From a bacterium (lineage in GTDB: Bacteria > Patescibacteriota > Minisyncoccia > UBA6257 > GWB1-50-10), in the NCBI GenBank assembly GCA_021811055.1, contig JAJZPU010000001.1, positions 1 through 50,233 on the forward strand: a stretch of DNA of 50,233 bases. Reading direction: 5' to 3'. The stretch's first letter is position 1; the number at the start of each line of letters is the position of its first letter. Under the pieces are notes generated by a model. That model made no database searches. It had not been told where the DNA came from and saw only the letters and a list, made by a program, of their open reading frames with translations. Shown here one piece after another: positions 1 to 50,233 of the stretch. Both the position numbers and the translations under genes were made by a program.

Positions 1-1
1 T

Positions 2-1750
2 CTCATCACACTTTTTTTTCCGCGGATAAACGGGTTTTCGGAACGGATTGGCTTTTCCATCGCAACGTCGATTTCTCTCGGAGTAGTGACGAGTATCGTG
101 TTCATCGGATTGCGTTTCCCGCTCGCGGAGGTATTTTTTATATGGAATACGATTATTTCCCTTTTCCTCGCGGTTGTCTTGAGAAAAAAACTGTTTCTTA
201 TTCGGGAAGAATGGAGAGACACAAAACTAAAAGAAAAAATATTCATCGGCGGGGCCCTTTTTATCTCAATACTTGCGGGTGTTTTTATTTTAGCGATACA
301 TACGGGATATCCATGGGCAATTCATGCCGATGAATGGTGGCAAATAGGGACTGTGCAGAATGTTCTTGAGGGTGCATCACTGCATACACACCCATATCTT
401 TTCAATGACTTTTCAAATAACAAACCAGGATTTTCAAGCTACACAGCAATGCTTTTAGATGCTACGGGAGGGGATCCGGTGAACGCGTGGCCTTACATGC
501 CGGCACTCGGTGTATTTTTCATTTCTTTTGTCGGATCTCTCTTTATTTTTGCAAAAACAAAAAGTTTTTTGGCGGGGATGCTACTCCCGATTTTTTTTGT
601 TGCACTCCGATCGAATGCATATTCGCTCGGGTGGTGGTTTTTTGTTCCCTCGATGTTTGCACTGTTCTTTATACTTGTTGTTTTTTTCACCTCGTCGCTA
701 TGGACACGACATCTCCCGGAATTTTTTTGGGTGTGTCTTATTTTTAGCGCACTCGCGCTTGTGTATTTCCCATTCGCGGTGCTTTTGTTTCTCTGTTTCC
801 TCCCGGCTATTTTCAAGAATATAAGAAAAAGACGGGTGAAATTAATGGTATACATCGGAATGTTTTTTTTGGTACTCGCGGGGGTGTATATTGCAGAATC
901 TATGAGTCCCTATAGAGAATTTTGGAGAATGGCAGATGGTGTTTCTCTCCCTTCTTTTTTATCGCAGTCAAAAATTATCCAAACGTTTTTTGTTCCTCTT
1001 TCCGCGACGTTTCATTTTGCGGGAAGGGTTGGTTTTTTCAGTACGGTTCCCATTCTTCTTTTTGTATCCGCTCTTGTTGGTTTTTTTCTTACCCGAAAAG
1101 ATAATTGGGCAGAGAGCATTCGCTTCGGTTTTTTAATTGGGATTGCGATGCTTCTTTTCGGAATTGTTACCGGAGTTTCGTTTTTTGTATTCTATCAACG
1201 TCTATTTTATTTTGTGGGAATTATAGTTGCGATATTGGGAACGATGGGGGTGGTCCTGAGTATCGAGAAAATCCGTTTGCACTGGGACAAAGAACAACTC
1301 CCCGCGTTGTGGAAAACTGTCGTAACGTTTTTTTTAATGGCGACATTTTTTTTGGTTCTCTTTAATAAATATTTTATTCTTCCTAACGGCGCGGGTCTGT
1401 ATGAATTGGTGAATAAAGACGATCTCGCCGCGTTACTGTGGCTGAAAGAAAATAGCGAAAGATTTAATGGAATGGGGGTGGTGGCAAATCAAGCGGTGGG
1501 GACTCTTGTCACCCCATTTACTCGTCTTCCGTCGAAGGTTTCGTTTCTTACTTCACAAAGCGCGGGCGCACTCATCAATCCCGCCGGGTTCATGGCGGAA
1601 GAAGAAGGGGAGTGCGGAAAAAAGGAAAAAATATTGGTGGACCTTAGCGCAAAAATCCTCTATGCAAAAAAACCGCAGGAATGCCCATTTTTAGAGGAAG
1701 TATATCGAAATCCAAGTGTATTTATCTACCTCTATATAACAGGAAAATGA
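2..1750 (+). CDS. Polytopic integral membrane protein (many TM helices, GT-C-like topology; function unassigned), probably 5'-partial
   Basis: The track ORF is 86..1750 with a GTG start, but the same frame stays open back to base 2, so the gene may begin left of the window. The translation is dominated by ~20-residue hydrophobic runs, followed by a ~120-aa soluble C-terminal part. Confidence 0.7.
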   Translation, partial: LITLFFPRINGFSERIGFSIATSISLGVVTSIVFIGLRFPLAEVFFIWNTIISLFLAVVLRKKLFLIREEWRDTKLKEKIFIGGALFISILAGVFILAIHTGYPWAIHADEWWQIGTVQNVLEGASLHTHPYLFNDFSNNKPGFSSYTAMLLDATGGDPVNAWPYMPALGVFFISFVGSLFIFAKTKSFLAGMLLPIFFVALRSNAYSLGWWFFVPSMFALFFILVVFFTSSLWTRHLPEFFWVCLIFSALALVYFPFAVLLFLCFLPAIFKNIRKRRVKLMVYIGMFFLVLAGVYIAESMSPYREFWRMADGVSLPSFLSQSKIIQTFFVPLSATFHFAGRVGFFSTVPILLFVSALVGFFLTRKDNWAESIRFGFLIGIAMLLFGIVTGVSFFVFYQRLFYFVGIIVAILGTMGVVLSIEKIRLHWDKEQLPALWKTVVTFFLMATFFLVLFNKYFILPNGAGLYELVNKDDLAALLWLKENSERFNGMGVVANQAVGTLVTPFTRLPSKVSFLTSQSAGALINPAGFMAEEEGECGKKEKILVDLSAKILYAKKPQECPFLEEVYRNPSVFIYLYITGK

Positions 1751-1867
1751 GATATTGTTTATATCTCTTGATTTCGGAAGGGATACCGAAGGGGGGTGAA
1801 AAATATAAGAAAGAAGGATAAAATTATTGTGAACGATGTGGTATAATAAATAGCAATCAAGAAAAAC

Positions 1868-4800
1868 GTGAAATTCACAAAGTCATTTCTGGTATTTTTA
1901 TTCGTAAGCGTTGCCATTGCCACTTTTTTTGTTGCCGTGTTTTACACCGACACGGTGAAGGCCGCGTTATGGTCTGTGAATAGTTCTGATTCTTTAACTC
2001 TTTCTCCCTCTACAAATTCAATTTCTCTTTCGTGGTCATTGAGCCAAATAAATGGCGGGACTCAAACTATTTATCGTAACGGATCCGCCATTACTTCGGT
2101 GGGCGTAGGAACTTCCTCATACACAAATTCCGGACTGGCTACGTGTACCTCGTATTCCTACAGTGTATGTTCCGCATATGGGTGTGCTTCTGCTTCCGTA
2201 TCTACAACCGGATGCGACCCGTGTGCAGGAGTGACGTGTAATGCTTACTGTTCCGGTTCAACCGCATACTATTCCGGATATTGTTCGGGCGGCGCGTGTT
2301 ATTATTCGACCGATAACTGTGCGAACGGGTTTTGCAGTGGTATGGTGCCATATCCCGGATCAACGTGTACTTCTGGAGTATGTAATCGCACTGCCGGATC
2401 GACGTGTCTTTCATCAACGTGTTCGGGAACGACATATTTATACAGTGGTTATTGTTCGGCGGGTTCATGTGGCTACGGTGCATCGTCAATCACTGCGGGT
2501 ACGTGTGGCGCAGTATGTACTCCTGGAACAACGCGGACGATGTATGCGAATTCGCAAATGGCGTGTGGTAATTCGTGTTTAAGCGAAACACAAACCTGTA
2601 ATAGTAGCGGAACAGGATGGTCCGGATCATACACATTAACATCGTGTACTCCCACAACGCGGACAGCGTACGGAGCACTTACCTCCGCGTGTGGAACATA
2701 TTCGTATACGAGCGAAACGCAGACTTGTCAAACAAGCGGCGCATGGAGTCCTTATAATTACACACTTACCTCTCCACCTTCCGCAACTACTCAAACTCGT
2801 TATGCCGCGGCAACATCCGCTTGCGGTACCTACGGATCAAACAGTGAAACGCAGACGTGCCAATCAAATGGATCGTTCAGCGGTACGTACACCCTAACTT
2901 CTCCCGCCACTGTTACCACTCAAACTCGTTATGCCGCGGCAACATCCGCTTGCGGTACCTACGGATCAAACAGTGAAACGCAGACGTGCCAATCAAATGG
3001 ATCGTTCAGCGGTACGTACACCCTAACTTCTCCCGCCACCATTACTACTCGTACACGCTATGCCGCGGCAACATCTGCATGTGGAACCTACGGATCAAAC
3101 AGTGAAACTCAATCGTGTCTTGCGGGGGGATCGTTTAGCGGTTCCTATACACTTACATCACCACCATCAGCGAGTACAAGAACAATGTATGCGGCGTCTT
3201 CCGTTGCGTGTGGTGGTGTGTGTTCAAGCGAAACGCAGACGTGTCTTTCGAGCGGATCGTGGAGCGGAACGTATGCATACAGTTCATGTAGCGTTACGGC
3301 GTGTCCTCCGGCGACTCCAGGTGCCCCCACGCTCACCGGATCGACACAATCATCAGTGAGCATCTCGTGGTCCGCGGTAGCGAATGCACTCGAATATTAC
3401 ATGTATAAAGACGGAGTCTATGTGGGGTACGTTTCTTATCTTAACCCTCTTTCATATACATTTAGTGGGCTTTCTTGTTCCACAAACTATTCAATAACGA
3501 TTTCTGCGGTAGGATCCGGAGGGGCATCTGGGCAATCATCCCCTCTTCTTGCTCTTACCCAGCTTTGTATTCCGGCGACAACCGCTCCATCGAATGGATC
3601 ATGGGTTAATTCACGGCAGTTTTGTGCGTGGGTTGATGGATATCCGGGGGTTTCAACGCGAGGAAAATTTGTTATAGGAGGAACGACATATAACGGAGGA
3701 TATAATGTGGGAGACGGATCAAGTTGTTATACACATACCGGGGATCTAAGCGGGGTGTCGTGGTATGTCTACTCGGAAGATTCGGCATTGCGCACAAGTC
3801 CTAATTCAGCTTCGTGGACAGCATATATTGATACGGTCGCGCCGACACCGAATCCACCGACTATTTCTTTAACATCGGCGGATTCGTCCTCTGTGACTGC
3901 GACGATCTCGAGCGGGTCCGATACGGCATCTGGGTTGAATGCCACTCCATACGGATTCTCCATTGATGGCGGCGCATATACATGGCAGTCGGGCACATCG
4001 AAAGCTTTTTCCGGTGTTTCGTGTGGGGTGTCTCATACGGTTACAGGAAAGATCCGTGACGCCGCAGGAAATGAAACGTCTGTGGGGAGTGGAACAATAA
4101 CTCCACTTTGTGCGCCTACGGGGGTTTCCGCAGTATTTTCGTACGGGGGAACGCCCACATTGGAACGCGTTGATATTTCTTGGAACGCGGTTTCCGGAGC
4201 AACCTCGTATACGATTTATGAAAAGGTGAATGGAGGGAGCTGGCAGACGATAAGCCCCGATTATTCGTGGGGGGCGACATCAAAGAGCGTCCGGAACGGA
4301 ACGCTTTCCTGCGGAAGCACATACGAATATGCGGTAGTCGCGAATGGTCCGACGGGATCATCCTCAATGTCCGCCTCGAGCGGAGTCATGACCTACACTA
4401 CTCCGGGATCGCTTCCTAATTTTGCTATTTATGCATCAAACAACACATCGATTTGGCTCTCAACCTGGTGGGGAAGTCCGTATCTTCCAAGCGGGGGAGC
4501 GGCGCCTCTTTATAACATCCGCAGGAACGGAGTGCTCATCGCAACGATCCCACAGTATGACTATATAGATTCCGGACTCAGCCAGAATACCTTATATTCT
4601 TATACGATCCAGCCGACAAACGCCTGCGGAGGAGGACCGACAAGTCCGTCGTATTCTGGACGCACACTGGGAAGTATGTCGATGTCTCAGGGGGGTTCGA
4701 CTCAAACCTCCATATCCGCGTGCTGGAGCGATCCCGTGAACCCCAGCCACCCAGACGTTGATACGTACAATTACCGGAATATCATACGAAACTCGGGCGC

Positions 4801-5983
4801 TGCCTCTTATTCCTCTCTGGTCGGTTCGACATCGGGATGCTGGAGCGACACGGGACTCTCGTGCGGGACGGGGTACACATATATCGCGCGATCAGGACTC
4901 ACGGTTATGAATAAAGGGAACGGAACGGGTCTCGCGGGCGCGAGTGTAGATTCGCCGACGTATACGTTTTATACAAGCGACTGTGATACAACACCTCCAA
5001 CATTTTCAATAACTGGATCGAATTCGAGTTGGACTACCTCTGCGAATGTGACCGCAACCGCAAGTGATGTGTCAGGAGTTTCCTATGTGCGCCATTGCTG
5101 GGCTGATACAGGAACCATGCCTCCGTGCGATCCGGGAACGACAAGCGCGAATACATTCACAAATGGCGCTACACTCACACAAACAACGTCGGGATCGTCG
5201 TGGTATGTATGTTTCAGGGCAAGCGATACGAACGGAAATTGGACTCCCGCGCCGACCTCGGTTAATTACGCCTCATATTGTTGGGGACCGGTTCGTGTTG
5301 ATACAACCGCACCAACACCGAATCCTCCAAGTCCTTCGGAATCAAGTACCAGTGCGGACTCTATCACTGTTGTAATGGGCACAACGGGATCTGATGCGCA
5401 TTCTGGAATGAACAGTACGCCATATGGATATGCAATAGACGGTGGATCATATTCGTGGACGAGTTCTGGTGCAAATACATTTTCAGGACTTTTGTGTGAA
5501 ACAAATCATACGATTTATGGGAAATTACAGGACGCGGTGGGAAATCAGACATCCGCGGGAAGTGTCAGTATCACGACCGGATCGTGTGTCGTTGCTCCTA
5601 CAACAGTTAGTGCAGTGACCGCAACGGAAAAATCTGGGGGAGGAGGGCTTAGCGCATCATGGACAAATGTAGGTGCAAATGGATATAGGGTGTATTTAAG
5701 AGGAGGAAGATCAAGCGCAAATACCACCACGCTTATAACGGATACCGGAAATGCCACAATCCCTTCACAAACAGGGCTTGATTGTCCAGGAACATATTCC
5801 GTTATCGTGGTTCCTTACAATAGCGATACGAGTCTTGGTGGTGGCACTCATTCAAGTTGTATAAGTGCTTTTTCGGACCCATTGCTTTCAGGGGTATTGG
5901 TTCCCACAAACAGAAAATGTGCAGCGCCAACCGTTGGTACAGTGAGTCTTACATCGTGCACTAAAGGGTTCTTATTCGAATAA
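1868..5983 (+). CDS. Giant secreted/cell-surface protein: signal anchor, Cys-rich region, six tandem ~43-aa Cys modules, several fibronectin-III-like domains
   Basis: 1371-aa ORF with a GTG start. The N-terminus MKFTKSFLVFLFVSVAIATFFVAVFY..VKA looks like a signal peptide or anchor. Composition is Ser/Thr/Gly/Cys-rich. FN3-like segments are present (e.g. PGAPTLTGSTQSSVSISWSAV..EYYMYKDG..YTFSGLSCSTNYSITISAV). A diverged ~95-aa segment (DT.APTPNPP...GK..DA.GN.TS.GS) occurs twice, at ~3829-4110 and ~5297-5585. Confidence 0.85.
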   Translation: MKFTKSFLVFLFVSVAIATFFVAVFYTDTVKAALWSVNSSDSLTLSPSTNSISLSWSLSQINGGTQTIYRNGSAITSVGVGTSSYTNSGLATCTSYSYSVCSAYGCASASVSTTGCDPCAGVTCNAYCSGSTAYYSGYCSGGACYYSTDNCANGFCSGMVPYPGSTCTSGVCNRTAGSTCLSSTCSGTTYLYSGYCSAGSCGYGASSITAGTCGAVCTPGTTRTMYANSQMACGNSCLSETQTCNSSGTGWSGSYTLTSCTPTTRTAYGALTSACGTYSYTSETQTCQTSGAWSPYNYTLTSPPSATTQTRYAAATSACGTYGSNSETQTCQSNGSFSGTYTLTSPATVTTQTRYAAATSACGTYGSNSETQTCQSNGSFSGTYTLTSPATITTRTRYAAATSACGTYGSNSETQSCLAGGSFSGSYTLTSPPSASTRTMYAASSVACGGVCSSETQTCLSSGSWSGTYAYSSCSVTACPPATPGAPTLTGSTQSSVSISWSAVANALEYYMYKDGVYVGYVSYLNPLSYTFSGLSCSTNYSITISAVGSGGASGQSSPLLALTQLCIPATTAPSNGSWVNSRQFCAWVDGYPGVSTRGKFVIGGTTYNGGYNVGDGSSCYTHTGDLSGVSWYVYSEDSALRTSPNSASWTAYIDTVAPTPNPPTISLTSADSSSVTATISSGSDTASGLNATPYGFSIDGGAYTWQSGTSKAFSGVSCGVSHTVTGKIRDAAGNETSVGSGTITPLCAPTGVSAVFSYGGTPTLERVDISWNAVSGATSYTIYEKVNGGSWQTISPDYSWGATSKSVRNGTLSCGSTYEYAVVANGPTGSSSMSASSGVMTYTTPGSLPNFAIYASNNTSIWLSTWWGSPYLPSGGAAPLYNIRRNGVLIATIPQYDYIDSGLSQNTLYSYTIQPTNACGGGPTSPSYSGRTLGSMSMSQGGSTQTSISACWSDPVNPSHPDVDTYNYRNIIRNSGAASYSSLVGSTSGCWSDTGLSCGTGYTYIARSGLTVMNKGNGTGLAGASVDSPTYTFYTSDCDTTPPTFSITGSNSSWTTSANVTATASDVSGVSYVRHCWADTGTMPPCDPGTTSANTFTNGATLTQTTSGSSWYVCFRASDTNGNWTPAPTSVNYASYCWGPVRVDTTAPTPNPPSPSESSTSADSITVVMGTTGSDAHSGMNSTPYGYAIDGGSYSWTSSGANTFSGLLCETNHTIYGKLQDAVGNQTSAGSVSITTGSCVVAPTTVSAVTATEKSGGGGLSASWTNVGANGYRVYLRGGRSSANTTTLITDTGNATIPSQTGLDCPGTYSVIVVPYNSDTSLGGGTHSSCISAFSDPLLSGVLVPTNRKCAAPTVGTVSLTSCTKGFLFE
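2527..3303 (+). repeat. In-frame tandem array of six ~129-bp (43-aa) Cys-containing modules inside the surface-protein gene; two units are identical over 122 bp
   Basis: The module T(T/S)(R/Q)T.YAA.S.ACG.Y.S.SETQ.C...GS(F/W)SG.YTLTSP occurs 6 times. Bases 2789-2910 are identical to 2918-3039 (period 129 bp). Confidence 0.9.
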
Positions 5984-5987
5984 AGAT

Positions 5988-6578
5988 ATGAAAAACGATA
6001 CCTCAAAAGATATAAAGATAATACTTATCGTAATCGGATGTGTGGTGGTCATTGTGCTTGGAGTGATAATTTTTTCGAATAAAAAACCTCCAGCGGCTCT
6101 CGATGGTGTGACGGAAGATGTCGGACAATCCGAAATCACGGAACCGGGAAATATGGCCACTGGGTCAAACCAGGAGGTGAATGTTTCCGCAACGGGAAAC
6201 ACCGGTCTTACACCGTACGAACGGCAAGTTGAAGCATTAAAGACAGCGTCACTTACGAAAGCGGACATGGAGGAGTCGCTTGGTACGGGATTGAAGGAAA
6301 AGTTCAAGGTATTTAATCTGCGAATAACCGCGGATGGATATATTCCGAATGCAATCATTGTCGAAAAAGGAGATGCGGTGCAGTTGAATATGGCGGCGGA
6401 CGAAGATGCCGATATACAATCACAGGATTTCAATTTCTTCGTTCCCGTTCCAGCAAAAGAGGTGACGAACCTCGGGTTTATTGCAAATAAAGAAGGGACA
6501 TTCGTTTTCTATTGCAGAAATCAGTGTCTTGGAAAAGATCGGATATTCGGACATATAGTGGTACGGCCACGTTCATAG
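5988..6578 (+). CDS. Membrane-anchored cupredoxin-like domain protein
   Basis: 196 aa with an N-terminal TM helix (IKIILIVIGCVVVIVLGVIIF). The C-terminal ~90 aa have a cupredoxin/EfeO-like pattern (GYIPNAIIVEKGDAVQLNM ... GTFVFYC....GHIVV). It starts 5 nt after the upstream surface-protein gene. Confidence 0.6.
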   Translation: MKNDTSKDIKIILIVIGCVVVIVLGVIIFSNKKPPAALDGVTEDVGQSEITEPGNMATGSNQEVNVSATGNTGLTPYERQVEALKTASLTKADMEESLGTGLKEKFKVFNLRITADGYIPNAIIVEKGDAVQLNMAADEDADIQSQDFNFFVPVPAKEVTNLGFIANKEGTFVFYCRNQCLGKDRIFGHIVVRPRS

Positions 6579-6657
6579 TTGTCCACATTACTTTTTTTTC
6601 TAAGAGATATATACTAAAAAAGAACTATATAAAAACGGTCGATTTAATTTTTAGCTC

Positions 6658-7098
6658 ATGCGTATGAACAAAATGAATAGAATGCTTCTGTGGGTTGTCG
6701 CAGTGCTTGTCGTGATACTTCTGATACTTGTGGTATGGCAGATATTCTTCGGGAAATCGTCGTATTATGCCGTGTATATGCGGACGGGGGATCTCTATTT
6801 TGGAAAACTTATACGATTCCCATCGTTCGGACTGAAGAACGTATATACATTGCAGGTGACTCAGGACAGCCAGAATCCGGTTCGCGTACAGAAATTTGCC
6901 GATGTGTTTTGGGGTCCGGAAGATTACCTCAAGATAAACAAGGAGGAGGTGGTGTGGTATACGAAATTGAAGAGTGAAGGACAGCTTTCTCAGCTTATTG
7001 CCACAAATCCGAATCTTGTGCCGCAACAGACACAGCAACAGGTACAGCAACAGCAGGCGCCGGTAGAACAGAATAATTCGGGCGCGGTAAAGGAATAA
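6658..7098 (+). CDS. Hypothetical membrane-anchored protein with Gln-rich C-terminal tail
   Basis: 146-aa ORF with an N-terminal TM helix (MLLWVVAVLVVILLILVVW) and a tail QQTQQQVQQQQAP. It is followed by a strong terminator hairpin. Confidence 0.6.
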   Translation: MRMNKMNRMLLWVVAVLVVILLILVVWQIFFGKSSYYAVYMRTGDLYFGKLIRFPSFGLKNVYTLQVTQDSQNPVRVQKFADVFWGPEDYLKINKEEVVWYTKLKSEGQLSQLIATNPNLVPQQTQQQVQQQQAPVEQNNSGAVKE

Positions 7099-7110
7099 GT
7101 AAGTAGTAAG

Positions 7111-7153
7111 AAAAAAATCCCCCGTCCGCCAACCGGCAGAGGGGGATTTTTTT
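7111..7153. terminator. Bidirectional rho-independent terminator between convergent genes
   Basis: AAAAAAATCCCCC (7111-7123) pairs perfectly with GGGGGATTTTTTT (7141-7153). The A-run/T-run flanks make it usable on both strands, and it lies between the 6658..7098 (+) ORF and recR (-). Confidence 0.8.
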
Positions 7154-7167
7154 GTTTTATAAACAAA

Positions 7168-7767
7168 TCAGCGTCGTCCATCAAATGCATTTCTGAGTGT
7201 TTCTTCGTCAGCAAATTCTATGTCGCCCCCCGTGGGAATCCCGCGACCGAGACGAGTGATCTTCACGGATATTCCCTTAAACCCCTGTCGTATGAGTTCG
7301 GATACGAAATCACCGAATGTGTTCGGTCCGAGCGCTATTATTATTTCCCCCGGAGATTCATTTAATTCTTCGATAATTCGATTCTTCAGTTTTTGGAGGC
7401 GTTGCTTTTGAATGTCGCCAAGAGGATTCCGGTGATCAAGTTCTCCTATGACACAGTACTGTCCGAAAAATTTTCCAGCCTTCTCTATGGAAAAAACATC
7501 GGTATCTTTTTCCACAATGGCAACAATATGTGCGTCGCGTTTCGGGTCCGCACAGAACACACAAAGTTTTTGGGTGCGTGATTTCACAAAAAAACAGCGC
7601 GGACACCGGTCAAGCCGCTCGAGTCCCTTCAATGCTTCCTGTATCTGTATTTGTTCGTGATCGGGAAGCGACGCAAGAAAAAACGAAAGCCGCGTTGCCA
7701 TTCGTGGTCCGATCGACGGCAGTTTCGAAAATGCATCTATAAAATTTTGAATTTCTGGGGGAAACAT
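7168..7767 (-). CDS. recR: Recombination protein RecR
   Basis: 199 aa. It has the N-terminal HhH (LPSIGPRMATRLSFFL), the C4 zinc finger CPRC..x..CVFC, a Toprim-type C-terminal half, and typical RecR length. Confidence 0.95.
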   Translation of the reverse strand: MFPPEIQNFIDAFSKLPSIGPRMATRLSFFLASLPDHEQIQIQEALKGLERLDRCPRCFFVKSRTQKLCVFCADPKRDAHIVAIVEKDTDVFSIEKAGKFFGQYCVIGELDHRNPLGDIQKQRLQKLKNRIIEELNESPGEIIIALGPNTFGDFVSELIRQGFKGISVKITRLGRGIPTGGDIEFADEETLRNAFDGRR

Positions 7768-7773
7768 AACGTA

Positions 7774-7779
7774 AGTATA
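7774..7779 (-). promoter_or_regulatory. -10-like hexamer TATACT 6 nt upstream of the recR ATG (candidate leaderless promoter)
   Basis: The minus strand reads TATACT-tacgtt-ATG with no SD in between. It is part of the recurrent AGTATAAAGTA intergenic motif. Confidence 0.35.
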
Positions 7780-7848
7780 AAGTATTCAGTATGAAGTATT
7801 AAGTATGGGAATATCGTGTTTTCTTTTATACTTTCTATTGGATACTTA

Positions 7849-9195
7849 CTACTGTTCCGTGTGTACCGTATCAATGGTGTGAAAGCTCACTTTTTCCGGA
7901 TCGAAACGGAGTCGTACATTTCCCAATGGACCATTTCGATGTTTTGCCACGATGAGATCGACAATGTTCTGTTCCTCATCCGGAACATCGATGCGATCAC
8001 GGTCTTTGCGATAGATGAACATCACGACATCAGCGTCCTGCTCGAGTGAACCGGATTCGCGAAGATCGGAAAGTCGGGGAATTTTTACGTCGCGTTTATC
8101 GACTTCGCGGGAGAGTTGGGATAAGGCGAGAACGGGGATATTCAACTCGCGCGCCAGTGCCTTAAGTCCCCGCGATATCTCCGTTACTTGTTGTACCATG
8201 TTGTCATATCCTCCGGTGCGTGGCTGTATGAGCTGGAGATAGTCGATAACAAGAAAATCGAGTCCGTGTTCAAGCTGAAGGCGTCGTGCCGCTGATCGCA
8301 TCTGAAGCACCGAGGGGGAGGGGGTATCGTCGATGAAAAGACTCGTTTTCGAGAGTTCGTCGAGCGCCTGCTGTACCAGCGCGAATTCCATTTCTCCCTG
8401 AAGTCGTCCGGTTCTGAGGCGCCAAAGGGGTATTTTTGCCTGATTGGCGATAAGGCGGTCAATAATCTGCTCGCGTGACATTTCTATCGAGAATACACCG
8501 ACGGATTTTCCGTGGAGCGATATGTTGCGTGCGATATCGAGTGCGAGCGCGGTTTTTCCGAATGAGGGGCGCGCGCCAAGAATAATGAGATCGGAATTCT
8601 GAAACCCGGAAAGAATATTGTCGAGCTGGTGAAAATAGGAAGGAACGCCGCGAAGCATGCCGTCACCGCGGTGCAGTTTTTCGAGCCGTTCATAGGCATC
8701 GGTAAGTTCATCGCGAATAGGAATGAAATGTTGTGTTCGCGATTTTTGCGAAATATTAAATATCTTCTGTTCCACCGAATCAAGGAACGAGTCGAATTCG
8801 TCCGATTTGAACGCCTCTTCGTTTATTTCCGATGACGCATGAATGATCGCCCGTCGCACGCTCAGTTCTTTTACGATTTTCGCGTAGTGTTCGACATGTG
8901 CCGCGCTCGGTACGTTCGAAACAAGTTCGGCAAGATAGTCGGCACCGCCGGAATCCTTCATTTTTTTCTCTTTCTTCAGGAACATGGAAACGGTAAGCAC
9001 ATCGACCGGTTCTCCGCGTTCGAAAAGCGTGAGGATCGCTTCGAATATAGCCTGATGTGCCGGATGATAAAAATCGGAAGGGGAGAGAATGTCGGTAACA
9101 CGAATAATCGACAAGGGGTCGATCATGAGCGCGCCGAGCGCCGATACCTCTGCGTCGATATCGTGCGGCGGAAGTTTAATATTTTTTGTGGGCAT
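7849..9195 (-). CDS. dnaB: Replicative DNA helicase DnaB
   Basis: 448 aa. It has the N-terminal DnaB domain (PPHDIDAEVSALGALMIDP), Walker A GARPSFGKTALALDIA, and a RecA-like C-terminal domain (VIDYLQLI, SQLSREVDKR). Confidence 0.95.
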   Translation of the reverse strand: MPTKNIKLPPHDIDAEVSALGALMIDPLSIIRVTDILSPSDFYHPAHQAIFEAILTLFERGEPVDVLTVSMFLKKEKKMKDSGGADYLAELVSNVPSAAHVEHYAKIVKELSVRRAIIHASSEINEEAFKSDEFDSFLDSVEQKIFNISQKSRTQHFIPIRDELTDAYERLEKLHRGDGMLRGVPSYFHQLDNILSGFQNSDLIILGARPSFGKTALALDIARNISLHGKSVGVFSIEMSREQIIDRLIANQAKIPLWRLRTGRLQGEMEFALVQQALDELSKTSLFIDDTPSPSVLQMRSAARRLQLEHGLDFLVIDYLQLIQPRTGGYDNMVQQVTEISRGLKALARELNIPVLALSQLSREVDKRDVKIPRLSDLRESGSLEQDADVVMFIYRKDRDRIDVPDEEQNIVDLIVAKHRNGPLGNVRLRFDPEKVSFHTIDTVHTEQ

Positions 9196-9266
9196 GCAAA
9201 AGTATAAAGTATACGGTATTAAGTATTTACGTATTCGATTTTTTCAGACCGAATACTTATTCTTCT

Positions 9267-10670
9267 CTACTTAATACTTTTTCGGACGAATGGTCCGAGA
9301 GGCGTATCCTCTACTTCATATCCTAGCGCACGGACGTCATTTCTCAAAGCGTCGGCGTGGGTAAACTGTTTATGAATCCTGGATAACTCGCGTTCCGCAA
9401 CGAGTTCCGATACTTTTTCGGGAATCGCGGGGAGAATATCCTTAAATCCGAGGTTTTTAAGAGAAGAAATACAGACCTCTCTTGTTTTTTGCGCGACCCT
9501 CGGAGAGAGGGAATAGAGATCGTTATATGCCGCATTCATAAGTGTGTGCAGTGCGGCGAGCGCTTCGGGAGTATTGAAATCGTCTTCCATTGCTTTGTGG
9601 AATGAGACCTCGAATTTCGTTATTTCCGCCCGCAGTACATCCTCATTTTTTCCAGATCCTTTTTCCGCAACGAGGGCAAGTTGTGCGAGAAAATCGACAA
9701 TTTGCCGGAAATTCGTTTTTGTAAAAGAGACGGCATCGTCGGAAAAATTGAACGCGGCGCGATAGTGGTGCTGGAGTATCAAGAGACGGAATTCGTCTGG
9801 AGAGAGTTTGGAAAGTATGTCGTGCACGGTAACGAAATTACCGAGACTTTTCGACATTTTTTGTCCGTTCACCTGCAGGAATCCCACATGCATCCATAGT
9901 TTTACGAATGGTTTTTTCCCCGATGCCGATTCCTGTTGTGCAATTTCGGCTTCGTGATGTGGAAATTTCAAATCAACGCCGCCGCCGTGAATGTCGTATT
10001 GTATTCCGAAAAAAGATTCGGTGATAGCGGTGTCTTCTATATGCCATCCCGGGCGTCCGCTTCCGAACGGCGCGTCCCAGGATGGTTCATATTTTTTGTT
10101 TTCCGATGAAGAAAACTTCCAAAGACAAAAATCGCCCGTATTTTTTTTATTTCTGCTCGTATCGATCCGTGAGACACCGTCTTCCGCCTGTGCGATGGTG
10201 CGATGCGCGAGTTTTCCGTAATCGGGGAATTTGGAAAGATCGAAATACCATCCGTCTCCATCGATGCGGTACGCATATCCTTTTTTTATAAGCGTCGTCA
10301 CCTGGGAAATAATAGCGGGTATATGATCGGTTGCGCGTGCATATCGATCCACCATGCCGATGTTCAGAAGCGTATTATTCTCAATAAATTCCTTTTCGTA
10401 TCTTTCGGAAATGTTTTTCCATGATGTTTTTTCTTGCTCCGCTCGCGCGATAATCTTATCGTCCACGTCGGTGATGTTTTGAAGGTAGAACACCTTGAAT
10501 CCGCGGCTTCGAAGGTAGCGTACGATAATATCGAACGACATGAAGGTGCGGAGATTTCCGATATGGGGAGAATCGTATACGGTGGGACCGCAGACAAAAA
10601 GCTTCAGTTTTCTAAAGAAAGGTTTTTTTAAAATCTCTTTTTTTTCGGTAAGGGAATTATAGATAAGCAT
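9267..10670 (-). CDS. cysS: Cysteine--tRNA ligase
   Basis: 467 aa with class I signatures HIGN (PHIGNLRT) and KMSKS, and typical CysRS length and order. Confidence 0.95.
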   Translation of the reverse strand: MLIYNSLTEKKEILKKPFFRKLKLFVCGPTVYDSPHIGNLRTFMSFDIIVRYLRSRGFKVFYLQNITDVDDKIIARAEQEKTSWKNISERYEKEFIENNTLLNIGMVDRYARATDHIPAIISQVTTLIKKGYAYRIDGDGWYFDLSKFPDYGKLAHRTIAQAEDGVSRIDTSRNKKNTGDFCLWKFSSSENKKYEPSWDAPFGSGRPGWHIEDTAITESFFGIQYDIHGGGVDLKFPHHEAEIAQQESASGKKPFVKLWMHVGFLQVNGQKMSKSLGNFVTVHDILSKLSPDEFRLLILQHHYRAAFNFSDDAVSFTKTNFRQIVDFLAQLALVAEKGSGKNEDVLRAEITKFEVSFHKAMEDDFNTPEALAALHTLMNAAYNDLYSLSPRVAQKTREVCISSLKNLGFKDILPAIPEKVSELVAERELSRIHKQFTHADALRNDVRALGYEVEDTPLGPFVRKSIK

Positions 10671-10712
10671 AGTAGTAAGTATTTAGTAGTAAGTATTTAG
10701 TAGTAAGTATAA
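10671..10712. repeat. 14-bp tandem repeat x3 (AGTAGTAAGTATTT / ..TATAA) directly abutting the cysS start codon
   Basis: Units lie at 10671-10684, 10685-10698 and 10699-10712, and the cysS ATG complement is at 10668-10670. The array is related to AGTA-rich motifs in other intergenic regions. Confidence 0.85.
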
Positions 10713-10765
10713 GCCCAGTGAGAAAATTGACTGTATACGTAATACTATATACTTTCTACTGGTTT

Positions 10766-11731
10766 CTATGGGCTCCAGTTCAAGATGATGTCCTTTATAA
10801 CGGGAGTTTCCGTCTGGAGAAGGTCGCTTGCGAGACGCACCTTATATCGGAGATATCGGTAATTCGTGAAATCATTCCTTCGGACGCATATAGGAACGTT
10901 CGGAAGTGCGCACCCGACACCGCCATAGAGTGAGCTGGTGCACGAAAGACCATAGTACGTACTGGCGTCTCCCGAGGGGCCACGGTAGTTCCATGGACCG
11001 CTTGCGCTGTTCGACGCGGCTATCTGGAAATCGACACAGGTATTACCCGGGGAGTCTCCTTGCCAGATGATGCTGTTCAAAAGTGCGCCCGCCGTTGTTT
11101 GTGTATCGAAAATGGACGATTCGAGGTATCCGATGGAACTCGTCGCGCGCCATGTGGTATTTACCTTGAAATTAGAGGAAGCGCAGCTCGAATTGTTTGC
11201 GCAGTTAAAACTTATCCATCCGACGATATCATTCCACGCATAGCCGGAAAAATCGCCATCCGAACCTATTTGCACCTTATAATTCGAGGTGGCGCATTGA
11301 TTCGTGCCTCCGTGCGTCGATTGGTCGCAGTTAAAACTTATCCATCCGATCGTATCGTTCCATGCGTACCCGGAGAGAATTCCCGAAGCGTTGCCGTTCG
11401 GACAGGTGCCGTCCGTATTGTGCGGACCGGGACCGTTGCAAATGCCGTAATTCGAATACGCGCATACGCTTCCCACGGGACTTGTGGTGCAGTCGAGCGA
11501 AACGTCTCCCACGGAAGAGCTCGCGTATCCCTCGACGCGCGTACCTTTCACGAGCACGGTGTTGGTGCCGTTAAAATCCCACCATCCATCGGTGTCTTCC
11601 CACGCGTAACGTGTCGCCGCGGTAGCTCCGATATTCGTTTCGGCACGAACAAGCGGAAAAAGAAACACAAAGAAAAGCGCGCCACAAAGAAATCCGATAA
11701 GCGCATATCCGTATGTCTCGATCCGTTTCAT
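10766..11731 (-). CDS. Secreted Cys-rich protein with GYAW.D..GWISFNC repeats
   Basis: 321 aa with a signal peptide (YALIGFLCGALFFVFLFPLVRAE). The motif is repeated (RYAWEDTDGWWDF, SGYAWNDTIGWISFNC, SGYAWNDIVGWISFNC) and is visible as a ~126-bp DNA repeat (plus-strand gcagttaaaacttatccatccga at ~11201 and ~11327). Confidence 0.75.
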   Translation of the reverse strand: MKRIETYGYALIGFLCGALFFVFLFPLVRAETNIGATAATRYAWEDTDGWWDFNGTNTVLVKGTRVEGYASSSVGDVSLDCTTSPVGSVCAYSNYGICNGPGPHNTDGTCPNGNASGILSGYAWNDTIGWISFNCDQSTHGGTNQCATSNYKVQIGSDGDFSGYAWNDIVGWISFNCANNSSCASSNFKVNTTWRATSSIGYLESSIFDTQTTAGALLNSIIWQGDSPGNTCVDFQIAASNSASGPWNYRGPSGDASTYYGLSCTSSLYGGVGCALPNVPICVRRNDFTNYRYLRYKVRLASDLLQTETPVIKDIILNWSP

Positions 11732-11769
11732 GTACCATCATTATATCATCAATTCGTCGATATTTTATA

Positions 11770-12921
11770 ATGAATATAATGGAGAAAAAACGATGGATAT
11801 ACGCGTTTTGCATCCTCGGAATCGTCATCGCGTGCGTAGTGGCGTATGGGGTGGGTGTTCCGTCTGGGGATTTTGGTTTTTTGCGCTTATTCTCCGCGGA
11901 TATCGGGACTGCGTTCTCCGCGATATTTTTAAGACAGGAAAGGCACATCGGTGAATTTGATTTTAAAAAGGAGACGTCCGATGCTAATAGCACAAGTATC
12001 GAGGAATGTGCGTTCGATGCGGTTTCCCGCCCGGAACGCGCGAAGATACTCATATATGAGATCGCGTGGATGGGGTCGAAAGACGATTATAAGGACGAAT
12101 GGATAGAGTTAAAGAATATTTCCGGTGAAGTGGTCGATATATCGTTATGGAAAATAAAAGATCGTAACGACATTTCTTTTTCGTTCTCGAAAGAAAAAAA
12201 AGTGCTTCCCGGTGAATTGATACTTATTGGAAAAAAGGGATCGGGAAGGGAGCAAATATTCAAGGGCTCGCTGAAGAACGAAGATGAGTATGTGCGCCTT
12301 TTTGATGCCGCGTGTGTATTGCAGGATGAGGCCGGGGGAACAACGTGGGAAGCCGGCAACAATAAAACAAAGCAAACGATGGAACGCGATACCGAGGGAT
12401 TCGGGTGGCACACTTCGAAGTTTGCTGGTGGAACGCCGGGGACGGAAAATTCACGACCGCAAACGCTGCCTCCGAAGCAGATTCAGAAAACGGAAACTCG
12501 AACCGGCGCGGTGGTCCCGGATAACAACGCAAAAACGGAAGACGCTACGACAACGGAAACGGCAAACCGGAAGAGTGCGGATACGATTTCCATCATTGAA
12601 GTGATGTCGGGGAAAGAGGGGAATGCGGCGTATGAGTTTATAAGACTTGGAAATCTTTCTGATAGTCCGGTAGATCTTACCGGATGGACGATAAAGAAGA
12701 GGAGCGGTACCGGAAAGGAGACAACACTGGTTTCGAAAACACGCCTTCAGGGGAAAAGCATTCCCGCGAGTGGATATTTTCTTCTTGCGAACGAGGGCGG
12801 TTATTCCGGCGTTCCGGTTCCCGATGCGTGGTGGCCGAAATCATATGCGCTCGCGCAATCGAATAACGCGGTGGTGCTCTACGGTCCGGACGGGGAAAAA
12901 GTAAGCGAGTTCTCGTGGTAA
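11770..12921 (+). CDS. Membrane-anchored protein with two lamin-tail-domain (LTD)-like modules
   Basis: The track ORF 11713.. overlaps the divergent gene, so the likely start is ATG 11770 or 11779 (MEKKRWIYAFCILGIVIACVVAYG is a TM helix). The two LTD-like segments are ILIYEIAWMGS..DEWIELKNISGEVVDISLWKI and ISIIEVMSG...EFIRLGNLSDSPVDLTGWTIKK...AVVLYGPDG. Confidence 0.75.
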   Translation: MNIMEKKRWIYAFCILGIVIACVVAYGVGVPSGDFGFLRLFSADIGTAFSAIFLRQERHIGEFDFKKETSDANSTSIEECAFDAVSRPERAKILIYEIAWMGSKDDYKDEWIELKNISGEVVDISLWKIKDRNDISFSFSKEKKVLPGELILIGKKGSGREQIFKGSLKNEDEYVRLFDAACVLQDEAGGTTWEAGNNKTKQTMERDTEGFGWHTSKFAGGTPGTENSRPQTLPPKQIQKTETRTGAVVPDNNAKTEDATTTETANRKSADTISIIEVMSGKEGNAAYEFIRLGNLSDSPVDLTGWTIKKRSGTGKETTLVSKTRLQGKSIPASGYFLLANEGGYSGVPVPDAWWPKSYALAQSNNAVVLYGPDGEKVSEFSW

Positions 12922-12951
12922 GCCCGAAAAGTTTTTCACTGGGATAATTTT

Positions 12952-12980
12952 TCAGCCCATCTAAGAATAAGATGGGCTGA
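12952..12980. terminator. Hairpin terminator between convergent genes
   Basis: TCAGCCCATC (12952-12961) pairs with GATGGGCTGA (12971-12980) around a 9-nt loop. TTTT lies on the 5' side and an AT-rich tract on the 3' side. Confidence 0.65.
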
Positions 12981-12987
12981 TGTAAAT

Positions 12988-13338
12988 TTATTGAATCGAA
13001 TTTTTCTTCGCTTCTTTCACTCGTCCAATCAAGCGAATGGTACGAGCAAAAGCGAGGGGTAGCATGCTTGCGTTCAATATCTTTTCGAACGCATTCATGG
13101 GTACGTTCTTTTCGAGAAGCTCGTTATATACAACGGTGTTCCCGTAGATTGCGTCAAAAAGGATAAGTGTAAACAATACCGTGCATACCAAAGTGATCAA
13201 CTGGCAGAACAGAGCTTCTCCAAAACGTTTTACAATATCACTCTGATACGATTCTTTTTTTGCTCTGTTTGATTTCAAGAGCGAAAAAGAAACAGACGCT
13301 AAGATTAAGACGACTAGAAGATTGGTATAAAATTCCAT
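12988..13338 (-). CDS. Hypothetical small membrane protein
   Basis: 116-aa ORF with two hydrophobic helices (LLVVLILASVSFSLL, LITLVCTVLFTLILF). I recognise no family. Confidence 0.5.
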   Translation of the reverse strand: MEFYTNLLVVLILASVSFSLLKSNRAKKESYQSDIVKRFGEALFCQLITLVCTVLFTLILFDAIYGNTVVYNELLEKNVPMNAFEKILNASMLPLAFARTIRLIGRVKEAKKNSIQ

Positions 13339-13599
13339 TCTCTTGATTCCTTCCGATTATGATTAAATTTTCTGTGACAATTATAGCATATAAATATTAT
13401 ATTGTCAATATATAAAAATGCCCTTCGAACTTTTAAGAACGAAGGGCGAGAATGCCACATATTGTGGCGTAGGAGGTTATGGATCCGGAGACAGCATAAG
13501 GAGCAGGTCATGGTCAGAAATCTATCGAATTTCCATATTTAAAATACACAATATCTCAAACATCTATATATAGTATAGCACAAATAGGTATCGTATTTA

Positions 13600-13628
13600 T
13601 TGACTTTTTATATATATTGTGCTATAAT
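13600..13628 (+). promoter_or_regulatory. Consensus sigma-70-type promoter: TTGACT-17 nt-TATAAT with TGc extended -10
   Basis: TTGACT is at 13600-13605, TGC at 13620-13622 and TATAAT at 13623-13628. It is followed by the SD AAAGGAGGA and ATG 13657. Confidence 0.7.
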
Positions 13629-13656
13629 CGGCACAGAAACTAAAGGAGGATTTACA

Positions 13657-14094
13657 ATGCCAAATATGGTATTGCGATGCGCTGATTGCGGATATGAAGG
13701 GAAGGTAGTTGAATTTCTGGATTACGAAGAAGGCGCTTTTCCAAAGCAGCGCTGCCCTTCTTGTGGTTCGGAAAAAATTATTACCGAAAAAAAACAAAGC
13801 CCAATTCCAACAATTACCGGAAGAGTGTGTCAATTTTGTGGAAAAAAGGAAATTAAATATTTCTCGTTCAATTCCACAAGAGAAGATTCATACTTTTCGG
13901 ATAATCTTACGTGTTGTGAAGACGACGCGTGTAAAGAAGCTTTGAAAAGAAAAGTCATATCCTACGATAATAATCCGAAGCTCGTGCTCATTTCTTCTTT
14001 CTCTCCGTTGTCGTTCTCTCCGAGAGACAGAGTAAAAGCGGGGAAGTTTTTCAGAAAGATAACTTCCAAAACAATTCCATCTCATCCAAGGTAA
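13657..14094 (+). CDS. Small zinc-ribbon protein (CxxC x2 plus CxxC), hypothetical
   Basis: The start at ATG 13657 is chosen because of the canonical SD GGAGG 7-8 nt upstream. Sequence features are MPNMVLRCADCGYEG...RCPSCGSEK...VCQFCGKKE and a low-complexity C-terminus. Confidence 0.6.
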   Translation: MPNMVLRCADCGYEGKVVEFLDYEEGAFPKQRCPSCGSEKIITEKKQSPIPTITGRVCQFCGKKEIKYFSFNSTREDSYFSDNLTCCEDDACKEALKRKVISYDNNPKLVLISSFSPLSFSPRDRVKAGKFFRKITSKTIPSHPR

Positions 14095-14128
14095 CAAGGG
14101 TGAGATTTTTTTTATATTTCGTTTTAGG

Positions 14129-14134
14129 TATACT
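14129..14134 (+). promoter_or_regulatory. -10 hexamer TATACT 6 nt upstream of ATG 14141 (candidate leaderless promoter)
   Basis: Reads TATACT-tctcgt-ATG with no SD. Confidence 0.4.
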
Positions 14135-14140
14135 TCTCGT

Positions 14141-14614
14141 ATGATCGCCGTGCTCGACAATATACGGAGCGTACACAATGTCGGATCCATTTTTCGCACC
14201 GCGGATGGGGCGGGATTCGAAGAAATATATCTTTGCGGAGTAACGCCCACTCCCGTTGACCGCTTCGGAAAACTCAGAGGCGATTTCGCAAAGACGGCAC
14301 TTGGCGCGGAGAAAAAGGTAAAGTGGAAGTACGCCCCTTCGACGGCACGCGTCCTGAACACCTTGAAGAAAGAGGGATGGCATATTATCGCGCTTGAGCA
14401 GGCGAAGGGATCCGTATCATACCGAAAAGTGAAGATTCCGAAAAAACAGAAAGAAAAAACGGCACTTGTGGTGGGGAATGAGGTGAAGGGTATCCCGAAA
14501 TCCGTTTTGAAATATGCCGACACGATCATGGAAATACCCATGCGTGGGAAAAAGGAATCGTTGAACGTTTCCGTGTCGTTCGGCATCGCGGCATATGCGC
14601 TTGCCGACAATTGA
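14141..14614 (+). CDS. SpoU/TrmH-family RNA 2'-O-methyltransferase
   Basis: 157 aa with SPOUT motifs: LDNIRSVHNVGSIFRTADGAG, ALVVGNEVKGIP, IPMRGKKESLNVSVSFGIAAYAL. Confidence 0.9.
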   Translation: MIAVLDNIRSVHNVGSIFRTADGAGFEEIYLCGVTPTPVDRFGKLRGDFAKTALGAEKKVKWKYAPSTARVLNTLKKEGWHIIALEQAKGSVSYRKVKIPKKQKEKTALVVGNEVKGIPKSVLKYADTIMEIPMRGKKESLNVSVSFGIAAYALADN

Positions 14615-14615
14615 T

Positions 14616-15092
14616 ATGCGACTATTCATGAATAAAAAAATAATCGTTATCGCCGTTTTTATCGTTGTATGCGCGGGATATCTTGTGCTGTTTTCAAAAA
14701 AAGTTTCCGATGTGACGATAGAGAGACCGTTTGTGACCGTACACAACAAAAATATTTACGTGACTCTTGCACGGACACCAGATGAACAACAACGCGGACT
14801 TTCGGGAATGTCCGCGCTTCCGGAGGACGAAGGAATGTTATTTCTTTTCGGAGAAAAGCAGCGCATAGGATTTTGGATGAAAGAGATGAATTTTCCGATT
14901 GACATTGTGTGGATATCCGGACATACGGTCGTCGGCATTGAAAAGAACATCGATCCGCAGATCGGCGCGGAAGAAGAGGAATTGAGAATATATTACCCTC
15001 CGAAACCCACAGATACGGTACTCGAAATAAACGCGGGGAAAGCGGATGAATGGGGGATAACAATAGGAAATACGATTCTGTTTTCAGAGTAG
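14616..15092 (+). CDS. DUF192-family protein (membrane-anchored)
   Basis: Has an N-terminal TM helix and a DUF192-like core (ARTPDEQQRGLSGM...GMLFLF......FWMKEMNFPIDIVWI). The start could be 14595, 14616 or 14628. Confidence 0.8.
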   Translation: MRLFMNKKIIVIAVFIVVCAGYLVLFSKKVSDVTIERPFVTVHNKNIYVTLARTPDEQQRGLSGMSALPEDEGMLFLFGEKQRIGFWMKEMNFPIDIVWISGHTVVGIEKNIDPQIGAEEEELRIYYPPKPTDTVLEINAGKADEWGITIGNTILFSE

Positions 15093-15388
15093 AGGGGCAA
15101 AAACAAATGTTTCATCACGAGAAGCCGCGGTTCAATTTTTCCGGCGAAAATTGCCCGCTGTCTCTCGGTATAAAAAGTCGCTTTGCGACACCAATCTTTT
15201 TATACCTGCGAGAACCTTCTCGTAACGAAAAATCTGTTTTTATTGATGCTTCTATCACATATTCTTTCTCATTGGAGCATCTTCGAAAATATGTCGATCT
15301 GCCAAGCTGGTAGATTACCCTTGCTCGAAAGTGTGTGATGAATCTTGTTCTAGGGGTCAATAACTAACAACTGTTCGTTATTTTGTTA

Positions 15389-15394
15389 TATAAT
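15389..15394 (+). promoter_or_regulatory. -10 hexamer TATAAT 8 nt upstream of the gap ATG (candidate leaderless promoter)
   Basis: Reads tgtTATATAAT-gtgtgtgt-ATG(15403) with no SD. Confidence 0.45.
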
Positions 15395-15402
15395 GTGTGT
15401 GT

Positions 15403-16431
15403 ATGACAAAAATAGCCATAAACGGGTTTGGGAGGATCGGTCGCTTGTTTTTCAGAAAGACATTTAGGGATAACGCTCTCGATATCCTTGCCATAAACGA
15501 TCTCGGAGATGTCGAAAATCTCGCGTATCTTTTGAAATACGATACAGTATATGGTCAGTACGAAAAAGAGGTGTATGCCGACGTTTCCGGAGAAGAAAAG
15601 TATCTTGTGGTGGATGGGAAGAAAATACGGTTCTTTCAGGAAAAAGATCCAATGAAGCTTCCATGGGGAATATTGGGAATCGATATCGTGCTCGAATCGA
15701 CCGGGGTATTCGAATCGTTCGAAAAAGCGAATATACATTGCACCGCGGGAGCGAAACGCACGATTCTTACGGCGCCCGCAAAAGACGCGGATGGCGCGAT
15801 CGGCAGAACGGTGCTTATGGGAATCAACGAGGACGCGTTGAAAGACGTGCGGGTAAGTTCGAATGCGTCGTGTACGACAAATGCCGCATCTCCCGCGATC
15901 CAAATTCTTCAGGAGACCATAGGTATCGAAAAAGCGATATTGAATACCGTGCATGGGTATACCGCAACGCAGAGTATTGTTGATGGACCGATAAGAGGAA
16001 ACGATTTTCGGAGGGGTCGTGCGGCCGCGCAGAATATTGTGCCCTCGACAACGGGAGCGGCGATCGCGGTGACGCGCGCGGTACCCGCGCTTGAGGGAAA
16101 ATTCGACGGTGTTTCGATGCGTGTGCCGGTGCCGTCGGGATCGGTCGCGGATATTACGTGCGTCATGAAGCGGGATACGACATCCGAAGAAATAAATACC
16201 ATATTCAGGAATGCGGCAAAGGAAAAGCGATGGGAGGGAATTCTCAAGGTGACCGAAGATCAGGTGGTATCATCGGACATTCTCGGTGAGCCGTACGGCG
16301 CGATTATCGATTGCGCATTTACGAAGGTGGTGGGAGGAAATCTCGTGAAAATTCTTTCGTGGTACGACAATGAGGCGGGATATGTGGCAATGCTCATAAA
16401 GCACGTGTATGCCACGGCGAAGTTTCTTTAA
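15403..16431 (+). CDS. gap: Glyceraldehyde-3-phosphate dehydrogenase
   Basis: Has MTKIAINGFGRIGR, the active-site SNASCTTN, and typical length of ~343 aa. Confidence 0.95.
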   Translation: MTKIAINGFGRIGRLFFRKTFRDNALDILAINDLGDVENLAYLLKYDTVYGQYEKEVYADVSGEEKYLVVDGKKIRFFQEKDPMKLPWGILGIDIVLESTGVFESFEKANIHCTAGAKRTILTAPAKDADGAIGRTVLMGINEDALKDVRVSSNASCTTNAASPAIQILQETIGIEKAILNTVHGYTATQSIVDGPIRGNDFRRGRAAAQNIVPSTTGAAIAVTRAVPALEGKFDGVSMRVPVPSGSVADITCVMKRDTTSEEINTIFRNAAKEKRWEGILKVTEDQVVSSDILGEPYGAIIDCAFTKVVGGNLVKILSWYDNEAGYVAMLIKHVYATAKFL

Positions 16432-16437
16432 CCTGTA

Positions 16438-16668
16438 ATGAAAAAAGAAAATGTGTTCCTATCGTGCATCGTATTCCTGCTTTTTTGCATTTTTCTTTTT
16501 TATGCCCATATCGAGATACGGCGGCTTATCGCGTTGCGCGTGAAGAGCGCGCTTGAATTGAGCCGCACCACTTCGGTATATCTCCGCACCATGCAGGCCG
16601 CATCCTCGTATGACGTGGAAAACAAAGGATCGTTTATTTTTCAAAATGAGAATGGAAGAAAACAATAA
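16438..16668 (+). CDS. Hypothetical small membrane protein
   Basis: 76-aa ORF with one TM helix (VFLSCIVFLLFCIFLFYA). It overlaps the start region of the next gene, so its coding status is uncertain. Confidence 0.35.
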   Translation: MKKENVFLSCIVFLLFCIFLFYAHIEIRRLIALRVKSALELSRTTSVYLRTMQAASSYDVENKGSFIFQNENGRKQ

Positions 16669-18070
16669 AACCGGAAAAATCGCGCTCCGACCGCGTATCG
16701 TGTATTCGGGGATTTTTTTCGCGTGCGTTGCTTTTGGTGTCGCGACGGGAATATGGCTATGGTTCCAAAATAGGGAGTTGCGGGCGATGAAATCTTTACA
16801 GCCGATCGTATATTATAGTGTTTCGAAGGATGAACCATTTATAAACGCGGGAGATATTGTTGCGGAAGACAACAAGGGAACGTTCCAAGCGGAGAAAGAG
16901 GCGCTCATACGAAAAAAATCTGATTTTATCGAAGCGGATCTGAAAAACATGAAGTTGTCGCTCTATAAAGACGGGGAGGTGAAAAATATATATACCATAT
17001 TAAGAAAGGGAAAGATGGGGAGTTTCTGGGAAACAACCACCGGAATATATTCGGTAGGGGCGAAAAGCGCGAATCATTTTTCCTCGATCGCAAAAGTATG
17101 GATGCCATACGGAATACAATTCTACGGGAATTTTTTCATACATGGATGGCCATACTATGCCGACGGCACGCTTTTACAGTCTTCGTATTCCGGAGGGTGT
17201 ATCCGTCTTGATACGGACGATGCGGAGAAAGTATTTACATTCGCAAAGTATGGAATGCCGGTGCTTGTGTTCGAAGAACAACCGAAGCGGACGCTCTATG
17301 AATCGCTTACCTATAGCGATGGCGCGTCGGATATGCCAATTGTACAGGCGGAAGCGGCGATTGTTACGGATATGGATACGGGGGAAGTGTTACTCGATAA
17401 AAACATCAACGAACCTCTTCCACTTGGTGCACTCACAAAGACCATGACGGCACTTACGACGAGCGAGGTGGTGAATCTTGAACGCACCATTACCGCACAG
17501 GCGTGGATGCTTGAAAAACCGACAAGCGACAATTTTTTGAAAACAGGAGAGCGATATCGCGGATTCGATCTTTTATATCCGCTTCTTATGCAGTCATCGA
17601 ACGATGCCGCGTCGGTGCTGGGAAGTTTTTTGGGTGAACCAAGCACCGTAATCCAGATGAATAAAAAAGCGAAAGGACTCGGCATGGTGAATACGACATT
17701 TGTCGACGTGACCGGAGAATCTGACGGCAACATTTCCACGCTTATGGACCTTTCCCGTCTCGCGCAATATATTCTTGAAAAACGCGGATTTATTTTCGGA
17801 GTGAGTATTGGTACGGAATACCCGGAACAAAAATCGATCGCGTTCCAGAATCTCACGAATTACAATCCATTTGTCGGAGAAAAAGGCATCACGGGAGTCA
17901 TCGGAGGGCGCACCGATGCAGTTGGGTTTACGGTGCTCACCGCATGGAATTTTTCAAAGGAAGGAAAATCGCCGCGGAATATTCTTATAGGAGTGCTTGG
18001 TTCAAATGACGCAAACAGCGACATCATGGCAATCCGCGCATGGATCGAAAAAAATTTCGGAATGAAATAA
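16646..18070 (+). CDS. Fusion protein: L,D-transpeptidase (YkuD) domain plus peptidase-S11 (D-Ala-D-Ala carboxypeptidase)-like domain with degenerate active site
   Basis: Has an N-terminal TM helix and the YkuD signature FFIHGWPY...SGGCIRL. The S11-like part reads EAAIVTDMDTGEVLLDKN...PLGALTKTMTA, where ALTK replaces SxxK. It retains SSND (SxN), and GGRTD stands where KTG is expected. Confidence 0.8.
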   Translation: MRMEENNKTGKIALRPRIVYSGIFFACVAFGVATGIWLWFQNRELRAMKSLQPIVYYSVSKDEPFINAGDIVAEDNKGTFQAEKEALIRKKSDFIEADLKNMKLSLYKDGEVKNIYTILRKGKMGSFWETTTGIYSVGAKSANHFSSIAKVWMPYGIQFYGNFFIHGWPYYADGTLLQSSYSGGCIRLDTDDAEKVFTFAKYGMPVLVFEEQPKRTLYESLTYSDGASDMPIVQAEAAIVTDMDTGEVLLDKNINEPLPLGALTKTMTALTTSEVVNLERTITAQAWMLEKPTSDNFLKTGERYRGFDLLYPLLMQSSNDAASVLGSFLGEPSTVIQMNKKAKGLGMVNTTFVDVTGESDGNISTLMDLSRLAQYILEKRGFIFGVSIGTEYPEQKSIAFQNLTNYNPFVGEKGITGVIGGRTDAVGFTVLTAWNFSKEGKSPRNILIGVLGSNDANSDIMAIRAWIEKNFGMK

Positions 18071-18084
18071 CCATACGGACGTAT

Positions 18085-18090
18085 TATAAT
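18085..18090 (+). promoter_or_regulatory. -10 hexamer TATAAT 6 nt upstream of the rpiB ATG (candidate leaderless promoter)
   Basis: Reads TATAAT-gaaaac-ATG(18097) with no SD. Confidence 0.45.
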
Positions 18091-18096
18091 GAAAAC

Positions 18097-18594
18097 ATGA
18101 TCATATATATCGGCGCTGATCACAGGGGATTTAAATTAAAGGAAGCGATCAAAAGTTTTCTGAAAAACCGTGGCTATCAGGTGTGGGATGTGGGAGATTT
18201 ACGCTACGATGAGCAGGACGATTATCCGGATTTTGCGCTCGCACTCGCTCGGAAAGTGTCGAATGATTACGAGAACAGCAAGGGAATTCTTATCTGCGGA
18301 AACGGCGTGGGAATGAGTGTTGTCGTGAATAAATTCCGGCGTATTCGCGCGGGGCTTGTTGTAAATGCCGATCAAGCGTTCGATTCCAGGAACGACGACG
18401 ATACGAATGTTCTTGTGCTTCCCGCGGATTATCTCACGACCGACATGGTGCGGAAGATACTCATTGCATGGCTCGAAACTCCGTTCGCCCACGAAGAACG
18501 TTTTCGCCGGAGAATCGAAAAGATAAACAGGATCGAAGAGGAGTTTCTTCGTTCTTTTGTTGATGTGGAAGGGGAAAACAAAAAGGATAAATGA
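18097..18594 (+). CDS. rpiB: Ribose-5-phosphate isomerase B (RpiB/LacAB family)
   Basis: Has MIIYIGADHRGFKLK and ILICGNGVGMSVVVNK, plus a ~35-aa charged C-terminal extension. Confidence 0.9.
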   Translation: MIIYIGADHRGFKLKEAIKSFLKNRGYQVWDVGDLRYDEQDDYPDFALALARKVSNDYENSKGILICGNGVGMSVVVNKFRRIRAGLVVNADQAFDSRNDDDTNVLVLPADYLTTDMVRKILIAWLETPFAHEERFRRRIEKINRIEEEFLRSFVDVEGENKKDK

Positions 18595-18598
18595 ATAT

Positions 18599-19252
18599 AT
18601 GATGGTGATTCCTTCCTTGAACTGCGGAAATTCCGAATGCACTCGCGAAAAAACGCGGGTGTTGAATGATATACGCGCATCATGGGTACATGTTGACGTT
18701 GCCGACGGAATATTTGCGCCCGTTATACTTTCGGAAGACGCGGCGGCGATAAAAAAAATATTCGAGAAAGAGGAATATCGGGGAAATATCGAGGTACATC
18801 TCATGGTGGCGCATCCGGAGCGCTGGGTGCGGGCGTGGCTTGAATGCGGTGCGCGGAGGATACTGGCGCACGCGGAAGTTGTTTCCGATGTGGAGATATT
18901 CAAAAAAATAAAATCGGAATGTGATTCTTTCGGAGCCGAACTCGGTGTTGCGGTACAAGCGGCGACTCCGGAAACGACAATGGAGCAACTTCTTGCGCAC
19001 GCCGCGTTTTGGACGATACTCGCGGTCCCCATAGGTTTTTCCGGCGGGATATTCGAAGAGAAATATGCGCTGAAAAAGATACTGTTTTTGCGGAAACGTA
19101 TTCCGGGGGTGGTCATCGAAGTCGACGGGGGAATGAACCTAAAGACCGGAGTTTTGGTAAAAAATGCGGGAGCCGACATCATCATAAGCGGTGCATTTAT
19201 ATTTTCACATAATGATCCGGGGGAAGCGTTTCGCACGCTCGAGAATCTTTAA
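18599..19252 (+). CDS. rpe: Ribulose-phosphate 3-epimerase
   Basis: 218 aa with TIM-barrel motifs VHVDVADGIFAP, EVHLMV, VDGGMN and ADIIISGAFIF. It sits between rpiB and tkt. Confidence 0.8.
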   Translation: MMVIPSLNCGNSECTREKTRVLNDIRASWVHVDVADGIFAPVILSEDAAAIKKIFEKEEYRGNIEVHLMVAHPERWVRAWLECGARRILAHAEVVSDVEIFKKIKSECDSFGAELGVAVQAATPETTMEQLLAHAAFWTILAVPIGFSGGIFEEKYALKKILFLRKRIPGVVIEVDGGMNLKTGVLVKNAGADIIISGAFIFSHNDPGEAFRTLENL

Positions 19253-19261
19253 GGGAACGGG

Positions 19262-19267
19262 TATAAT
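19262..19267 (+). promoter_or_regulatory. -10 hexamer TATAAT 8 nt upstream of the transketolase-N ATG (candidate leaderless promoter)
   Basis: Reads TATAAT-aagatcgt-ATG(19276) with no SD. Confidence 0.45.
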
Positions 19268-19275
19268 AAGATCGT

Positions 19276-20136
19276 ATGACATATTTTCATGAGGATGAGT
19301 TGAAATATCTTGAGGGGGTTGCGACGAGAATACGGGAAAAGATCATTGAGATGCTTCTCGAAGCGGGATCGGGACACTCCGCGGGACCGCTCGGTATGGC
19401 GGATATTTTTACTGCGCTTTATTTTAATGTATTACGTCATGATCCCAAGAAGCCGAAATGGCCTGATCGGGACCGGCTTGTGCTTTCGAACGGACATATT
19501 TGTCCGGTACAGTATGTGGCTCTTGCGTACGCGGGATATTTTCCTCTTGAAGAACTGATGACGCTTCGAAAGATAGATTCGCGTCTCCAGGGGCATCCGC
19601 ATCGCGGGACGCTCCCCGGTATAGAAACAACATCGGGTCCTTTGGGATCCGGACTTTCCCAGGCGATCGGAATGGCGCTTGCCGCGCAGATGGATAAGAA
19701 AAAATATTGGACATATTGTATTGCATCGGATGGAGAACATCAGGAGGGTAACTTCTGGGAAGCGGTGATGTTTGCGGGAAAAAACAAGTTTTTAAATCTT
19801 ATTCTTATCGTGGACAGAAACAATATCCAGATAGACGGATATACTGAAAAGGTAATGCAGCTCGAACCACTCCGCGCGAAATACGAAGCATTCAACTGGC
19901 ACGTGCTTGAAATAGACGGACACAACATAGAAGATTTCGTCGATGCCGTGAGTGAAGCGAAAGCGATCTACGAAAAACCGACCGTTATCATCGCGCACAC
20001 GATTCCGGGAAGGGGAGTGAGTTTTATGGAACGTGATTACCTGTGGCACGGGAAGCCTCCGACGAAGGAAGAAGCGGAGCGTGCGCTTCTCGAACTCCGG
20101 ACGCTCGGAAAAAGGATAGAATCGGAACACGAATAA
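19276..20136 (+). CDS. tktA: Transketolase, N-terminal (TPP-binding) subunit of a split enzyme
   Basis: 286 aa with GSGHSAGPLGMADIF, SNGH, GSLGQ-like GPLGSGLSQAIGMA and DGE..EG. Confidence 0.9.
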   Translation: MTYFHEDELKYLEGVATRIREKIIEMLLEAGSGHSAGPLGMADIFTALYFNVLRHDPKKPKWPDRDRLVLSNGHICPVQYVALAYAGYFPLEELMTLRKIDSRLQGHPHRGTLPGIETTSGPLGSGLSQAIGMALAAQMDKKKYWTYCIASDGEHQEGNFWEAVMFAGKNKFLNLILIVDRNNIQIDGYTEKVMQLEPLRAKYEAFNWHVLEIDGHNIEDFVDAVSEAKAIYEKPTVIIAHTIPGRGVSFMERDYLWHGKPPTKEEAERALLELRTLGKRIESEHE

Positions 20137-20209
20137 GAACAGTAGAAAAAATTTAGTATAAAGTAGTAAGTATAAATACGAATTAAGATGTCGAATATAT
20201 CCAAATAAC

Positions 20210-21223
20210 ATGCTGAACAAAAATTTAAATCAAAAACTTTTCGATAAGGATGTGGAGCAGATTCCCACCCGGAACGGATACGGAGAGGGACTTGTGGTGC
20301 TTGGGGAAGAAAACCCGAATGTAGTGGTGCTTTCCGCCGACCTTACGGAATCAACACGCGCAGAAGCATTTTCAAAGAAATTTCCCGAGCGGTTCATCGA
20401 GATTGGTGTTGCGGAACAGAATCTTGCGACGATCGCCGCGGGGCTCGGTATCAGCGGAAAAATTCCGTTCATCTCATCTTATGCGACATTTTCTCCGGGA
20501 AGAAATTATGAACAGATCCGGACAACGATCGCATACAACGATTCGAATGTAAAAATCGCGGGTGCGCATGCGGGAATCTCCGTTGGTCCCGACGGAGCGA
20601 CGCATCAGGCGACGGAAGATATTGCGATCATGCGCGTGATGCCGAATATGAAAGTTATTGTTCCCTGCGACGTAATAGAAGCAAGGAAAGCTACTATTGC
20701 AGCGGCAAAAATTTGGGGACCTGTATATATCAGGTTTGGAAGGGAAAAAAGTCCCGTACTGACAACGGAAACAACGCCGTTTATTGTTGGAAAAGCTCAG
20801 CTCCTCTGGGTGCCGTCGGAAAAAAGAAAGGTAAAGAAACCCGACGTGTTGATAGTCGGATGCGGACCACTTCTCCATAACGCGCTTTGTGCGGCGAAAG
20901 CGCTTGAAGATGAAAAAATAAATGTTTCCGTGATGAATGTTCACACAATAAAACCGCTTGACGAGGATTCAATTCTGAATCACGCAGGACACGCGGGTGC
21001 GGTCGTGACGCTTGAAGAACATCAGATTGCCGGGGGATTGGGAGGCGCGGTTGCCGAACTTCTCGCAAAAAAACTTCCATTACCGATCGAATTTGTGGGG
21101 ATGGAAGATACATTCGGCGAATCGGGAAAACCGAACGAGCTTATTGAGAAATACGGCATGGGAGTGGGAGCGATAAAAGATGCGGTAAAGAGAGTAATAA
21201 AAAGGAAAACGCAGAGTGTGTAA
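20210..21223 (+). CDS. tktB: Transketolase, C-terminal (pyrimidine-binding plus C-terminal domain) subunit
   Basis: 337 aa with FIEIGVAEQNLATIAAGL, GPDGATHQATEDIAIMR and a C-terminal transketolase domain. Confidence 0.9.
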   Translation: MLNKNLNQKLFDKDVEQIPTRNGYGEGLVVLGEENPNVVVLSADLTESTRAEAFSKKFPERFIEIGVAEQNLATIAAGLGISGKIPFISSYATFSPGRNYEQIRTTIAYNDSNVKIAGAHAGISVGPDGATHQATEDIAIMRVMPNMKVIVPCDVIEARKATIAAAKIWGPVYIRFGREKSPVLTTETTPFIVGKAQLLWVPSEKRKVKKPDVLIVGCGPLLHNALCAAKALEDEKINVSVMNVHTIKPLDEDSILNHAGHAGAVVTLEEHQIAGGLGGAVAELLAKKLPLPIEFVGMEDTFGESGKPNELIEKYGMGVGAIKDAVKRVIKRKTQSV

Positions 21224-21227
21224 AAAA

Positions 21228-22994
21228 ATGAATTCTGAAAACAGAACCTGTCAAAGTTGTAAAAAAATCTTCACGATAGCGAGTGAAGATTTTGATTTCT
21301 ATGAGAAAATAAAAGCGCCTTCGCCCACTTGGTGTCCGGAGTGTCGCTCAATCCGGAGAATGAGCTGGAGGAATGAAAGCTCGCTGTATCGGCATGTATG
21401 CGGATCGTGCAAAAAGCCGATCATAACCATATATTCCCCTCATTATCCGCGGACAATATATTGTAAGGAATGTTGGGTGTCCGATGTATGGGATCCAAAA
21501 ACATATGGCATAGACTACGAGGAAGATACCCCCTTTTTTGTTCAATTCAGGAAGCTTTTTGATACTGTTCCGCTTGTTCTCGCAGATAGGAAAGGCACAA
21601 CCGAAAACAGCGAGTACGGAAACTACAACGGAAATTGCAAAAATTGTTATCTCTGTTTTTCCGTCGCCTTGAGTGAGGACAGCCTCTACTGCGCGAATTC
21701 GCAAGAATTGAAAGAATGCATTGATTCGACAGGATTGCGAAATGGTGAATTGTGTTATGAAGCAGTAGACAGTGAAAAGAATTACAGGTGTATGTTTATC
21801 GAAAGAACCCGCGAAAGTGCCGATTCAAGTTTTCTTTTCGGATGTTCGAATGCGGTGAATTGTTTTATGAGCGCGAACATAAGGAATAAGAGCTATGTAT
21901 TTCGGGGAAAACAGATGAGCGCCGAAGATTATAAGAAAGAAATGACTAAGATCGATATGGGGGATTTTTCCGTTGTCCGGGAATTAAAAAATGAATTCAA
22001 TGCAATGAAGCTACTGGCGTTGCGAAAGCATGCCGAAATAAAAAATTCGATGAATGCCACCGGCGACAACATCACAAATTCAAAAAACGTATTTTACTCT
22101 TTTGATGTAAACGACTCCGAGAATATAAAATATAGCATGAGAATTCTAAAAGGATGCCGTGATATATACGACTGCCATGGTATGGTTGCGGGGGAGCTCG
22201 TATATGAAGGATTTGGTTGTGGATTTTCTCCAAGAAACAACCTCTTCTCTTTTTCGGTTGATGTAAGCCGGAACCTTACCTATTGCGCGATGTGCCATGA
22301 CAGTTCTGATTGTTTCGGATGTGTTGGTCTGAAGAATCAACATTATTGTATTTTAAACAAACAGTACGAAGAAAAAGAATATAAGGAACTTGTTACAAAG
22401 ATTAAAAATCTAATGGATAAAGTCCCCTATACCGACACAAAAGGGAGGGTATACGGATATGGTGAGTTCTTTCCATCGGAGTTGTCTCCCTTCGGATATA
22501 ACGAGACCATAGCGCAGGATAATTTTCCGATTACAAAAGAAGAAGCAGTGACGCAAGGTTTTTTGTGGAAAGATGATGAAAAAAAGAATCATATCCCGAC
22601 GATATTTTCAGATATGATTCCTAAAAACATTACAGACGTGGATGAATCGATTACGAATGAAATTATTCAATGCGAGCATAAAGGATCGTGCAATGAACGG
22701 TGTTCCTCCGCTTTCAAAGTTACCCCTCAAGAATTTTTATTGTATAAAAAACTTTCTGTTCCGATCCCACACCTTTGTCCGAGTTGTCGGCATTTTGAGC
22801 GGTTGAAACGAAGAAATTCCCTCAAACTCTGGCATCGGCAATGCATGTGCGGTCAACCGGCAATGGCGCACCAAAACACCGCAATTCATGAGCACGGGAG
22901 CAGGCCGTGTCCGAATGGGTTTGAAACAAGTTACCCACCCGAACGACCGGAGATTGTATATTGCGAACAATGTTATCAAAAGGAGGTGGTGTAG
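21228..22994 (+). CDS. Cysteine-rich zinc-ribbon/Cys-repeat protein, paralog 1 of 4 (uncharacterised family)
   Basis: The N-terminal module is CQSC..FYEKI..P.PTWCPECR..CGSC..CKEC. The centre is Cys-rich, with ..CFGCVGLKNQHYCILNKQYEEKEY. The C-terminal module ends PERPEIVYCEQCYQKEVV. It has no signal peptide. ATG 21228 lies 5 nt after the tktB stop, and an alternative GTG 21216 overlaps it. Confidence 0.85.
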   Translation: MNSENRTCQSCKKIFTIASEDFDFYEKIKAPSPTWCPECRSIRRMSWRNESSLYRHVCGSCKKPIITIYSPHYPRTIYCKECWVSDVWDPKTYGIDYEEDTPFFVQFRKLFDTVPLVLADRKGTTENSEYGNYNGNCKNCYLCFSVALSEDSLYCANSQELKECIDSTGLRNGELCYEAVDSEKNYRCMFIERTRESADSSFLFGCSNAVNCFMSANIRNKSYVFRGKQMSAEDYKKEMTKIDMGDFSVVRELKNEFNAMKLLALRKHAEIKNSMNATGDNITNSKNVFYSFDVNDSENIKYSMRILKGCRDIYDCHGMVAGELVYEGFGCGFSPRNNLFSFSVDVSRNLTYCAMCHDSSDCFGCVGLKNQHYCILNKQYEEKEYKELVTKIKNLMDKVPYTDTKGRVYGYGEFFPSELSPFGYNETIAQDNFPITKEEAVTQGFLWKDDEKKNHIPTIFSDMIPKNITDVDESITNEIIQCEHKGSCNERCSSAFKVTPQEFLLYKKLSVPIPHLCPSCRHFERLKRRNSLKLWHRQCMCGQPAMAHQNTAIHEHGSRPCPNGFETSYPPERPEIVYCEQCYQKEVV

Positions 22995-23112
22995 AATGAA
23001 ATCATGCGCAATTATTCAAAAGTAGGTAACCGAAACGGAAAACCCGGATATCGCACTCCCGCATCGTTTCGCATGAAAAAATATAAGGATAATTCCGGAA
23101 AAAATAAAAAAT

Positions 23113-23877
23113 ATGAGACTTACTCCTTCAAAAAACGCGCATAGAATGGCGGTACAATATCTTCAGCACGAATTCCGAAAGATACTTCCGGAGGTTTTTA
23201 GAACCCAAGGAGGAAGGGTGATCGACCGTGATTTTGAGCGTCTTTCGAAGCGGCAGGGAGAGGTTTCTTTTTGGAATCTTCTCGCCGGCGTATCCGAAGA
23301 CTGGAAGTTAAAATCGGTGTTCCGCGTGCTTTCGGATTCCCGATTTTCCTGGAAAAAGAAAAAAATTCCCGTGAGGGGCATCATTCTTACGGGAATGTCT
23401 CCGCTTATGGACGAATACGTTATAAAAAAATGCGACAGGAGCCCCATTGCATTCGGAGAGATGTGGAAAAAGGATAAAAAAATGAGAGACAAAATAAAAA
23501 AGAGCGGATTTTCCGCGCATTCCGAACGGGATCATTTTCCCATATTCGTAGCGCACGAAGACGGAAAGTACAAAGTTTTTGACGGAATGCGAAGAACACT
23601 TCTCGCGATCATTGGAAATAAGCGATATATAACCGCGTGGGTGGGGGATATGAAAAGAAAAAATGAAAAACCCATCATAAGCGAGGGATTCTGTTATGTT
23701 TTTTCCCAAATATACAAAAACGGAAAAAGAACCAAAAAACAGAATGATGCGTTCGTCGAGGTGGGGAAAATCATTTCGAAAGAGTATGAAAATGGGAGGG
23801 ATGTGCTTAGAACGCGTATAGGGGGATGGTCTCATGATGGACGCATAAAGGAAATTTTTGAAAGAATGATAAAATAA
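23113..23877 (+). CDS. Hypothetical basic protein with possible ParB/Srx-like nuclease-fold core
   Basis: 254-aa Lys-rich ORF. The segment IPVRGIIL...HFPIFVAHEDGKYKVFDGMRRTLLAIIG resembles the ParB N-terminal DGxxR motif. The assignment is tentative. Confidence 0.55.
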   Translation: MRLTPSKNAHRMAVQYLQHEFRKILPEVFRTQGGRVIDRDFERLSKRQGEVSFWNLLAGVSEDWKLKSVFRVLSDSRFSWKKKKIPVRGIILTGMSPLMDEYVIKKCDRSPIAFGEMWKKDKKMRDKIKKSGFSAHSERDHFPIFVAHEDGKYKVFDGMRRTLLAIIGNKRYITAWVGDMKRKNEKPIISEGFCYVFSQIYKNGKRTKKQNDAFVEVGKIISKEYENGRDVLRTRIGGWSHDGRIKEIFERMIK

Positions 23878-23882
23878 TTTTT

Positions 23883-24554
23883 ATGGGAACACTGTATATT
23901 GTCGCGACGCCGATAGGAAATATGAAAGACATCACACTCCGTGCGCTTGAAACGCTGGGGAGCGTCGATCTTGTGCTTGCGGAAGATACGCGCGTCGCAA
24001 AAAAACTCTTATCGCATTACAACATTCAGAAACCGGTGTGGCGTGCCGATGCGCGCGCCGAGCGGGATATTGGAGAAAAAGTGATGCGCGAACTTACGTC
24101 GGGAAAAAATATCGCATTTGTTTCAGATGCGGGAACGCCGAACGTTTCCGATCCCGGGTCCGCAATCGTTGCGTATATCCGCAGCCATACCGTTATCCTA
24201 ATAGTTCCCATTCCGGGCGTATCGGCGATTACCACACTTCTTTCGGTTGCGGGAGTATCGGGTGATGCGTTCGTGTTTCTTGGATACCCGCCGCATAAGA
24301 AGGGAAGAAATACGTTCTTCAAGAAAATGGCGGAAATGGACATCTCCGTGATTTTTTACGAATCGCCGCACAGGATAGAGAAAACGATACAGAATATCGG
24401 GGAATATTGCGGAGAAGATAGGAAAATCTGCATCGGACGCGAGCTTACAAAGATGCACGAAGAGGTATTTTGGGGCACGACAAAAGAAGCGGAAAGCCAT
24501 TTTAAGGGGGAAAGGAAGAAGGGGGAGTTCGTTGTTGTAATTCCGCAAAATTAG
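23883..24554 (+). CDS. rsmI: 16S rRNA (cytidine1402-2'-O)-methyltransferase RsmI
   Basis: 223 aa with GTLYIVATPIGNMKDITLRALETL..VDLVLAEDTR and SDAGTP.VSDPG (tetrapyrrole-methylase fold, RsmI pattern). Confidence 0.9.
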   Translation: MGTLYIVATPIGNMKDITLRALETLGSVDLVLAEDTRVAKKLLSHYNIQKPVWRADARAERDIGEKVMRELTSGKNIAFVSDAGTPNVSDPGSAIVAYIRSHTVILIVPIPGVSAITTLLSVAGVSGDAFVFLGYPPHKKGRNTFFKKMAEMDISVIFYESPHRIEKTIQNIGEYCGEDRKICIGRELTKMHEEVFWGTTKEAESHFKGERKKGEFVVVIPQN

Positions 24555-24577
24555 CACTTGACACCCTCGAGTGCTAA
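24551..24577. promoter_or_regulatory. CIRCE operator (HrcA binding site)
   Basis: TTAGCACTT-N9-GAGTGCTAA is a near-perfect match to the CIRCE inverted repeat TTAGCACTC-N9-GAGTGCTAA, and it lies immediately upstream of hrcA. Confidence 0.9.
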
Positions 24578-24585
24578 TTTATAAT
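24558..24585 (+). promoter_or_regulatory. Consensus promoter TTGACA-16 nt-TATAAT embedded in CIRCE; -10 ends 7 nt before the hrcA ATG
   Basis: TTGACA is at 24558-24563, TATAAT at 24580-24585 and ATG at 24593. Confidence 0.7.
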
Positions 24586-24592
24586 CAGAAAC

Positions 24593-25306
24593 ATGAGGGA
24601 AAGAACGAAAGAGATCCTCGAGGCGGGAGTGCGCCAGTTCATAAAAACCGGGCTTCCTATAACTTCCGAGCGTCTTTTTGAAGAATATGATTTTGGCATC
24701 AAGCCGGCCATGATACGCTGTGAATTGAATATACTCGACGAGGAGGGGTATCTGGAACAAAATCATCCGTCCGGAGGGCGTCGCCCGACGCATAAAGCCT
24801 ACAAACTTTTTGTTGATGGGTTGCTTTCGGACAAAGAAGAATCCTCGCGGCGGGCAAAACAGGCCTTCGGTACGCTCCTTTCTCTTTTTGAACAGGAACG
24901 CAAGGTATTTATAGAACACGTTGCGGACGCGTTTGATTCGTTTATTGCGGGATATGAACCGAAGCGGGAAGAATTTTACGGAAGCGGACTTTCCGATCTT
25001 ATGACGCGTATGGAACTTTCATCGAAGGACGAGGTGGTGCAGGTGGTGGAAGATTTTGAAAACCTTTCCTCTCGCATAGAAGAAGAGCGCCGTTGGTGGG
25101 AACGTGAATCGTCGTGGCCGCAAGTGTTTATCGGCGGGAGTCCGTTTACACGGAGCAGAAATACGTCGATTATTGTCGAACGATTCGACAGGGGAAACGA
25201 GAAATTCTTTTTTGTCATGCTCGGTCCTACGCGCATGGATTACCAGAAATCTATCAATTTTTTTAAAACACTCGAACAGTCGTTATTCGATAAAAAAGAA
25301 GACTAA
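24593..25306 (+). CDS. hrcA: Heat-inducible transcription repressor HrcA (short form)
   Basis: The N-terminal winged-helix region reads ILEAGVRQFIKTGLPITSERL...GIKPAMIRCELNILDEEGYLEQNHPSGGRRPT. Context is CIRCE upstream with grpE-dnaK downstream. At 237 aa it is shorter than typical HrcA. Confidence 0.8.
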   Translation: MRERTKEILEAGVRQFIKTGLPITSERLFEEYDFGIKPAMIRCELNILDEEGYLEQNHPSGGRRPTHKAYKLFVDGLLSDKEESSRRAKQAFGTLLSLFEQERKVFIEHVADAFDSFIAGYEPKREEFYGSGLSDLMTRMELSSKDEVVQVVEDFENLSSRIEEERRWWERESSWPQVFIGGSPFTRSRNTSIIVERFDRGNEKFFFVMLGPTRMDYQKSINFFKTLEQSLFDKKED

Positions 25307-25309
25307 ACT

Positions 25310-25810
25310 ATGGAAAAAGACGAACAAAAAAAAGAGGACGTCTCTTCACAATCGGAAAATTCCGAAAATGAACTTGCGATGTGTAAAAAACAGTGTGATG
25401 AATATTTGGACGGATGGAAGCGCGCGAAGGCGGATTTTATAAATTATAAAAACGATGAAACGGCACGAATACAAAGCCTTTTGAAGTTCGGAAACGAATC
25501 GTTGTTGTACGACGTACTTCCGGTATTCGACAGCTTCGACATGGGCATGGCGGTACTCAAGGAGGATGCGGAAGCAAGGAAAGGAATGAACCTTATTCGT
25601 ACGCAACTTGAAGATGTTATGAAACGGCACGGGCTGGAACCGATCGAGGCCCCTCCCGGCACGCCTTTCGATCCGGCGCGCCACGAGGCAATCGGGGAAA
25701 TGGCGTCGGATATTCCCGAGGGTATGATTGCGGAAGAAACGAAGCGGGGATACGCGTTACACGGAAAAATACTTCGTCCCGCAAAAGTGAAAATAGCAAA
25801 AAAATCGTAG
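25310..25810 (+). CDS. grpE: Nucleotide exchange factor GrpE
   Basis: 166 aa with RAKADFINYKN, LLPVFDSFD-like VLPVFDSFDM and FDP..HEA. Confidence 0.9.
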   Translation: MEKDEQKKEDVSSQSENSENELAMCKKQCDEYLDGWKRAKADFINYKNDETARIQSLLKFGNESLLYDVLPVFDSFDMGMAVLKEDAEARKGMNLIRTQLEDVMKRHGLEPIEAPPGTPFDPARHEAIGEMASDIPEGMIAEETKRGYALHGKILRPAKVKIAKKS

Positions 25811-25834
25811 TCGCATAAAAATAAAATTATACAT

Positions 25835-27775
25835 ATGGCAAAAAAAATAATAGGAATAGACCTTGGTACCACCAATTCGGCGGTAGCGGTCATGGACAAG
25901 GGTGAATTGAAGATCCTCGAAAATCAGGAAGGAAATCGCACGACCCCGTCCGTTGTCGCGCATAGTAAATCGGAGGAACGTCTTGCGGGTATGTCAGCAA
26001 AGCGTCAGGCGGTAGTGAATCCGAAAAACACCATTTTTTCGGTGAAACGTCTTATCGGAAGAAAATTTACGGACGAAGAGATAAAACGCGATAAAAGCGT
26101 GCTTTCGTATGAAATCCGCGAATCTTCGAAGGGGGGAGTGGAAGTGAAAATGGGAGACAAGTGGTATACTCCCGAAGAAATATCGGCAATGATACTTCAA
26201 AAATTGAAGTCGGACGCGGAGGCGCGGCTGGGAGAGAAAATCACCGATGCGGTGATCACCGTGCCGGCATATTTTGATGACAGCCAGCGACAAGCGACAA
26301 AAACCGCGGGAGAAATTGCGGGACTTACCGTACGGAGAATTATCAATGAACCGACCGCTGCGGCGCTCGCATACGGATTGAACAGTAAGAAGAGCGAGCA
26401 GGTGGTGGTTTATGATTTTGGTGGCGGCACATTCGATGTTTCGGTACTTGAAGTTGATTTCGATGCGTTGGGAGGAGACGTGAAGGTGCTTGCAACGGGA
26501 GGAGATACGCACCTTGGAGGGGATGATTTCGATAAACGAATTATCGAACATCTTGTGAGTGAATATAAAAAACAGGAAGGAATAGATATTTCGAAAGATC
26601 CGTTGGCGTTACAGCGACTGAAGGAAGCTGCAGAACGCGCAAAACACGAACTTTCCACGGCAATGGAAACGGAAATCAATCTTCCGTATATCACATCAGA
26701 TGCCAATGGACCGAAACATTTTCTTATGAAGCTCACGCGTGCGAAACTTGAGGATCTGGTTCACGACCTTCTCGAACGATCTATTGTTCTTGTAAAAGAA
26801 GCGGTGACGTCGCCGGCACCGAAAGGAGCAGGTTTAAAGATAGAAGACATCGATGAAATAGTGCTCGTGGGTGGACAAACCAGGATGCCCGCGATGCAGG
26901 AGGCAGTGAAGAAATTGTTTGGAAAAGAGCCGAATAAGAGCATCAATCCCGATGAAGTTGTGGCGCTTGGTGCAGCGGCGCAGGGAGAAATTATTGCGGC
27001 AAAAGACGAGGGGAGGAAGACAGAAGGAGAAGTAAAAGATATTCTTTTGCTTGACGTGACGCCGCTCACACTTTCGATCGAAACACTGGGAAGTGTTGCA
27101 ACGCCGATGATTCCGAAAAATACTACCGTGCCGACCTCGAAAACGCAGGTATTTTCGACAGCGGCGGACAGTCAGACATCAGTTGAAATACACATCGGAC
27201 AGGGGGAGCGTCCGATGATGCCGGACAATAAAACGCTCGGGCGATTTATTCTTGACGGTATTCCGCCGTCGCCTCGAGGCATTCCTCAGATCGAGGTAAC
27301 GTTCGACATCGACGCGAACGGTATTTTGAACGTATCCGCAAAGGACAAAGCGAGTGGAAAATCACAGTCGATACGCATTGAGGCATCAACGAGCTTAAGT
27401 AAGGATGAGGTGGAACGACTGAAGAAAGAAGCGGCCGAACACGCTGCCGAAGACGAAAAGAAAAGGGTGCTTATAGAAGAAAAGAATCGTGCCGAATCAA
27501 TGGTGTATGTTGCGGAAAAAAGTCTGAAGGAAAATGCGGAAAAAATTCCCGCGGACGTGAAGTCGGATGTGGAAGAAAAAATAAAGAAAGTGAACGAGGT
27601 GAAAGATGGGGATGATGCCCAGGGTATTACCGCGGCTGTCGGTGAATTATCCACGGCAATGCAAAAGATAGGCGAATCCTTGTATAATAAAGACACGAAC
27701 CAGGAAACCGGAAATACATCCGGCGGGGAGGAAAGCGGACAAACACCAAATGACACCGGGACCAACAATAACTAG
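25835..27775 (+). CDS. dnaK: Molecular chaperone DnaK (Hsp70)
   Basis: 646 aa with [31 protein letters not shown] and an acidic/Gly-rich tail. Confidence 0.97.
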
Positions 27776-28790
27776 CCAGGCAACGGAAGCCGAGGTGGAT
27801 CGGAATAATCTGAAGATAACGATCCTTGGGATACTCGGCATCGGAGCAAGTATTCTTGCCGCGCGCATTTTTATGGCGCTTCTTGCGGATCTTCGCACCG
27901 ATTATTTTGTTGTGTGGGGAGTATCGGTGTGCGTATTCATAACGCTTCTCATGCTTCAGACTATATTTATAAAGAGCAGAACGAAACTTCAGATGTTGAT
28001 GTTCCTTCAGGGAATCGCTCCGGCGGTACTTCTCTTTGAATATTTTTATCCAGCCGTTTCGTTTCCTCTGTTTATTGGAATATTTCTTTCGTGCTTTTTT
28101 TACATGATAGCGGCAAATAGAGGGTGGACGATACTCGCGAACAGTCTGAATATAAAATTTTCTTTTATAGCAAAAAATACGATTCCCAAAGCGCTTACGG
28201 GAGTCCTTATCTTTTCGAGTTTGTTCGCATATACCTATTATTTTGAAGCGGGAAAATTCACGAAAGATCTCGGACAATCCGTGGTATATCAGTTACTTGA
28301 CGCGTCACAACCACTGGTTGAAATGTGGTTTCCCGGCGTGAGCTTTTCGCAGAGCGGAAAAGAATTTTTTGAAAGAATAGCAACGACACAACTTGAAAAA
28401 ATTCCGTTCGAAGAAGCGGCGAAAAATCCGGCACTTGCCGAGTTCGGAAAATTGCCGGAAAAAGAAAAGCAAAAGATCATCGTTGAGGCCGGGGCGAAGG
28501 TGCGTATCGCGGCGGAAAGTTCGTTTGGCGCGTTTCCCGCGAATGAACCGGTGAAAAATTCCGTGTTTATCATAGTGCAAAGTTGGACAAAAGATATGAA
28601 ACAAAAATTCGGAGATGTTTTTTCAATAGTGCTCACAATCATCATCTTCTTTTCTTTGAAGGGTTTCTTCGCCTTATTTCATTGGCTTGCGGCACTTGTG
28701 GCATTCCTTACCTACAAATTCCTTATTGTGACGGGATTCGCGTATACAAATATAGAGAGTAGAAGTAGGGAGTTTATCCTTTTGTCGTAG
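27750..28790 (+). CDS. Hypothetical multi-pass membrane protein inserted between dnaK and dnaJ
   Basis: 346 aa with ~5 N-terminal TM helices, a ~130-aa hydrophilic domain and 2 C-terminal TM helices. The annotated ATG overlaps the dnaK 3' end by 26 nt, so the start is uncertain. Confidence 0.65.
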
Positions 28791-28895
28791 ACAAAGGAAA
28801 ACTTTAGTTTTTAATTTCCAATTTTTAAATAAATTCAAAATTTCAATATCTAAAGTCCAAAGCCGCATTTAATATTTGGATTTAGTGTTTTATCC

Positions 28896-30005
28896 ATGTC
28901 TAAAGATTATTACAAAATATTAGGAGTTGAACGAAATGCATCTGACGATGAGGTGAAAAAAGCGTATCGAAAACTCGCGCATCAACATCACCCCGATAAA
29001 CAAGGAGGTGATGAAAAAAAATTCAAAGAGATAAATGAGGCATACCAGGTGCTTTCAAGCAAGGAAAAGCGCGCGCAGTACGATCAGTTCGGGACCACAT
29101 TCGACGCCGCTGCGGCCGGAGGTTCGGGTGGATTTTCCGGATTCGGAGGTTTCAATCCGAACGATTTTCAGAACTGGAATTTTCAGGAGGGATTCGGCGG
29201 AAATGATTTCGGTGATATATTCGAAACGATTTTTGAACAATTTGGTGGAGGGCGGGGACGGAAACAGGAAAGTGATCATCGTGGAGGAGATGCCGAAACG
29301 GAAGAGGTCCTTACCCTCGAAGAGGCGTTTCGTGGAGTGGATCGTGTAATAAAATTCAAAACGCACATATCGTGTCTAAAGTGTGGCGGTGCGGGTCATG
29401 ACGCGGCGAAAGGATTCGGAACGTGCGCAAAATGCAAGGGAAAGGGAGAGATCCGTGTAGAGCGAAAAACGGTGTTCGGGAATTTTTCACAGATCGCAGT
29501 ATGCGATACGTGTAGAGGGAGCGGAAAGACGCCGAATGCGATATGTTCCGTATGCGGAGGAAAGGGGCGAGTTTCAGATATGAGGGAAGTAAAATTTTCC
29601 ATTGCCCCCGGAATTGAGGATGGGCAAATACTTCAGATACGGGGCGGAGGAGAAGCGGGAGAGCGCGGCGCACGATCGGGAGATTTGTTTGTGCGCATCC
29701 GCGTGAAGCCCCATGCCGTTTTTTCCCGAGAGAAGGAGAATCTTTTTATGAAGAAGGATATTCGTGCGACCGACGCATTACTTGGAAAGAAGATAGTTGC
29801 GAAAGACATCGGAGGGGAGGAGTTTCACTACTTTGTACCGGAAGATTTTGATATGAGCCAACCTCTGAAGATAAGAGGAAAAGGAATGCCGAAATTTGGG
29901 TCGTCATCCCGCGGAGATTTGTACATACAATTTTCAATAAAAACACCGAAAAAACTCTCGAAAAAAGCAAAAGAACTCCTGGAGGAACTGGATGGAGAAA
30001 TTTGA
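28896..30005 (+). CDS. dnaJ: Molecular chaperone DnaJ
   Basis: Has the J domain (DYYKILGV...HPDK), a G/F region, and four CxxCxGxG zinc motifs ([32 protein letters not shown]). Confidence 0.95.
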
Positions 30006-30028
30006 CGAAATTTCTATTTCTGTATAAT

Positions 30029-30187
30029 ATAACCGTACACCCGTAGACAGCTCCGACGTTTCAGTCGGAGTCCCGACCAGGAAAATGTGTCGGGACAGGT
30101 AGCTAGAAATAGCGTAAGATCCTGCCGAGGAAGACGAACAGCATATTTTGGTCTGCGGCGTAAAGGTCGGAGATTTTTTTGTTTCAT
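30029..30187 (+). promoter_or_regulatory. Structured 5' leader of rplJ (candidate L10-leader autoregulatory element), preceded by TTGACG-15-TATAAT
   Basis: TTGACG is at 30002-30007 and TATAAT at 30023-30028. Hairpins are CTCCGAC/GTCGGAG (30051-30070) and TCCCGAC/GTCGGGA (30071-30095). GTCGGAG recurs at 30166-30172 before a U-run at 30173-30180. ATG is at 30188. Confidence 0.4.
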
Positions 30188-30685
30188 ATGAAGACAAAAG
30201 CACAAAAGGAAGAAAAAATAGAGAAAAGCGTAAAAATCATCGGTGAAAAAAACACGGTTATTTTTGCCGATTTCACCGGTACGAAGGTGAATAATATGAA
30301 TGCGCTCCGGAAGACGTTACACGAGACGGAGACAAAGCTTGAAGTGTTTAAAAAACGCCTTTTTCGCGTCGCACTCCAGAAAAGCGGATTCGAATTTAAT
30401 CCGGAAACCCTTGGTGGACAACTTGGGGTCATCTATTCGGATAAGAATATAGATGAGATCGCCGGTACGATATGGAAATTCGCAAAACAGAACAAAACCT
30501 TCAAGATTCTCGGAGGATTGCATCTTCGCGAGAAGACATTCGTTCCGGGAGTGGAAGTGGAAACAATAGGACAATTACCGTCGCGCGATGTACTCATCGC
30601 ACAGGTGGTGGGGACGATTGCGGCACCGATAAGCGCATTTCTCTATGTGTTAAGTGAACGCGGAAAACAATTACAGTCGAAATAA
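30188..30685 (+). CDS. rplJ: 50S ribosomal protein L10
   Basis: 166 aa, [18 protein letters not shown]...[21 protein letters not shown], immediately upstream of rplL. Confidence 0.92.
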
Positions 30686-30699
30686 ATTTATTCATTACT

Positions 30700-31065
30700 A
30701 TGGAAAAATATAATGATATCATCGAGAAGATAGAAAAAATGACCGTTGTCGAGCTCGCGGAGCTCGTGAAGGTCCTTGAGGAAAAGTTTGGAGTGACCGC
30801 GGCGGCACCGGCAGCGGCAGGTGCGGCAGGGGGAGCAGCGGAAGCGGTGGAAAAGACCGAATTCAATGTTGTATTGAAGGCGGCGGGAGATCAGAAAATC
30901 AACGTTATCAAGGTGGTAAAGGAGGCGACCGGACTCGGACTCAAGGAAGCGAAGGATATTGTTGACAGTGCTCCGAAAGCGGTGAAGGAAGGAATGAAGA
31001 AGGAGGATGCGGAAGAACTCAAGAAAAAACTTGAGGATGCGGGGGCAGTGGTGACATTGGAGTAG
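30700..31065 (+). CDS. rplL: 50S ribosomal protein L7/L12
   Basis: 121 aa with [15 protein letters not shown], an Ala-rich hinge, and C-terminal [27 protein letters not shown]. Confidence 0.97.
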
Positions 31066-31068
31066 TGG

Positions 31069-31219
31069 AAAAGAAGGGTTTGTTGTTTTTAGCACCGGTT
31101 GTTGTTTTGCTCCAGCGGCAAAACCCAACCTACACTCTCGTCCCGACGGCTCCGGCGTTGCCGGATACCAAGCCCATCGGGGACTCCGAGGGTTGCTAAA
31201 AGACAACAAACCTTCTTTT
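31069..31219 (+). ncRNA. ~150-nt Y-shaped structured element: a 25-bp closing stem encloses two GC-rich hairpins and ends in a U-run (elaborate rplL terminator, processing site, unknown ncRNA, or MITE-like insert)
   Basis: 31069-31094 pairs with 31194-31219 (25 bp, two 1-nt bulges). Inner hairpins lie at 31097-31130 and 31134-31193, the latter containing CCGGC-GUU-GCCGG. G-U wobbles (31087/31202, 31136/31191) fit only the plus-strand RNA. The core is clearly more GC-rich than the surrounding intergenic DNA. Confidence 0.45.
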
Positions 31220-31427
31220 TGTGGGTGGTGTGATTTTTACGGGACTTCCGAGACACTTTTCTCAATAATAAAGAGACCTTTTCTTCTCCGTGTTTTTCGG
31301 AGATTTTGAGAGTTGTCAAAGAAACAAAGAGCTTATTTTTTTTGATGCAATTAATGGGAATTCCGAGAGCCACCGTAAAACATTTTTGTTTTATTTCTTT
31401 TGGTAGATTGTTTATTATAAATACGAA

Positions 31428-31504
31428 GGGCGCTTAGCTCAGATGGTTAGAGCGTACGATTCACATTCGTAAGGTCACAGGTTCGATTCCTGTAGCGCCC
31501 ACCA
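31428..31504 (+). tRNA. tRNA-Val (anticodon CAC), CCA encoded
   Basis: Manual cloverleaf: acceptor GGGCGCT/AGCGCCC, D-arm GCTC..GAGC, anticodon stem TACGA/TCGTA with loop TTCACAT, T-arm ACAGG-TTCGATT-CCTGT, discriminator A, CCA. Confidence 0.92.
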
Positions 31505-31905
31505 TGAAGATATTTCTTTCGTATAGGTTCTCCGGAGAAGATCCGAAAGAACTCGAAAAAACACTATCGGCGATAAAAAATGCGCTTGAGGAGGGGGGAC
31601 ATGAAGTCTTTTGCTCGTTTTGGAGCGAAGAAATTTTTAGAACGCACGGGTTTTCGAATAAACAGATTCTCGAATATGCCCTGGAAAAATTGAAAAGTGC
31701 CGACGCCAGCCTGATTTTTATAAAATCGGACGAAAAATCGGAAGGTATGCTTCTCGAAACGGGGTATGCATTCGCGCTTGGAAAGAGAAAAATACTTGCA
31801 ATAAGAAGCGGGATACCGACGGTGTTCTTGCGTCAGATCGCGAATGAAATAGTCGAATTCGATTCAATCGACGATTTGTGCGGGAAGTTAAAGAATTTAA
31901 GATAA
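31504..31905 (+). CDS. Nucleoside 2-deoxyribosyltransferase / DNPH1-like (TIR-like Rossmannoid) small protein
   Basis: 133 aa. The N-terminal strand is MKIFLSYRFSGED. The motif SEGMLLETGYAFALGKRKILAI matches the (D/S).G...E.G.A.A.GK signature of NDT/DNPH1-type N-glycosidases. The ATG shares its A with the tRNA-Val CCA end. Confidence 0.65.
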   Translation: MKIFLSYRFSGEDPKELEKTLSAIKNALEEGGHEVFCSFWSEEIFRTHGFSNKQILEYALEKLKSADASLIFIKSDEKSEGMLLETGYAFALGKRKILAIRSGIPTVFLRQIANEIVEFDSIDDLCGKLKNLR

Positions 31906-31912
31906 TGATTTT

Positions 31913-32548
31913 ATGAAAATAACGAAATTTGGACATTGCTGTCTGCTTATAGAGGAAAACGGATTACGGATACTGACCGATCCGGGCACGTATTCAACGG
32001 ATCAAAATGATGTAGACGTCGTAGATATTGTTCTTATTACACACGAACATCACGATCATCTCCATATGGAGTCATTGAAAACGATTTTGAAGAACAATCC
32101 GAATGCGAAAGTCATCACGAACAAAACCGTGGGGGCTATTTTAGAAGAGGAGCGTATTTCTTTCGAAATTCTTGAACATGGAGAACACATCACAATCGGA
32201 GGAGTATTGATTGAGGGGTTCGGAAAAAAACACGCGGTGATATACTCTTCAATGCCGCAGACGCAAAATACCGGATATTTTATCGGAAAAAAACTTTTTT
32301 ATCCTGGGGACGCATATACCGATCCGCAGAAGCATATCGACGTGCTTGCGCTTCCCGTCGCGGGACCATGGGTGAAATTAGAGGACGCAATCGATTATGT
32401 GATCACAATAAAACCGGATGCGTGTTTCCCCGTACACGACGGGAATCTAAAATCGCCGGGAGCTGCCCATCGAATTCCGGAACAAGTATTGGAAAAAAAG
32501 AAAATCCGTTTTTCAGTATTGGAAATAAAAAAGGAATATCAATTCTGA
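31913..32548 (+). CDS. MBL-fold metallo-hydrolase
   Basis: 211 aa with ITKFGHCCLLIEENGLRILTDPG and the HxHxDH motif (ITHEHHDHL). Confidence 0.85.
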   Translation: MKITKFGHCCLLIEENGLRILTDPGTYSTDQNDVDVVDIVLITHEHHDHLHMESLKTILKNNPNAKVITNKTVGAILEEERISFEILEHGEHITIGGVLIEGFGKKHAVIYSSMPQTQNTGYFIGKKLFYPGDAYTDPQKHIDVLALPVAGPWVKLEDAIDYVITIKPDACFPVHDGNLKSPGAAHRIPEQVLEKKKIRFSVLEIKKEYQF

Positions 32549-32555
32549 AAAAGTA

Positions 32556-32561
32556 TATAAT
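32556..32561 (+). promoter_or_regulatory. -10 hexamer TATAAT 6 nt upstream of ATG 32568 (candidate leaderless promoter)
   Basis: Reads TATAAT-gaacac-ATG with no SD. Confidence 0.45.
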
Positions 32562-32567
32562 GAACAC

Positions 32568-32864
32568 ATGGGACAGATAAAGGAAAAAATAGAGAAGATA
32601 AAAGAAAAAGGAAGTGGGGTAAAAGAGGAAGTGCGGGAAAAAACACTCGGATATATTCTCGCCGCGCTTGGACTTGTTGCCGGTCTCTCGTGGAACGAGA
32701 CAATAAAAGCGTTTATCGAATATTTTTTTCCACTGAACGAAAATTCTCTTTTTGCAAAGCTCGTTTATTCGATATTTATCACGTTTGTAGTGGTGTTTTT
32801 AAGCATGTATATGACGAAGCTTTTCAGGAAGGGAAGTGGGGAATCGAGCGAAAACCAGTATTGA
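32568..32864 (+). CDS. Hypothetical small two-TM membrane protein with Lys/Glu-rich N-terminus
   Basis: 98 aa. Has MGQIKEKIEKIKEKG... followed by helices LGYILAALGLVAGLSW and LVYSIFITFVVVFLSMY. Confidence 0.6.
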   Translation: MGQIKEKIEKIKEKGSGVKEEVREKTLGYILAALGLVAGLSWNETIKAFIEYFFPLNENSLFAKLVYSIFITFVVVFLSMYMTKLFRKGSGESSENQY

Positions 32865-32927
32865 AACATTGCAACTGTTGATAACTTGAATGTAATGTAG
32901 AAAAACATAGAAGAATAAAGGCTTTTT

Positions 32928-32955
32928 CACCTCATCCACGGGGTGTTTTTCTTTT
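32928..32955 (+). terminator. Rho-independent terminator
   Basis: CACCTC (32928-32933) pairs with GGGGTG (32940-32945), with one G-U pair, followed by TTTTTCTTTT. Confidence 0.5.
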
Positions 32956-32984
32956 CGTCTCTCATGGTGTATGATGATTGGGAA

Positions 32985-33034
32985 GTGGGGAATTGTGGAT
33001 AACAGTGTGGATAAGTACCCATTGTGGGGGATAA
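32985..33034 (+). promoter_or_regulatory. Direct GTGG-core repeats upstream of mraZ (candidate MraZ operator)
   Basis: GTGGGG is at 32985. TGTGGATAA occurs at 32994-33002 and again at 33006-33014. TGTGGGGGATAA is at 33023-33034. All lie between a TATGAT -10-like box (32970-32975) and the mraZ ATG at 33044. Confidence 0.45.
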
Positions 33035-33043
33035 CCGAAAACT

Positions 33044-33475
33044 ATGCTTCTTGGAGAATATAAACACAATTTGGATCCGAAGGGCCGCGTCGCGGTTCCT
33101 GCAAAGTTCCGGGAAAAATTTGAAACGGGTGCGATTGTCACCCGCGGACTCGACCATTGTCTTTTCATATTCGGAAAATCCGAGTGGGAAGTGTTGGCAC
33201 AAAAAATAGTTTCTCTCCCTCTTGCACAGGCGGGCTCACGCGCATTCGCGCGTCTCATGCTTTCCGGTGCGACCGACGTTGCGCTCGACATACAGGGGCG
33301 CATTCTTATTCCCGATTCACTCCGCAATTACGCGCATTTAAAAAAACAGGTGGTGGTGACGGGTATGTATACGCGCGTCGAATTGTGGGACGTGGATGCA
33401 TGGGAGGCGTACAAGACGAAAACGGAAAGCGCCGCCGATGAGATTGCCGAAAAGCTGGGAGAGTTGGGGATATGA
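33044..33475 (+). CDS. mraZ: Transcriptional regulator MraZ
   Basis: 143 aa with MLLGEYKHNLDPKGRVAVPAKFR and a second SpoVT-AbrB-like repeat (LDIQGRILIPDSLR). It is the first gene of the dcw cluster. Confidence 0.95.
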   Translation: MLLGEYKHNLDPKGRVAVPAKFREKFETGAIVTRGLDHCLFIFGKSEWEVLAQKIVSLPLAQAGSRAFARLMLSGATDVALDIQGRILIPDSLRNYAHLKKQVVVTGMYTRVELWDVDAWEAYKTKTESAADEIAEKLGELGI

Positions 33476-34368
33476 GCATGACGCACATTCCAGTTCTTTT
33501 ACATGAAGTGGTGCGAACATTACAACCGAAAGAAGGGGAAACATTCGTTGACGGCACGTTGGGAAGCGGTGGTCATGCTGAAGTGATTCTGAACGCGCTT
33601 GGAGAGAGGGGAATGTTTATCGGTATTGATGCGGATGCGGATGCGGTTGCCGCGGCGAAAGAAAAATTCAAGCACGATTCCCGATGCATATTCGTTCACG
33701 AAAATTATGCGAACCTTCCCGAAATACTTCGACGATTGCACATTGATCGCGTGGACGGGATACTCATTGATCTTGGATTTTCCTCGACGCAGATAGACGA
33801 TGCGACACGTGGGTTCAGTTTTAAATTTCCCGACGCCGTGCTTGATATGCGTTACGGAGTGAGCGGCGACGGAGAAGCGGCACACGATATTGTAAACACC
33901 TGGGATGAGAAATCGCTTCTTTTAATATTTAAAAAATTCGGAGAAGAGCGATATGCGGGGCGTATGGCGCGGAAGATTATAAGCGAAAGAAAAAAGAAAC
34001 ACATACAGACCGTCGGAGAACTGGTGAATATCGTGGAACGGGTGGTGCCGATGCCGCGAGGGAAGCGAACCTTCATTCATCCCGCGACACGAATTTTCCA
34101 GGCACTTCGGATCGCCGTGAACAACGAACTTGAAAATCTCGACACGATATTGGGAGTGTTGCCCGAAATTGTTGCCCCTCGAGGACGGGTGGGAATCATT
34201 TCCTTTCATTCGCTTGAGGACAGAGAGATAAAAGTACATTTCAAATCGCTGGTTGCAAACAAAATCGCGTCATTTATCACAAAGAAACCAATTATTCCAT
34301 CTGTTTCGGAAGTCGGAGAAAATCCGCGGAGCAGATCGGCAAAATTAAGAGCAATAACAATTTTATAA
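33472..34368 (+). CDS. rsmH: 16S rRNA (cytosine1402-N4)-methyltransferase RsmH
   Basis: 298 aa with HIPVLLHEV, DGTLGSGGHAE, DLGFSS.Q.D, SFHSLEDR and RSRSAKLRA. It overlaps the mraZ stop by 4 nt. Confidence 0.95.
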   Translation: MSMTHIPVLLHEVVRTLQPKEGETFVDGTLGSGGHAEVILNALGERGMFIGIDADADAVAAAKEKFKHDSRCIFVHENYANLPEILRRLHIDRVDGILIDLGFSSTQIDDATRGFSFKFPDAVLDMRYGVSGDGEAAHDIVNTWDEKSLLLIFKKFGEERYAGRMARKIISERKKKHIQTVGELVNIVERVVPMPRGKRTFIHPATRIFQALRIAVNNELENLDTILGVLPEIVAPRGRVGIISFHSLEDREIKVHFKSLVANKIASFITKKPIIPSVSEVGENPRSRSAKLRAITIL

Positions 34369-34380
34369 ATTTTTAAAAAC

Positions 34381-34671
34381 ATGACCATTATCAGTCCGGC
34401 AAAAAATCAAAATATATTTCGTTTTTTCGCAGTGTTGTTCGCAGTGCTTGTTATAGGCGGAGTCGTATATATCTACGAATACAACGAAGTAGCGAATGCG
34501 CGCTTTGAGGTTAAAACATTGAAACAGGAAATAGTGAAACTTGAAGGAGAGGGTGCTGAGTTAAAAAATGAACTATATCGGGCAACCGACCCCGAAAAAT
34601 TGCAGGAACTCACGCGGGATTTTGATCTTACCGTCCAACAGAAACCGCAGTATCTCACTCTCTCGCGATGA
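34381..34671 (+). CDS. ftsL: Cell-division protein FtsL-like (single TM plus coiled coil)
   Basis: 96 aa with TM FRFFAVLFAVLVIGGVVYIY followed by a heptad-like region. Its position between rsmH and ftsI is typical. Confidence 0.6.
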   Translation: MTIISPAKNQNIFRFFAVLFAVLVIGGVVYIYEYNEVANARFEVKTLKQEIVKLEGEGAELKNELYRATDPEKLQELTRDFDLTVQQKPQYLTLSR

Positions 34672-36281
34672 AAGTGCGATTTTACACGCTCGCATTATTT
34701 TTTATTACCCTCTATGTGATGTTGGGGGTGAATTTGTACGATCTTCAGATACAAAAAGGGGATTATTTTACCGAGAGAGTGAACGCGATGAAGGAACTGA
34801 ATGCGGCGCTTCAACTCCGCCGCGGACAGATATTCATTACCGATCGGACGGGAGAGGGGATTCCGCTCGCGATAAACAAAGATGAGCCGATTATTTTCAT
34901 TTCTCCGAAAGAAGTTACGGAAAGGGAAAAATTGCTTGAGATACTTCCCACCGGGATTGGCATCGATGCCGCTTTTTTGAAAAAAGCATTGGAGAACAAA
35001 GAAAGTTCTTTCAAACTCCTTGTGGAGAAAGCAACCGATGACGAAATAGCGTTCATAAAAAAAATCGTGAAAGAAGACGGCATAAAGGGAATATATACCG
35101 ATACAAAACAGTACCGATATTACGCATTCCAGTCCCTTGCCTCACAGCTCTCAGGATTCGTTGGTTTTACGGAGGATAACGATCAGCCGGTGGGATTGTA
35201 TGGAATCGAAAAAATGTATGACGACCGGCTTGCGGGGGGGGATTCGGTGTATCTTACGATCGACCGCACGATCCAGACGCACGTGGAACAGGTGCTTGAA
35301 GACCTTATGAAAAATTACGATGCGGTGGGAGGAACCGTCATCGTTGAAGAACCGAAAACGGGAAAAATAATCGCACTGGCGAGCAAACCCGATTTTGATC
35401 CGAATGAATACAAAAAATATCCCATTAAAAGTTTTTTGAATCCCGCGGTACAGTTGGTGTATGAACCGGGATCGGTGATGAAGCCGTTCACGATGGCTGC
35501 CGGTATCGAAACCGGAGTGATTACTCCCGATACGACGTTCGTCGACAAGGGGAGTGTCACGATGAATGGAAGAACGATACGGAATGCGAACGATAAGGTA
35601 TACGGGAAAATTACCATGACACAGGTCATTGAGAACTCGGTAAACACCGGGGCGATATTTGCCGAACAACAAGTCGGGCACAGTCGGTTTATTTCGTATC
35701 TGAAAAAATTCGGATTTGGAGAAAAGACAAATATCGATATTCCCGATGAGATCGGCGGCAGTCTCAAAAATCTCGAACGAAGCGCGGTGCGGGACATAGA
35801 TTTCGCGACAGCATCGTTCGGACAAGGAACATCGGTGACGCCGTTACAGCTCGCGAACGCGTTTTCCACGATTGCGAACGGAGGGTTGCTTATGAAGCCG
35901 TTCGTGAGCAAAGACGCGGAACCGTATGTGGTGAGAAGAGTGGTGAGTGAAGACACAACAAAAAAAATAACAGCAATGCTCGAATCGACGGTGGAAAAGG
36001 CAAAGATTGCCGCAATTCCGCAATATAGGGTTGCGGGAAAAACGGGAACTGCATACATTCCGGATTTTACGAAAGGAGGGTATACGGAAGAGATGATGCA
36101 TACGTTTGTCGGGTTCGCTCCCGCGAGCGATCCGCAGTTCGTTGTTCTTGTAAAACTTGAAAAACCCCAGGTGGGAGAACTTGCCGGAATGACGGTGGTT
36201 CCCGCGTTTCGCGATATTGCGCAATATATCATTAACTATTACCATATTCCTCCGGACAAGCTTTCCGTCACGGAACAATAA
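34668..36281 (+). CDS. ftsI: Penicillin-binding protein 2/3-type peptidoglycan D,D-transpeptidase
   Basis: 537 aa with an N-terminal TM, a PBP dimerisation domain, and the SxxK (SVMKPF), SxN (ENSVNTG) and KTG (GKTGTA) motifs. Confidence 0.9.
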   Translation: MKVRFYTLALFFITLYVMLGVNLYDLQIQKGDYFTERVNAMKELNAALQLRRGQIFITDRTGEGIPLAINKDEPIIFISPKEVTEREKLLEILPTGIGIDAAFLKKALENKESSFKLLVEKATDDEIAFIKKIVKEDGIKGIYTDTKQYRYYAFQSLASQLSGFVGFTEDNDQPVGLYGIEKMYDDRLAGGDSVYLTIDRTIQTHVEQVLEDLMKNYDAVGGTVIVEEPKTGKIIALASKPDFDPNEYKKYPIKSFLNPAVQLVYEPGSVMKPFTMAAGIETGVITPDTTFVDKGSVTMNGRTIRNANDKVYGKITMTQVIENSVNTGAIFAEQQVGHSRFISYLKKFGFGEKTNIDIPDEIGGSLKNLERSAVRDIDFATASFGQGTSVTPLQLANAFSTIANGGLLMKPFVSKDAEPYVVRRVVSEDTTKKITAMLESTVEKAKIAAIPQYRVAGKTGTAYIPDFTKGGYTEEMMHTFVGFAPASDPQFVVLVKLEKPQVGELAGMTVVPAFRDIAQYIINYYHIPPDKLSVTEQ

Positions 36282-36289
36282 TACTATTT

Positions 36290-37591
36290 ATGAAACAGAT
36301 ATTTTTATCATTGTTAAAAAAAATATTGAAAATACTCGCACACCTCACTTTGAAGCGATATAATCCGGGAATTGTGGGAATTACCGGAAACATCGGGAAG
36401 ACATCCGCAAAAGAAGCGATAGGAAAGGTGCTTGGTGTCGAACGGCGCGTGCGCGCTTCGTCTAAAAATTTCAACAACGAATTCGGACTGCCACTCTCCA
36501 TTCTCGGTGATTGGGAAAAAACCGAGGGAATCGTATTTTGGATGAGGGTGATCGCGGGATCCTTGTTCCGGCTCTGTGTACGCGATAAAAATTATCCGGA
36601 AATAGTTGTGCTTGAATATGGAGTGGATCGTGCGGGGGACATGCGTTATCTTCTCGATATTGCCCGTCCACAAATAGGGGTATTCACCGCGATGGGAGAA
36701 ACGCCGGTGCATATTGAATTTTTTACCGGCATTGAGGGGATCGTCCGCGAAAAGGCAAAACTTATCGGAAGCGTACCGACTACTGGGTTTGCGGTCTTGA
36801 ATGCGGACGATAAAAAAGTAATGGAAACAAAAGAAGTGGCGCGCGCAAATGTAGTCACGTTCGGATTTTCGGAACGTGCGGATCTGCGCATTACCAACTT
36901 TTCGAATAATATAAATGAACACGGAGGGGGAGTGTCGTTCAAACTTACTTATGGAGGAACGTATATTCCGATAAAAATCGACGGAGTACTCGGACGCGCT
37001 CCGGCGTACGCGGCAGCGGCAGCGGCACTTGTGGGGCTTGTGTTCGGGATGAATCTTGTGCACATTGCCGATGCGCTTGGAAAATTAAATCCTCCGAAAG
37101 GGAGACAGCGTATTATTCCGGGGGTAAGACATTCCGTTATTATCGACGACACATACAATGCGTCTCCCGCGGCAATGGAAGAAGCACTGCGGACCATGGG
37201 AAGCCTTAAGGCGAAACGAAGGATAGTGATTTTGGGAGATATGCTTGAGCTTGGAAAATACACACTTCAAGCGCATGAGGAAATAGGAAGAATGGTTCCT
37301 GAAAGTGCCGATATACTGTTTACCGTAGGTACCCGTGGGAAAATCATCGCGGAAGCGGCGGAACACGCGGGATTATCGAATAAGAAAATATTCTCGTTTC
37401 TCAATATTCATGAAGCGGCGATGCAGATCCAGCAAAAAGTTCAGCGCGACGATCTTATACTCGTAAAGGGGTCACAGGGAGTACGTATGGAACGCATTGT
37501 GAAGGAGATCATGGCGGAGCCGCTTCGTGCAAAGGAATTGCTTGTGCGTCAGGAGCGCACGTGGTTGCGAAAAACCGGTCTTTACGATTAA
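36290..37591 (+). CDS. murF: UDP-N-acetylmuramoyl-tripeptide--D-alanyl-D-alanine ligase
   Basis: 433 aa in the Mur ligase family, with GITGNIGKTSAKE and a MurF-like DDTYNASPAAMEEAL and GDMLELG. Confidence 0.8.
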   Translation: MKQIFLSLLKKILKILAHLTLKRYNPGIVGITGNIGKTSAKEAIGKVLGVERRVRASSKNFNNEFGLPLSILGDWEKTEGIVFWMRVIAGSLFRLCVRDKNYPEIVVLEYGVDRAGDMRYLLDIARPQIGVFTAMGETPVHIEFFTGIEGIVREKAKLIGSVPTTGFAVLNADDKKVMETKEVARANVVTFGFSERADLRITNFSNNINEHGGGVSFKLTYGGTYIPIKIDGVLGRAPAYAAAAAALVGLVFGMNLVHIADALGKLNPPKGRQRIIPGVRHSVIIDDTYNASPAAMEEALRTMGSLKAKRRIVILGDMLELGKYTLQAHEEIGRMVPESADILFTVGTRGKIIAEAAEHAGLSNKKIFSFLNIHEAAMQIQQKVQRDDLILVKGSQGVRMERIVKEIMAEPLRAKELLVRQERTWLRKTGLYD

Positions 37592-37609
37592 ATAAAGAGC
37601 GTCTATTGG

Positions 37610-37681
37610 GGTCCCATCGTCTAACGGTTAGGACACCGCCCTCTCACGGCGGTAATAGGAGTTCGATTCTCCTTGGGACTA
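37610..37681 (+). tRNA. tRNA-Glu (anticodon CTC), CCA not encoded
   Basis: Manual cloverleaf: acceptor GGTCCCA/TGGGACT, anticodon stem CCGCC/GGCGG with loop CTCTCAC, T-arm AGGAG-TTCGATT-CTCCT, discriminator A. It closely resembles canonical bacterial tRNA-Glu. Confidence 0.9.
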
Positions 37682-37682
37682 C

Positions 37683-37722
37683 GTATACAAAAAGAGATAT
37701 TTTAATATCTCTTTTTGTATAC
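37683..37722. terminator. Perfect 18-bp AT-rich hairpin directly after tRNA-Glu (terminator/processing hairpin)
   Basis: GTATACAAAAAGAGATAT (37683-37700) pairs with ATATCTCTTTTTGTATAC (37705-37722) around the loop TTTA. Confidence 0.6.
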
Positions 37723-37730
37723 ATGGTTTT

Positions 37731-37890
37731 GGAGAATCGAACGGGAAAGGGGTCGGGAAAACGGAAGTTTTCCCGTGTAGGAAAACAGTCCGCCGACTGG
37801 CGGACGTTAGAAACCGAGAGGTGTCTAAAGAGTCCCGAACGAAGTTGAGGGACGACGTGAGATTCTCCTTGGGACTGTGAAGTTGAGGGC
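37731..37890 (+). ncRNA. Comparatively GC-rich structured non-coding segment between tRNA-Glu and the Cys-rich paralog cluster (unknown RNA element)
   Basis: Hairpin CGGGAAAAC-GGAA-GTTTTCCCG (37754-37775) has a GNRA loop. A second hairpin is GTCCGCC-GACT-GGCGGAC (37788-37805). GGAGAATC (37731-37738) is complementary to GATTCTCC (37861-37868). AGTCCC (37831-37836) is complementary to GGGACT (37871-37876). The direct repeat GAAGTTGAGGG occurs at 37841 and 37879. Confidence 0.35.
37861..37876 (+). repeat. Exact 16-nt duplicate of the tRNA-Glu 3' end (GATTCTCCTTGGGACT; original at 37665-37680)
   Basis: Direct sequence identity over 16 nt with a 196-bp offset. This is an att-like arrangement, but no integrase is present. 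Confidence 0.9.
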
Positions 37891-37918
37891 GATTTTTATT
37901 TTGGGTATGATTAAAGCA

Positions 37919-39631
37919 ATGGATTTGGAAACAAAACTTTGTCAGAATTGTCGGAGAAATTTTACGATAGAAAGCGAGGATTTTAATTTCTACAAAAAAA
38001 TAGATGTACCGCCCCCGACATGGTGCCCCATGTGCCGGAGGGAACGGCTTTTGTCGTGGAGAAACGAGCGGACGCTTTATAAACGGAAATGTGCCGCAAC
38101 GGGAAAGGATATTGTTTCAATATTTTCTCCGGATGGTCCGATTAATGCCTATGAGCGGGATTATTGGTGGAGTGATGCGTGGGATGCCCGACAATTCGGT
38201 ATGGAATACGATTTTTCGATTCCATTTTTCACTCAATTCAGGAAACTTATGGAGCGTGTTCCGATGCCCTCGGTATTCAACAGTACTTGCGTGAACAGCA
38301 ATTATTGCAACCATGTCGCGAAGTCGAAAGATTGTTATTTCGTATTCGCGTCGTTTCAAAACGAGAACCTCGTGTATTCTTCTCAATGTGGTGACGTTCG
38401 TGATTCTTCCGATATTTTGACGGCAAACAGCTCCGAATTGTGTTATGAGGTGATAAAAGGCATGAAATTGTATCATGTGCTTTTTGCGGAGAATTCGGAA
38501 AACTGCAACGATTGCGCGTTCATCTACGACTGCAAGGGATGTCAGCAGTGCTTCGGATGTACGAATTTGCGGAATAAATCATATTATTTCTTCAATACTC
38601 CCTGCACGAAAGAGGAGTATCAGGAAAAGATAAAAGAATTCGATCTCGGAAAGAGAAGCGACATCAAGCGGGCATGGACGCTTTTTGAGGCGGAAAAATT
38701 AAAGGCAATCCGTCGCCCGGCATTTTTTGTGAATACGACCAATTCGACGGGAGATTATCTCGATCAGTGCGATTCGTGTAAATATTGTTTCGGTATCCGC
38801 ATGGGGGGACGAAACTGCAAATATTGCATGAATGGGGGATACACGTTGAACGATTCATACGACACATTCGGATGTGGCGATAATGGTGAATTGATATACG
38901 AATCGGTGGACGCGGGACTCAGTGGCTCACGATTTTTGTTCGATGTGGTGGCATATGGGGGGACAAATGTGGAATACAGTCTGAATTGTCACGGTTCGGA
39001 AAATCTCTTCGGCTGTATCGGTCTTCGGAATAAGCGGTACTGTATTTTGAATAAGGAATATACAAAAGAAGAATACGAAATACTGATACCGAAAATTAAG
39101 GCGCATATGAAAGAAATACCCTATATCGATACAAAGGGGCGGACCTATTCATATGGAGAATTCTTTCCTACGGAACTGTCGCTATTCGCATACAATGAGT
39201 CGCTTGCATATGAGCATTTTCCCTACACAAAAGAAGTTATCGAAAGACGGGGATATCCATGGAGAGATCTTCCGAAAAACGAATATGCGATTACCGTACA
39301 TACCGAAAATATTCCCGAAAGCATAGCCGATGTTTTCGAGGATATCACAAAAGAGGTCCTTGAGTGCGGACATAAGCGGACGTGTCTCGACAACTGTGTC
39401 GGCGCATTTCGTATTACGCCACAGGAATTTTCATTATATAAAAAAATAGGCGTCTCACTTCCGGAACTGTGTCCGAACTGCAGGCACATGGAACGGATAA
39501 AAAGAGCGAATCCGTTTTTCTTGTGGAAGAGAAATTGCGGAAAATGTGGAGTGTCAATGGAAACAACGTATGCTCCCGAAAGACCGGAAATTGTGTATTG
39601 CGAAGAGTGCTATCAGGGTGAGATCTATTAA
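37919..39631 (+). CDS. Cysteine-rich zinc-ribbon/Cys-repeat protein, paralog 2 of 4
   Basis: The start is chosen by alignment with the paralogs (MDLETKLCQNCRRNFTIESEDFNFYKKIDVPPPTWCPMCR) and TATGAT 37906-37911 lying 7 nt upstream. The track start GTG 37877 and ATG 37907 are alternatives. The C-terminus is ...CGKCGVSMETTYAPERPEIVYCEECYQGEIY. Confidence 0.85.
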   Translation: MDLETKLCQNCRRNFTIESEDFNFYKKIDVPPPTWCPMCRRERLLSWRNERTLYKRKCAATGKDIVSIFSPDGPINAYERDYWWSDAWDARQFGMEYDFSIPFFTQFRKLMERVPMPSVFNSTCVNSNYCNHVAKSKDCYFVFASFQNENLVYSSQCGDVRDSSDILTANSSELCYEVIKGMKLYHVLFAENSENCNDCAFIYDCKGCQQCFGCTNLRNKSYYFFNTPCTKEEYQEKIKEFDLGKRSDIKRAWTLFEAEKLKAIRRPAFFVNTTNSTGDYLDQCDSCKYCFGIRMGGRNCKYCMNGGYTLNDSYDTFGCGDNGELIYESVDAGLSGSRFLFDVVAYGGTNVEYSLNCHGSENLFGCIGLRNKRYCILNKEYTKEEYEILIPKIKAHMKEIPYIDTKGRTYSYGEFFPTELSLFAYNESLAYEHFPYTKEVIERRGYPWRDLPKNEYAITVHTENIPESIADVFEDITKEVLECGHKRTCLDNCVGAFRITPQEFSLYKKIGVSLPELCPNCRHMERIKRANPFFLWKRNCGKCGVSMETTYAPERPEIVYCEECYQGEIY

Positions 39632-39637
39632 TGTTCT

Positions 39638-41284
39638 ATGCAAAAGATTTGCGAACACTGTAAAAAAGAATTTTCGATAACGAATGAAGAGCTCGGAATG
39701 TACGAAAAACTCGGGTTGGAACTTCCCCGAATATGCTTTTTCTGCAGAGTAAGCCTTCATTTTTCGGTATGGCCGTTCGGAAAATTCAGAAAAACAAAAT
39801 CAGATCTTTCGGGAGAAAGTATGATCACGGTGCTTTCGGCGCAAAAGAGATACCCGATCTATACACTTCACGAGTGGCATAGTGACGCGTGGGATGGGAT
39901 TGATTATGGAAAGGAATATGATCCATCAAGACCGTTTTTCGATCAGATGAAGGAGCTGCAAGAAAAGGTGCCGCGTCCGCATCAGGGGGCGGGGAACAGC
40001 ACGAATTGTGACTGGTGCGATGATGTGTGGAATTCGAAGAATTGTTACCTTTCACGATCAATGGAGGAATGTGAAGACCTCTACTATGCATACCGCGTAT
40101 TTCGCGGGAAGAATTCAATCGACCTCGTATTTTGTTTTGATTCTAATAATTGCTATGACTGCACGTACTGTTTCAATTCTTACGACCTCTTCTATTCACA
40201 GAATTCCCGCGATTGCATGAATTCATATTTTCTCTTTGACTGCAGGAACTGTTCAAATTGTTTTATGTGTTGGAATTTACGCGGAAAATCATATTGTATC
40301 GAGAATATACAATATTCGAAGGAGGAATACCTTGAGAAAATCGGATCATTTCAACTTACGTCATTTAAGTCAATTCAGAATTTTCGAATCCAATTCGGTG
40401 AGATGGTAAAAAAGAATGTTGTGCATCGGGAAAATTTCAATATCAGGGCAAATAATTCCGAAGGGGAATTTCTTCTGGATATGAATAATGCCCACAATTG
40501 TTTCGGAATCCAGTTTTCCGAAGAGTGTTACAACTGCGTGCGTGGTTTGACCGACAAAACGAACATTGACGCGAACGGATGTTGGTACGCAGAATTTGTG
40601 GGAAATTCGAGCTCGTGCGTGAATGCGTATGCGATGAAATATTCCTCATGGTCATCGGGTCGTTTTTCCGAATATCTCGATCTTTGCAAGGAGTGCGAAT
40701 ATTGTTTCGGATGCGTGGGACTTAAAAATAAAAAATATTGTATTTTGAACACACAGTACACGAAGGAAGAATACGAAGCGCTTCGGGAAAAAGTTATTGG
40801 AGATATGAAAGCGAGGGGAGAGTACGGGTCGTTTTTCCCGTATGCAATGAGTACCGGTCCATACAATTTTTCGACAAGCTATAGCTATTTTCCCGAAAAA
40901 ACAAAAGAAGAAATTCTCGCGCTTGGAGGATATTGGGAAGATATCGATGAAACCCGTACGGAAGGCATGCCGACCGCGGAATTGCCGGACGATATTCGCG
41001 ACGTTCCCGATTCAATTATCGCACAGGCGCTCATTTGTCCCGTATCGGGCTGGCGTTTCAATATTGCGCAGAGAGAGCTGGAATTCTATAAACAGAAGGG
41101 TGTTCCTCTTCCGCGCGTGCATTTTGATGTGCGCATCAAAGAGCGCATGAAATATCTTACGGTATTGAAACCAACGGAGCGTGCGTGCGTGTTTTGTGGA
41201 AAGAATATGCGCGTCTATTATCCAAAAGAGTGGAAATATGAGAAAATTGCATGTACGGAGTGTTATCAAAAAGAAGTGGCGTAA
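39638..41284 (+). CDS. Cysteine-rich zinc-ribbon/Cys-repeat protein, paralog 3 of 4 (most diverged)
   Basis: Starts MQKICEHCKKEFSITNEELGMYEKLGLELPRICFFCR. The central motifs are CFMCWNLRGKSYCIENIQYSKEEY and CFGCVGLKNKKYCILNTQYTKEEY. The C-terminus is CVFCGK...CTECYQKEVA. It begins 7 nt after paralog 2. Confidence 0.85.
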   Translation: MQKICEHCKKEFSITNEELGMYEKLGLELPRICFFCRVSLHFSVWPFGKFRKTKSDLSGESMITVLSAQKRYPIYTLHEWHSDAWDGIDYGKEYDPSRPFFDQMKELQEKVPRPHQGAGNSTNCDWCDDVWNSKNCYLSRSMEECEDLYYAYRVFRGKNSIDLVFCFDSNNCYDCTYCFNSYDLFYSQNSRDCMNSYFLFDCRNCSNCFMCWNLRGKSYCIENIQYSKEEYLEKIGSFQLTSFKSIQNFRIQFGEMVKKNVVHRENFNIRANNSEGEFLLDMNNAHNCFGIQFSEECYNCVRGLTDKTNIDANGCWYAEFVGNSSSCVNAYAMKYSSWSSGRFSEYLDLCKECEYCFGCVGLKNKKYCILNTQYTKEEYEALREKVIGDMKARGEYGSFFPYAMSTGPYNFSTSYSYFPEKTKEEILALGGYWEDIDETRTEGMPTAELPDDIRDVPDSIIAQALICPVSGWRFNIAQRELEFYKQKGVPLPRVHFDVRIKERMKYLTVLKPTERACVFCGKNMRVYYPKEWKYEKIACTECYQKEVA

Positions 41285-41294
41285 GTCATATTAT

Positions 41295-42998
41295 ATGAAC
41301 AACGAACAAAGAACGTGCCAAAATTGCAAAAAAGATTTCACGATTGAAAGTGAAGACCTTGCGTTTTACGAAAAAATAAATGTACCGCCGCCGACCTGGT
41401 GCCCGAAATGCAGGCTTATCCGCAGGTTTTCTTTTATGAACTTGTGGAGTTTGTATAAACGAAAATGCTCGAAGTGTGGTAAATCAATGGTGAGTATACA
41501 TCCGGAAAATACAGAGTTCCCAGTGTATTGTCAGCCGTGTTGGTGGGCGGACGACTGGGATGGAACCGAATATGCGATTGAATATGATTCAAACCGCCCG
41601 TTTCTTCAGCAGGTACAGGAACTCGCGAAAAAAACACCATACATGGGTCTTGAGAGCGCATATCTTACCAATACAAATTGTGATTACACAAACGGGACGG
41701 CATATTCAAAAAATTGTTATATGACATTTTGGGCTGATTATTGTGAGAATGTCTATTATTCAATATTTCTCTTTAACCTCCGCGACTCACTTAATTGTTA
41801 CCGGATGAAGGACAGTGAGCTTTGTTATGAAGATGTTGGATGTTATAAGTGTTATGGTACGTATTATTCCGAAGAATGTGATTCGTGTACCGATATATGG
41901 TTTTCTCGTTCTTGTATTGGATGTTCACATTGTTTCGGATGTATTAATTTACGAAATAAAAGCTACTGTATCTTTAATGAGCAGTATTCAAAAGAGAAAT
42001 ATTTTGAAAAACTGAAGGAGTTTAATCTCTCTTCGTATTTCGCATTGGAAAATATAAAAAGAAAAGTTTATGAGTTATGGTTACAACATCCCCGTAGAGC
42101 ATATATAGGAAATAGCTTGAATGTAAATGTGACGGGTGACTATGTATATGAGTCCAAGAATTCACGTGATGCCTATATGGTAAGTGGCGTTGAAGATTCT
42201 CGATTTACTCAGTTTATTTCAGTGGCAAAGGCGCACGACTCTTATGACTATACCGGATGGGGGAATGGGGCAGAACGCATTTATGAATCATGCGTCGTTG
42301 GAGAGGGGGCGAATAATATAAAGTTTTCAAATGAATGCTGGCCCGACGTATTAAATGTTGAATATTCAATTTATGGAATTACATGCAAAAATATTATTGG
42401 ATGTGTGAATCTTAAGCGTAAGGAATATTGTATTTTGAACAAACAGTATACAAAAGAGGAATATGAAAAATTATCTGCGCATATCCGCAAAGATATGGAA
42501 CAGAATCCTTATAGCGATGTTGTGGGTCGTGTATGGAAATACGGTGAATTTTTACCATACGAACTCTCTCCCTTTTCTTACAATCAGACGATAGCGCTGG
42601 CATTTTTTCCAAAAGAAAAAGAAGAAGTCTTGGGAGAGGGAATAAAATGGCGCGAAACGGAGGAAAATGAATATCCAATCACGATGCGAGCTCAGGATAT
42701 TCCCGATTCGATTGAGAATACCGACGAATCTATTCTGAAGGAAGTTATCGCCTGTGAAAATTGTGGGAAGGCATATAAAATTCTTCAGGGAGAACTTGAT
42801 ATACTGAAGAGATTTTCCCTGCCCCTGTATCATCATTGTTCGATATGTCGAAGAAATATTTTATTTTCGAAGACAAATCTGCCGTATCTCTATGATAGGA
42901 GTTGTATGAAGTGCGGTAAGGCGATAAAAACTTCGTATGCTCCCGAAAGACCGGAAATAGTCTATTGCGAGGAATGCTATCAGGCGGAAATAGCGTAG
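41295..42998 (+). CDS. Cysteine-rich zinc-ribbon/Cys-repeat protein, paralog 4 of 4
   Basis: ATG 41295 gives MNNEQRTCQNCKKDFTIESEDLAFYEKINVPPPTWCPKCR..CSKCGK..CQPCW. The track start 41181 would overlap paralog 3. The C-terminus is CENCGK..CSICR..CMKCGKAIKTSYAPERPEIVYCEECYQAEIA. Confidence 0.85.
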   Translation: MNNEQRTCQNCKKDFTIESEDLAFYEKINVPPPTWCPKCRLIRRFSFMNLWSLYKRKCSKCGKSMVSIHPENTEFPVYCQPCWWADDWDGTEYAIEYDSNRPFLQQVQELAKKTPYMGLESAYLTNTNCDYTNGTAYSKNCYMTFWADYCENVYYSIFLFNLRDSLNCYRMKDSELCYEDVGCYKCYGTYYSEECDSCTDIWFSRSCIGCSHCFGCINLRNKSYCIFNEQYSKEKYFEKLKEFNLSSYFALENIKRKVYELWLQHPRRAYIGNSLNVNVTGDYVYESKNSRDAYMVSGVEDSRFTQFISVAKAHDSYDYTGWGNGAERIYESCVVGEGANNIKFSNECWPDVLNVEYSIYGITCKNIIGCVNLKRKEYCILNKQYTKEEYEKLSAHIRKDMEQNPYSDVVGRVWKYGEFLPYELSPFSYNQTIALAFFPKEKEEVLGEGIKWRETEENEYPITMRAQDIPDSIENTDESILKEVIACENCGKAYKILQGELDILKRFSLPLYHHCSICRRNILFSKTNLPYLYDRSCMKCGKAIKTSYAPERPEIVYCEECYQAEIA

Positions 42999-43006
42999 TT
43001 TTTTGA

Positions 43007-44011
43007 ATGAAAACGAAAATAACAAAAATAAATCGAAAAAAACCGGAAGAAAAGATAATTCGCGCCGCCGCGAAAATCATAAAAAACGGCGGACTTGTCG
43101 CGTTCCCGACGGAGACGGTATACGGACTTGGGGCGGACGCGCTCCGTGCGGGTGCGGTGAAAAAAATTTTTGAGGCAAAGGGGCGTCCCGCGGATAATCC
43201 TCTCATTGTCCATATATGCGACGAAAAGATGCTCGCCGCCGTGGTCAAAGAAATTCCGGAAAAAGCATTCCCGCTCATGAAAAAATTTTGGCCGGGACCC
43301 CTCACGATAATATTCAAAAAAAAGAATAGCATTCCCGATATAGTGACCGCCGGAGGAAATACGGTCGCGGTGCGTATGCCGGCACATCCCGTTGCACTCG
43401 CGCTTATCGAAAAAACGCGGGTGCCTGTTGCGGCACCCTCGGCGAACATCTCGACTCGTCCGAGTCCCACGGAGGCGAAGCATGTCTACGAAGATCTGAA
43501 AGGGAAAATCCCGCTTATTCTTGACGGAGGACATACGCGCATAGGAGTCGAATCTACGGTCGTGGATCTTACGACAAAAATTCCCACAATACTGCGCAAG
43601 GGAAAAATAACGAGTGGTGAAATTAAAGACATGATAGGTCCCGTTCTTCTTTCGACCGAAAAAAAAGAAGGTGTAGTGAGATCCCCGGGACAAAAATACA
43701 GGCACTACGCACCGAAGGCGAAACTTATTCTTGTTTCCGGAGGGAGTGCCGCGGTGAAAAAAAATATCAGGAAGTATCCAAAAAACAGGGTGTGTGTCAT
43801 TACGTTTACCGAAAGGAAGGATCTTTATATGAAAGCGTATAAAACATTCATTTTCGGAAAAAGAAACGATCCTCTCCGCGCGGCAAGAAGTTTTTTCTCG
43901 CTTCTTCGGAAGTGTGATGAAAAGAATGCGGATGTCATTATCGTGGAAACACCACCAAAAAACGGTGTCGGGGATGCGCTTATAGACAGAATTTCCCGCG
44001 CGGCATCGTAA
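43007..44011 (+). CDS. tsaC: L-threonylcarbamoyladenylate synthase (Sua5/YwlC long form of TsaC)
   Basis: 334 aa with a YrdC domain (VAFPTETVYGLGADA, KGRP..NPLIVH, SAN.S) plus a Sua5 C-terminal domain. Confidence 0.9.
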   Translation: MKTKITKINRKKPEEKIIRAAAKIIKNGGLVAFPTETVYGLGADALRAGAVKKIFEAKGRPADNPLIVHICDEKMLAAVVKEIPEKAFPLMKKFWPGPLTIIFKKKNSIPDIVTAGGNTVAVRMPAHPVALALIEKTRVPVAAPSANISTRPSPTEAKHVYEDLKGKIPLILDGGHTRIGVESTVVDLTTKIPTILRKGKITSGEIKDMIGPVLLSTEKKEGVVRSPGQKYRHYAPKAKLILVSGGSAAVKKNIRKYPKNRVCVITFTERKDLYMKAYKTFIFGKRNDPLRAARSFFSLLRKCDEKNADVIIVETPPKNGVGDALIDRISRAAS

Positions 44012-44061
44012 AGGTATACTGGTTCGTGTTGTCCGCATTTTTTTTGGGACAGATTCTCATA

Positions 44062-44067
44062 TATAAT
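44062..44067 (+). promoter_or_regulatory. -10 hexamer TATAAT 6 nt upstream of the gpsA ATG (candidate leaderless promoter)
   Basis: Reads TATAAT-gtggat-ATG(44074) with no SD. Confidence 0.45.
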
Positions 44068-44073
44068 GTGGAT

Positions 44074-44970
44074 ATGCAGAAAAATATCGCCATTATCGGG
44101 GCGGGAAGAATAGGAGATGCGTTTTCACGCATATTTATAAAGCAGGGATACGATGTTTCGATGTGGGACAAGGAGGAGGGAAAAGTTCCCAATCAGAAAG
44201 ACATCTCGGAGATCGTACGGAACGCGGATCTGGTTTTCCTCTGTGTGCCCTCGTGGGCATTGCGGGACGTGTGTCGGGGAATTCAAAACGATGTGCCGCA
44301 TCATGCGTTTATCATCGCACTCGCGAAGGGACTGGAACGCGGGACTCGAAAGACTCCCGATGAGATTATCGGGGAATTTTTCCATAAGAAAAAATTCGGG
44401 ATGCTGGGAGGTCCGATGCTTGCCGAAGAGTTGAATCTTGGTCACGTGGGAGTGGGCATGATAGGAGCCCAAAACGGAGAGATATTCGAAAAAGTAAAGG
44501 CCGCCTTCAGCGGAAGCGCGGTGCGTTTTTTATACACAAAAGATATGCATGGGGTGGCACTCGGAGGAGTCCTTAAGAATACGTATGCGCTCGCATTCGG
44601 TATTGCCGACGGACTCGAGTGGAGTGGTAATGCAAAGGGATGGCTTCTCGTAAAATCGATGAATGAGATTACGCGTCTTTCGCGTATACTTGGAGGGAGA
44701 AAGAAAACGGTACTTGATGTGGCGGGACTCGGAGATCTTGCGACATGCGGATTCAGCGAATACTCGCGAAACAGAAAGGCGGGACAGGACGTTTTGGAGG
44801 ACGGAAAATTCGATATACAAAGCGAGGGGGTGATATCCGCGCCCTCCGTATTCGGGCTTGTCGGAAAAAAAGTGAAGAAATTCGAGATACTCTCGGCATT
44901 GGAAAAAATCATGGTTGAAAGAAAAGATCCGCGGACGATATTCGAAAATATTCTCGACTCAATATCCTAA
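44074..44970 (+). CDS. gpsA: NAD(P)H-dependent glycerol-3-phosphate dehydrogenase
   Basis: Has MQKNIAIIGAGRIGDAF (Rossmann fold), ALAKGLE, GPMLAEE and GVLKNTYALAFGIADG. The track start 44026 adds a non-conserved leader. Confidence 0.85.
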   Translation: MQKNIAIIGAGRIGDAFSRIFIKQGYDVSMWDKEEGKVPNQKDISEIVRNADLVFLCVPSWALRDVCRGIQNDVPHHAFIIALAKGLERGTRKTPDEIIGEFFHKKKFGMLGGPMLAEELNLGHVGVGMIGAQNGEIFEKVKAAFSGSAVRFLYTKDMHGVALGGVLKNTYALAFGIADGLEWSGNAKGWLLVKSMNEITRLSRILGGRKKTVLDVAGLGDLATCGFSEYSRNRKAGQDVLEDGKFDIQSEGVISAPSVFGLVGKKVKKFEILSALEKIMVERKDPRTIFENILDSIS

Positions 44971-44975
44971 TCATC

Positions 44976-45764
44976 ATGAAAAAGAAAAAAATCATCTCGT
45001 TTGCCGCTATCGTCGCTCTTATCATTCTGCTTTTTGTCGGAGTGAATTTTTTGAAATATTCGGAGGGAGGCGCCGCATTTTTCGGTTCGTTGTATGAAAA
45101 AAAATCCATGTTTCCTCTCGTTACCGGCGCAGCACTTATCGACAGTGTAAATCCGTGCGCATTTTCTATACTTTTCCTTACCATCGCGTTTCTTTTCAGT
45201 CTCGGAAGAACGAGAAAGAACATACTTCTTGTCGGTGGTACATACATTCTTGGAGTCTTCCTTGTCTATGTGCTTATCGGGTTGGGAGTGCTACAAACGC
45301 TCCAATTCTTTAATGTGCCTCATTTTGTCGCGCGCATCGGAGGAGCCATTCTTATTTTTTCGGGAGCACTCAGTCTTATAAATCACTTCGTTCCGTCTTT
45401 TCCGATAAAACTTGGAATTCCGCAACGCGCGCACAGAAAAATCGCAACCTTTGTTGAAAAAGCATCGATTCCCTCGGCACTCGCTCTCGGATTCTTTGTG
45501 GGAATGTGGGAATTTCCGTGTACGGGGGGGCCATATCTCATGGTGTTGGGACTTTTGCATGATCGTGCCACATTTTTCAGCGGATTCGGATATCTTGTGT
45601 GGTACAACATCGTGTTCGTGTTGCCGCTTATACTCATACTTTTTACGGCGGGAAACGAAGAGCTGCTGAAGAAAGTAGAGGGGTGGAAAAAAGAAAACGT
45701 GAAGGGTCGGCTCATCGGAGGAGTTGCGATGATGCTCTTGGGAACGCTTATCTTTCTTCTCTAA
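44976..45764 (+). CDS. ccdA: CcdA/DsbD-family transmembrane thiol-disulfide electron transporter
   Basis: 262 aa with ~6-7 TM helices and the two conserved Cys motifs DSVNPCAF and WEFPCTGGPY. Confidence 0.85.
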   Translation: MKKKKIISFAAIVALIILLFVGVNFLKYSEGGAAFFGSLYEKKSMFPLVTGAALIDSVNPCAFSILFLTIAFLFSLGRTRKNILLVGGTYILGVFLVYVLIGLGVLQTLQFFNVPHFVARIGGAILIFSGALSLINHFVPSFPIKLGIPQRAHRKIATFVEKASIPSALALGFFVGMWEFPCTGGPYLMVLGLLHDRATFFSGFGYLVWYNIVFVLPLILILFTAGNEELLKKVEGWKKENVKGRLIGGVAMMLLGTLIFLL

Positions 45765-45786
45765 AAAAGGTACAATAACAGTCATT

Positions 45787-46302
45787 ATGGAACTCAACAA
45801 AGAAAAGTTTGAAACACTCCTTCAAAAAGTGGAGGAACTGAAAAAAAGCAGCACCTTCGATCTTTCCCGGGAGGAGGATCTGAGTATTGCGGTGATGAAC
45901 CTTATAAGTCTCGAGGAACATTTCTTTTTTACCGCGGAAAAAACGAAAAACAGCGACTATATCGGTCTTCTTGAGGAAACACGCGAAATACGAAAATCAC
46001 TCCTTGCGGAAATGATTCCCGTGCATGAGGGCGAGACGTGGTGTATTTCAAAGCATCTTCTTGCCGCATCTATGCGGATCATGGAAGTTGCGACAAAACT
46101 GCGCTCCGACGGAAAGAAGGAGGAAGCGGAAGTAATGTTCGAAAAAGCATATCGCGTCTACGCGATGTTTTGGGGAATTCGTCTCAAACTCATAGATCTC
46201 TCGGGTGTGAAAGCGAAAGAGAACGGAATTTCGGGAAATGAAAAAAAACCATGGACGGCGGAAGATATTGTCGAGAAGCTGGTAGATTGTTGCAAAGAAT
46301 AA
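45787..46302 (+). CDS. Hypothetical soluble helical protein (between ccdA and the thioredoxin-like gene)
   Basis: 171-aa ORF with no TM or signal peptide, predicted charged and helical, with a C-terminal ..VDCCKE. I recognise no family. Confidence 0.6.
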   Translation: MELNKEKFETLLQKVEELKKSSTFDLSREEDLSIAVMNLISLEEHFFFTAEKTKNSDYIGLLEETREIRKSLLAEMIPVHEGETWCISKHLLAASMRIMEVATKLRSDGKKEEAEVMFEKAYRVYAMFWGIRLKLIDLSGVKAKENGISGNEKKPWTAEDIVEKLVDCCKE

Positions 46303-46310
46303 AATAATTT

Positions 46311-46679
46311 ATGAAGAAAAAAAACATTTTACCGATCGTTATTCTCGTGTTGGGAATCGGAATATTGCTTACACTTGTGATATATCCACTCATACAAAAC
46401 AGCCGAAAAAATTTAGACGGGTTTGCCCAATGTCTTCGCGACAAAGGTGCGGTGATGTATGGGGCGGAATGGTGCTCGCATTGTCAGGACCAAAAGCGGC
46501 TTTTCGGGGATTCTTTTCGGTATGTTTCGTACGTTGAGTGTCCGGAAAACGCACAACTATGCATCGAAAAGGGTGTCGAAGCGTATCCTACATGGATTTT
46601 TGCCGATGGGAATAAGTTCGTGGGAAAACAGGAGCTCGAAGAACTTTCTCTTAGGAGCGGATGTCCGTTGCCCCAATAA
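46311..46679 (+). CDS. Membrane-anchored thioredoxin-fold protein (WCSHC), similar to the Trx-like domain fused to bacterial VKOR
   Basis: 122 aa with an N-terminal TM helix. It has MYGAEWCSHCQDQKRLFG...YVECPEN..LC...GVEAYPTWIF and C-terminal SGC. Confidence 0.8.
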   Translation: MKKKNILPIVILVLGIGILLTLVIYPLIQNSRKNLDGFAQCLRDKGAVMYGAEWCSHCQDQKRLFGDSFRYVSYVECPENAQLCIEKGVEAYPTWIFADGNKFVGKQELEELSLRSGCPLPQ

Positions 46680-46688
46680 CAAGATGGT

Positions 46689-47984
46689 ATGAAAATAAAA
46701 AATTTCGAATATATCGCATCTTCTCCTGAAAGAAAGGCGGCGCTCGAAATTATCGAAGAGGGGCTTCAATCGATCAATACACGTGCCGTGGTGCGACGTT
46801 CCGTGCAACAATTTGGAGATAAGATCGTTGTTGCGGGAGAAGAAGTGGTGTTGCAAAAACAATCGCGAATATTTTTGGTGAGTATAGGGAAGTGCGCTCT
46901 TGAAGCGGCGCAGGAAATAGAAAAAATAATAGGAAAAAATATACATGCGGGAATCGTGATAGACGTGCATGAAGGAGTGTTGGATCATCCGGGAATACAG
47001 CTCTATGTGGGGGATCATCCGTTTCCTTCGGAGAGGAATATATACGCCACAAAGGCGATGATCGAGATGCTTTCCAATATGACGGAAAAAGACGTCGTTA
47101 TCGCGATAATTTCCGGTGGTGGTTCGTCTCTTTTATGTCAGCCGGAGAACCTTACGTGTTTTGAGGAGAAAGAAATAGTGGAGAACCTTTTTCGCAGCGG
47201 TGCCTCCATAGAAAAAGTGAATACCGTCCGAAAACATCTTTCCCTTGCAAAAGGGGGGTATCTCGCGAAGTACGCGTATCCCGCGCGTCTTATCTCGATG
47301 ATTTTTTCCGACGTACCGGGAAACAACATAGAATTTGTCGCATCCGGTCCGACGGTGCTTGATACCACGACCGTGAACGACGCGAAAAAGATATTTGCCG
47401 AATTTAAGCTATCGGATCAATGCGCGTTTGCCGAGAAGGGGCTTGTCGAAACACCAAAGGATGAGAAATTTTTCAATAACGTAAAAAACATAATAGTGGT
47501 TTCAAACGAAATAGCGTTGAACGCCATGAAGGAAGCGGCACGTGCGCGGGGATACAATCCAACGATACGCACCAAGTCGTTTTCGGGACACGCGCGTCAT
47601 ATCGGCGCAGGGATAGCGAGCGAATTAAAGACGGTTTCTCCGAACTCCATGTTGCTCTATGGAGGGGAGAGTACGGTGGTGGTAAAAGGAGCGGGGAAGG
47701 GCGGACGGAATCAGGAGGTGGCGCTTTCCGCGCTTCGCTTTTCGAACGATGACGAAATGATAATTTCCATCGCATCGGATGGAAAAGACAATACGGAATT
47801 CGCAGGTGGAATTTGTGATATAATAACAAAAAAGCACGCCGCCGAATTAGATCTCGATATCAGGAAATATTTGGGCGAAAACAATTCGTTCGAGTTTTTC
47901 AAGCGCACGGGAGATTATATCGAAACGGGTGTTACCGGATCAAACGTGTCGGATCTGGTGTTGGCGGTGCGTTTTAAAAAATAA
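46689..47984 (+). CDS. Glycerate 2-kinase (DUF4147/MOFRL family)
   Basis: 431 aa with IISGGGSSL, KHLS..KGG and GGESTVVVKGAGKGGRNQEVALSA, then a MOFRL C-terminal domain (DGKDN...TG.TGSNV.DL). Confidence 0.85.
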   Translation: MKIKNFEYIASSPERKAALEIIEEGLQSINTRAVVRRSVQQFGDKIVVAGEEVVLQKQSRIFLVSIGKCALEAAQEIEKIIGKNIHAGIVIDVHEGVLDHPGIQLYVGDHPFPSERNIYATKAMIEMLSNMTEKDVVIAIISGGGSSLLCQPENLTCFEEKEIVENLFRSGASIEKVNTVRKHLSLAKGGYLAKYAYPARLISMIFSDVPGNNIEFVASGPTVLDTTTVNDAKKIFAEFKLSDQCAFAEKGLVETPKDEKFFNNVKNIIVVSNEIALNAMKEAARARGYNPTIRTKSFSGHARHIGAGIASELKTVSPNSMLLYGGESTVVVKGAGKGGRNQEVALSALRFSNDDEMIISIASDGKDNTEFAGGICDIITKKHAAELDLDIRKYLGENNSFEFFKRTGDYIETGVTGSNVSDLVLAVRFKK

Positions 47985-47987
47985 CAA

Positions 47988-50233
47988 ATGAAAAAAGAAG
48001 AATTATTTGTATTGCCGTTCGAGGAGGTCGACATAAAAGACATCGCATTGGTGGGGGGAAAAAATGCGGCGTTGGGAGAAATGTATTCGGCACTTACGCC
48101 GAAAGGGGTGAATGTTCCCGGAGGGTTTGCGGTGACTGCCGCCGCGTACCGCCATTTTTTCAAGAAAACCGGGCTCGACAAAGAAATAAAGGAAATTCTG
48201 AAGGGACTCGACACGCATAATATCAGGGACCTGCAGGAACGGGGGAAAAAAGTACGGCGCACTATATTAAAAACAAAACTCCCGAAAGAAATCGAAGAGG
48301 CGGTGGTTGGAGCATACAGGGAAATGGAGAAAAAATACGGAAAGGGAGTTGATACCGCCGTTCGTTCTTCCGCAACCGCGGAAGATCTTCCCGGAGCATC
48401 GTTTGCCGGACAGCAGGAAACATTTCTTAACGTATCCGGAGTCTCATATATACTCGAAGCGACACGCCGATGCATTGCGTCCCTTTTCACCGATCGTGCG
48501 ATTTCCTATCGTTTTGATAAGGGATTCTCACATACCGATATTGCGCTTTCGGTGGGAATACAGAAAATGGTACGGTCCGATCTTTCGTCGAGCGGTGTTG
48601 CGTTCACCATAGATACCGAATCGGGATTCGATAAGGTCATTGTAATAAACGGCATTTACGGACTCGGAGAGTTCATTGTGCAGGGAAAAGTAATTCCCGA
48701 TGAGTTTATCGTATTCAAACCGTCACTCGAAGGCGGATATCGCGGTACGATCGCGAAAACATTGGGACAGAAAAATATAAAACTTGTATATAGTATGCTG
48801 GGAGGCACGAAGCAGGTGAATGTTCCCGCAAAAGACCAGGAGAAGTACGCACTCGACGAGAAGGAAGTGAAGACGCTTGCAACGTGGTGTCTTGAAATAG
48901 AGAAACATTTTTCGGCGCGACACGGACGGTTCCAGCCGATGGATATCGAATGGGCAAAGGACGGGAAAACAGGGGAGCTTTTCATAGTGCAGGCGCGTCC
49001 GGAAACGGTACGTTCGATCGAAGATAAGAATGTATATCGCGAGTATCGCATAAAAGGTACGGGGAATGTTCTAGTGCGGGGAATTTCCGTTGGATCGAAG
49101 ATCGGTACCGGCGCAGTGAGGGTAATTCGTGATGTGCGCGGCATACACGACTTCAAAAAAGGAGAAGTTCTCGTGACGGAAATCACCGATCCCGATTGGG
49201 AACCTATCATGAAGATCGCCTCGGCAATAGTGACGGATAAGGGGGGGAGAACATCCCACGCGGCGATCGTATCGCGTGAACTGGGAATTCCCTGTATTGT
49301 CGGATCGAATGACGCGACAAAGAAATTGAAAACGGGAAGCGTGATAACGGTTGATTGTGCGTCGGGTGAAGTGGGAAAGGTGTATGAAGGAAAAGTTGAA
49401 TTCTCCGTAGCGGAACACGAGTTGAATAAAATTCCGGAAACGAAAACAAAAATAATGGTGAATATAGGTTCTCCCGACGAGGCGTTCCATCTCCACAATC
49501 TTCCGGTAAAGGGTGTCGGGCTTGGGCGTCTCGAATTCATTATCGCATCCTATATACGCATCCACCCGAATGCGCTTATCGAGTATAAGGAGTTAAAACA
49601 AAAAGCGGCGCATTCGAAGGATTATAAGGAGAGATTGGCGTTACAGCACATTATAAAAACGATCGAAACACAGACGATCGGATACGAAGATAAGGCGCAA
49701 TTTTATATTAATGAACTTGCCGAAGGGATCGCGAAAATCGCGGCGGCATTCTGGCCACACGAGGTTATCATCCGCTTTTCCGATTTCAAAACAAATGAAT
49801 ATCGGAAACTTGTCGGCGGGGAATTGTATGAGCCGGAAGAGGAAAATCCGATGCTTGGATGGCGAGGCGCATCCCGTTATTATGATCCGAAATTCAAGGA
49901 AGCGTTCGGACTCGAATGCAAGGCAATGAAAATAGTGCGCGACGAGATGGGGCTCAAAAACGTGGTACCGATGATACCGTTTTGCAGGACGCCCGAAGAG
50001 GGGATGAGAGTTCTCGAAATCATGGCGAAACACGGACTCGAAAAGAAAAAGGACAAGACGTTCAAAACATATGTCATGTGCGAGATCCCGTCGAATATTC
50101 TGCGCGCCGACGAATTTCTGAAGATCTTCGACGGAATGTCCATCGGATCGAATGATCTTACGCAACTCACGCTTGGGCTCGACAGGGATTCCGGCATCGT
50201 ATCGAAGATCGCGAACGAAAAAGACGAATCGGT
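47988..50233 (+). CDS. ppsA: Phosphoenolpyruvate synthase (pyruvate, water dikinase), 3'-partial at window edge
   Basis: This ORF is absent from the track because no stop lies in the window. My own translation from ATG 47988 gives MKKEELFVLPFEEVDIKDIALVGGKNAALGEMY...VRSSATAEDLPGASFAGQQETFLNV. The in-frame phospho-His motif TDKGGRTSHAAIVSRELGIPCIVG lies at ~49233-49304, and the PEP-utilizer C-domain SIGSNDLTQLTLG lies near 50140-50180. Confidence 0.9.
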   Translation, partial: MKKEELFVLPFEEVDIKDIALVGGKNAALGEMYSALTPKGVNVPGGFAVTAAAYRHFFKKTGLDKEIKEILKGLDTHNIRDLQERGKKVRRTILKTKLPKEIEEAVVGAYREMEKKYGKGVDTAVRSSATAEDLPGASFAGQQETFLNVSGVSYILEATRRCIASLFTDRAISYRFDKGFSHTDIALSVGIQKMVRSDLSSSGVAFTIDTESGFDKVIVINGIYGLGEFIVQGKVIPDEFIVFKPSLEGGYRGTIAKTLGQKNIKLVYSMLGGTKQVNVPAKDQEKYALDEKEVKTLATWCLEIEKHFSARHGRFQPMDIEWAKDGKTGELFIVQARPETVRSIEDKNVYREYRIKGTGNVLVRGISVGSKIGTGAVRVIRDVRGIHDFKKGEVLVTEITDPDWEPIMKIASAIVTDKGGRTSHAAIVSRELGIPCIVGSNDATKKLKTGSVITVDCASGEVGKVYEGKVEFSVAEHELNKIPETKTKIMVNIGSPDEAFHLHNLPVKGVGLGRLEFIIASYIRIHPNALIEYKELKQKAAHSKDYKERLALQHIIKTIETQTIGYEDKAQFYINELAEGIAKIAAAFWPHEVIIRFSDFKTNEYRKLVGGELYEPEEENPMLGWRGASRYYDPKFKEAFGLECKAMKIVRDEMGLKNVVPMIPFCRTPEEGMRVLEIMAKHGLEKKKDKTFKTYVMCEIPSNILRADEFLKIFDGMSIGSNDLTQLTLGLDRDSGIVSKIANEKDES

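Follow-up and report, generated by a model that had tools for sequence, protein, structure and literature searches.

Introduction

Integron attC sites are protein-less imperfect palindromes that close off the 3′ side of a unit with or without cargo, and the structured module described here, which lies behind a tRNA-Glu gene of a Patescibacteria (CPR) genome, resembles them in this layout (60-190 nt), in a fold conserved above sequence, in fixed stem mismatches and in the formation of tandem arrays. Its ends (...AAC / GTT...) can be compared with those of attC as well: the attC consensus ends read RYYYAAC...GTTRRRY, and the arms of the module end and start with ...GAAC / GTT... in copies linked to tRNA genes and with ...GACGC / GCGTC... 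in the other copies. In contrast to attC, where the reverse applies, the module has a conserved, multi-helix centre and a target-specific stem. Unlike in integrons, its antisense arm is rewritten at new sites, its duplications are long and variable, its target is the tRNA T-loop, and neither IntI nor an attI/Pc platform is found here. The module can also be compared with CTX phage and other IMEX, as an element without its own recombinase whose folded single strand could mimic a double-stranded target, a single Xer being available; IMEX however target dif without a long duplication and are kilobase-sized phages or islands, and nothing in the module evidently resembles dif. Islands and prophages that integrate into tRNA genes share with it a direct repeat running from the T-loop to the 3′ end, an intact tRNA and older ends stranded downstream, but the module carries no integrase, is non-coding and only about 0.1-0.2 kb long, uses one core for many tRNAs and includes an extra antisense copy.

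Among repeats, MITEs, REP/BIME and Rickettsia palindromic elements are, like the module, small, abundant, non-coding and hairpin-rich inhabitants of compact genomes, some of them similarly tolerated in or beside stable-RNA and protein genes. These elements have terminal repeats of their own, short fixed-length duplications or none, and a cognate transposase or RAYT. The "terminal inverted repeats" of the module, unlike those of MITEs, change with each site and are copies of target sequence, its duplications vary in length between 13 and about 100 nt instead of being fixed, and no Y1 transposase was found in its host genome (hereafter G000) or in the related genomes G001-G003. Finally, the module recalls the target-primed reverse transcription of LINEs and SINEs, with one precise and one imprecise junction, very variable duplications and a non-autonomous, RNA-sized unit; unlike LINEs and SINEs, it has an exact inverted copy of the target and shows neither poly-A nor a 5′ truncation series, and no reverse transcriptase was found in the most heavily colonized genomes.

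Here, we analyze a 50,233-nt stretch of G000 (contig JAJZPU010000001.1 of assembly GCA_021811055.1, the whole stretch being called the window), which probably holds an intact copy, followed by an older stub, of a protein-less structured insertion module colonizing the 3′ sides of tRNA genes in Patescibacteria. Full-text literature searches returned no description of such elements, and the insertion family is apparently undescribed.

Results

Organization of the tRNA-Glu locus

The tRNA-Glu(CTC) gene (T-loop G53 at 37661, CCA not encoded) is followed by a spacer, two arms enclosing a folded core, and the remnant of an older module (Table 1). An initial annotation had reported an exact 16-nt copy of the tRNA 3′ end, and every position it listed proved correct, including those of the spacer hairpin and of the two hairpins designated here H1 and H2. 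The 16-mer GATTCTCCTTGGGACT occurs at 37665-37680 and 37861-37876, with no third site in the window even when two mismatches are allowed; its chance expectation estimated from shuffles is 0.02 copies, and none of 100 shuffles contained two. It is also contained in the paralogous tRNA-Glu(TTC) gene on contig C17, behind which the same double arrangement of module and remnant is found. Within the left arm, the complement of the tRNA at 37731-37742 (GGAGAATCGAAC / GGAGAAUCGAAC) is perfect over 12 nt (reverse complement of 37661-37672, tRNA positions 53-64), and 37723-37730 pairs with GGGACUGU through four G.U pairs. In the right arm, tRNA positions 55-56 are altered from UC to GA, the final 16 nt are exact, and the junction GUGAGAUUC is also present in copies of G003 and G002. 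Overall, the segment 37723-37906 has a folding energy of -67.5 kcal/mol (z = -4.1 vs. shuffles).

Table 1. Features of the tRNA-Glu locus (window coordinates)
Feature	Position	Strand	Details
tRNA-Glu(CTC), target gene	37610..37681	+	ARAGORN; Rfam tRNA model 61.9 bits
tRNA-Glu segment copied downstream in both orientations	37661..37680	+	T-loop G53 to acceptor position 72
Spacer	37683..37722	+	Perfect 18-bp AT-rich palindromic hairpin, terminator-like, then AUGGUUUU
Left (antisense) arm	37723..37742	+	AUGGUUUU at 37723-37730
Fam1 core, long subtype	37743..37856	+	Opens with GGGAAAGGGG; CM R2 match 37743-37810, 61 bits
Helix H1	37754-37775	+	9 bp, GGAA loop
Helix H2	37788-37805	+	7 bp, subtype-specific and variable
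Helix H3	37807-37828	+	GAGA loop
Helix H4	37832-37853	+	GUCCC/GGGAC; contains end box GAAGUUGAGGG (37841-37851)
Core tail	37852-37856	+	ACGAC
Right (sense) arm	37857..37876	+	GUGAGAUUCUCCUUGGGACU = tRNA positions 53 to 72
Older-module remnant	37877..37909	+	Second end box GUGAAGUUGAGGG (37877-37889) and degenerate tRNA 3′ part CGATTTTTATTTTGGGTAT (37890-37908)

Two motifs of this interval have to be read differently than initially proposed. The 11-nt repeat GAAGTTGAGGG is indeed present at 37841 and 37879, on either side of the duplicate, but corresponds to the end box that modules of this family conserve on their 3′ side, and its second occurrence belongs to the older module remnant behind the intact module. 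Similarly, AGTCCC is located at 37831-37836 as reported, but forms the 5′ strand of the internal hairpin H4, and the suggested pairing with the tRNA acceptor is rejected because the hexamer pairs inside H4 and also stands behind other tRNAs (unchanged behind tRNA-Ala, tRNA-Tyr, tRNA-Pro and one further tRNA 3′ end, on L045). The older remnant, where CGATTTTTATTTTGGGTAT represents a third copy of the tRNA 3′ part, can be compared with the ends of Fam2 modules (GAGUYGAGGG/CGA, see below for the families), and is overlapped by a promoter-like site (TTGAGG 37883-37888, TATGAT 37906-37911) preceding the first Cys-rich gene. No promoter-like site was found before the window module and a terminator-like hairpin separates it from the tRNA, so that an RNA pairing with tRNA-Glu or controlling the Cys-rich genes, as once suggested, is unsupported. 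The absence of a nearby integrase was confirmed, with no such ORF in 37683-37860 or its flanks.

Known RNA families did not account for the interval. When Rfam was searched with the window stretch at permissive E-values, only the tRNA passed the gathering threshold, other matches being far below, and 14 other module-bearing loci yielded only tRNAs and sub-threshold noise. ARAGORN predicted neither a tmRNA nor a permuted tmRNA in the window stretch.

Two families of modules dispersed behind tRNA genes

We defined two core families in this analysis, named Fam1 and Fam2. Fam1 consists of GGGAAAGGGG, H1 with a GNNA loop, GGAAG, H3 (..AAACC-N4-GGU..) and a variable H4, closed by target-derived arms, a definition which the window copy fits through its CM R2 match, its alignments and its arms. 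Five Fam1 copies were counted in the 751-kb genome of G000 (core matches on C35, C22 and C48), and the core segment 37741-37783 has matches of 93% identity on three other contigs. Fam2, which has the same layout, adds about 25 copies, for a module total of 30 in G000 (G002 and G028 hold 14 and 13), and this layout is found behind about 22 of the 45 tRNA genes. Downstream of the tRNA come a spacer, which varies between family copies and usually includes a terminator-like hairpin, an antisense arm that copies T-loop and T-stem exactly, the conserved multi-helix core (about 70-120 nt), and a sense copy from the T-loop on, which continues into a direct repeat of the target. Modules also form tandem arrays (on C31, C58 and C17, and at 54.4-56.1 kb of G003:C1), and one Fam2 module (C17:10306-10390) lies about 1 kb behind a tRNA-Ser(CGA) gene that its right arm matches. 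The tRNA-Asp gene of G000 is followed by a solo antisense arm only, and a module is present there in G001, G003 and G004.

The interval is therefore one copy of a dispersed, structured and gene-less insertion family, as anticipated by an initial reading as a miniature non-autonomous element. The competing reading, a remnant of an excised or decayed integrative element, does not agree with the same core being found behind at least 20 different tRNAs and inside protein genes, with arms rewritten at each site. It had further been envisaged that the 16-mer might belong to a longer dispersed repeat unrelated to tRNA; this applies to the core, but not to the 16-mer itself, which is tRNA-derived.

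Arms copied from the target gene

Wherever the target can be read (i.e., the tRNA sites and the 5′-end sites in fusA and tRNA-Leu), both arms begin at the same target nucleotide, and the core is therefore closed by a stem of target sequence. In tRNA genes, this shared start is G53 of the T-loop, and the antisense arm of every tRNA-linked copy ends in the complement of G53, abutting the core. The antisense arm complements its local target without mismatch. The sense arm departs from the target at one to three fixed positions within its opening 7-8 nt, and the stem always has a mismatch or bubble at T-loop positions 55-56 or 57-60; farther on, the repeat matches the target perfectly over 13 to about 100 nt. 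Neither staggered-cut transposition nor snap-back after target-primed synthesis, both considered as candidate schemes, reproduces an antisense arm that fits the real target better than it fits the sense arm.

Nearly identical cores are combined with different arms. A module 91% identical to the window copy lies behind tRNA-Ala on G003:C4, its arms (AGGCAGAATCGAAC and GATTCTGCCTAGGTCCACA) matching tRNA-Ala, and other copies were found behind tRNA-Tyr, tRNA-Pro, tRNA-Ser and tRNA-Arg in G002 and behind tRNA-Ile, tRNA-Asp and tRNA-Lys in G004. Within G000, the Fam2 cores of C38 and C30 are alike at 85 of 86 positions, yet serve tRNA-Val and tRNA-Arg. Arms of the same copy form a stronger duplex than exchanged arms (-16.8 kcal/mol for true partners vs. 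-10.9 kcal/mol for swapped ones). The stems of 16 copies are equally stable on the top and bottom strands (-16.8 vs. -17.1 kcal/mol), the window stem being top-strand specific (-20.6 vs. -13.8), and Fam2 helices include 14 G.U vs. 7 A.C pairs; based on these pairs and on arm duplex energies, no general strand bias was found in the stem.

Covariation of the core helices

The initial annotation had proposed to look for covariation in the hairpins, and the core helices do covary strongly. For Fam1, covariation was observed in H1 and H3: in the alignment fitted to a covariance model (A4), 97.3% of the cells were paired (83.9% in shuffles) and 13 of 17 pairs changed on both sides, values reached by none of 500 shuffles, with slid controls at 31-65%. 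RNAalifold applied to the raw MAFFT alignment of Fam1, in which the long subtype is misaligned, retrieved just H1 and a stub of H3, and H3 was assessed from an anchored table and the covariance-model alignment. For Fam2, compensatory changes affect 24 of 25 pairs across 18 G000 copies. The core helices are capped by tetraloops of the G-N-N-A type (e.g., GGAA, GAGA, GCAA). The orthologous tRNA-Asp modules of G001 and G003 show compensatory differences in H3 and H4, which look like in-place selection on the fold, and a function suits this better than a purely selfish element.

Occupied and empty sites among relatives

Comparison with relatives revealed both states of the orthologous murF-tRNA-Glu site, as sought from the outset: the congener G002 carries a Fam2 module there, whereas in G001 the two genes are 28 nt apart and the module is absent. 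More distantly related genomes retain murF-tRNA-Glu but carry neither a Fam1 nor a Fam2 module there. A MurF-guided metagenome scan for an empty version of the window site at the strain level returned 56% amino-acid identity as its closest match.

Insertions were also detected at the 5′ ends of protein genes (typA, fusA and an RNase H-like gene), with duplications of 43-75 nt. That of typA in G000 has a 43-nt duplication including the ATG, and the same site is empty in G003; that of fusA in G004 has an antisense arm matching at 12/12 positions and a duplication of about 75 nt. In G026, a copy is inserted antisense at the 5′ end of a tRNA-Leu gene with a 26-nt duplication, and shares with the fusA copy the junctions AGACGC/GGGAAAGG and CGAC/GCGTCT. 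We also considered whether the transcription start sets the limit of the duplications in protein genes; two of the three cases agree with this, but not typA, which has a Shine-Dalgarno leader, and the idea was dropped.

Broadly, Fam1 was detected in 22 of 31 related genomes (0-15 copies each) and Fam2 in 13 of them (0-25 copies each), and 41 of the 401 genomes of a phylum-wide sample contain Fam1. A same-strand tRNA gene precedes 35 of the 43 Fam1 copies examined outside G000. At L060 and L130, the stranded 3′ ends derive from a different tRNA allele.

Search for a mobilizing enzyme

The profiles RVT_1, Phage_integrase, Y1_Tnp and Y2_Tnp were searched in the 31 genomes, and none of them tracks the modules. 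RVT_1 was not found in G000 (98% complete), G002 and G028, for which controls responded; the Y2_Tnp profile was silent, but so was its control. Each genome holds one Xer-like recombinase. In the whole of G000, this is the only PF00589 match, located on another contig than the window (C54:5543-6055), a tyrosine recombinase which scores as XerC/XerD/XerA and reaches 117 bits against a cut-off of 265 for the integron-integrase model TIGR02249. No reverse transcriptase was found linked to a module, and the one congener enzyme examined (G004) is group-II-intron-like and below every curated cut-off. RVT_1 was present in 14 of 23 module-bearing vs. 1 of 8 module-less genomes (Fisher p = 0.037, uncorrected and with phylogeny uncontrolled).

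Discussion

We infer a mobile module, for which host enzymes or others would do the copying in trans. Insertion would be replicative: the T-loop-like tail of the module would anneal to a single-stranded target, DNA synthesis continuing from this tail would generate the direct repeat with one fixed and one variable end, and the antisense arm could arise by fold-back or strand-switch copying of the same target. In the window, a Fam1 module may thus have landed at the T-loop of tRNA-Glu, pushing downstream an earlier Fam2-like module, the remains of which would now supply promoter-like hexamers for the Cys-rich gene. As the mobilizing enzyme was not found, the insertion chemistry is pure inference. 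It is possible, if doubtful, that the modules form a new class of re-addressable mobile element, in which a gene-less folded RNA or single-stranded DNA of ~100 nt picks its site by pairing and is copied in by host replication or repair enzymes; in so doing, it would write a new antisense "address" and duplicate the end of the gene it interrupts. Such an element would amount to guided insertion that needs no protein, or only host enzymes, and that is native to bacterial genomes of the smallest size. Separately, no simple single-step scheme giving the antisense arm could be devised, which counts against a mobile module, and identical cores with different arms could also come from gene conversion between resident modules.

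Alternatively, the module might be a folded single-strand recombination site at a cassette end (of the attC or CTX attP(+) type), with Xer or another integrase inserting conservatively at the T-loop a unit made of a replacement tRNA 3′ end, a spacer or cargo, and the module, the two-arm stem mimicking the double-stranded T-arm target. The stem does reproduce the target duplex, its fixed mismatch or bubble recalls the extrahelical bases of attC, modules end units able to hold cargo (e.g., the ~1 kb behind tRNA-Ser(CGA) on C17), tandem arrays occur on C31, C58, C17 and G003:C1, exactly one Xer-like recombinase is available in each genome, and the stranded allele ends at L060 and L130 fit an imported replacement end. 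We nevertheless consider this scenario unlikely, as conservative recombination can produce neither a 12/12 antisense arm at a brand-new site (fusA, tRNA-Leu 5′ end) nor perfect duplications with so variable an outer end (13 to about 100 nt), the recombinase scores under the integron-integrase cut-off, and nothing resembling an attI platform was seen. In another scenario, the module would be a SINE-like RNA that target-primed reverse transcription turns into DNA. This would explain a duplication fixed at the T-loop with a variable far end, and the weak association between RVT_1 and modules points in the same direction; such a retroelement appears very improbable, however, when RVT_1 was not found in three of the genomes rich in modules (G000, G002 and G028), the G004 enzyme is of the group-II-intron type, no reverse transcriptase is module-linked, and an exact antisense arm is an abnormal product for this process.

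The module could also be a host-useful RNA of tRNA transcription units (for processing, stability, termination or regulation), spread by duplication and kept by selection, its antisense arm pairing with the tRNA T-arm and its closing stem mimicking the acceptor/T-arm stack. The strong covariation of the core helices with their G-N-N-A tetraloops, the compensatory differences between tRNA-Asp modules, an antisense arm remaining an exact tRNA complement while the sense arm deviates, a module orientation that is always that of its tRNA, and the four G.U pairs of the window stem, possible on the top strand only, are consistent with such a role. Yet modules are patchy (close relatives hold anywhere from 0 to 30, and only about half of the tRNAs have one), congeners may lack a module at the same tRNA or carry one of another core family, antisense copies sit inside protein-gene 5′ ends, a terminator-like hairpin usually intervenes, no promoter-like site was found before the window copy, and the stem has no general strand bias, which together make this explanation improbable. 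Hardly credible is the initial proposal of 16-mers as attL and attR of a tyrosine-integrase island or prophage in tRNA-Glu, decayed to about 180 bp: a tRNA 3′ direct repeat from the T-loop (37665 and 37861) is the classic footprint of such elements, and older-copy remnants do lie downstream, but the interior is conserved and covarying, has a 91%-identical counterpart after a different tRNA of a second genome, and is not private to this site since it recurs behind about 22 tRNAs of G000, no integrase remnant was found in or near it, and the sole tyrosine recombinase of the genome is Xer-like.

Few known genomes are as small and streamlined as those of CPR/Patescibacteria. G000 nonetheless devotes about 30 loci, behind half its tRNA genes, to a gene-less folded insert, and related cores occur in roughly a tenth of the genomes sampled phylum-wide. 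Whatever their nature, these modules generate tRNA-end duplicates, pseudo gene starts and contig breaks, and will mislead annotation as well as island finders based on att sites. If modules indeed relocate with no dedicated enzyme and fit new arms to each target, their insertion chemistry would be an undescribed one; a compact folded nucleic acid able to address a chosen sequence while sparing the hit gene would also be clearly attractive for genome engineering. If, on the contrary, they act as functional RNAs linked to tRNAs, a major bacterial radiation would contain a large RNA family not yet annotated.

Genomic Context and Distribution of the Module

The last 16 bases of tRNA-Glu(CTC) before the discriminator (GATTCTCCTTGGGACT) recur exactly downstream of the gene, as noted in the initial annotation, and no further copy exists in the window with up to two mismatches allowed (shuffle expectation 0.02 copies). 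The hairpins, the 12-nt complement of the tRNA, the AGTCCC segment and the 11-nt repeat described there are all present where they had been placed (see table), and the stretch 37723-37906 folds at -67.5 kcal/mol (z = -4.1 against shuffles). When the source genome (G000; 751 kb, 98% complete, CPR size) was queried with 37683-37906, three other contigs proved to carry the core (37741-37783) with 93% identity and the same anatomy: the core sits between direct repeats particular to the locus, and directly left of it the beginning of this repeat is present once more in inverted, likewise locus-specific form. The window holds one copy of a widespread, structured and gene-less insertion family with the tRNA T-loop as its target, which it copies in both orientations, and the earlier reading as a miniature non-autonomous element is borne out.

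Features of the tRNA-Glu(CTC) locus (window coordinates)
Feature	Position	Remark
tRNA-Glu(CTC)	37610-37681	
GATTCTCCTTGGGACT	37665-37680; 37861-37876	exact direct repeat
Spacer hairpin	37683-37722	perfect, 18 bp
Left arm	37723-37742	37731-37742 exact complement of tRNA positions 53-64
GGAGAATCGAAC	37731-37742	perfect 12-nt reverse complement
Core	37743-37856	H1, H2, H3, H4
GGAA-loop hairpin	37754-37775	
Hairpin	37788-37805	
AGTCCC	37831-37836	
H4 pairing	37832-37836; 37849-37853	GUCCC with GGGAC
GAAGTTGAGGG	starts 37841 and 37879	two copies
Tail ACGAC	37852-37856	
Right arm GUGAGAUUCUCCUUGGGACU	37857-37876	tRNA positions 53-72, positions 55-56 altered

Short-range direct repeats were catalogued and all 45 tRNA genes of G000 tabulated; ~22 of these genes turned out to be followed by a common layout: a spacer, often a terminator-like hairpin; an antisense arm with the 3' end ...GAAC, complementary to T-loop positions G53-C56; a conserved core; and a sense tRNA copy from the T-loop to the 3' end or beyond. 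This layout is common to two core families. Fam1, that of the window, reads GGGAAAGGGG, H1 with a GNNA loop, GGAAG, H3 and a variable H4 (5 copies in G000), and Fam2 reads GCCGGAGC, a hairpin, GCGAGGCGGUGCC, a hairpin and GAGUYGAGGGC (~25 copies). Neither family matched any model in Rfam, and no description of such modules was found there or by full-text literature search. Among 31 relatives, genomes carry 0 to 30 copies, and the Fam1 core was detected in 41 of the 401 genomes sampled across the phylum (34 of 320 genera), where hits from other families and classes also reach near-consensus scores. Outside the window, 35 of 43 Fam1 copies lie 13-158 nt downstream of a same-strand tRNA (>15 isoacceptor types).

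Comparison between copies changes the reading of two annotated segments. AGTCCC, formerly taken as complementary to the tRNA-Glu acceptor, is the 5' strand of H4 and is unchanged in copies after tRNA-Ala (congener G003) and after tRNA-Tyr and tRNA-Pro (congener G002); it is therefore unrelated to that acceptor. The 11-nt repeat, which does occur twice, is the family's conserved end box (GAAGUUGAGGG; the Fam2 3' end reads GAGUYGAGGG/CGA). Its first copy is within H4 of the resident module; the second forms, together with the CGATTTTTATTTTGGGTAT that comes after it (a third, degenerate copy of the 3' part of the tRNA), the stub of an older module. The paralogous tRNA-Glu(TTC) on contig C17 shows this arrangement of two arms and an end box as well, so the nesting is older than the duplication of both tRNA-Glu genes.

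The stub includes a promoter-like TTGAGG-17-TATGAT (37883-37921; a match by consensus only), made up of the end box of the remnant and the degenerate copy of the tRNA tail, just upstream of the first of three tandem Cys-rich paralogues (37907-42998, ~550-600 aa). A leaderless mRNA from this putative promoter would begin near ATG 37919, and with this start (MDLETKLCQNC...) the protein matches both downstream paralogues at the N-terminus more closely than with GTG 37877 or ATG 37907. The sole Pfam match of these proteins is a sub-threshold C-terminal treble-clef zinc finger (PF23477), and the genus has many more paralogues, as DNA matches show. A 129-bp tandem repeat at 2789-3040 of the window (G000 contig C5; ~3 units, 122-nt exact copy) is unrelated to the modules.

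Structure and Junctions

The core helices of both families covary. For Fam2, compensatory changes occur at 24 of 25 predicted pairs (18 copies, G000 only), and one covarying helix flanks a tandem G.A internal loop. For Fam1, H1 and H3 are 97.3% paired across 43 copies vs. 83.9% in shuffles and 31-65% in slid controls, with both-sided change at 13 of 17 pairs and observed values reached by 0 of 500 shuffles, all in an alignment that had been fitted to the model. Three positions of H3 also covary in an independent anchored table. H4 is a hairpin in every case, its sequence being free to vary. True arm pairs form stronger duplexes than swapped ones (-16.8 vs. -10.9 kcal/mol); overall, top and bottom strands give equal energies, except in the window copy, which depends on four G.U pairs.

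Readable targets (tRNA sites, plus fusA and tRNA-Leu 5'-end sites) share a set of junction rules. Both arms start at one common target nucleotide, a G (G53 in tRNAs; in fusA and at a tRNA-Leu 5' end, the G of GCGTCT), in the form ...C/core.../G.... Over 10-15 nt the antisense arm complements the local target exactly. The sense arm departs from the target at fixed positions within its first 7-8 nt (55-56, or 56 and 59-60); some families have instead a 3-nt bubble at positions 57-59 of the antisense arm. The direct repeat is perfect from ~position 61 onward and its outer end is variable (just beyond the tRNA, after the terminator, or past the antisense arm; 13 to ~100 nt), and spacers are unlike one another between copies. 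In at least one instance, that of tRNA-Ser(CGA) on C17, the module with the matching arm lies ~1 kb away from the tRNA.

Insertion and Turnover

Genome comparisons indicate that the modules are inserted and turning over. A module 91% identical to that of the window follows tRNA-Ala(CGC) in G003 (arms AGGCAGAATCGAAC and GATTCTGCCTAGGTCCACA). The murF gene next to the window module is only 84% identical between G000 and G003. The orthologous murF-tRNA-Glu(CTC) site is occupied by a Fam2 module in congener G002 and empty in congener G001, where the tRNA adjoins murF; in G003 this tRNA does not follow murF in the 170 nt left before the contig end, and more distant relatives keep this synteny without a Fam1 or Fam2 module. 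Antisense Fam1 copies are found at the 5' ends of typA (G000, 43-nt duplication), an RNase H-like gene (56 nt) and fusA (congener G004, ~75 nt), and in all three the start codon is duplicated and the gene therefore remains whole; the typA site is uninterrupted in G003. At tRNA-Asp, G000 has a solo antisense arm without core and G001, G003 and G004 have a module. Two Fam2 cores are identical at 85 of 86 positions, yet carry arms for tRNA-Val and tRNA-Arg, respectively.

The protein-gene inserts (G000 C35:19162-19376 and C22:4049-4268; locus L051) have an AT-rich spacer adjoining the displaced start, with -10-like hexamers 6-8 nt before the ATG (TATAAC-N7-ATG for typA), as if supplying a new leaderless promoter; the reading frame opened by an upstream pseudo-start of typA runs into the module and ends 4 nt short of the real ATG. 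On a metagenome contig (L060; Ga0265297_10043141, ~1802-1945), the acceptor stem of tRNA-Glu(CTC) is unlike that of its close relative L058, and 50 nt downstream the L058-type allele is represented by its 3' end, GATTCCCGTTAGGGCTGC; the whole tRNA appears to have been replaced, its old end stranded from the T-loop on. A layered replacement history is likewise suggested at L130 (G165:C27:26680-27500) by, in this order, a functional tRNA-Ile(TAT), the stranded 3' half of another allele, a Fam1 module and once more the same stranded end including CCA. Two Fam1 modules in G002 (L046 and L048, contig C1) contain extra 18-20-nt GC hairpins (CTGCCTGCGGTAGGCAGG and CCTGCCTGCCGGTAGGCAGG) that resemble another inserted hairpin repeat of still smaller size.

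Candidate Enzymes and Possible Mechanisms

Neither RVT_1 nor a Y1 transposase was found in G000. Its single tyrosine recombinase scores as XerC/XerD/XerA, well under the integron-integrase cut-off, and the att scar of an integrative element proposed initially is contradicted by a covarying module dispersed over many sites. Reverse transcriptase and module presence are weakly associated among 31 genomes (p = 0.037, uncorrected), and the enzyme is absent from three of the five module-richest; the one congener enzyme checked, that of G004, is group-II-intron-like and under all curated cut-offs. Two Fam2 matches lie within ~100-250 nt of the single Xer-like recombinase gene of a related genome (G012:C17:266-1026), and the G000 Xer gene (C54:5543-6055) is ~560 nt from tRNA-Leu(TAG), itself without a module.

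The fixed junction at a T-loop-like tail, combined with a variable far end, suggests priming or annealing followed by synthesis. We consider it probable that the module moves in trans, that insertion would be replicative, with synthesis after priming or annealing at the target, and that the antisense arm would be copied from the target by fold-back or strand switching, as required by exact antisense arms at brand-new sites (12/12 in fusA). Conservative recombination at a folded site, in the style of attC or CTX, would account for the stem, its fixed mismatch, cargo and arrays, but leaves the new antisense arms and the variable duplications unaccounted for, and seems unlikely to us. Still harder to credit is a host-useful RNA, favoured by in-place compensatory change between orthologous tRNA-Asp modules but at odds with patchy distribution, site turnover and terminators intervening between tRNA and module.

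It is rather doubtful that the modules represent a categorically new, guided insertion mechanism relying on host enzymes only. The nearest known systems are attC cassettes, Xer-exploiting elements, tRNA-integrating islands, MITE/REP-type repeats and SINE-like retroposition, from each of which the modules differ in at least one tested defining feature; we file them with small non-autonomous insertions or cassette sites.

Follow-up and report, generated by a model that had tools for sequence, protein, structure and literature searches.

A Cysteine-Rich Zn-Finger and β-Solenoid Protein Family of Patescibacteria With a Possible Role Beside Hsp70 and Soluble VirD4-Like ATPases

Introduction

In Thermus thermophilus, DafA and ClpB are Hsp70 partners encoded in the dnaK operon, and in mitochondria Hsp70 is escorted by a Zn-ribbon protein, Hep1/Zim17; we take both arrangements as precedents for additional partners of Hsp70. 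Type IV coupling proteins (T4CPs) recognize C-terminal signals of protein substrates; DNA translocation is the typical activity of T4CP, FtsK, and HerA ATPases, and several defense systems contain ATPases of the HerA/FtsK type. Zn ribbons often bind nucleic acids, LIM domains are protein–protein docking modules, and the zf_Tbcl (PF13451), zf_Tbcl_2 (PF23477), and TIGR04272 families have, to our knowledge, no assigned function. In 2,918 Patescibacteria genomes, 5,713 VirD4-like T4CPs have been found, just 148 of them near virB4, and the authors write of exaptation that it “cannot be ruled out” (PMC12102498). [quoted passage not shown]

The window analyzed here is a 50,233-nucleotide stretch of contig JAJZPU010000001.1, from a genome of the CPR/Patescibacteria type, in keeping with the streamlined genome assumed in the original prediction. 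It encodes four paralogs (A–D) of a Cys-rich family. In relatives, members of this family recur beside Hsp70-system genes and two T4CP-like ATPases, a context that resembles that of DafA/ClpB (small assembly factors and a hexameric ATPase in a dnaK operon) and of Hep1/Zim17 (a Cys4 Zn-ribbon binder of Hsp70). However, DafA, ClpB, and the zf-DNL domain have no sequence or structural similarity to the family, and the ATPases belong to the FtsK/HerA/VirD4 superfamily, not to AAA+. These neighbors are P-loop ATPases like VirD4, TrwB, and TraG, but differ from type IV coupling proteins in lacking an N-terminal transmembrane (TM) anchor and in lying away from virB4, between dnaK and dnaJ; relaxase or known effector features are absent from the family. 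In Cys4 spacing and in predicted β-hairpin-plus-helix topology, the terminal modules agree with zf_Tbcl, zf_Tbcl_2, and TIGR04272. These three are single small domains, however, and cover less than 25% of a family protein, leaving the core of two solenoids (R1 and R2) and the linker outside.

Gene Copies and Genomic Setting

The tandem triplet with a distant fourth copy of the same architecture, as originally described, was recovered in full (Table 1): A and B are separated by 6 nt and B and C by 10 nt, and the four proteins are 33–43% identical (34, 42, and 43% against A). Paralog A has its longest ORF from GTG 37877, and a start at its second ATG (37919) suits the family N-terminus at least equally well; for paralog C, gene callers also give a longer 586-aa form, which would overlap B. 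No additional family fragments were found in the window.

Table 1. Positions of the family genes, of the predicted parts of paralog C, and of selected neighboring features in the window.
Feature	Position	Strand	Description
Paralog D	21228..22994	+	588 aa
Chaperone context	24551..30005	+	CIRCE (24551-24577), hrcA, grpE, dnaK, 346-aa membrane protein, dnaJ
tRNA-Glu(CTC)	37610..37682	+	Between murF and the A-B-C triplet
Paralog A	37907..39631	+	574 aa
Paralog B	39638..41284	+	548 aa, most divergent copy
Paralog C	41295..42998	+	567 aa, copy used for the AlphaFold2 model
C residues 1-100	41295..41594	+	Putative treble-clef finger ZnA (C8, C11, C36, C39), then CxxC-x17-CxxC finger ZnB (C58, C61, C79, C82)
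C residues 115-250	41637..42044	+	Predicted β-solenoid R1, Cys/Ser ladder
C residues 265-405	42087..42509	+	Predicted β-solenoid R2, duplicate of R1; terminates in GCVNLKRKEYCILNKQYTKEEY cap and helix
C residues 406-479	42510..42731	+	Conserved acidic linker domain, PYxDxxGRxxxYGEFxPxELSPFxYN ... W452
C residues 480-567	42732..42998	+	Putative fingers ZnA′ (C487, C490, C515, C518), then ZnB′ (C537, C540, C558, C561)

The surroundings are of the housekeeping kind with no obvious island, as had been noted: the triplet stands in the order murF–tRNA-Glu–[A B C]–sua5–gpsA, and D in the order transketolase–[D]–...–hrcA–grpE–dnaK, 1.6 kb upstream of hrcA–grpE–dnaK. Neither the long nor the short T4CP-like ATPase is encoded in the 50-kb window, and the dnaK–dnaJ spacer holds an unrelated membrane protein, so that linkage of the family to the Hsp70 and ATPase genes is, in terms of gene order, not obligatory; arrays distant from all chaperone genes also exist in other loci, such as L001, L020, and L022. 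The only CIRCE element in the window is that of the hrcA operon, and none was found near family genes or in related loci. Because CIRCE is limited to the hrcA operon, heat-shock co-regulation of the family is unsupported.

In the closest relative (L001), a tRNA-Glu gene likewise precedes the array, and the C ortholog occupies the matching murF–tRNA-Glu ... sua5 slot. Only one of the four family genes of the window has an ortholog there, and array composition thus turns over between close relatives. The two C orthologs are 86% identical in amino-acid sequence, with a dN/dS of ~0.04, whereas the neighboring Sua5 (67%) and MurF (71%) are less conserved.

Domain Architecture and Predicted Fold

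The family proteins consist, in order, of a pair of treble-clef Zn fingers, β-solenoids R1 and R2, a linker, and a second pair of Zn fingers. In the AlphaFold2 model of C (pLDDT 96.2, pTM 0.93), R1 and R2 are all-β with a 12-residue periodicity, and the last coils of each solenoid are narrow, with 12 residues per turn and a lining of Cys, Ser, and Ala. R1 of C terminates in a C207-x2-C210-x2-C213-x2-C216 ring, an NLRNKSYC cap, and a helix. Both internal repeats that had been proposed are strongly borne out by hhalign, for the N-terminal against the C-terminal Zn module (Prob 99.8, E 1e-28) and for Cys block 1 against block 2 (Prob 99.95, E 1e-38); the C-terminal module of C is thus a duplicate of its N-terminal module, and ZnB′ gives the top zf_Tbcl_2/TIGR04272 match as well as the LIM-like match.

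The sequences contain the motifs CFGCxNLRNKxYCIxNxQYSKEEY and YGEFFPxELSPFxYN and, at the C-terminus, YAPERPEIVYCEECYQ. The four motif modules of the original prediction are present overall, with the exceptions of ZnB in A and B and of the ZnA′ Cys and the PYxD portion of the third motif in B. In A, the N-terminal CxxC-x17-CxxC finger, the second of its pair, is degenerate, with one Cys remaining; in B, the ZnB Cys are missing and most Cys of ZnA′, the first C-terminal finger, are also gone. Conservation across the family is concentrated in the finger modules, solenoid caps, and linker, and the wide N-terminal portions of the solenoids are variable. The conserved residues are of the Cys, aromatic, Gly, Pro, and Asn types, and no conserved His or catalytic-looking residue set was seen across the family. 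Relatives of the linker domain of C were not found in the PDB. The mean Kyte–Doolittle hydropathy over 19 residues never exceeds 1.09, leaving no segment hydrophobic enough for a signal peptide or TM helix, and the proteins are probably cytoplasmic, as proposed before.

Likeness of the core to known folds is of a general kind. Foldseek ranks left-handed β-helix (LβH) acyltransferases and γ-carbonic anhydrase (GlmU, LpxD, LpxA, Cam) at the top for the likewise all-β R1 and R2 (E 1e-4), but with TM-scores of 0.07–0.12 and an rmsd of ~17 Å (range 15–21 Å) there is no real superposition, and in the predicted models the likeness is one of fold class only. A hexapeptide-repeat LβH transferase was rejected, as the LβH core is not superposable and no Pfam hexapeptide-repeat match appears at E up to 1; active-site residues of acyltransferases or carbonic anhydrases are also absent from the family. 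The Tenebrio antifreeze protein (TmAFP, 1ezg), a secreted, disulfide-bonded protein of 84 aa with TCTxSxxCxxAx repeats, shares only the 12-residue period and the inward Cys ladder; with a PDB profile E of 8.4 and no signal peptide in the paralogs, an antifreeze β-helix of this type was also rejected. The second finger of LIM domains (CRP1/CRP2; PDB 1cxx, 1ibi, 1ctl) shares with ZnB the C-x2-C-x17-C-x2-C-Y spacing and a KCGK...YC..CY signature. The match covers half a domain at marginal, non-significant E-values (0.004–0.06), and the family does not have the tandem LIM organization of eukaryotic type, so that homology to the LIM domain, as judged from these alignments, is unproven.

Family Assignment and Distribution

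Pfam and NCBIfam gave only sub-threshold matches at the protein termini. PF23477 scores 25.7 bits in C (residues 533–564), 19 in A, and 14.6 in D, against a curated cut-off of 27 bits; TIGR04272 scores 20, 16.7, and 13.3 bits in window paralogs (NCBIfam cut-off 36 bits); and PF13451 matches D alone (residues 6–44) at 16.7 bits (cut-off 24 bits). Full zf_Tbcl_2/TIGR04272 membership was thus rejected for the window proteins, which, with several orthologs carrying precomputed PF23477 matches, appear to be borderline zf_Tbcl_2 members at the domain level. The DnaJ-type Zn finger (PF00684, CXXCXGXG) matches none of the paralogs and does match the DnaJ encoded in the window. PADLOC-DB returned no match for any of the four paralogs at E ≤0.01, the PDB sequence search gave nothing significant for the core, and Foldseek gave only generic β-helix likeness. 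The core therefore remains unplaced, as the original prediction of an unassigned family had it; neither a known-family match nor annotated homologs came to light, and homologs are very common, none of them functionally annotated.

The family comprises ~2,200 clusters (50% identity, E<1e-30), always labeled “hypothetical” in databases, and, by the sequences retrieved, appears to be restricted to Patescibacteria and chiefly to Paceibacteria. Up to 9 copies stand in tandem, in an array of 17.7 kb, and no copies were found on viral contigs.

Linkage to Hsp70 and T4CP-Like ATPase Genes

In relatives, family genes (F, with the subfamily in parentheses) form part of a super-operon with the order grpE–F(B)–F(D)–dnaK–long T4CP-like ATPase–F(A)–short T4CP-like ATPase–dnaJ. 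Gene order was counted in 80 genome loci drawn by family member and, reciprocally, in 80 metagenome loci drawn by short ATPase, and the counts from both samples are inflated by synteny conserved by descent and come from phylogenetically non-independent loci. In the first sample, a T4CP-like ATPase occurs in 31 of 80 loci, often in the same orientation at a distance of <100 nt, and DnaJ in 9. A neighbor cluster containing DnaK, which also includes MreB-like ORFs, is found in 15 of the 80, full-length DnaK (632–651 aa) being present in 6 of these. In the reciprocal sample, the short ATPase is preceded by a family gene at <1 kb in 46 of 57 informative loci, and at least one full-length family gene stands between the two ATPases in 36 of 45. 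The subfamilies keep distinct places: A-like copies precede the short ATPase (38 of 51 cases), and paralog A resembles the subfamily immediately upstream of that gene; B-like copies lie directly 3′ of grpE (6 of 10 loci that show grpE), where orthologs of B are 52–65% identical; and D-like copies precede dnaK (8 of 12 cases).

Both ATPases have P-loop (GKSGxGKT/S) and Walker B-like DEFQN motifs, and no TM segments were found in them. Their Pfam matches are TrwB_AAD_bind, T4SS-DNA_transf, TraG-D_C, and DUF87. The long ATPase carries zf_Tbcl_2 (E 4e-13, 49 bits), a Zn finger type common to the family. No secretion system stands beside these two secretion-type ATPases. The linkage to the Hsp70 operon and soluble T4CP-like ATPases, which is the strongest functional clue, did not figure in the original prediction.

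Proposed Role and Alternative Explanations

By guilt by association, we tentatively propose that family members are cytoplasmic, non-enzymatic docking or specificity subunits of a module of Hsp70 and soluble T4CP-like ATPases. They would act with GrpE, DnaK, DnaJ, and two soluble VirD4/TrwB-like hexameric ATPases (T4CP, HerA/FtsK superfamily), the latter apparently turned by exaptation away from type IV secretion. Docking of the protein to the machine may be the task of its terminal Zn fingers, which are of the same type as that of the long ATPase; since LIM domains are protein–protein docking modules, the LIM-like finger is consistent with this. The diversified solenoid faces could provide each ancient paralog with a separate client or partner, which would explain why many divergent copies are kept, each under strong purifying selection. 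The window would then represent a state of loosened linkage, with D still upstream of the dnaK operon and A, B, and C moved to the murF–tRNA-Glu/sua5 slot. The broader and rather doubtful form of this proposal is an undescribed cytoplasmic machine of Paceibacteria, in which two exapted VirD4-like hexameric ATPases work with GrpE, DnaK, and DnaJ and the family supplies client-specific adaptors or scaffolds. If true, this would be a lineage-specific protein-remodeling or translocation system and would account for the “orphan” T4CP genes that have been reported by the thousand from Patescibacteria.

A role in nucleic-acid handling is unlikely. In such a role, the four terminal Zn ribbons would bind DNA or RNA, and the family would join the two FtsK/TrwB-like ATPases in a machine that moves or processes nucleic acids, as in uptake, segregation, or repair; proximity to chaperone genes would be a matter of history. 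The relatives of the ATPases (T4CP, TrwB, FtsK, HerA) are DNA pumps, in agreement with the Pfam matches, and the same neighborhood data fit such a role. In ZnA and ZnA′, the helix after the second CxxC is Arg-rich (CRxxRR), the Zn modules are mildly basic (pI ~8–9 in three of the four paralogs), and a Foldseek search of BFVD pairs the fingers with “zinc-ribbon” and HNH-associated ones of phages. However, the whole proteins are acidic (pI 5.5–6.4, family median 6.1), as are the solenoids and linker, and no nuclease, helicase, or recombinase recurs among the neighbors in the sample drawn by family member. The placement of three subfamilies beside three Hsp70-system genes (grpE, dnaK, and the dnaJ side) is also hard to call an accident.

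Distinctly improbable is that members are cargo, recognized by the T4CP-like ATPases through the near-invariant C-terminal module, kept export-competent by DnaK/DnaJ, and then transferred into the episymbiont's host. The many divergent paralogs without a Sec signal, the turnover of arrays, and the conserved C-terminus would all suit a set of substrates. Yet the ATPases have no membrane anchor, and such ATPases almost never adjoin virB4 in Patescibacteria (PMC12102498). Purifying selection on C exceeds that on MurF and Sua5, unlike in typical effectors, and four tightly folded Zn modules with a rigid solenoid would make poor secretion substrates; the absence of viral-contig copies and of matches to PADLOC (anti-phage defense) models is a further point against.

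The original prediction was of a multi-metal (Zn or Fe–S) protein with a Cys content of ~8–10%. The counted content is lower, at 6.0–6.2% (33–35 Cys per protein), and the metal-binding idea stands for the terminal modules, with up to four Cys4 fingers: these treble-clef modules are, from their motifs, probable Zn sites, the four-Cys arrangement of CxxC-x17-CxxC being present in ZnB′. Cys conservation in the family is 97% in ZnB′ and 45–81% in ZnB, which is complete in C and D and degenerate in A and B. The central Cys blocks fare otherwise, forming mostly a replaceable ladder: every third solenoid residue is small and inward-facing, and Cys exchanges freely with Ser, Ala, Thr, and Val, so that central columns are 15–94% Cys across the family, most of them 15–75%. 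Paralog D has lost the majority of its central Cys, and whole Cys sets are gone from B and D. Because the central Cys mostly form the inward Cys/Ser ladder of a narrow solenoid in the model, obligate Fe–S sites there are unlikely. The CxxCxxCxxC ring at the R1 end, conserved at 77–94%, is one possible metal site (C207/210/213/216 in C). Ferredoxin-type (CxxCxxCxxxCP) and radical-SAM motifs are absent from the four paralogs and there is no invariant cluster motif; on sequence motifs, a ferredoxin-type or other Fe–S protein was rejected.

It is quite improbable that the family serves primarily as a Zn store or buffer, an Fe–S carrier, or an Hsp33-like thiol redox sensor or chaperone. The abundance of Cys and the conserved ring would fit such a function, a redox-regulated holdase would be at home beside Hsp70, and the divalent-ion tolerance protein CutA1 is a recurrent neighbor, in 8 of the 80 loci drawn by family member (Pfam match made on the L022 copy). 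Against it stands the Cys variability just described, and simple buffering needs neither elaborate conserved non-Cys surfaces nor ancient paralog specialization.

Least probable by far is an anti-phage or anti-host immunity module built from variable paralog arrays and HerA-like ATPases: the divergent tandem paralogs and weak ATPase matches to the PADLOC mad8, HerA, and DndH models recall defense systems, but the family has neither PADLOC matches nor viral copies, its context is one of housekeeping genes and its purifying selection strong, and the short ATPase, 84–98% identical over >100 clusters (90% identity level), behaves as a core gene.

Family Genes in the Window

The cysteine-rich protein family is represented in the window by four paralogous genes, termed A to D, which together take up ~14% of its sequence. 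The ORF lists bear out the tandem triplet and distant fourth copy of the original prediction, with A, B, and C lying back-to-back on the forward strand and D apart from them, and the gaps of 6 nt (A/B) and 10 nt (B/C) agree with the spacing of 6–10 nt that had been claimed. No additional family fragments are found in the window by tblastn. The motifs that the paralogs had been said to share are reproduced in a MAFFT alignment, in which the other three proteins are 34, 42, and 43% identical to A. Cysteine content had been overestimated, as it is 6.0–6.2% (33–35 Cys per protein) rather than 8–10%. Hydropathy averaged over 19 residues peaks at no more than 1.09, and the proteins therefore have no signal peptide or TM helix, as predicted. 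Near-identical B proteins are on record under the name 'hypothetical protein.'

Coordinates of the family genes and of other features in the window
Feature	Position	Strand	Remarks
554-aa ORF	86–1750		No family assignment
1371-aa ORF	1868–5983		No family assignment; weak fn3 match only
Transketolase N-terminal (TPP-binding) gene	19276–20136		Upstream of D
Transketolase C-terminal (pyrimidine-binding and C domain) gene	20210–21223		Directly upstream of D
Paralog D (fourth copy)	21228–22994	+	ORF lists
254-aa ORF	23113–23877		Between D and TP_methylase gene; no family assignment
CIRCE operator, TTAGCACTTGACACCCTCGAGTGCTAA	24551–24577		Near-perfect, one mismatch; 15 nt upstream of hrcA
346-aa polytopic membrane protein	27750–28790		Between dnaK and dnaJ; overlaps dnaK by 26 nt
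Paralog A	37907–39631	+	ORF lists; longest ORF starts at GTG 37877
Paralog B	39638–41284	+	ORF lists
Paralog C	41295–42998	+	ORF lists; longest ORF starts at GTG 41181

Distribution, Arrays, and Selection

A word-index search returns more than 5,700 relatives (a lower bound), and all the named relatives among them are 'hypothetical proteins' of Patescibacteria (Nomura-, Jorgensen-, Lipton-, and Brenner-bacteria, and Paceibacterota). When 1.84 billion representatives (clusters at 50% identity) are searched exhaustively with an HMM, 4,945 match at E<1e-3, of which 2,200 remain at E<1e-30, and almost all of the best 150 matches are full-length, with ~520–610 aa. Across GTDB species, each represented by one genome, more than 590 family stretches are found, nearly all in Patescibacteria; no family members are found in IMG/VR viral contigs. 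Family arrays are also present on two MAG contigs labelled Burkholderiales and Gammaproteobacteria (JAMPXW010000001.1 and CAYJLM010000079.1; loci L013 and L056), labels that are probably binning errors, and many other family contigs carry the doubtful label 'uncultured Candidatus Saccharibacteria'; the taxonomic range should therefore be read with care. A large part of bacterial diversity falls within Patescibacteria, whose lineage-specific genes mostly lack a known function. With ~2,200 clusters and arrays of up to nine copies, the present family is among the larger of their lineage-specific families.

At least two family copies, all on one strand, are present in 48 of 80 fetched genome loci, and the largest array in this sample comprises nine copies in 17.7 kb (L022); Patescibacteria with such arrays have genomes of around 1 Mb. 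In the closest relative of the window (L001), the same slot, murF–tRNA-Glu ... sua5, contains four family copies, of which only one has an ortholog among the window genes (C, 86% identity) and the other three are 40–43% identical to any window copy, so that array content turns over quickly. Individual subfamilies are strongly conserved. Between C and its L001 ortholog, dN/dS is ~0.04 (with dS saturated at ~1.8), and amino-acid identity to L001 is lower for MurF (71%) and Sua5 (67%) than for C. The copies are ancient paralogs, each under strong constraint, and constraint above that of core enzymes such as MurF and TsaC, as measured on paralog C, sets the family apart. Clustering of 180 full-length members at 45% identity gives 27 groups, with B forming a group of its own, C in a group of 39 members, and A and D together in one broad group.

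Architecture and Predicted Fold

Profile–profile comparison of sub-alignments of 154 diverse members reveals two internal duplications (residue numbers are those of paralog C). Residues 1–100 match residues 470–567 (Prob 99.8, E 1e-28), with each half-module pairing with its counterpart (ZnA/ZnA', E 1e-22; ZnB/ZnB', E 4e-13), and residues 115–250 match residues 265–405 (R1/R2; Prob 99.95, E 1e-38). These duplications give the order [ZnA-ZnB]-[R1]-[R2]-linker-[ZnA'-ZnB'], in which the outer brackets are N- and C-terminal pairs of Cys4 fingers and R1 and R2 are central repeats. A first AlphaFold2 run with 58 mostly orthologous sequences gave pLDDT of 60–75 for R1 and R2 and no Foldseek match, and a second run with 143 diverse sequences gave pLDDT of 96.2 and pTM of 0.93. 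In the second model, the fingers are treble clefs (a β-hairpin plus a helix), whereas R1 (~130–226) and R2 (~266–380) are all-β solenoids with a 12-residue period in their last coils (DSSP pattern EEEE--E--E--), each capped by a helix and the conserved segment NLRNKxYCIxNxQYSKEEY. Overall, the protein is a soluble scaffold in which both the Zn fingers and the β-solenoids are duplicated internally.

This architecture is confident and unclassified. Matches of the four paralogs in Pfam and NCBIfam are sub-threshold and limited to the terminal fingers (zf_Tbcl, zf_Tbcl_2, and TIGR04272 CxxC-x17-CxxC), and a BFVD search gives matches at the Zn-ribbon level only. In a PDB sequence search, no significant match is obtained with the whole-family profile or with those of the N-terminal module, the R1–R2 core, or the linker, and ZnB and ZnB' marginally resemble the second finger of LIM domains. 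Foldseek comparison of the second model with the PDB returns left-handed β-helix proteins only (GlmU, LpxD, LpxA, and γ-carbonic anhydrase); E reaches 1e-4, yet TM-scores are 0.07–0.12 and rmsd is ~17 Å, and homology of R1 and R2 to these proteins was rejected. The likeness of the predicted solenoids to left-handed β-helices is one of fold class, not of homology. The core fold is unclassified in every library searched, and the original view of an unassigned family holds: the family is real and uncharacterized.

Linkage to Hsp70 Genes and T4CP-Like ATPases

When all ORFs of the 80 genome loci are clustered, the commonest non-family neighbor is a P-loop ATPase (46 ORFs in 31 loci), often <100 nt from a family gene and on the same strand. 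Next in frequency are a cluster of DnaK and MreB-like ORFs, found in 15 of the 80 loci (six with full-length DnaK), and DnaJ, found in nine. The ATPase belongs to the VirD4/TrwB/TraG–HerA group in Pfam, contains P-loop and DEFQN (Walker B-like) motifs in the sequences listed, and occurs in a short class (~490 aa) and a long class (700–900 aa), TM segments being absent from both. The long ATPase has a zf_Tbcl_2 finger (E 4e-13), the finger type of the family itself, and a long low-complexity tail. The short ATPase, named 'type IV secretion system DNA-binding domain-containing protein' by NCBI, retains 84–98% identity over more than 100 clusters defined at 90% identity (e.g., L072:8513–9979 and relatives in L081–L160), compared with ~61% for DnaK and ~40% for DnaJ of the same loci relative to the window proteins, which suggests a hub-like core function.

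A reciprocal sample of 80 metagenome loci, chosen by the short ATPase alone, contains a recurrent operon, dnaK–long ATPase–family genes (zero to four)–short ATPase–dnaJ. A family gene lies <1 kb upstream of the short ATPase in 46 of 57 informative loci, and at least one full-length family gene lies between both ATPases in 36 of 45, counts that come from loci sharing ancestry and not phylogenetically independent. The slots are specific to subfamilies: the member immediately before the short ATPase resembles A in 38 of 51 cases, and that immediately before dnaK resembles D in 8 of 12. Ten loci show grpE, and in six of them it is followed at <100 nt by the start of a B-like ortholog (52–65% identity to window B). 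Thus, the ancestral layout was roughly grpE-F(B)-F(D)-dnaK-ATPlong-F(A)+n-ATPshort-dnaJ, where F denotes a family member resembling the paralog in parentheses. The linkage to GrpE, DnaK, DnaJ, and two soluble T4CP-like ATPases is conserved and subfamily-specific.

Some DnaJ genes beside the family encode only 217–218 aa (L004:9782–10435, L061:7308–7961, and L053:9825–10481); in Pfam, those of L004 and L061 have the J domain and C-terminal domain, with no match for the CXXCXGXG Zn finger. A gene for M17 leucyl aminopeptidase is located inside two of the largest arrays (L022:2789–4315 and L066:3024–4499), and a small CutA1 (divalent-ion tolerance) gene is near family genes in 8 of the 80 loci (including L022:610–924).

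Candidate Functions

The gene context makes the family more interesting than could be seen in the original prediction. On the basis of this context, we tentatively propose that the family proteins serve as non-enzymatic docking or specificity subunits in a Paceibacteria-specific module that would join Hsp70 with exapted T4CP-like ATPases. The occurrence of the family in the window without these ATPases counts against this possibility, as neither the window nor the 4 kb preceding it contains a T4CP-like ATPase. Residues conserved family-wide are Cys, aromatic residues, Gly, Pro, Asn, and a few Asp or Arg, and the conservation analysis finds no conserved His or obvious catalytic set across the family. 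The ends, caps, and linker are conserved and the solenoid bodies are variable, with conservation lowest where R1 and R2 are wide, in their N-terminal portions.

Among the other readings, a nucleic-acid machine is unlikely, and it is improbable that the proteins are cargo exported by the T4CPs whose genes adjoin theirs. A metal (as first proposed) or redox protein is hardly a probable reading either. A defence system is very improbable; a PADLOC scan of all four paralogs gives no match.

In columns across 154 members, the finger cysteines are conserved at 92–96% (ZnA), 45–81% (ZnB), 72–99% (ZnA'), and 97% (ZnB'). Zn binding by these terminal fingers is credible by analogy, because the CxxC-x17-CxxC domain of M. 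mazei small proteins binds Zn as determined by ICP-MS (PMC12704099). In the central blocks, R1 has a small residue at every third position from 129 to 216, and its Cys columns are spaced by 12 residues (141/153/165/177, 183/195/207, 186/198/210, and 213/225), with Cys interchanging mainly with Ser, then with Ala, Thr, and Val. Only the C207/C210/C213/C216 ring (77–94%) and C370/C379 (90–97%) are well-conserved central cysteines, and paralog D has lost most of those in R1. This pattern characterizes inward-facing packing ladders of narrow solenoids, not obligate metal clusters, and the Fe–S or multi-metal reading of the central blocks is to be dropped on these column statistics.

As for the proposed Hsp70–ATPase module, no description of the Cys-rich family, its domains (including the R domain), or a dnaK–T4CP linkage in CPR was found in the literature. 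A 2025 survey reports 5,713 VirD4-like T4CP homologs in 2,918 Patescibacteria genomes, of which 148 are near virB4, raising the question of a non-T4SS role for these homologs, and its authors note that exaptation 'cannot be ruled out' (PMC12102498). The operon slots beside soluble VirD4-like ATPases offer a testable handle on the role that the ~5,700 Patescibacteria T4CP homologs play outside T4SS. If the link is functional, Hsp70 would gain a new partner system and the FtsK/VirD4 ATPase fold a new use.

Organization of the Window Locus

The order in the window is CIRCE, hrcA, grpE, dnaK, the 346-aa polytopic membrane protein gene, and dnaJ. Paralog D precedes hrcA by 1.6 kb, so that its position ahead of dnaK is preserved, and A, B, and C are displaced to ~8 kb downstream of dnaJ. 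The membrane protein, which has no Pfam match and no homolog in the 160 fetched loci, fills the slot that ATPases and family genes occupy in other Paceibacteria; the 254-aa ORF likewise has no homolog in the fetched loci. Neither a CIRCE-like site nor an hrcA homolog is found next to dnaK in the 160 related loci, and HrcA/CIRCE control therefore seems specific to the window lineage. Heat-shock co-regulation is not supported, as the only CIRCE in the window is the one before hrcA and the 160 related loci have none.

The last 16 nt of tRNA-Glu, GATTCTCCTTGGGACT (37665–37680), are repeated exactly 196 nt downstream (37861–37876), just before A, against a chance expectation of 0.02 matches. The second copy is bracketed by an 11-nt repeat, GAAGTTGAGGG (37841–37851 and 37879–37889), and the spacer between the 16-mers contains a strong 18-bp terminator-like hairpin and GC-rich hairpins, with no Rfam match. 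Integration of the triplet as a mobile island was considered and rejected: the 16-mers enclose only ~180 nt, and the L001 array is preceded by the same tRNA, so that nothing indicates insertion of the triplet. The repeat resembles the scar of an old integration or duplication more than an edge of the triplet. Directly 5' of paralog D, transketolase is split into two genes.
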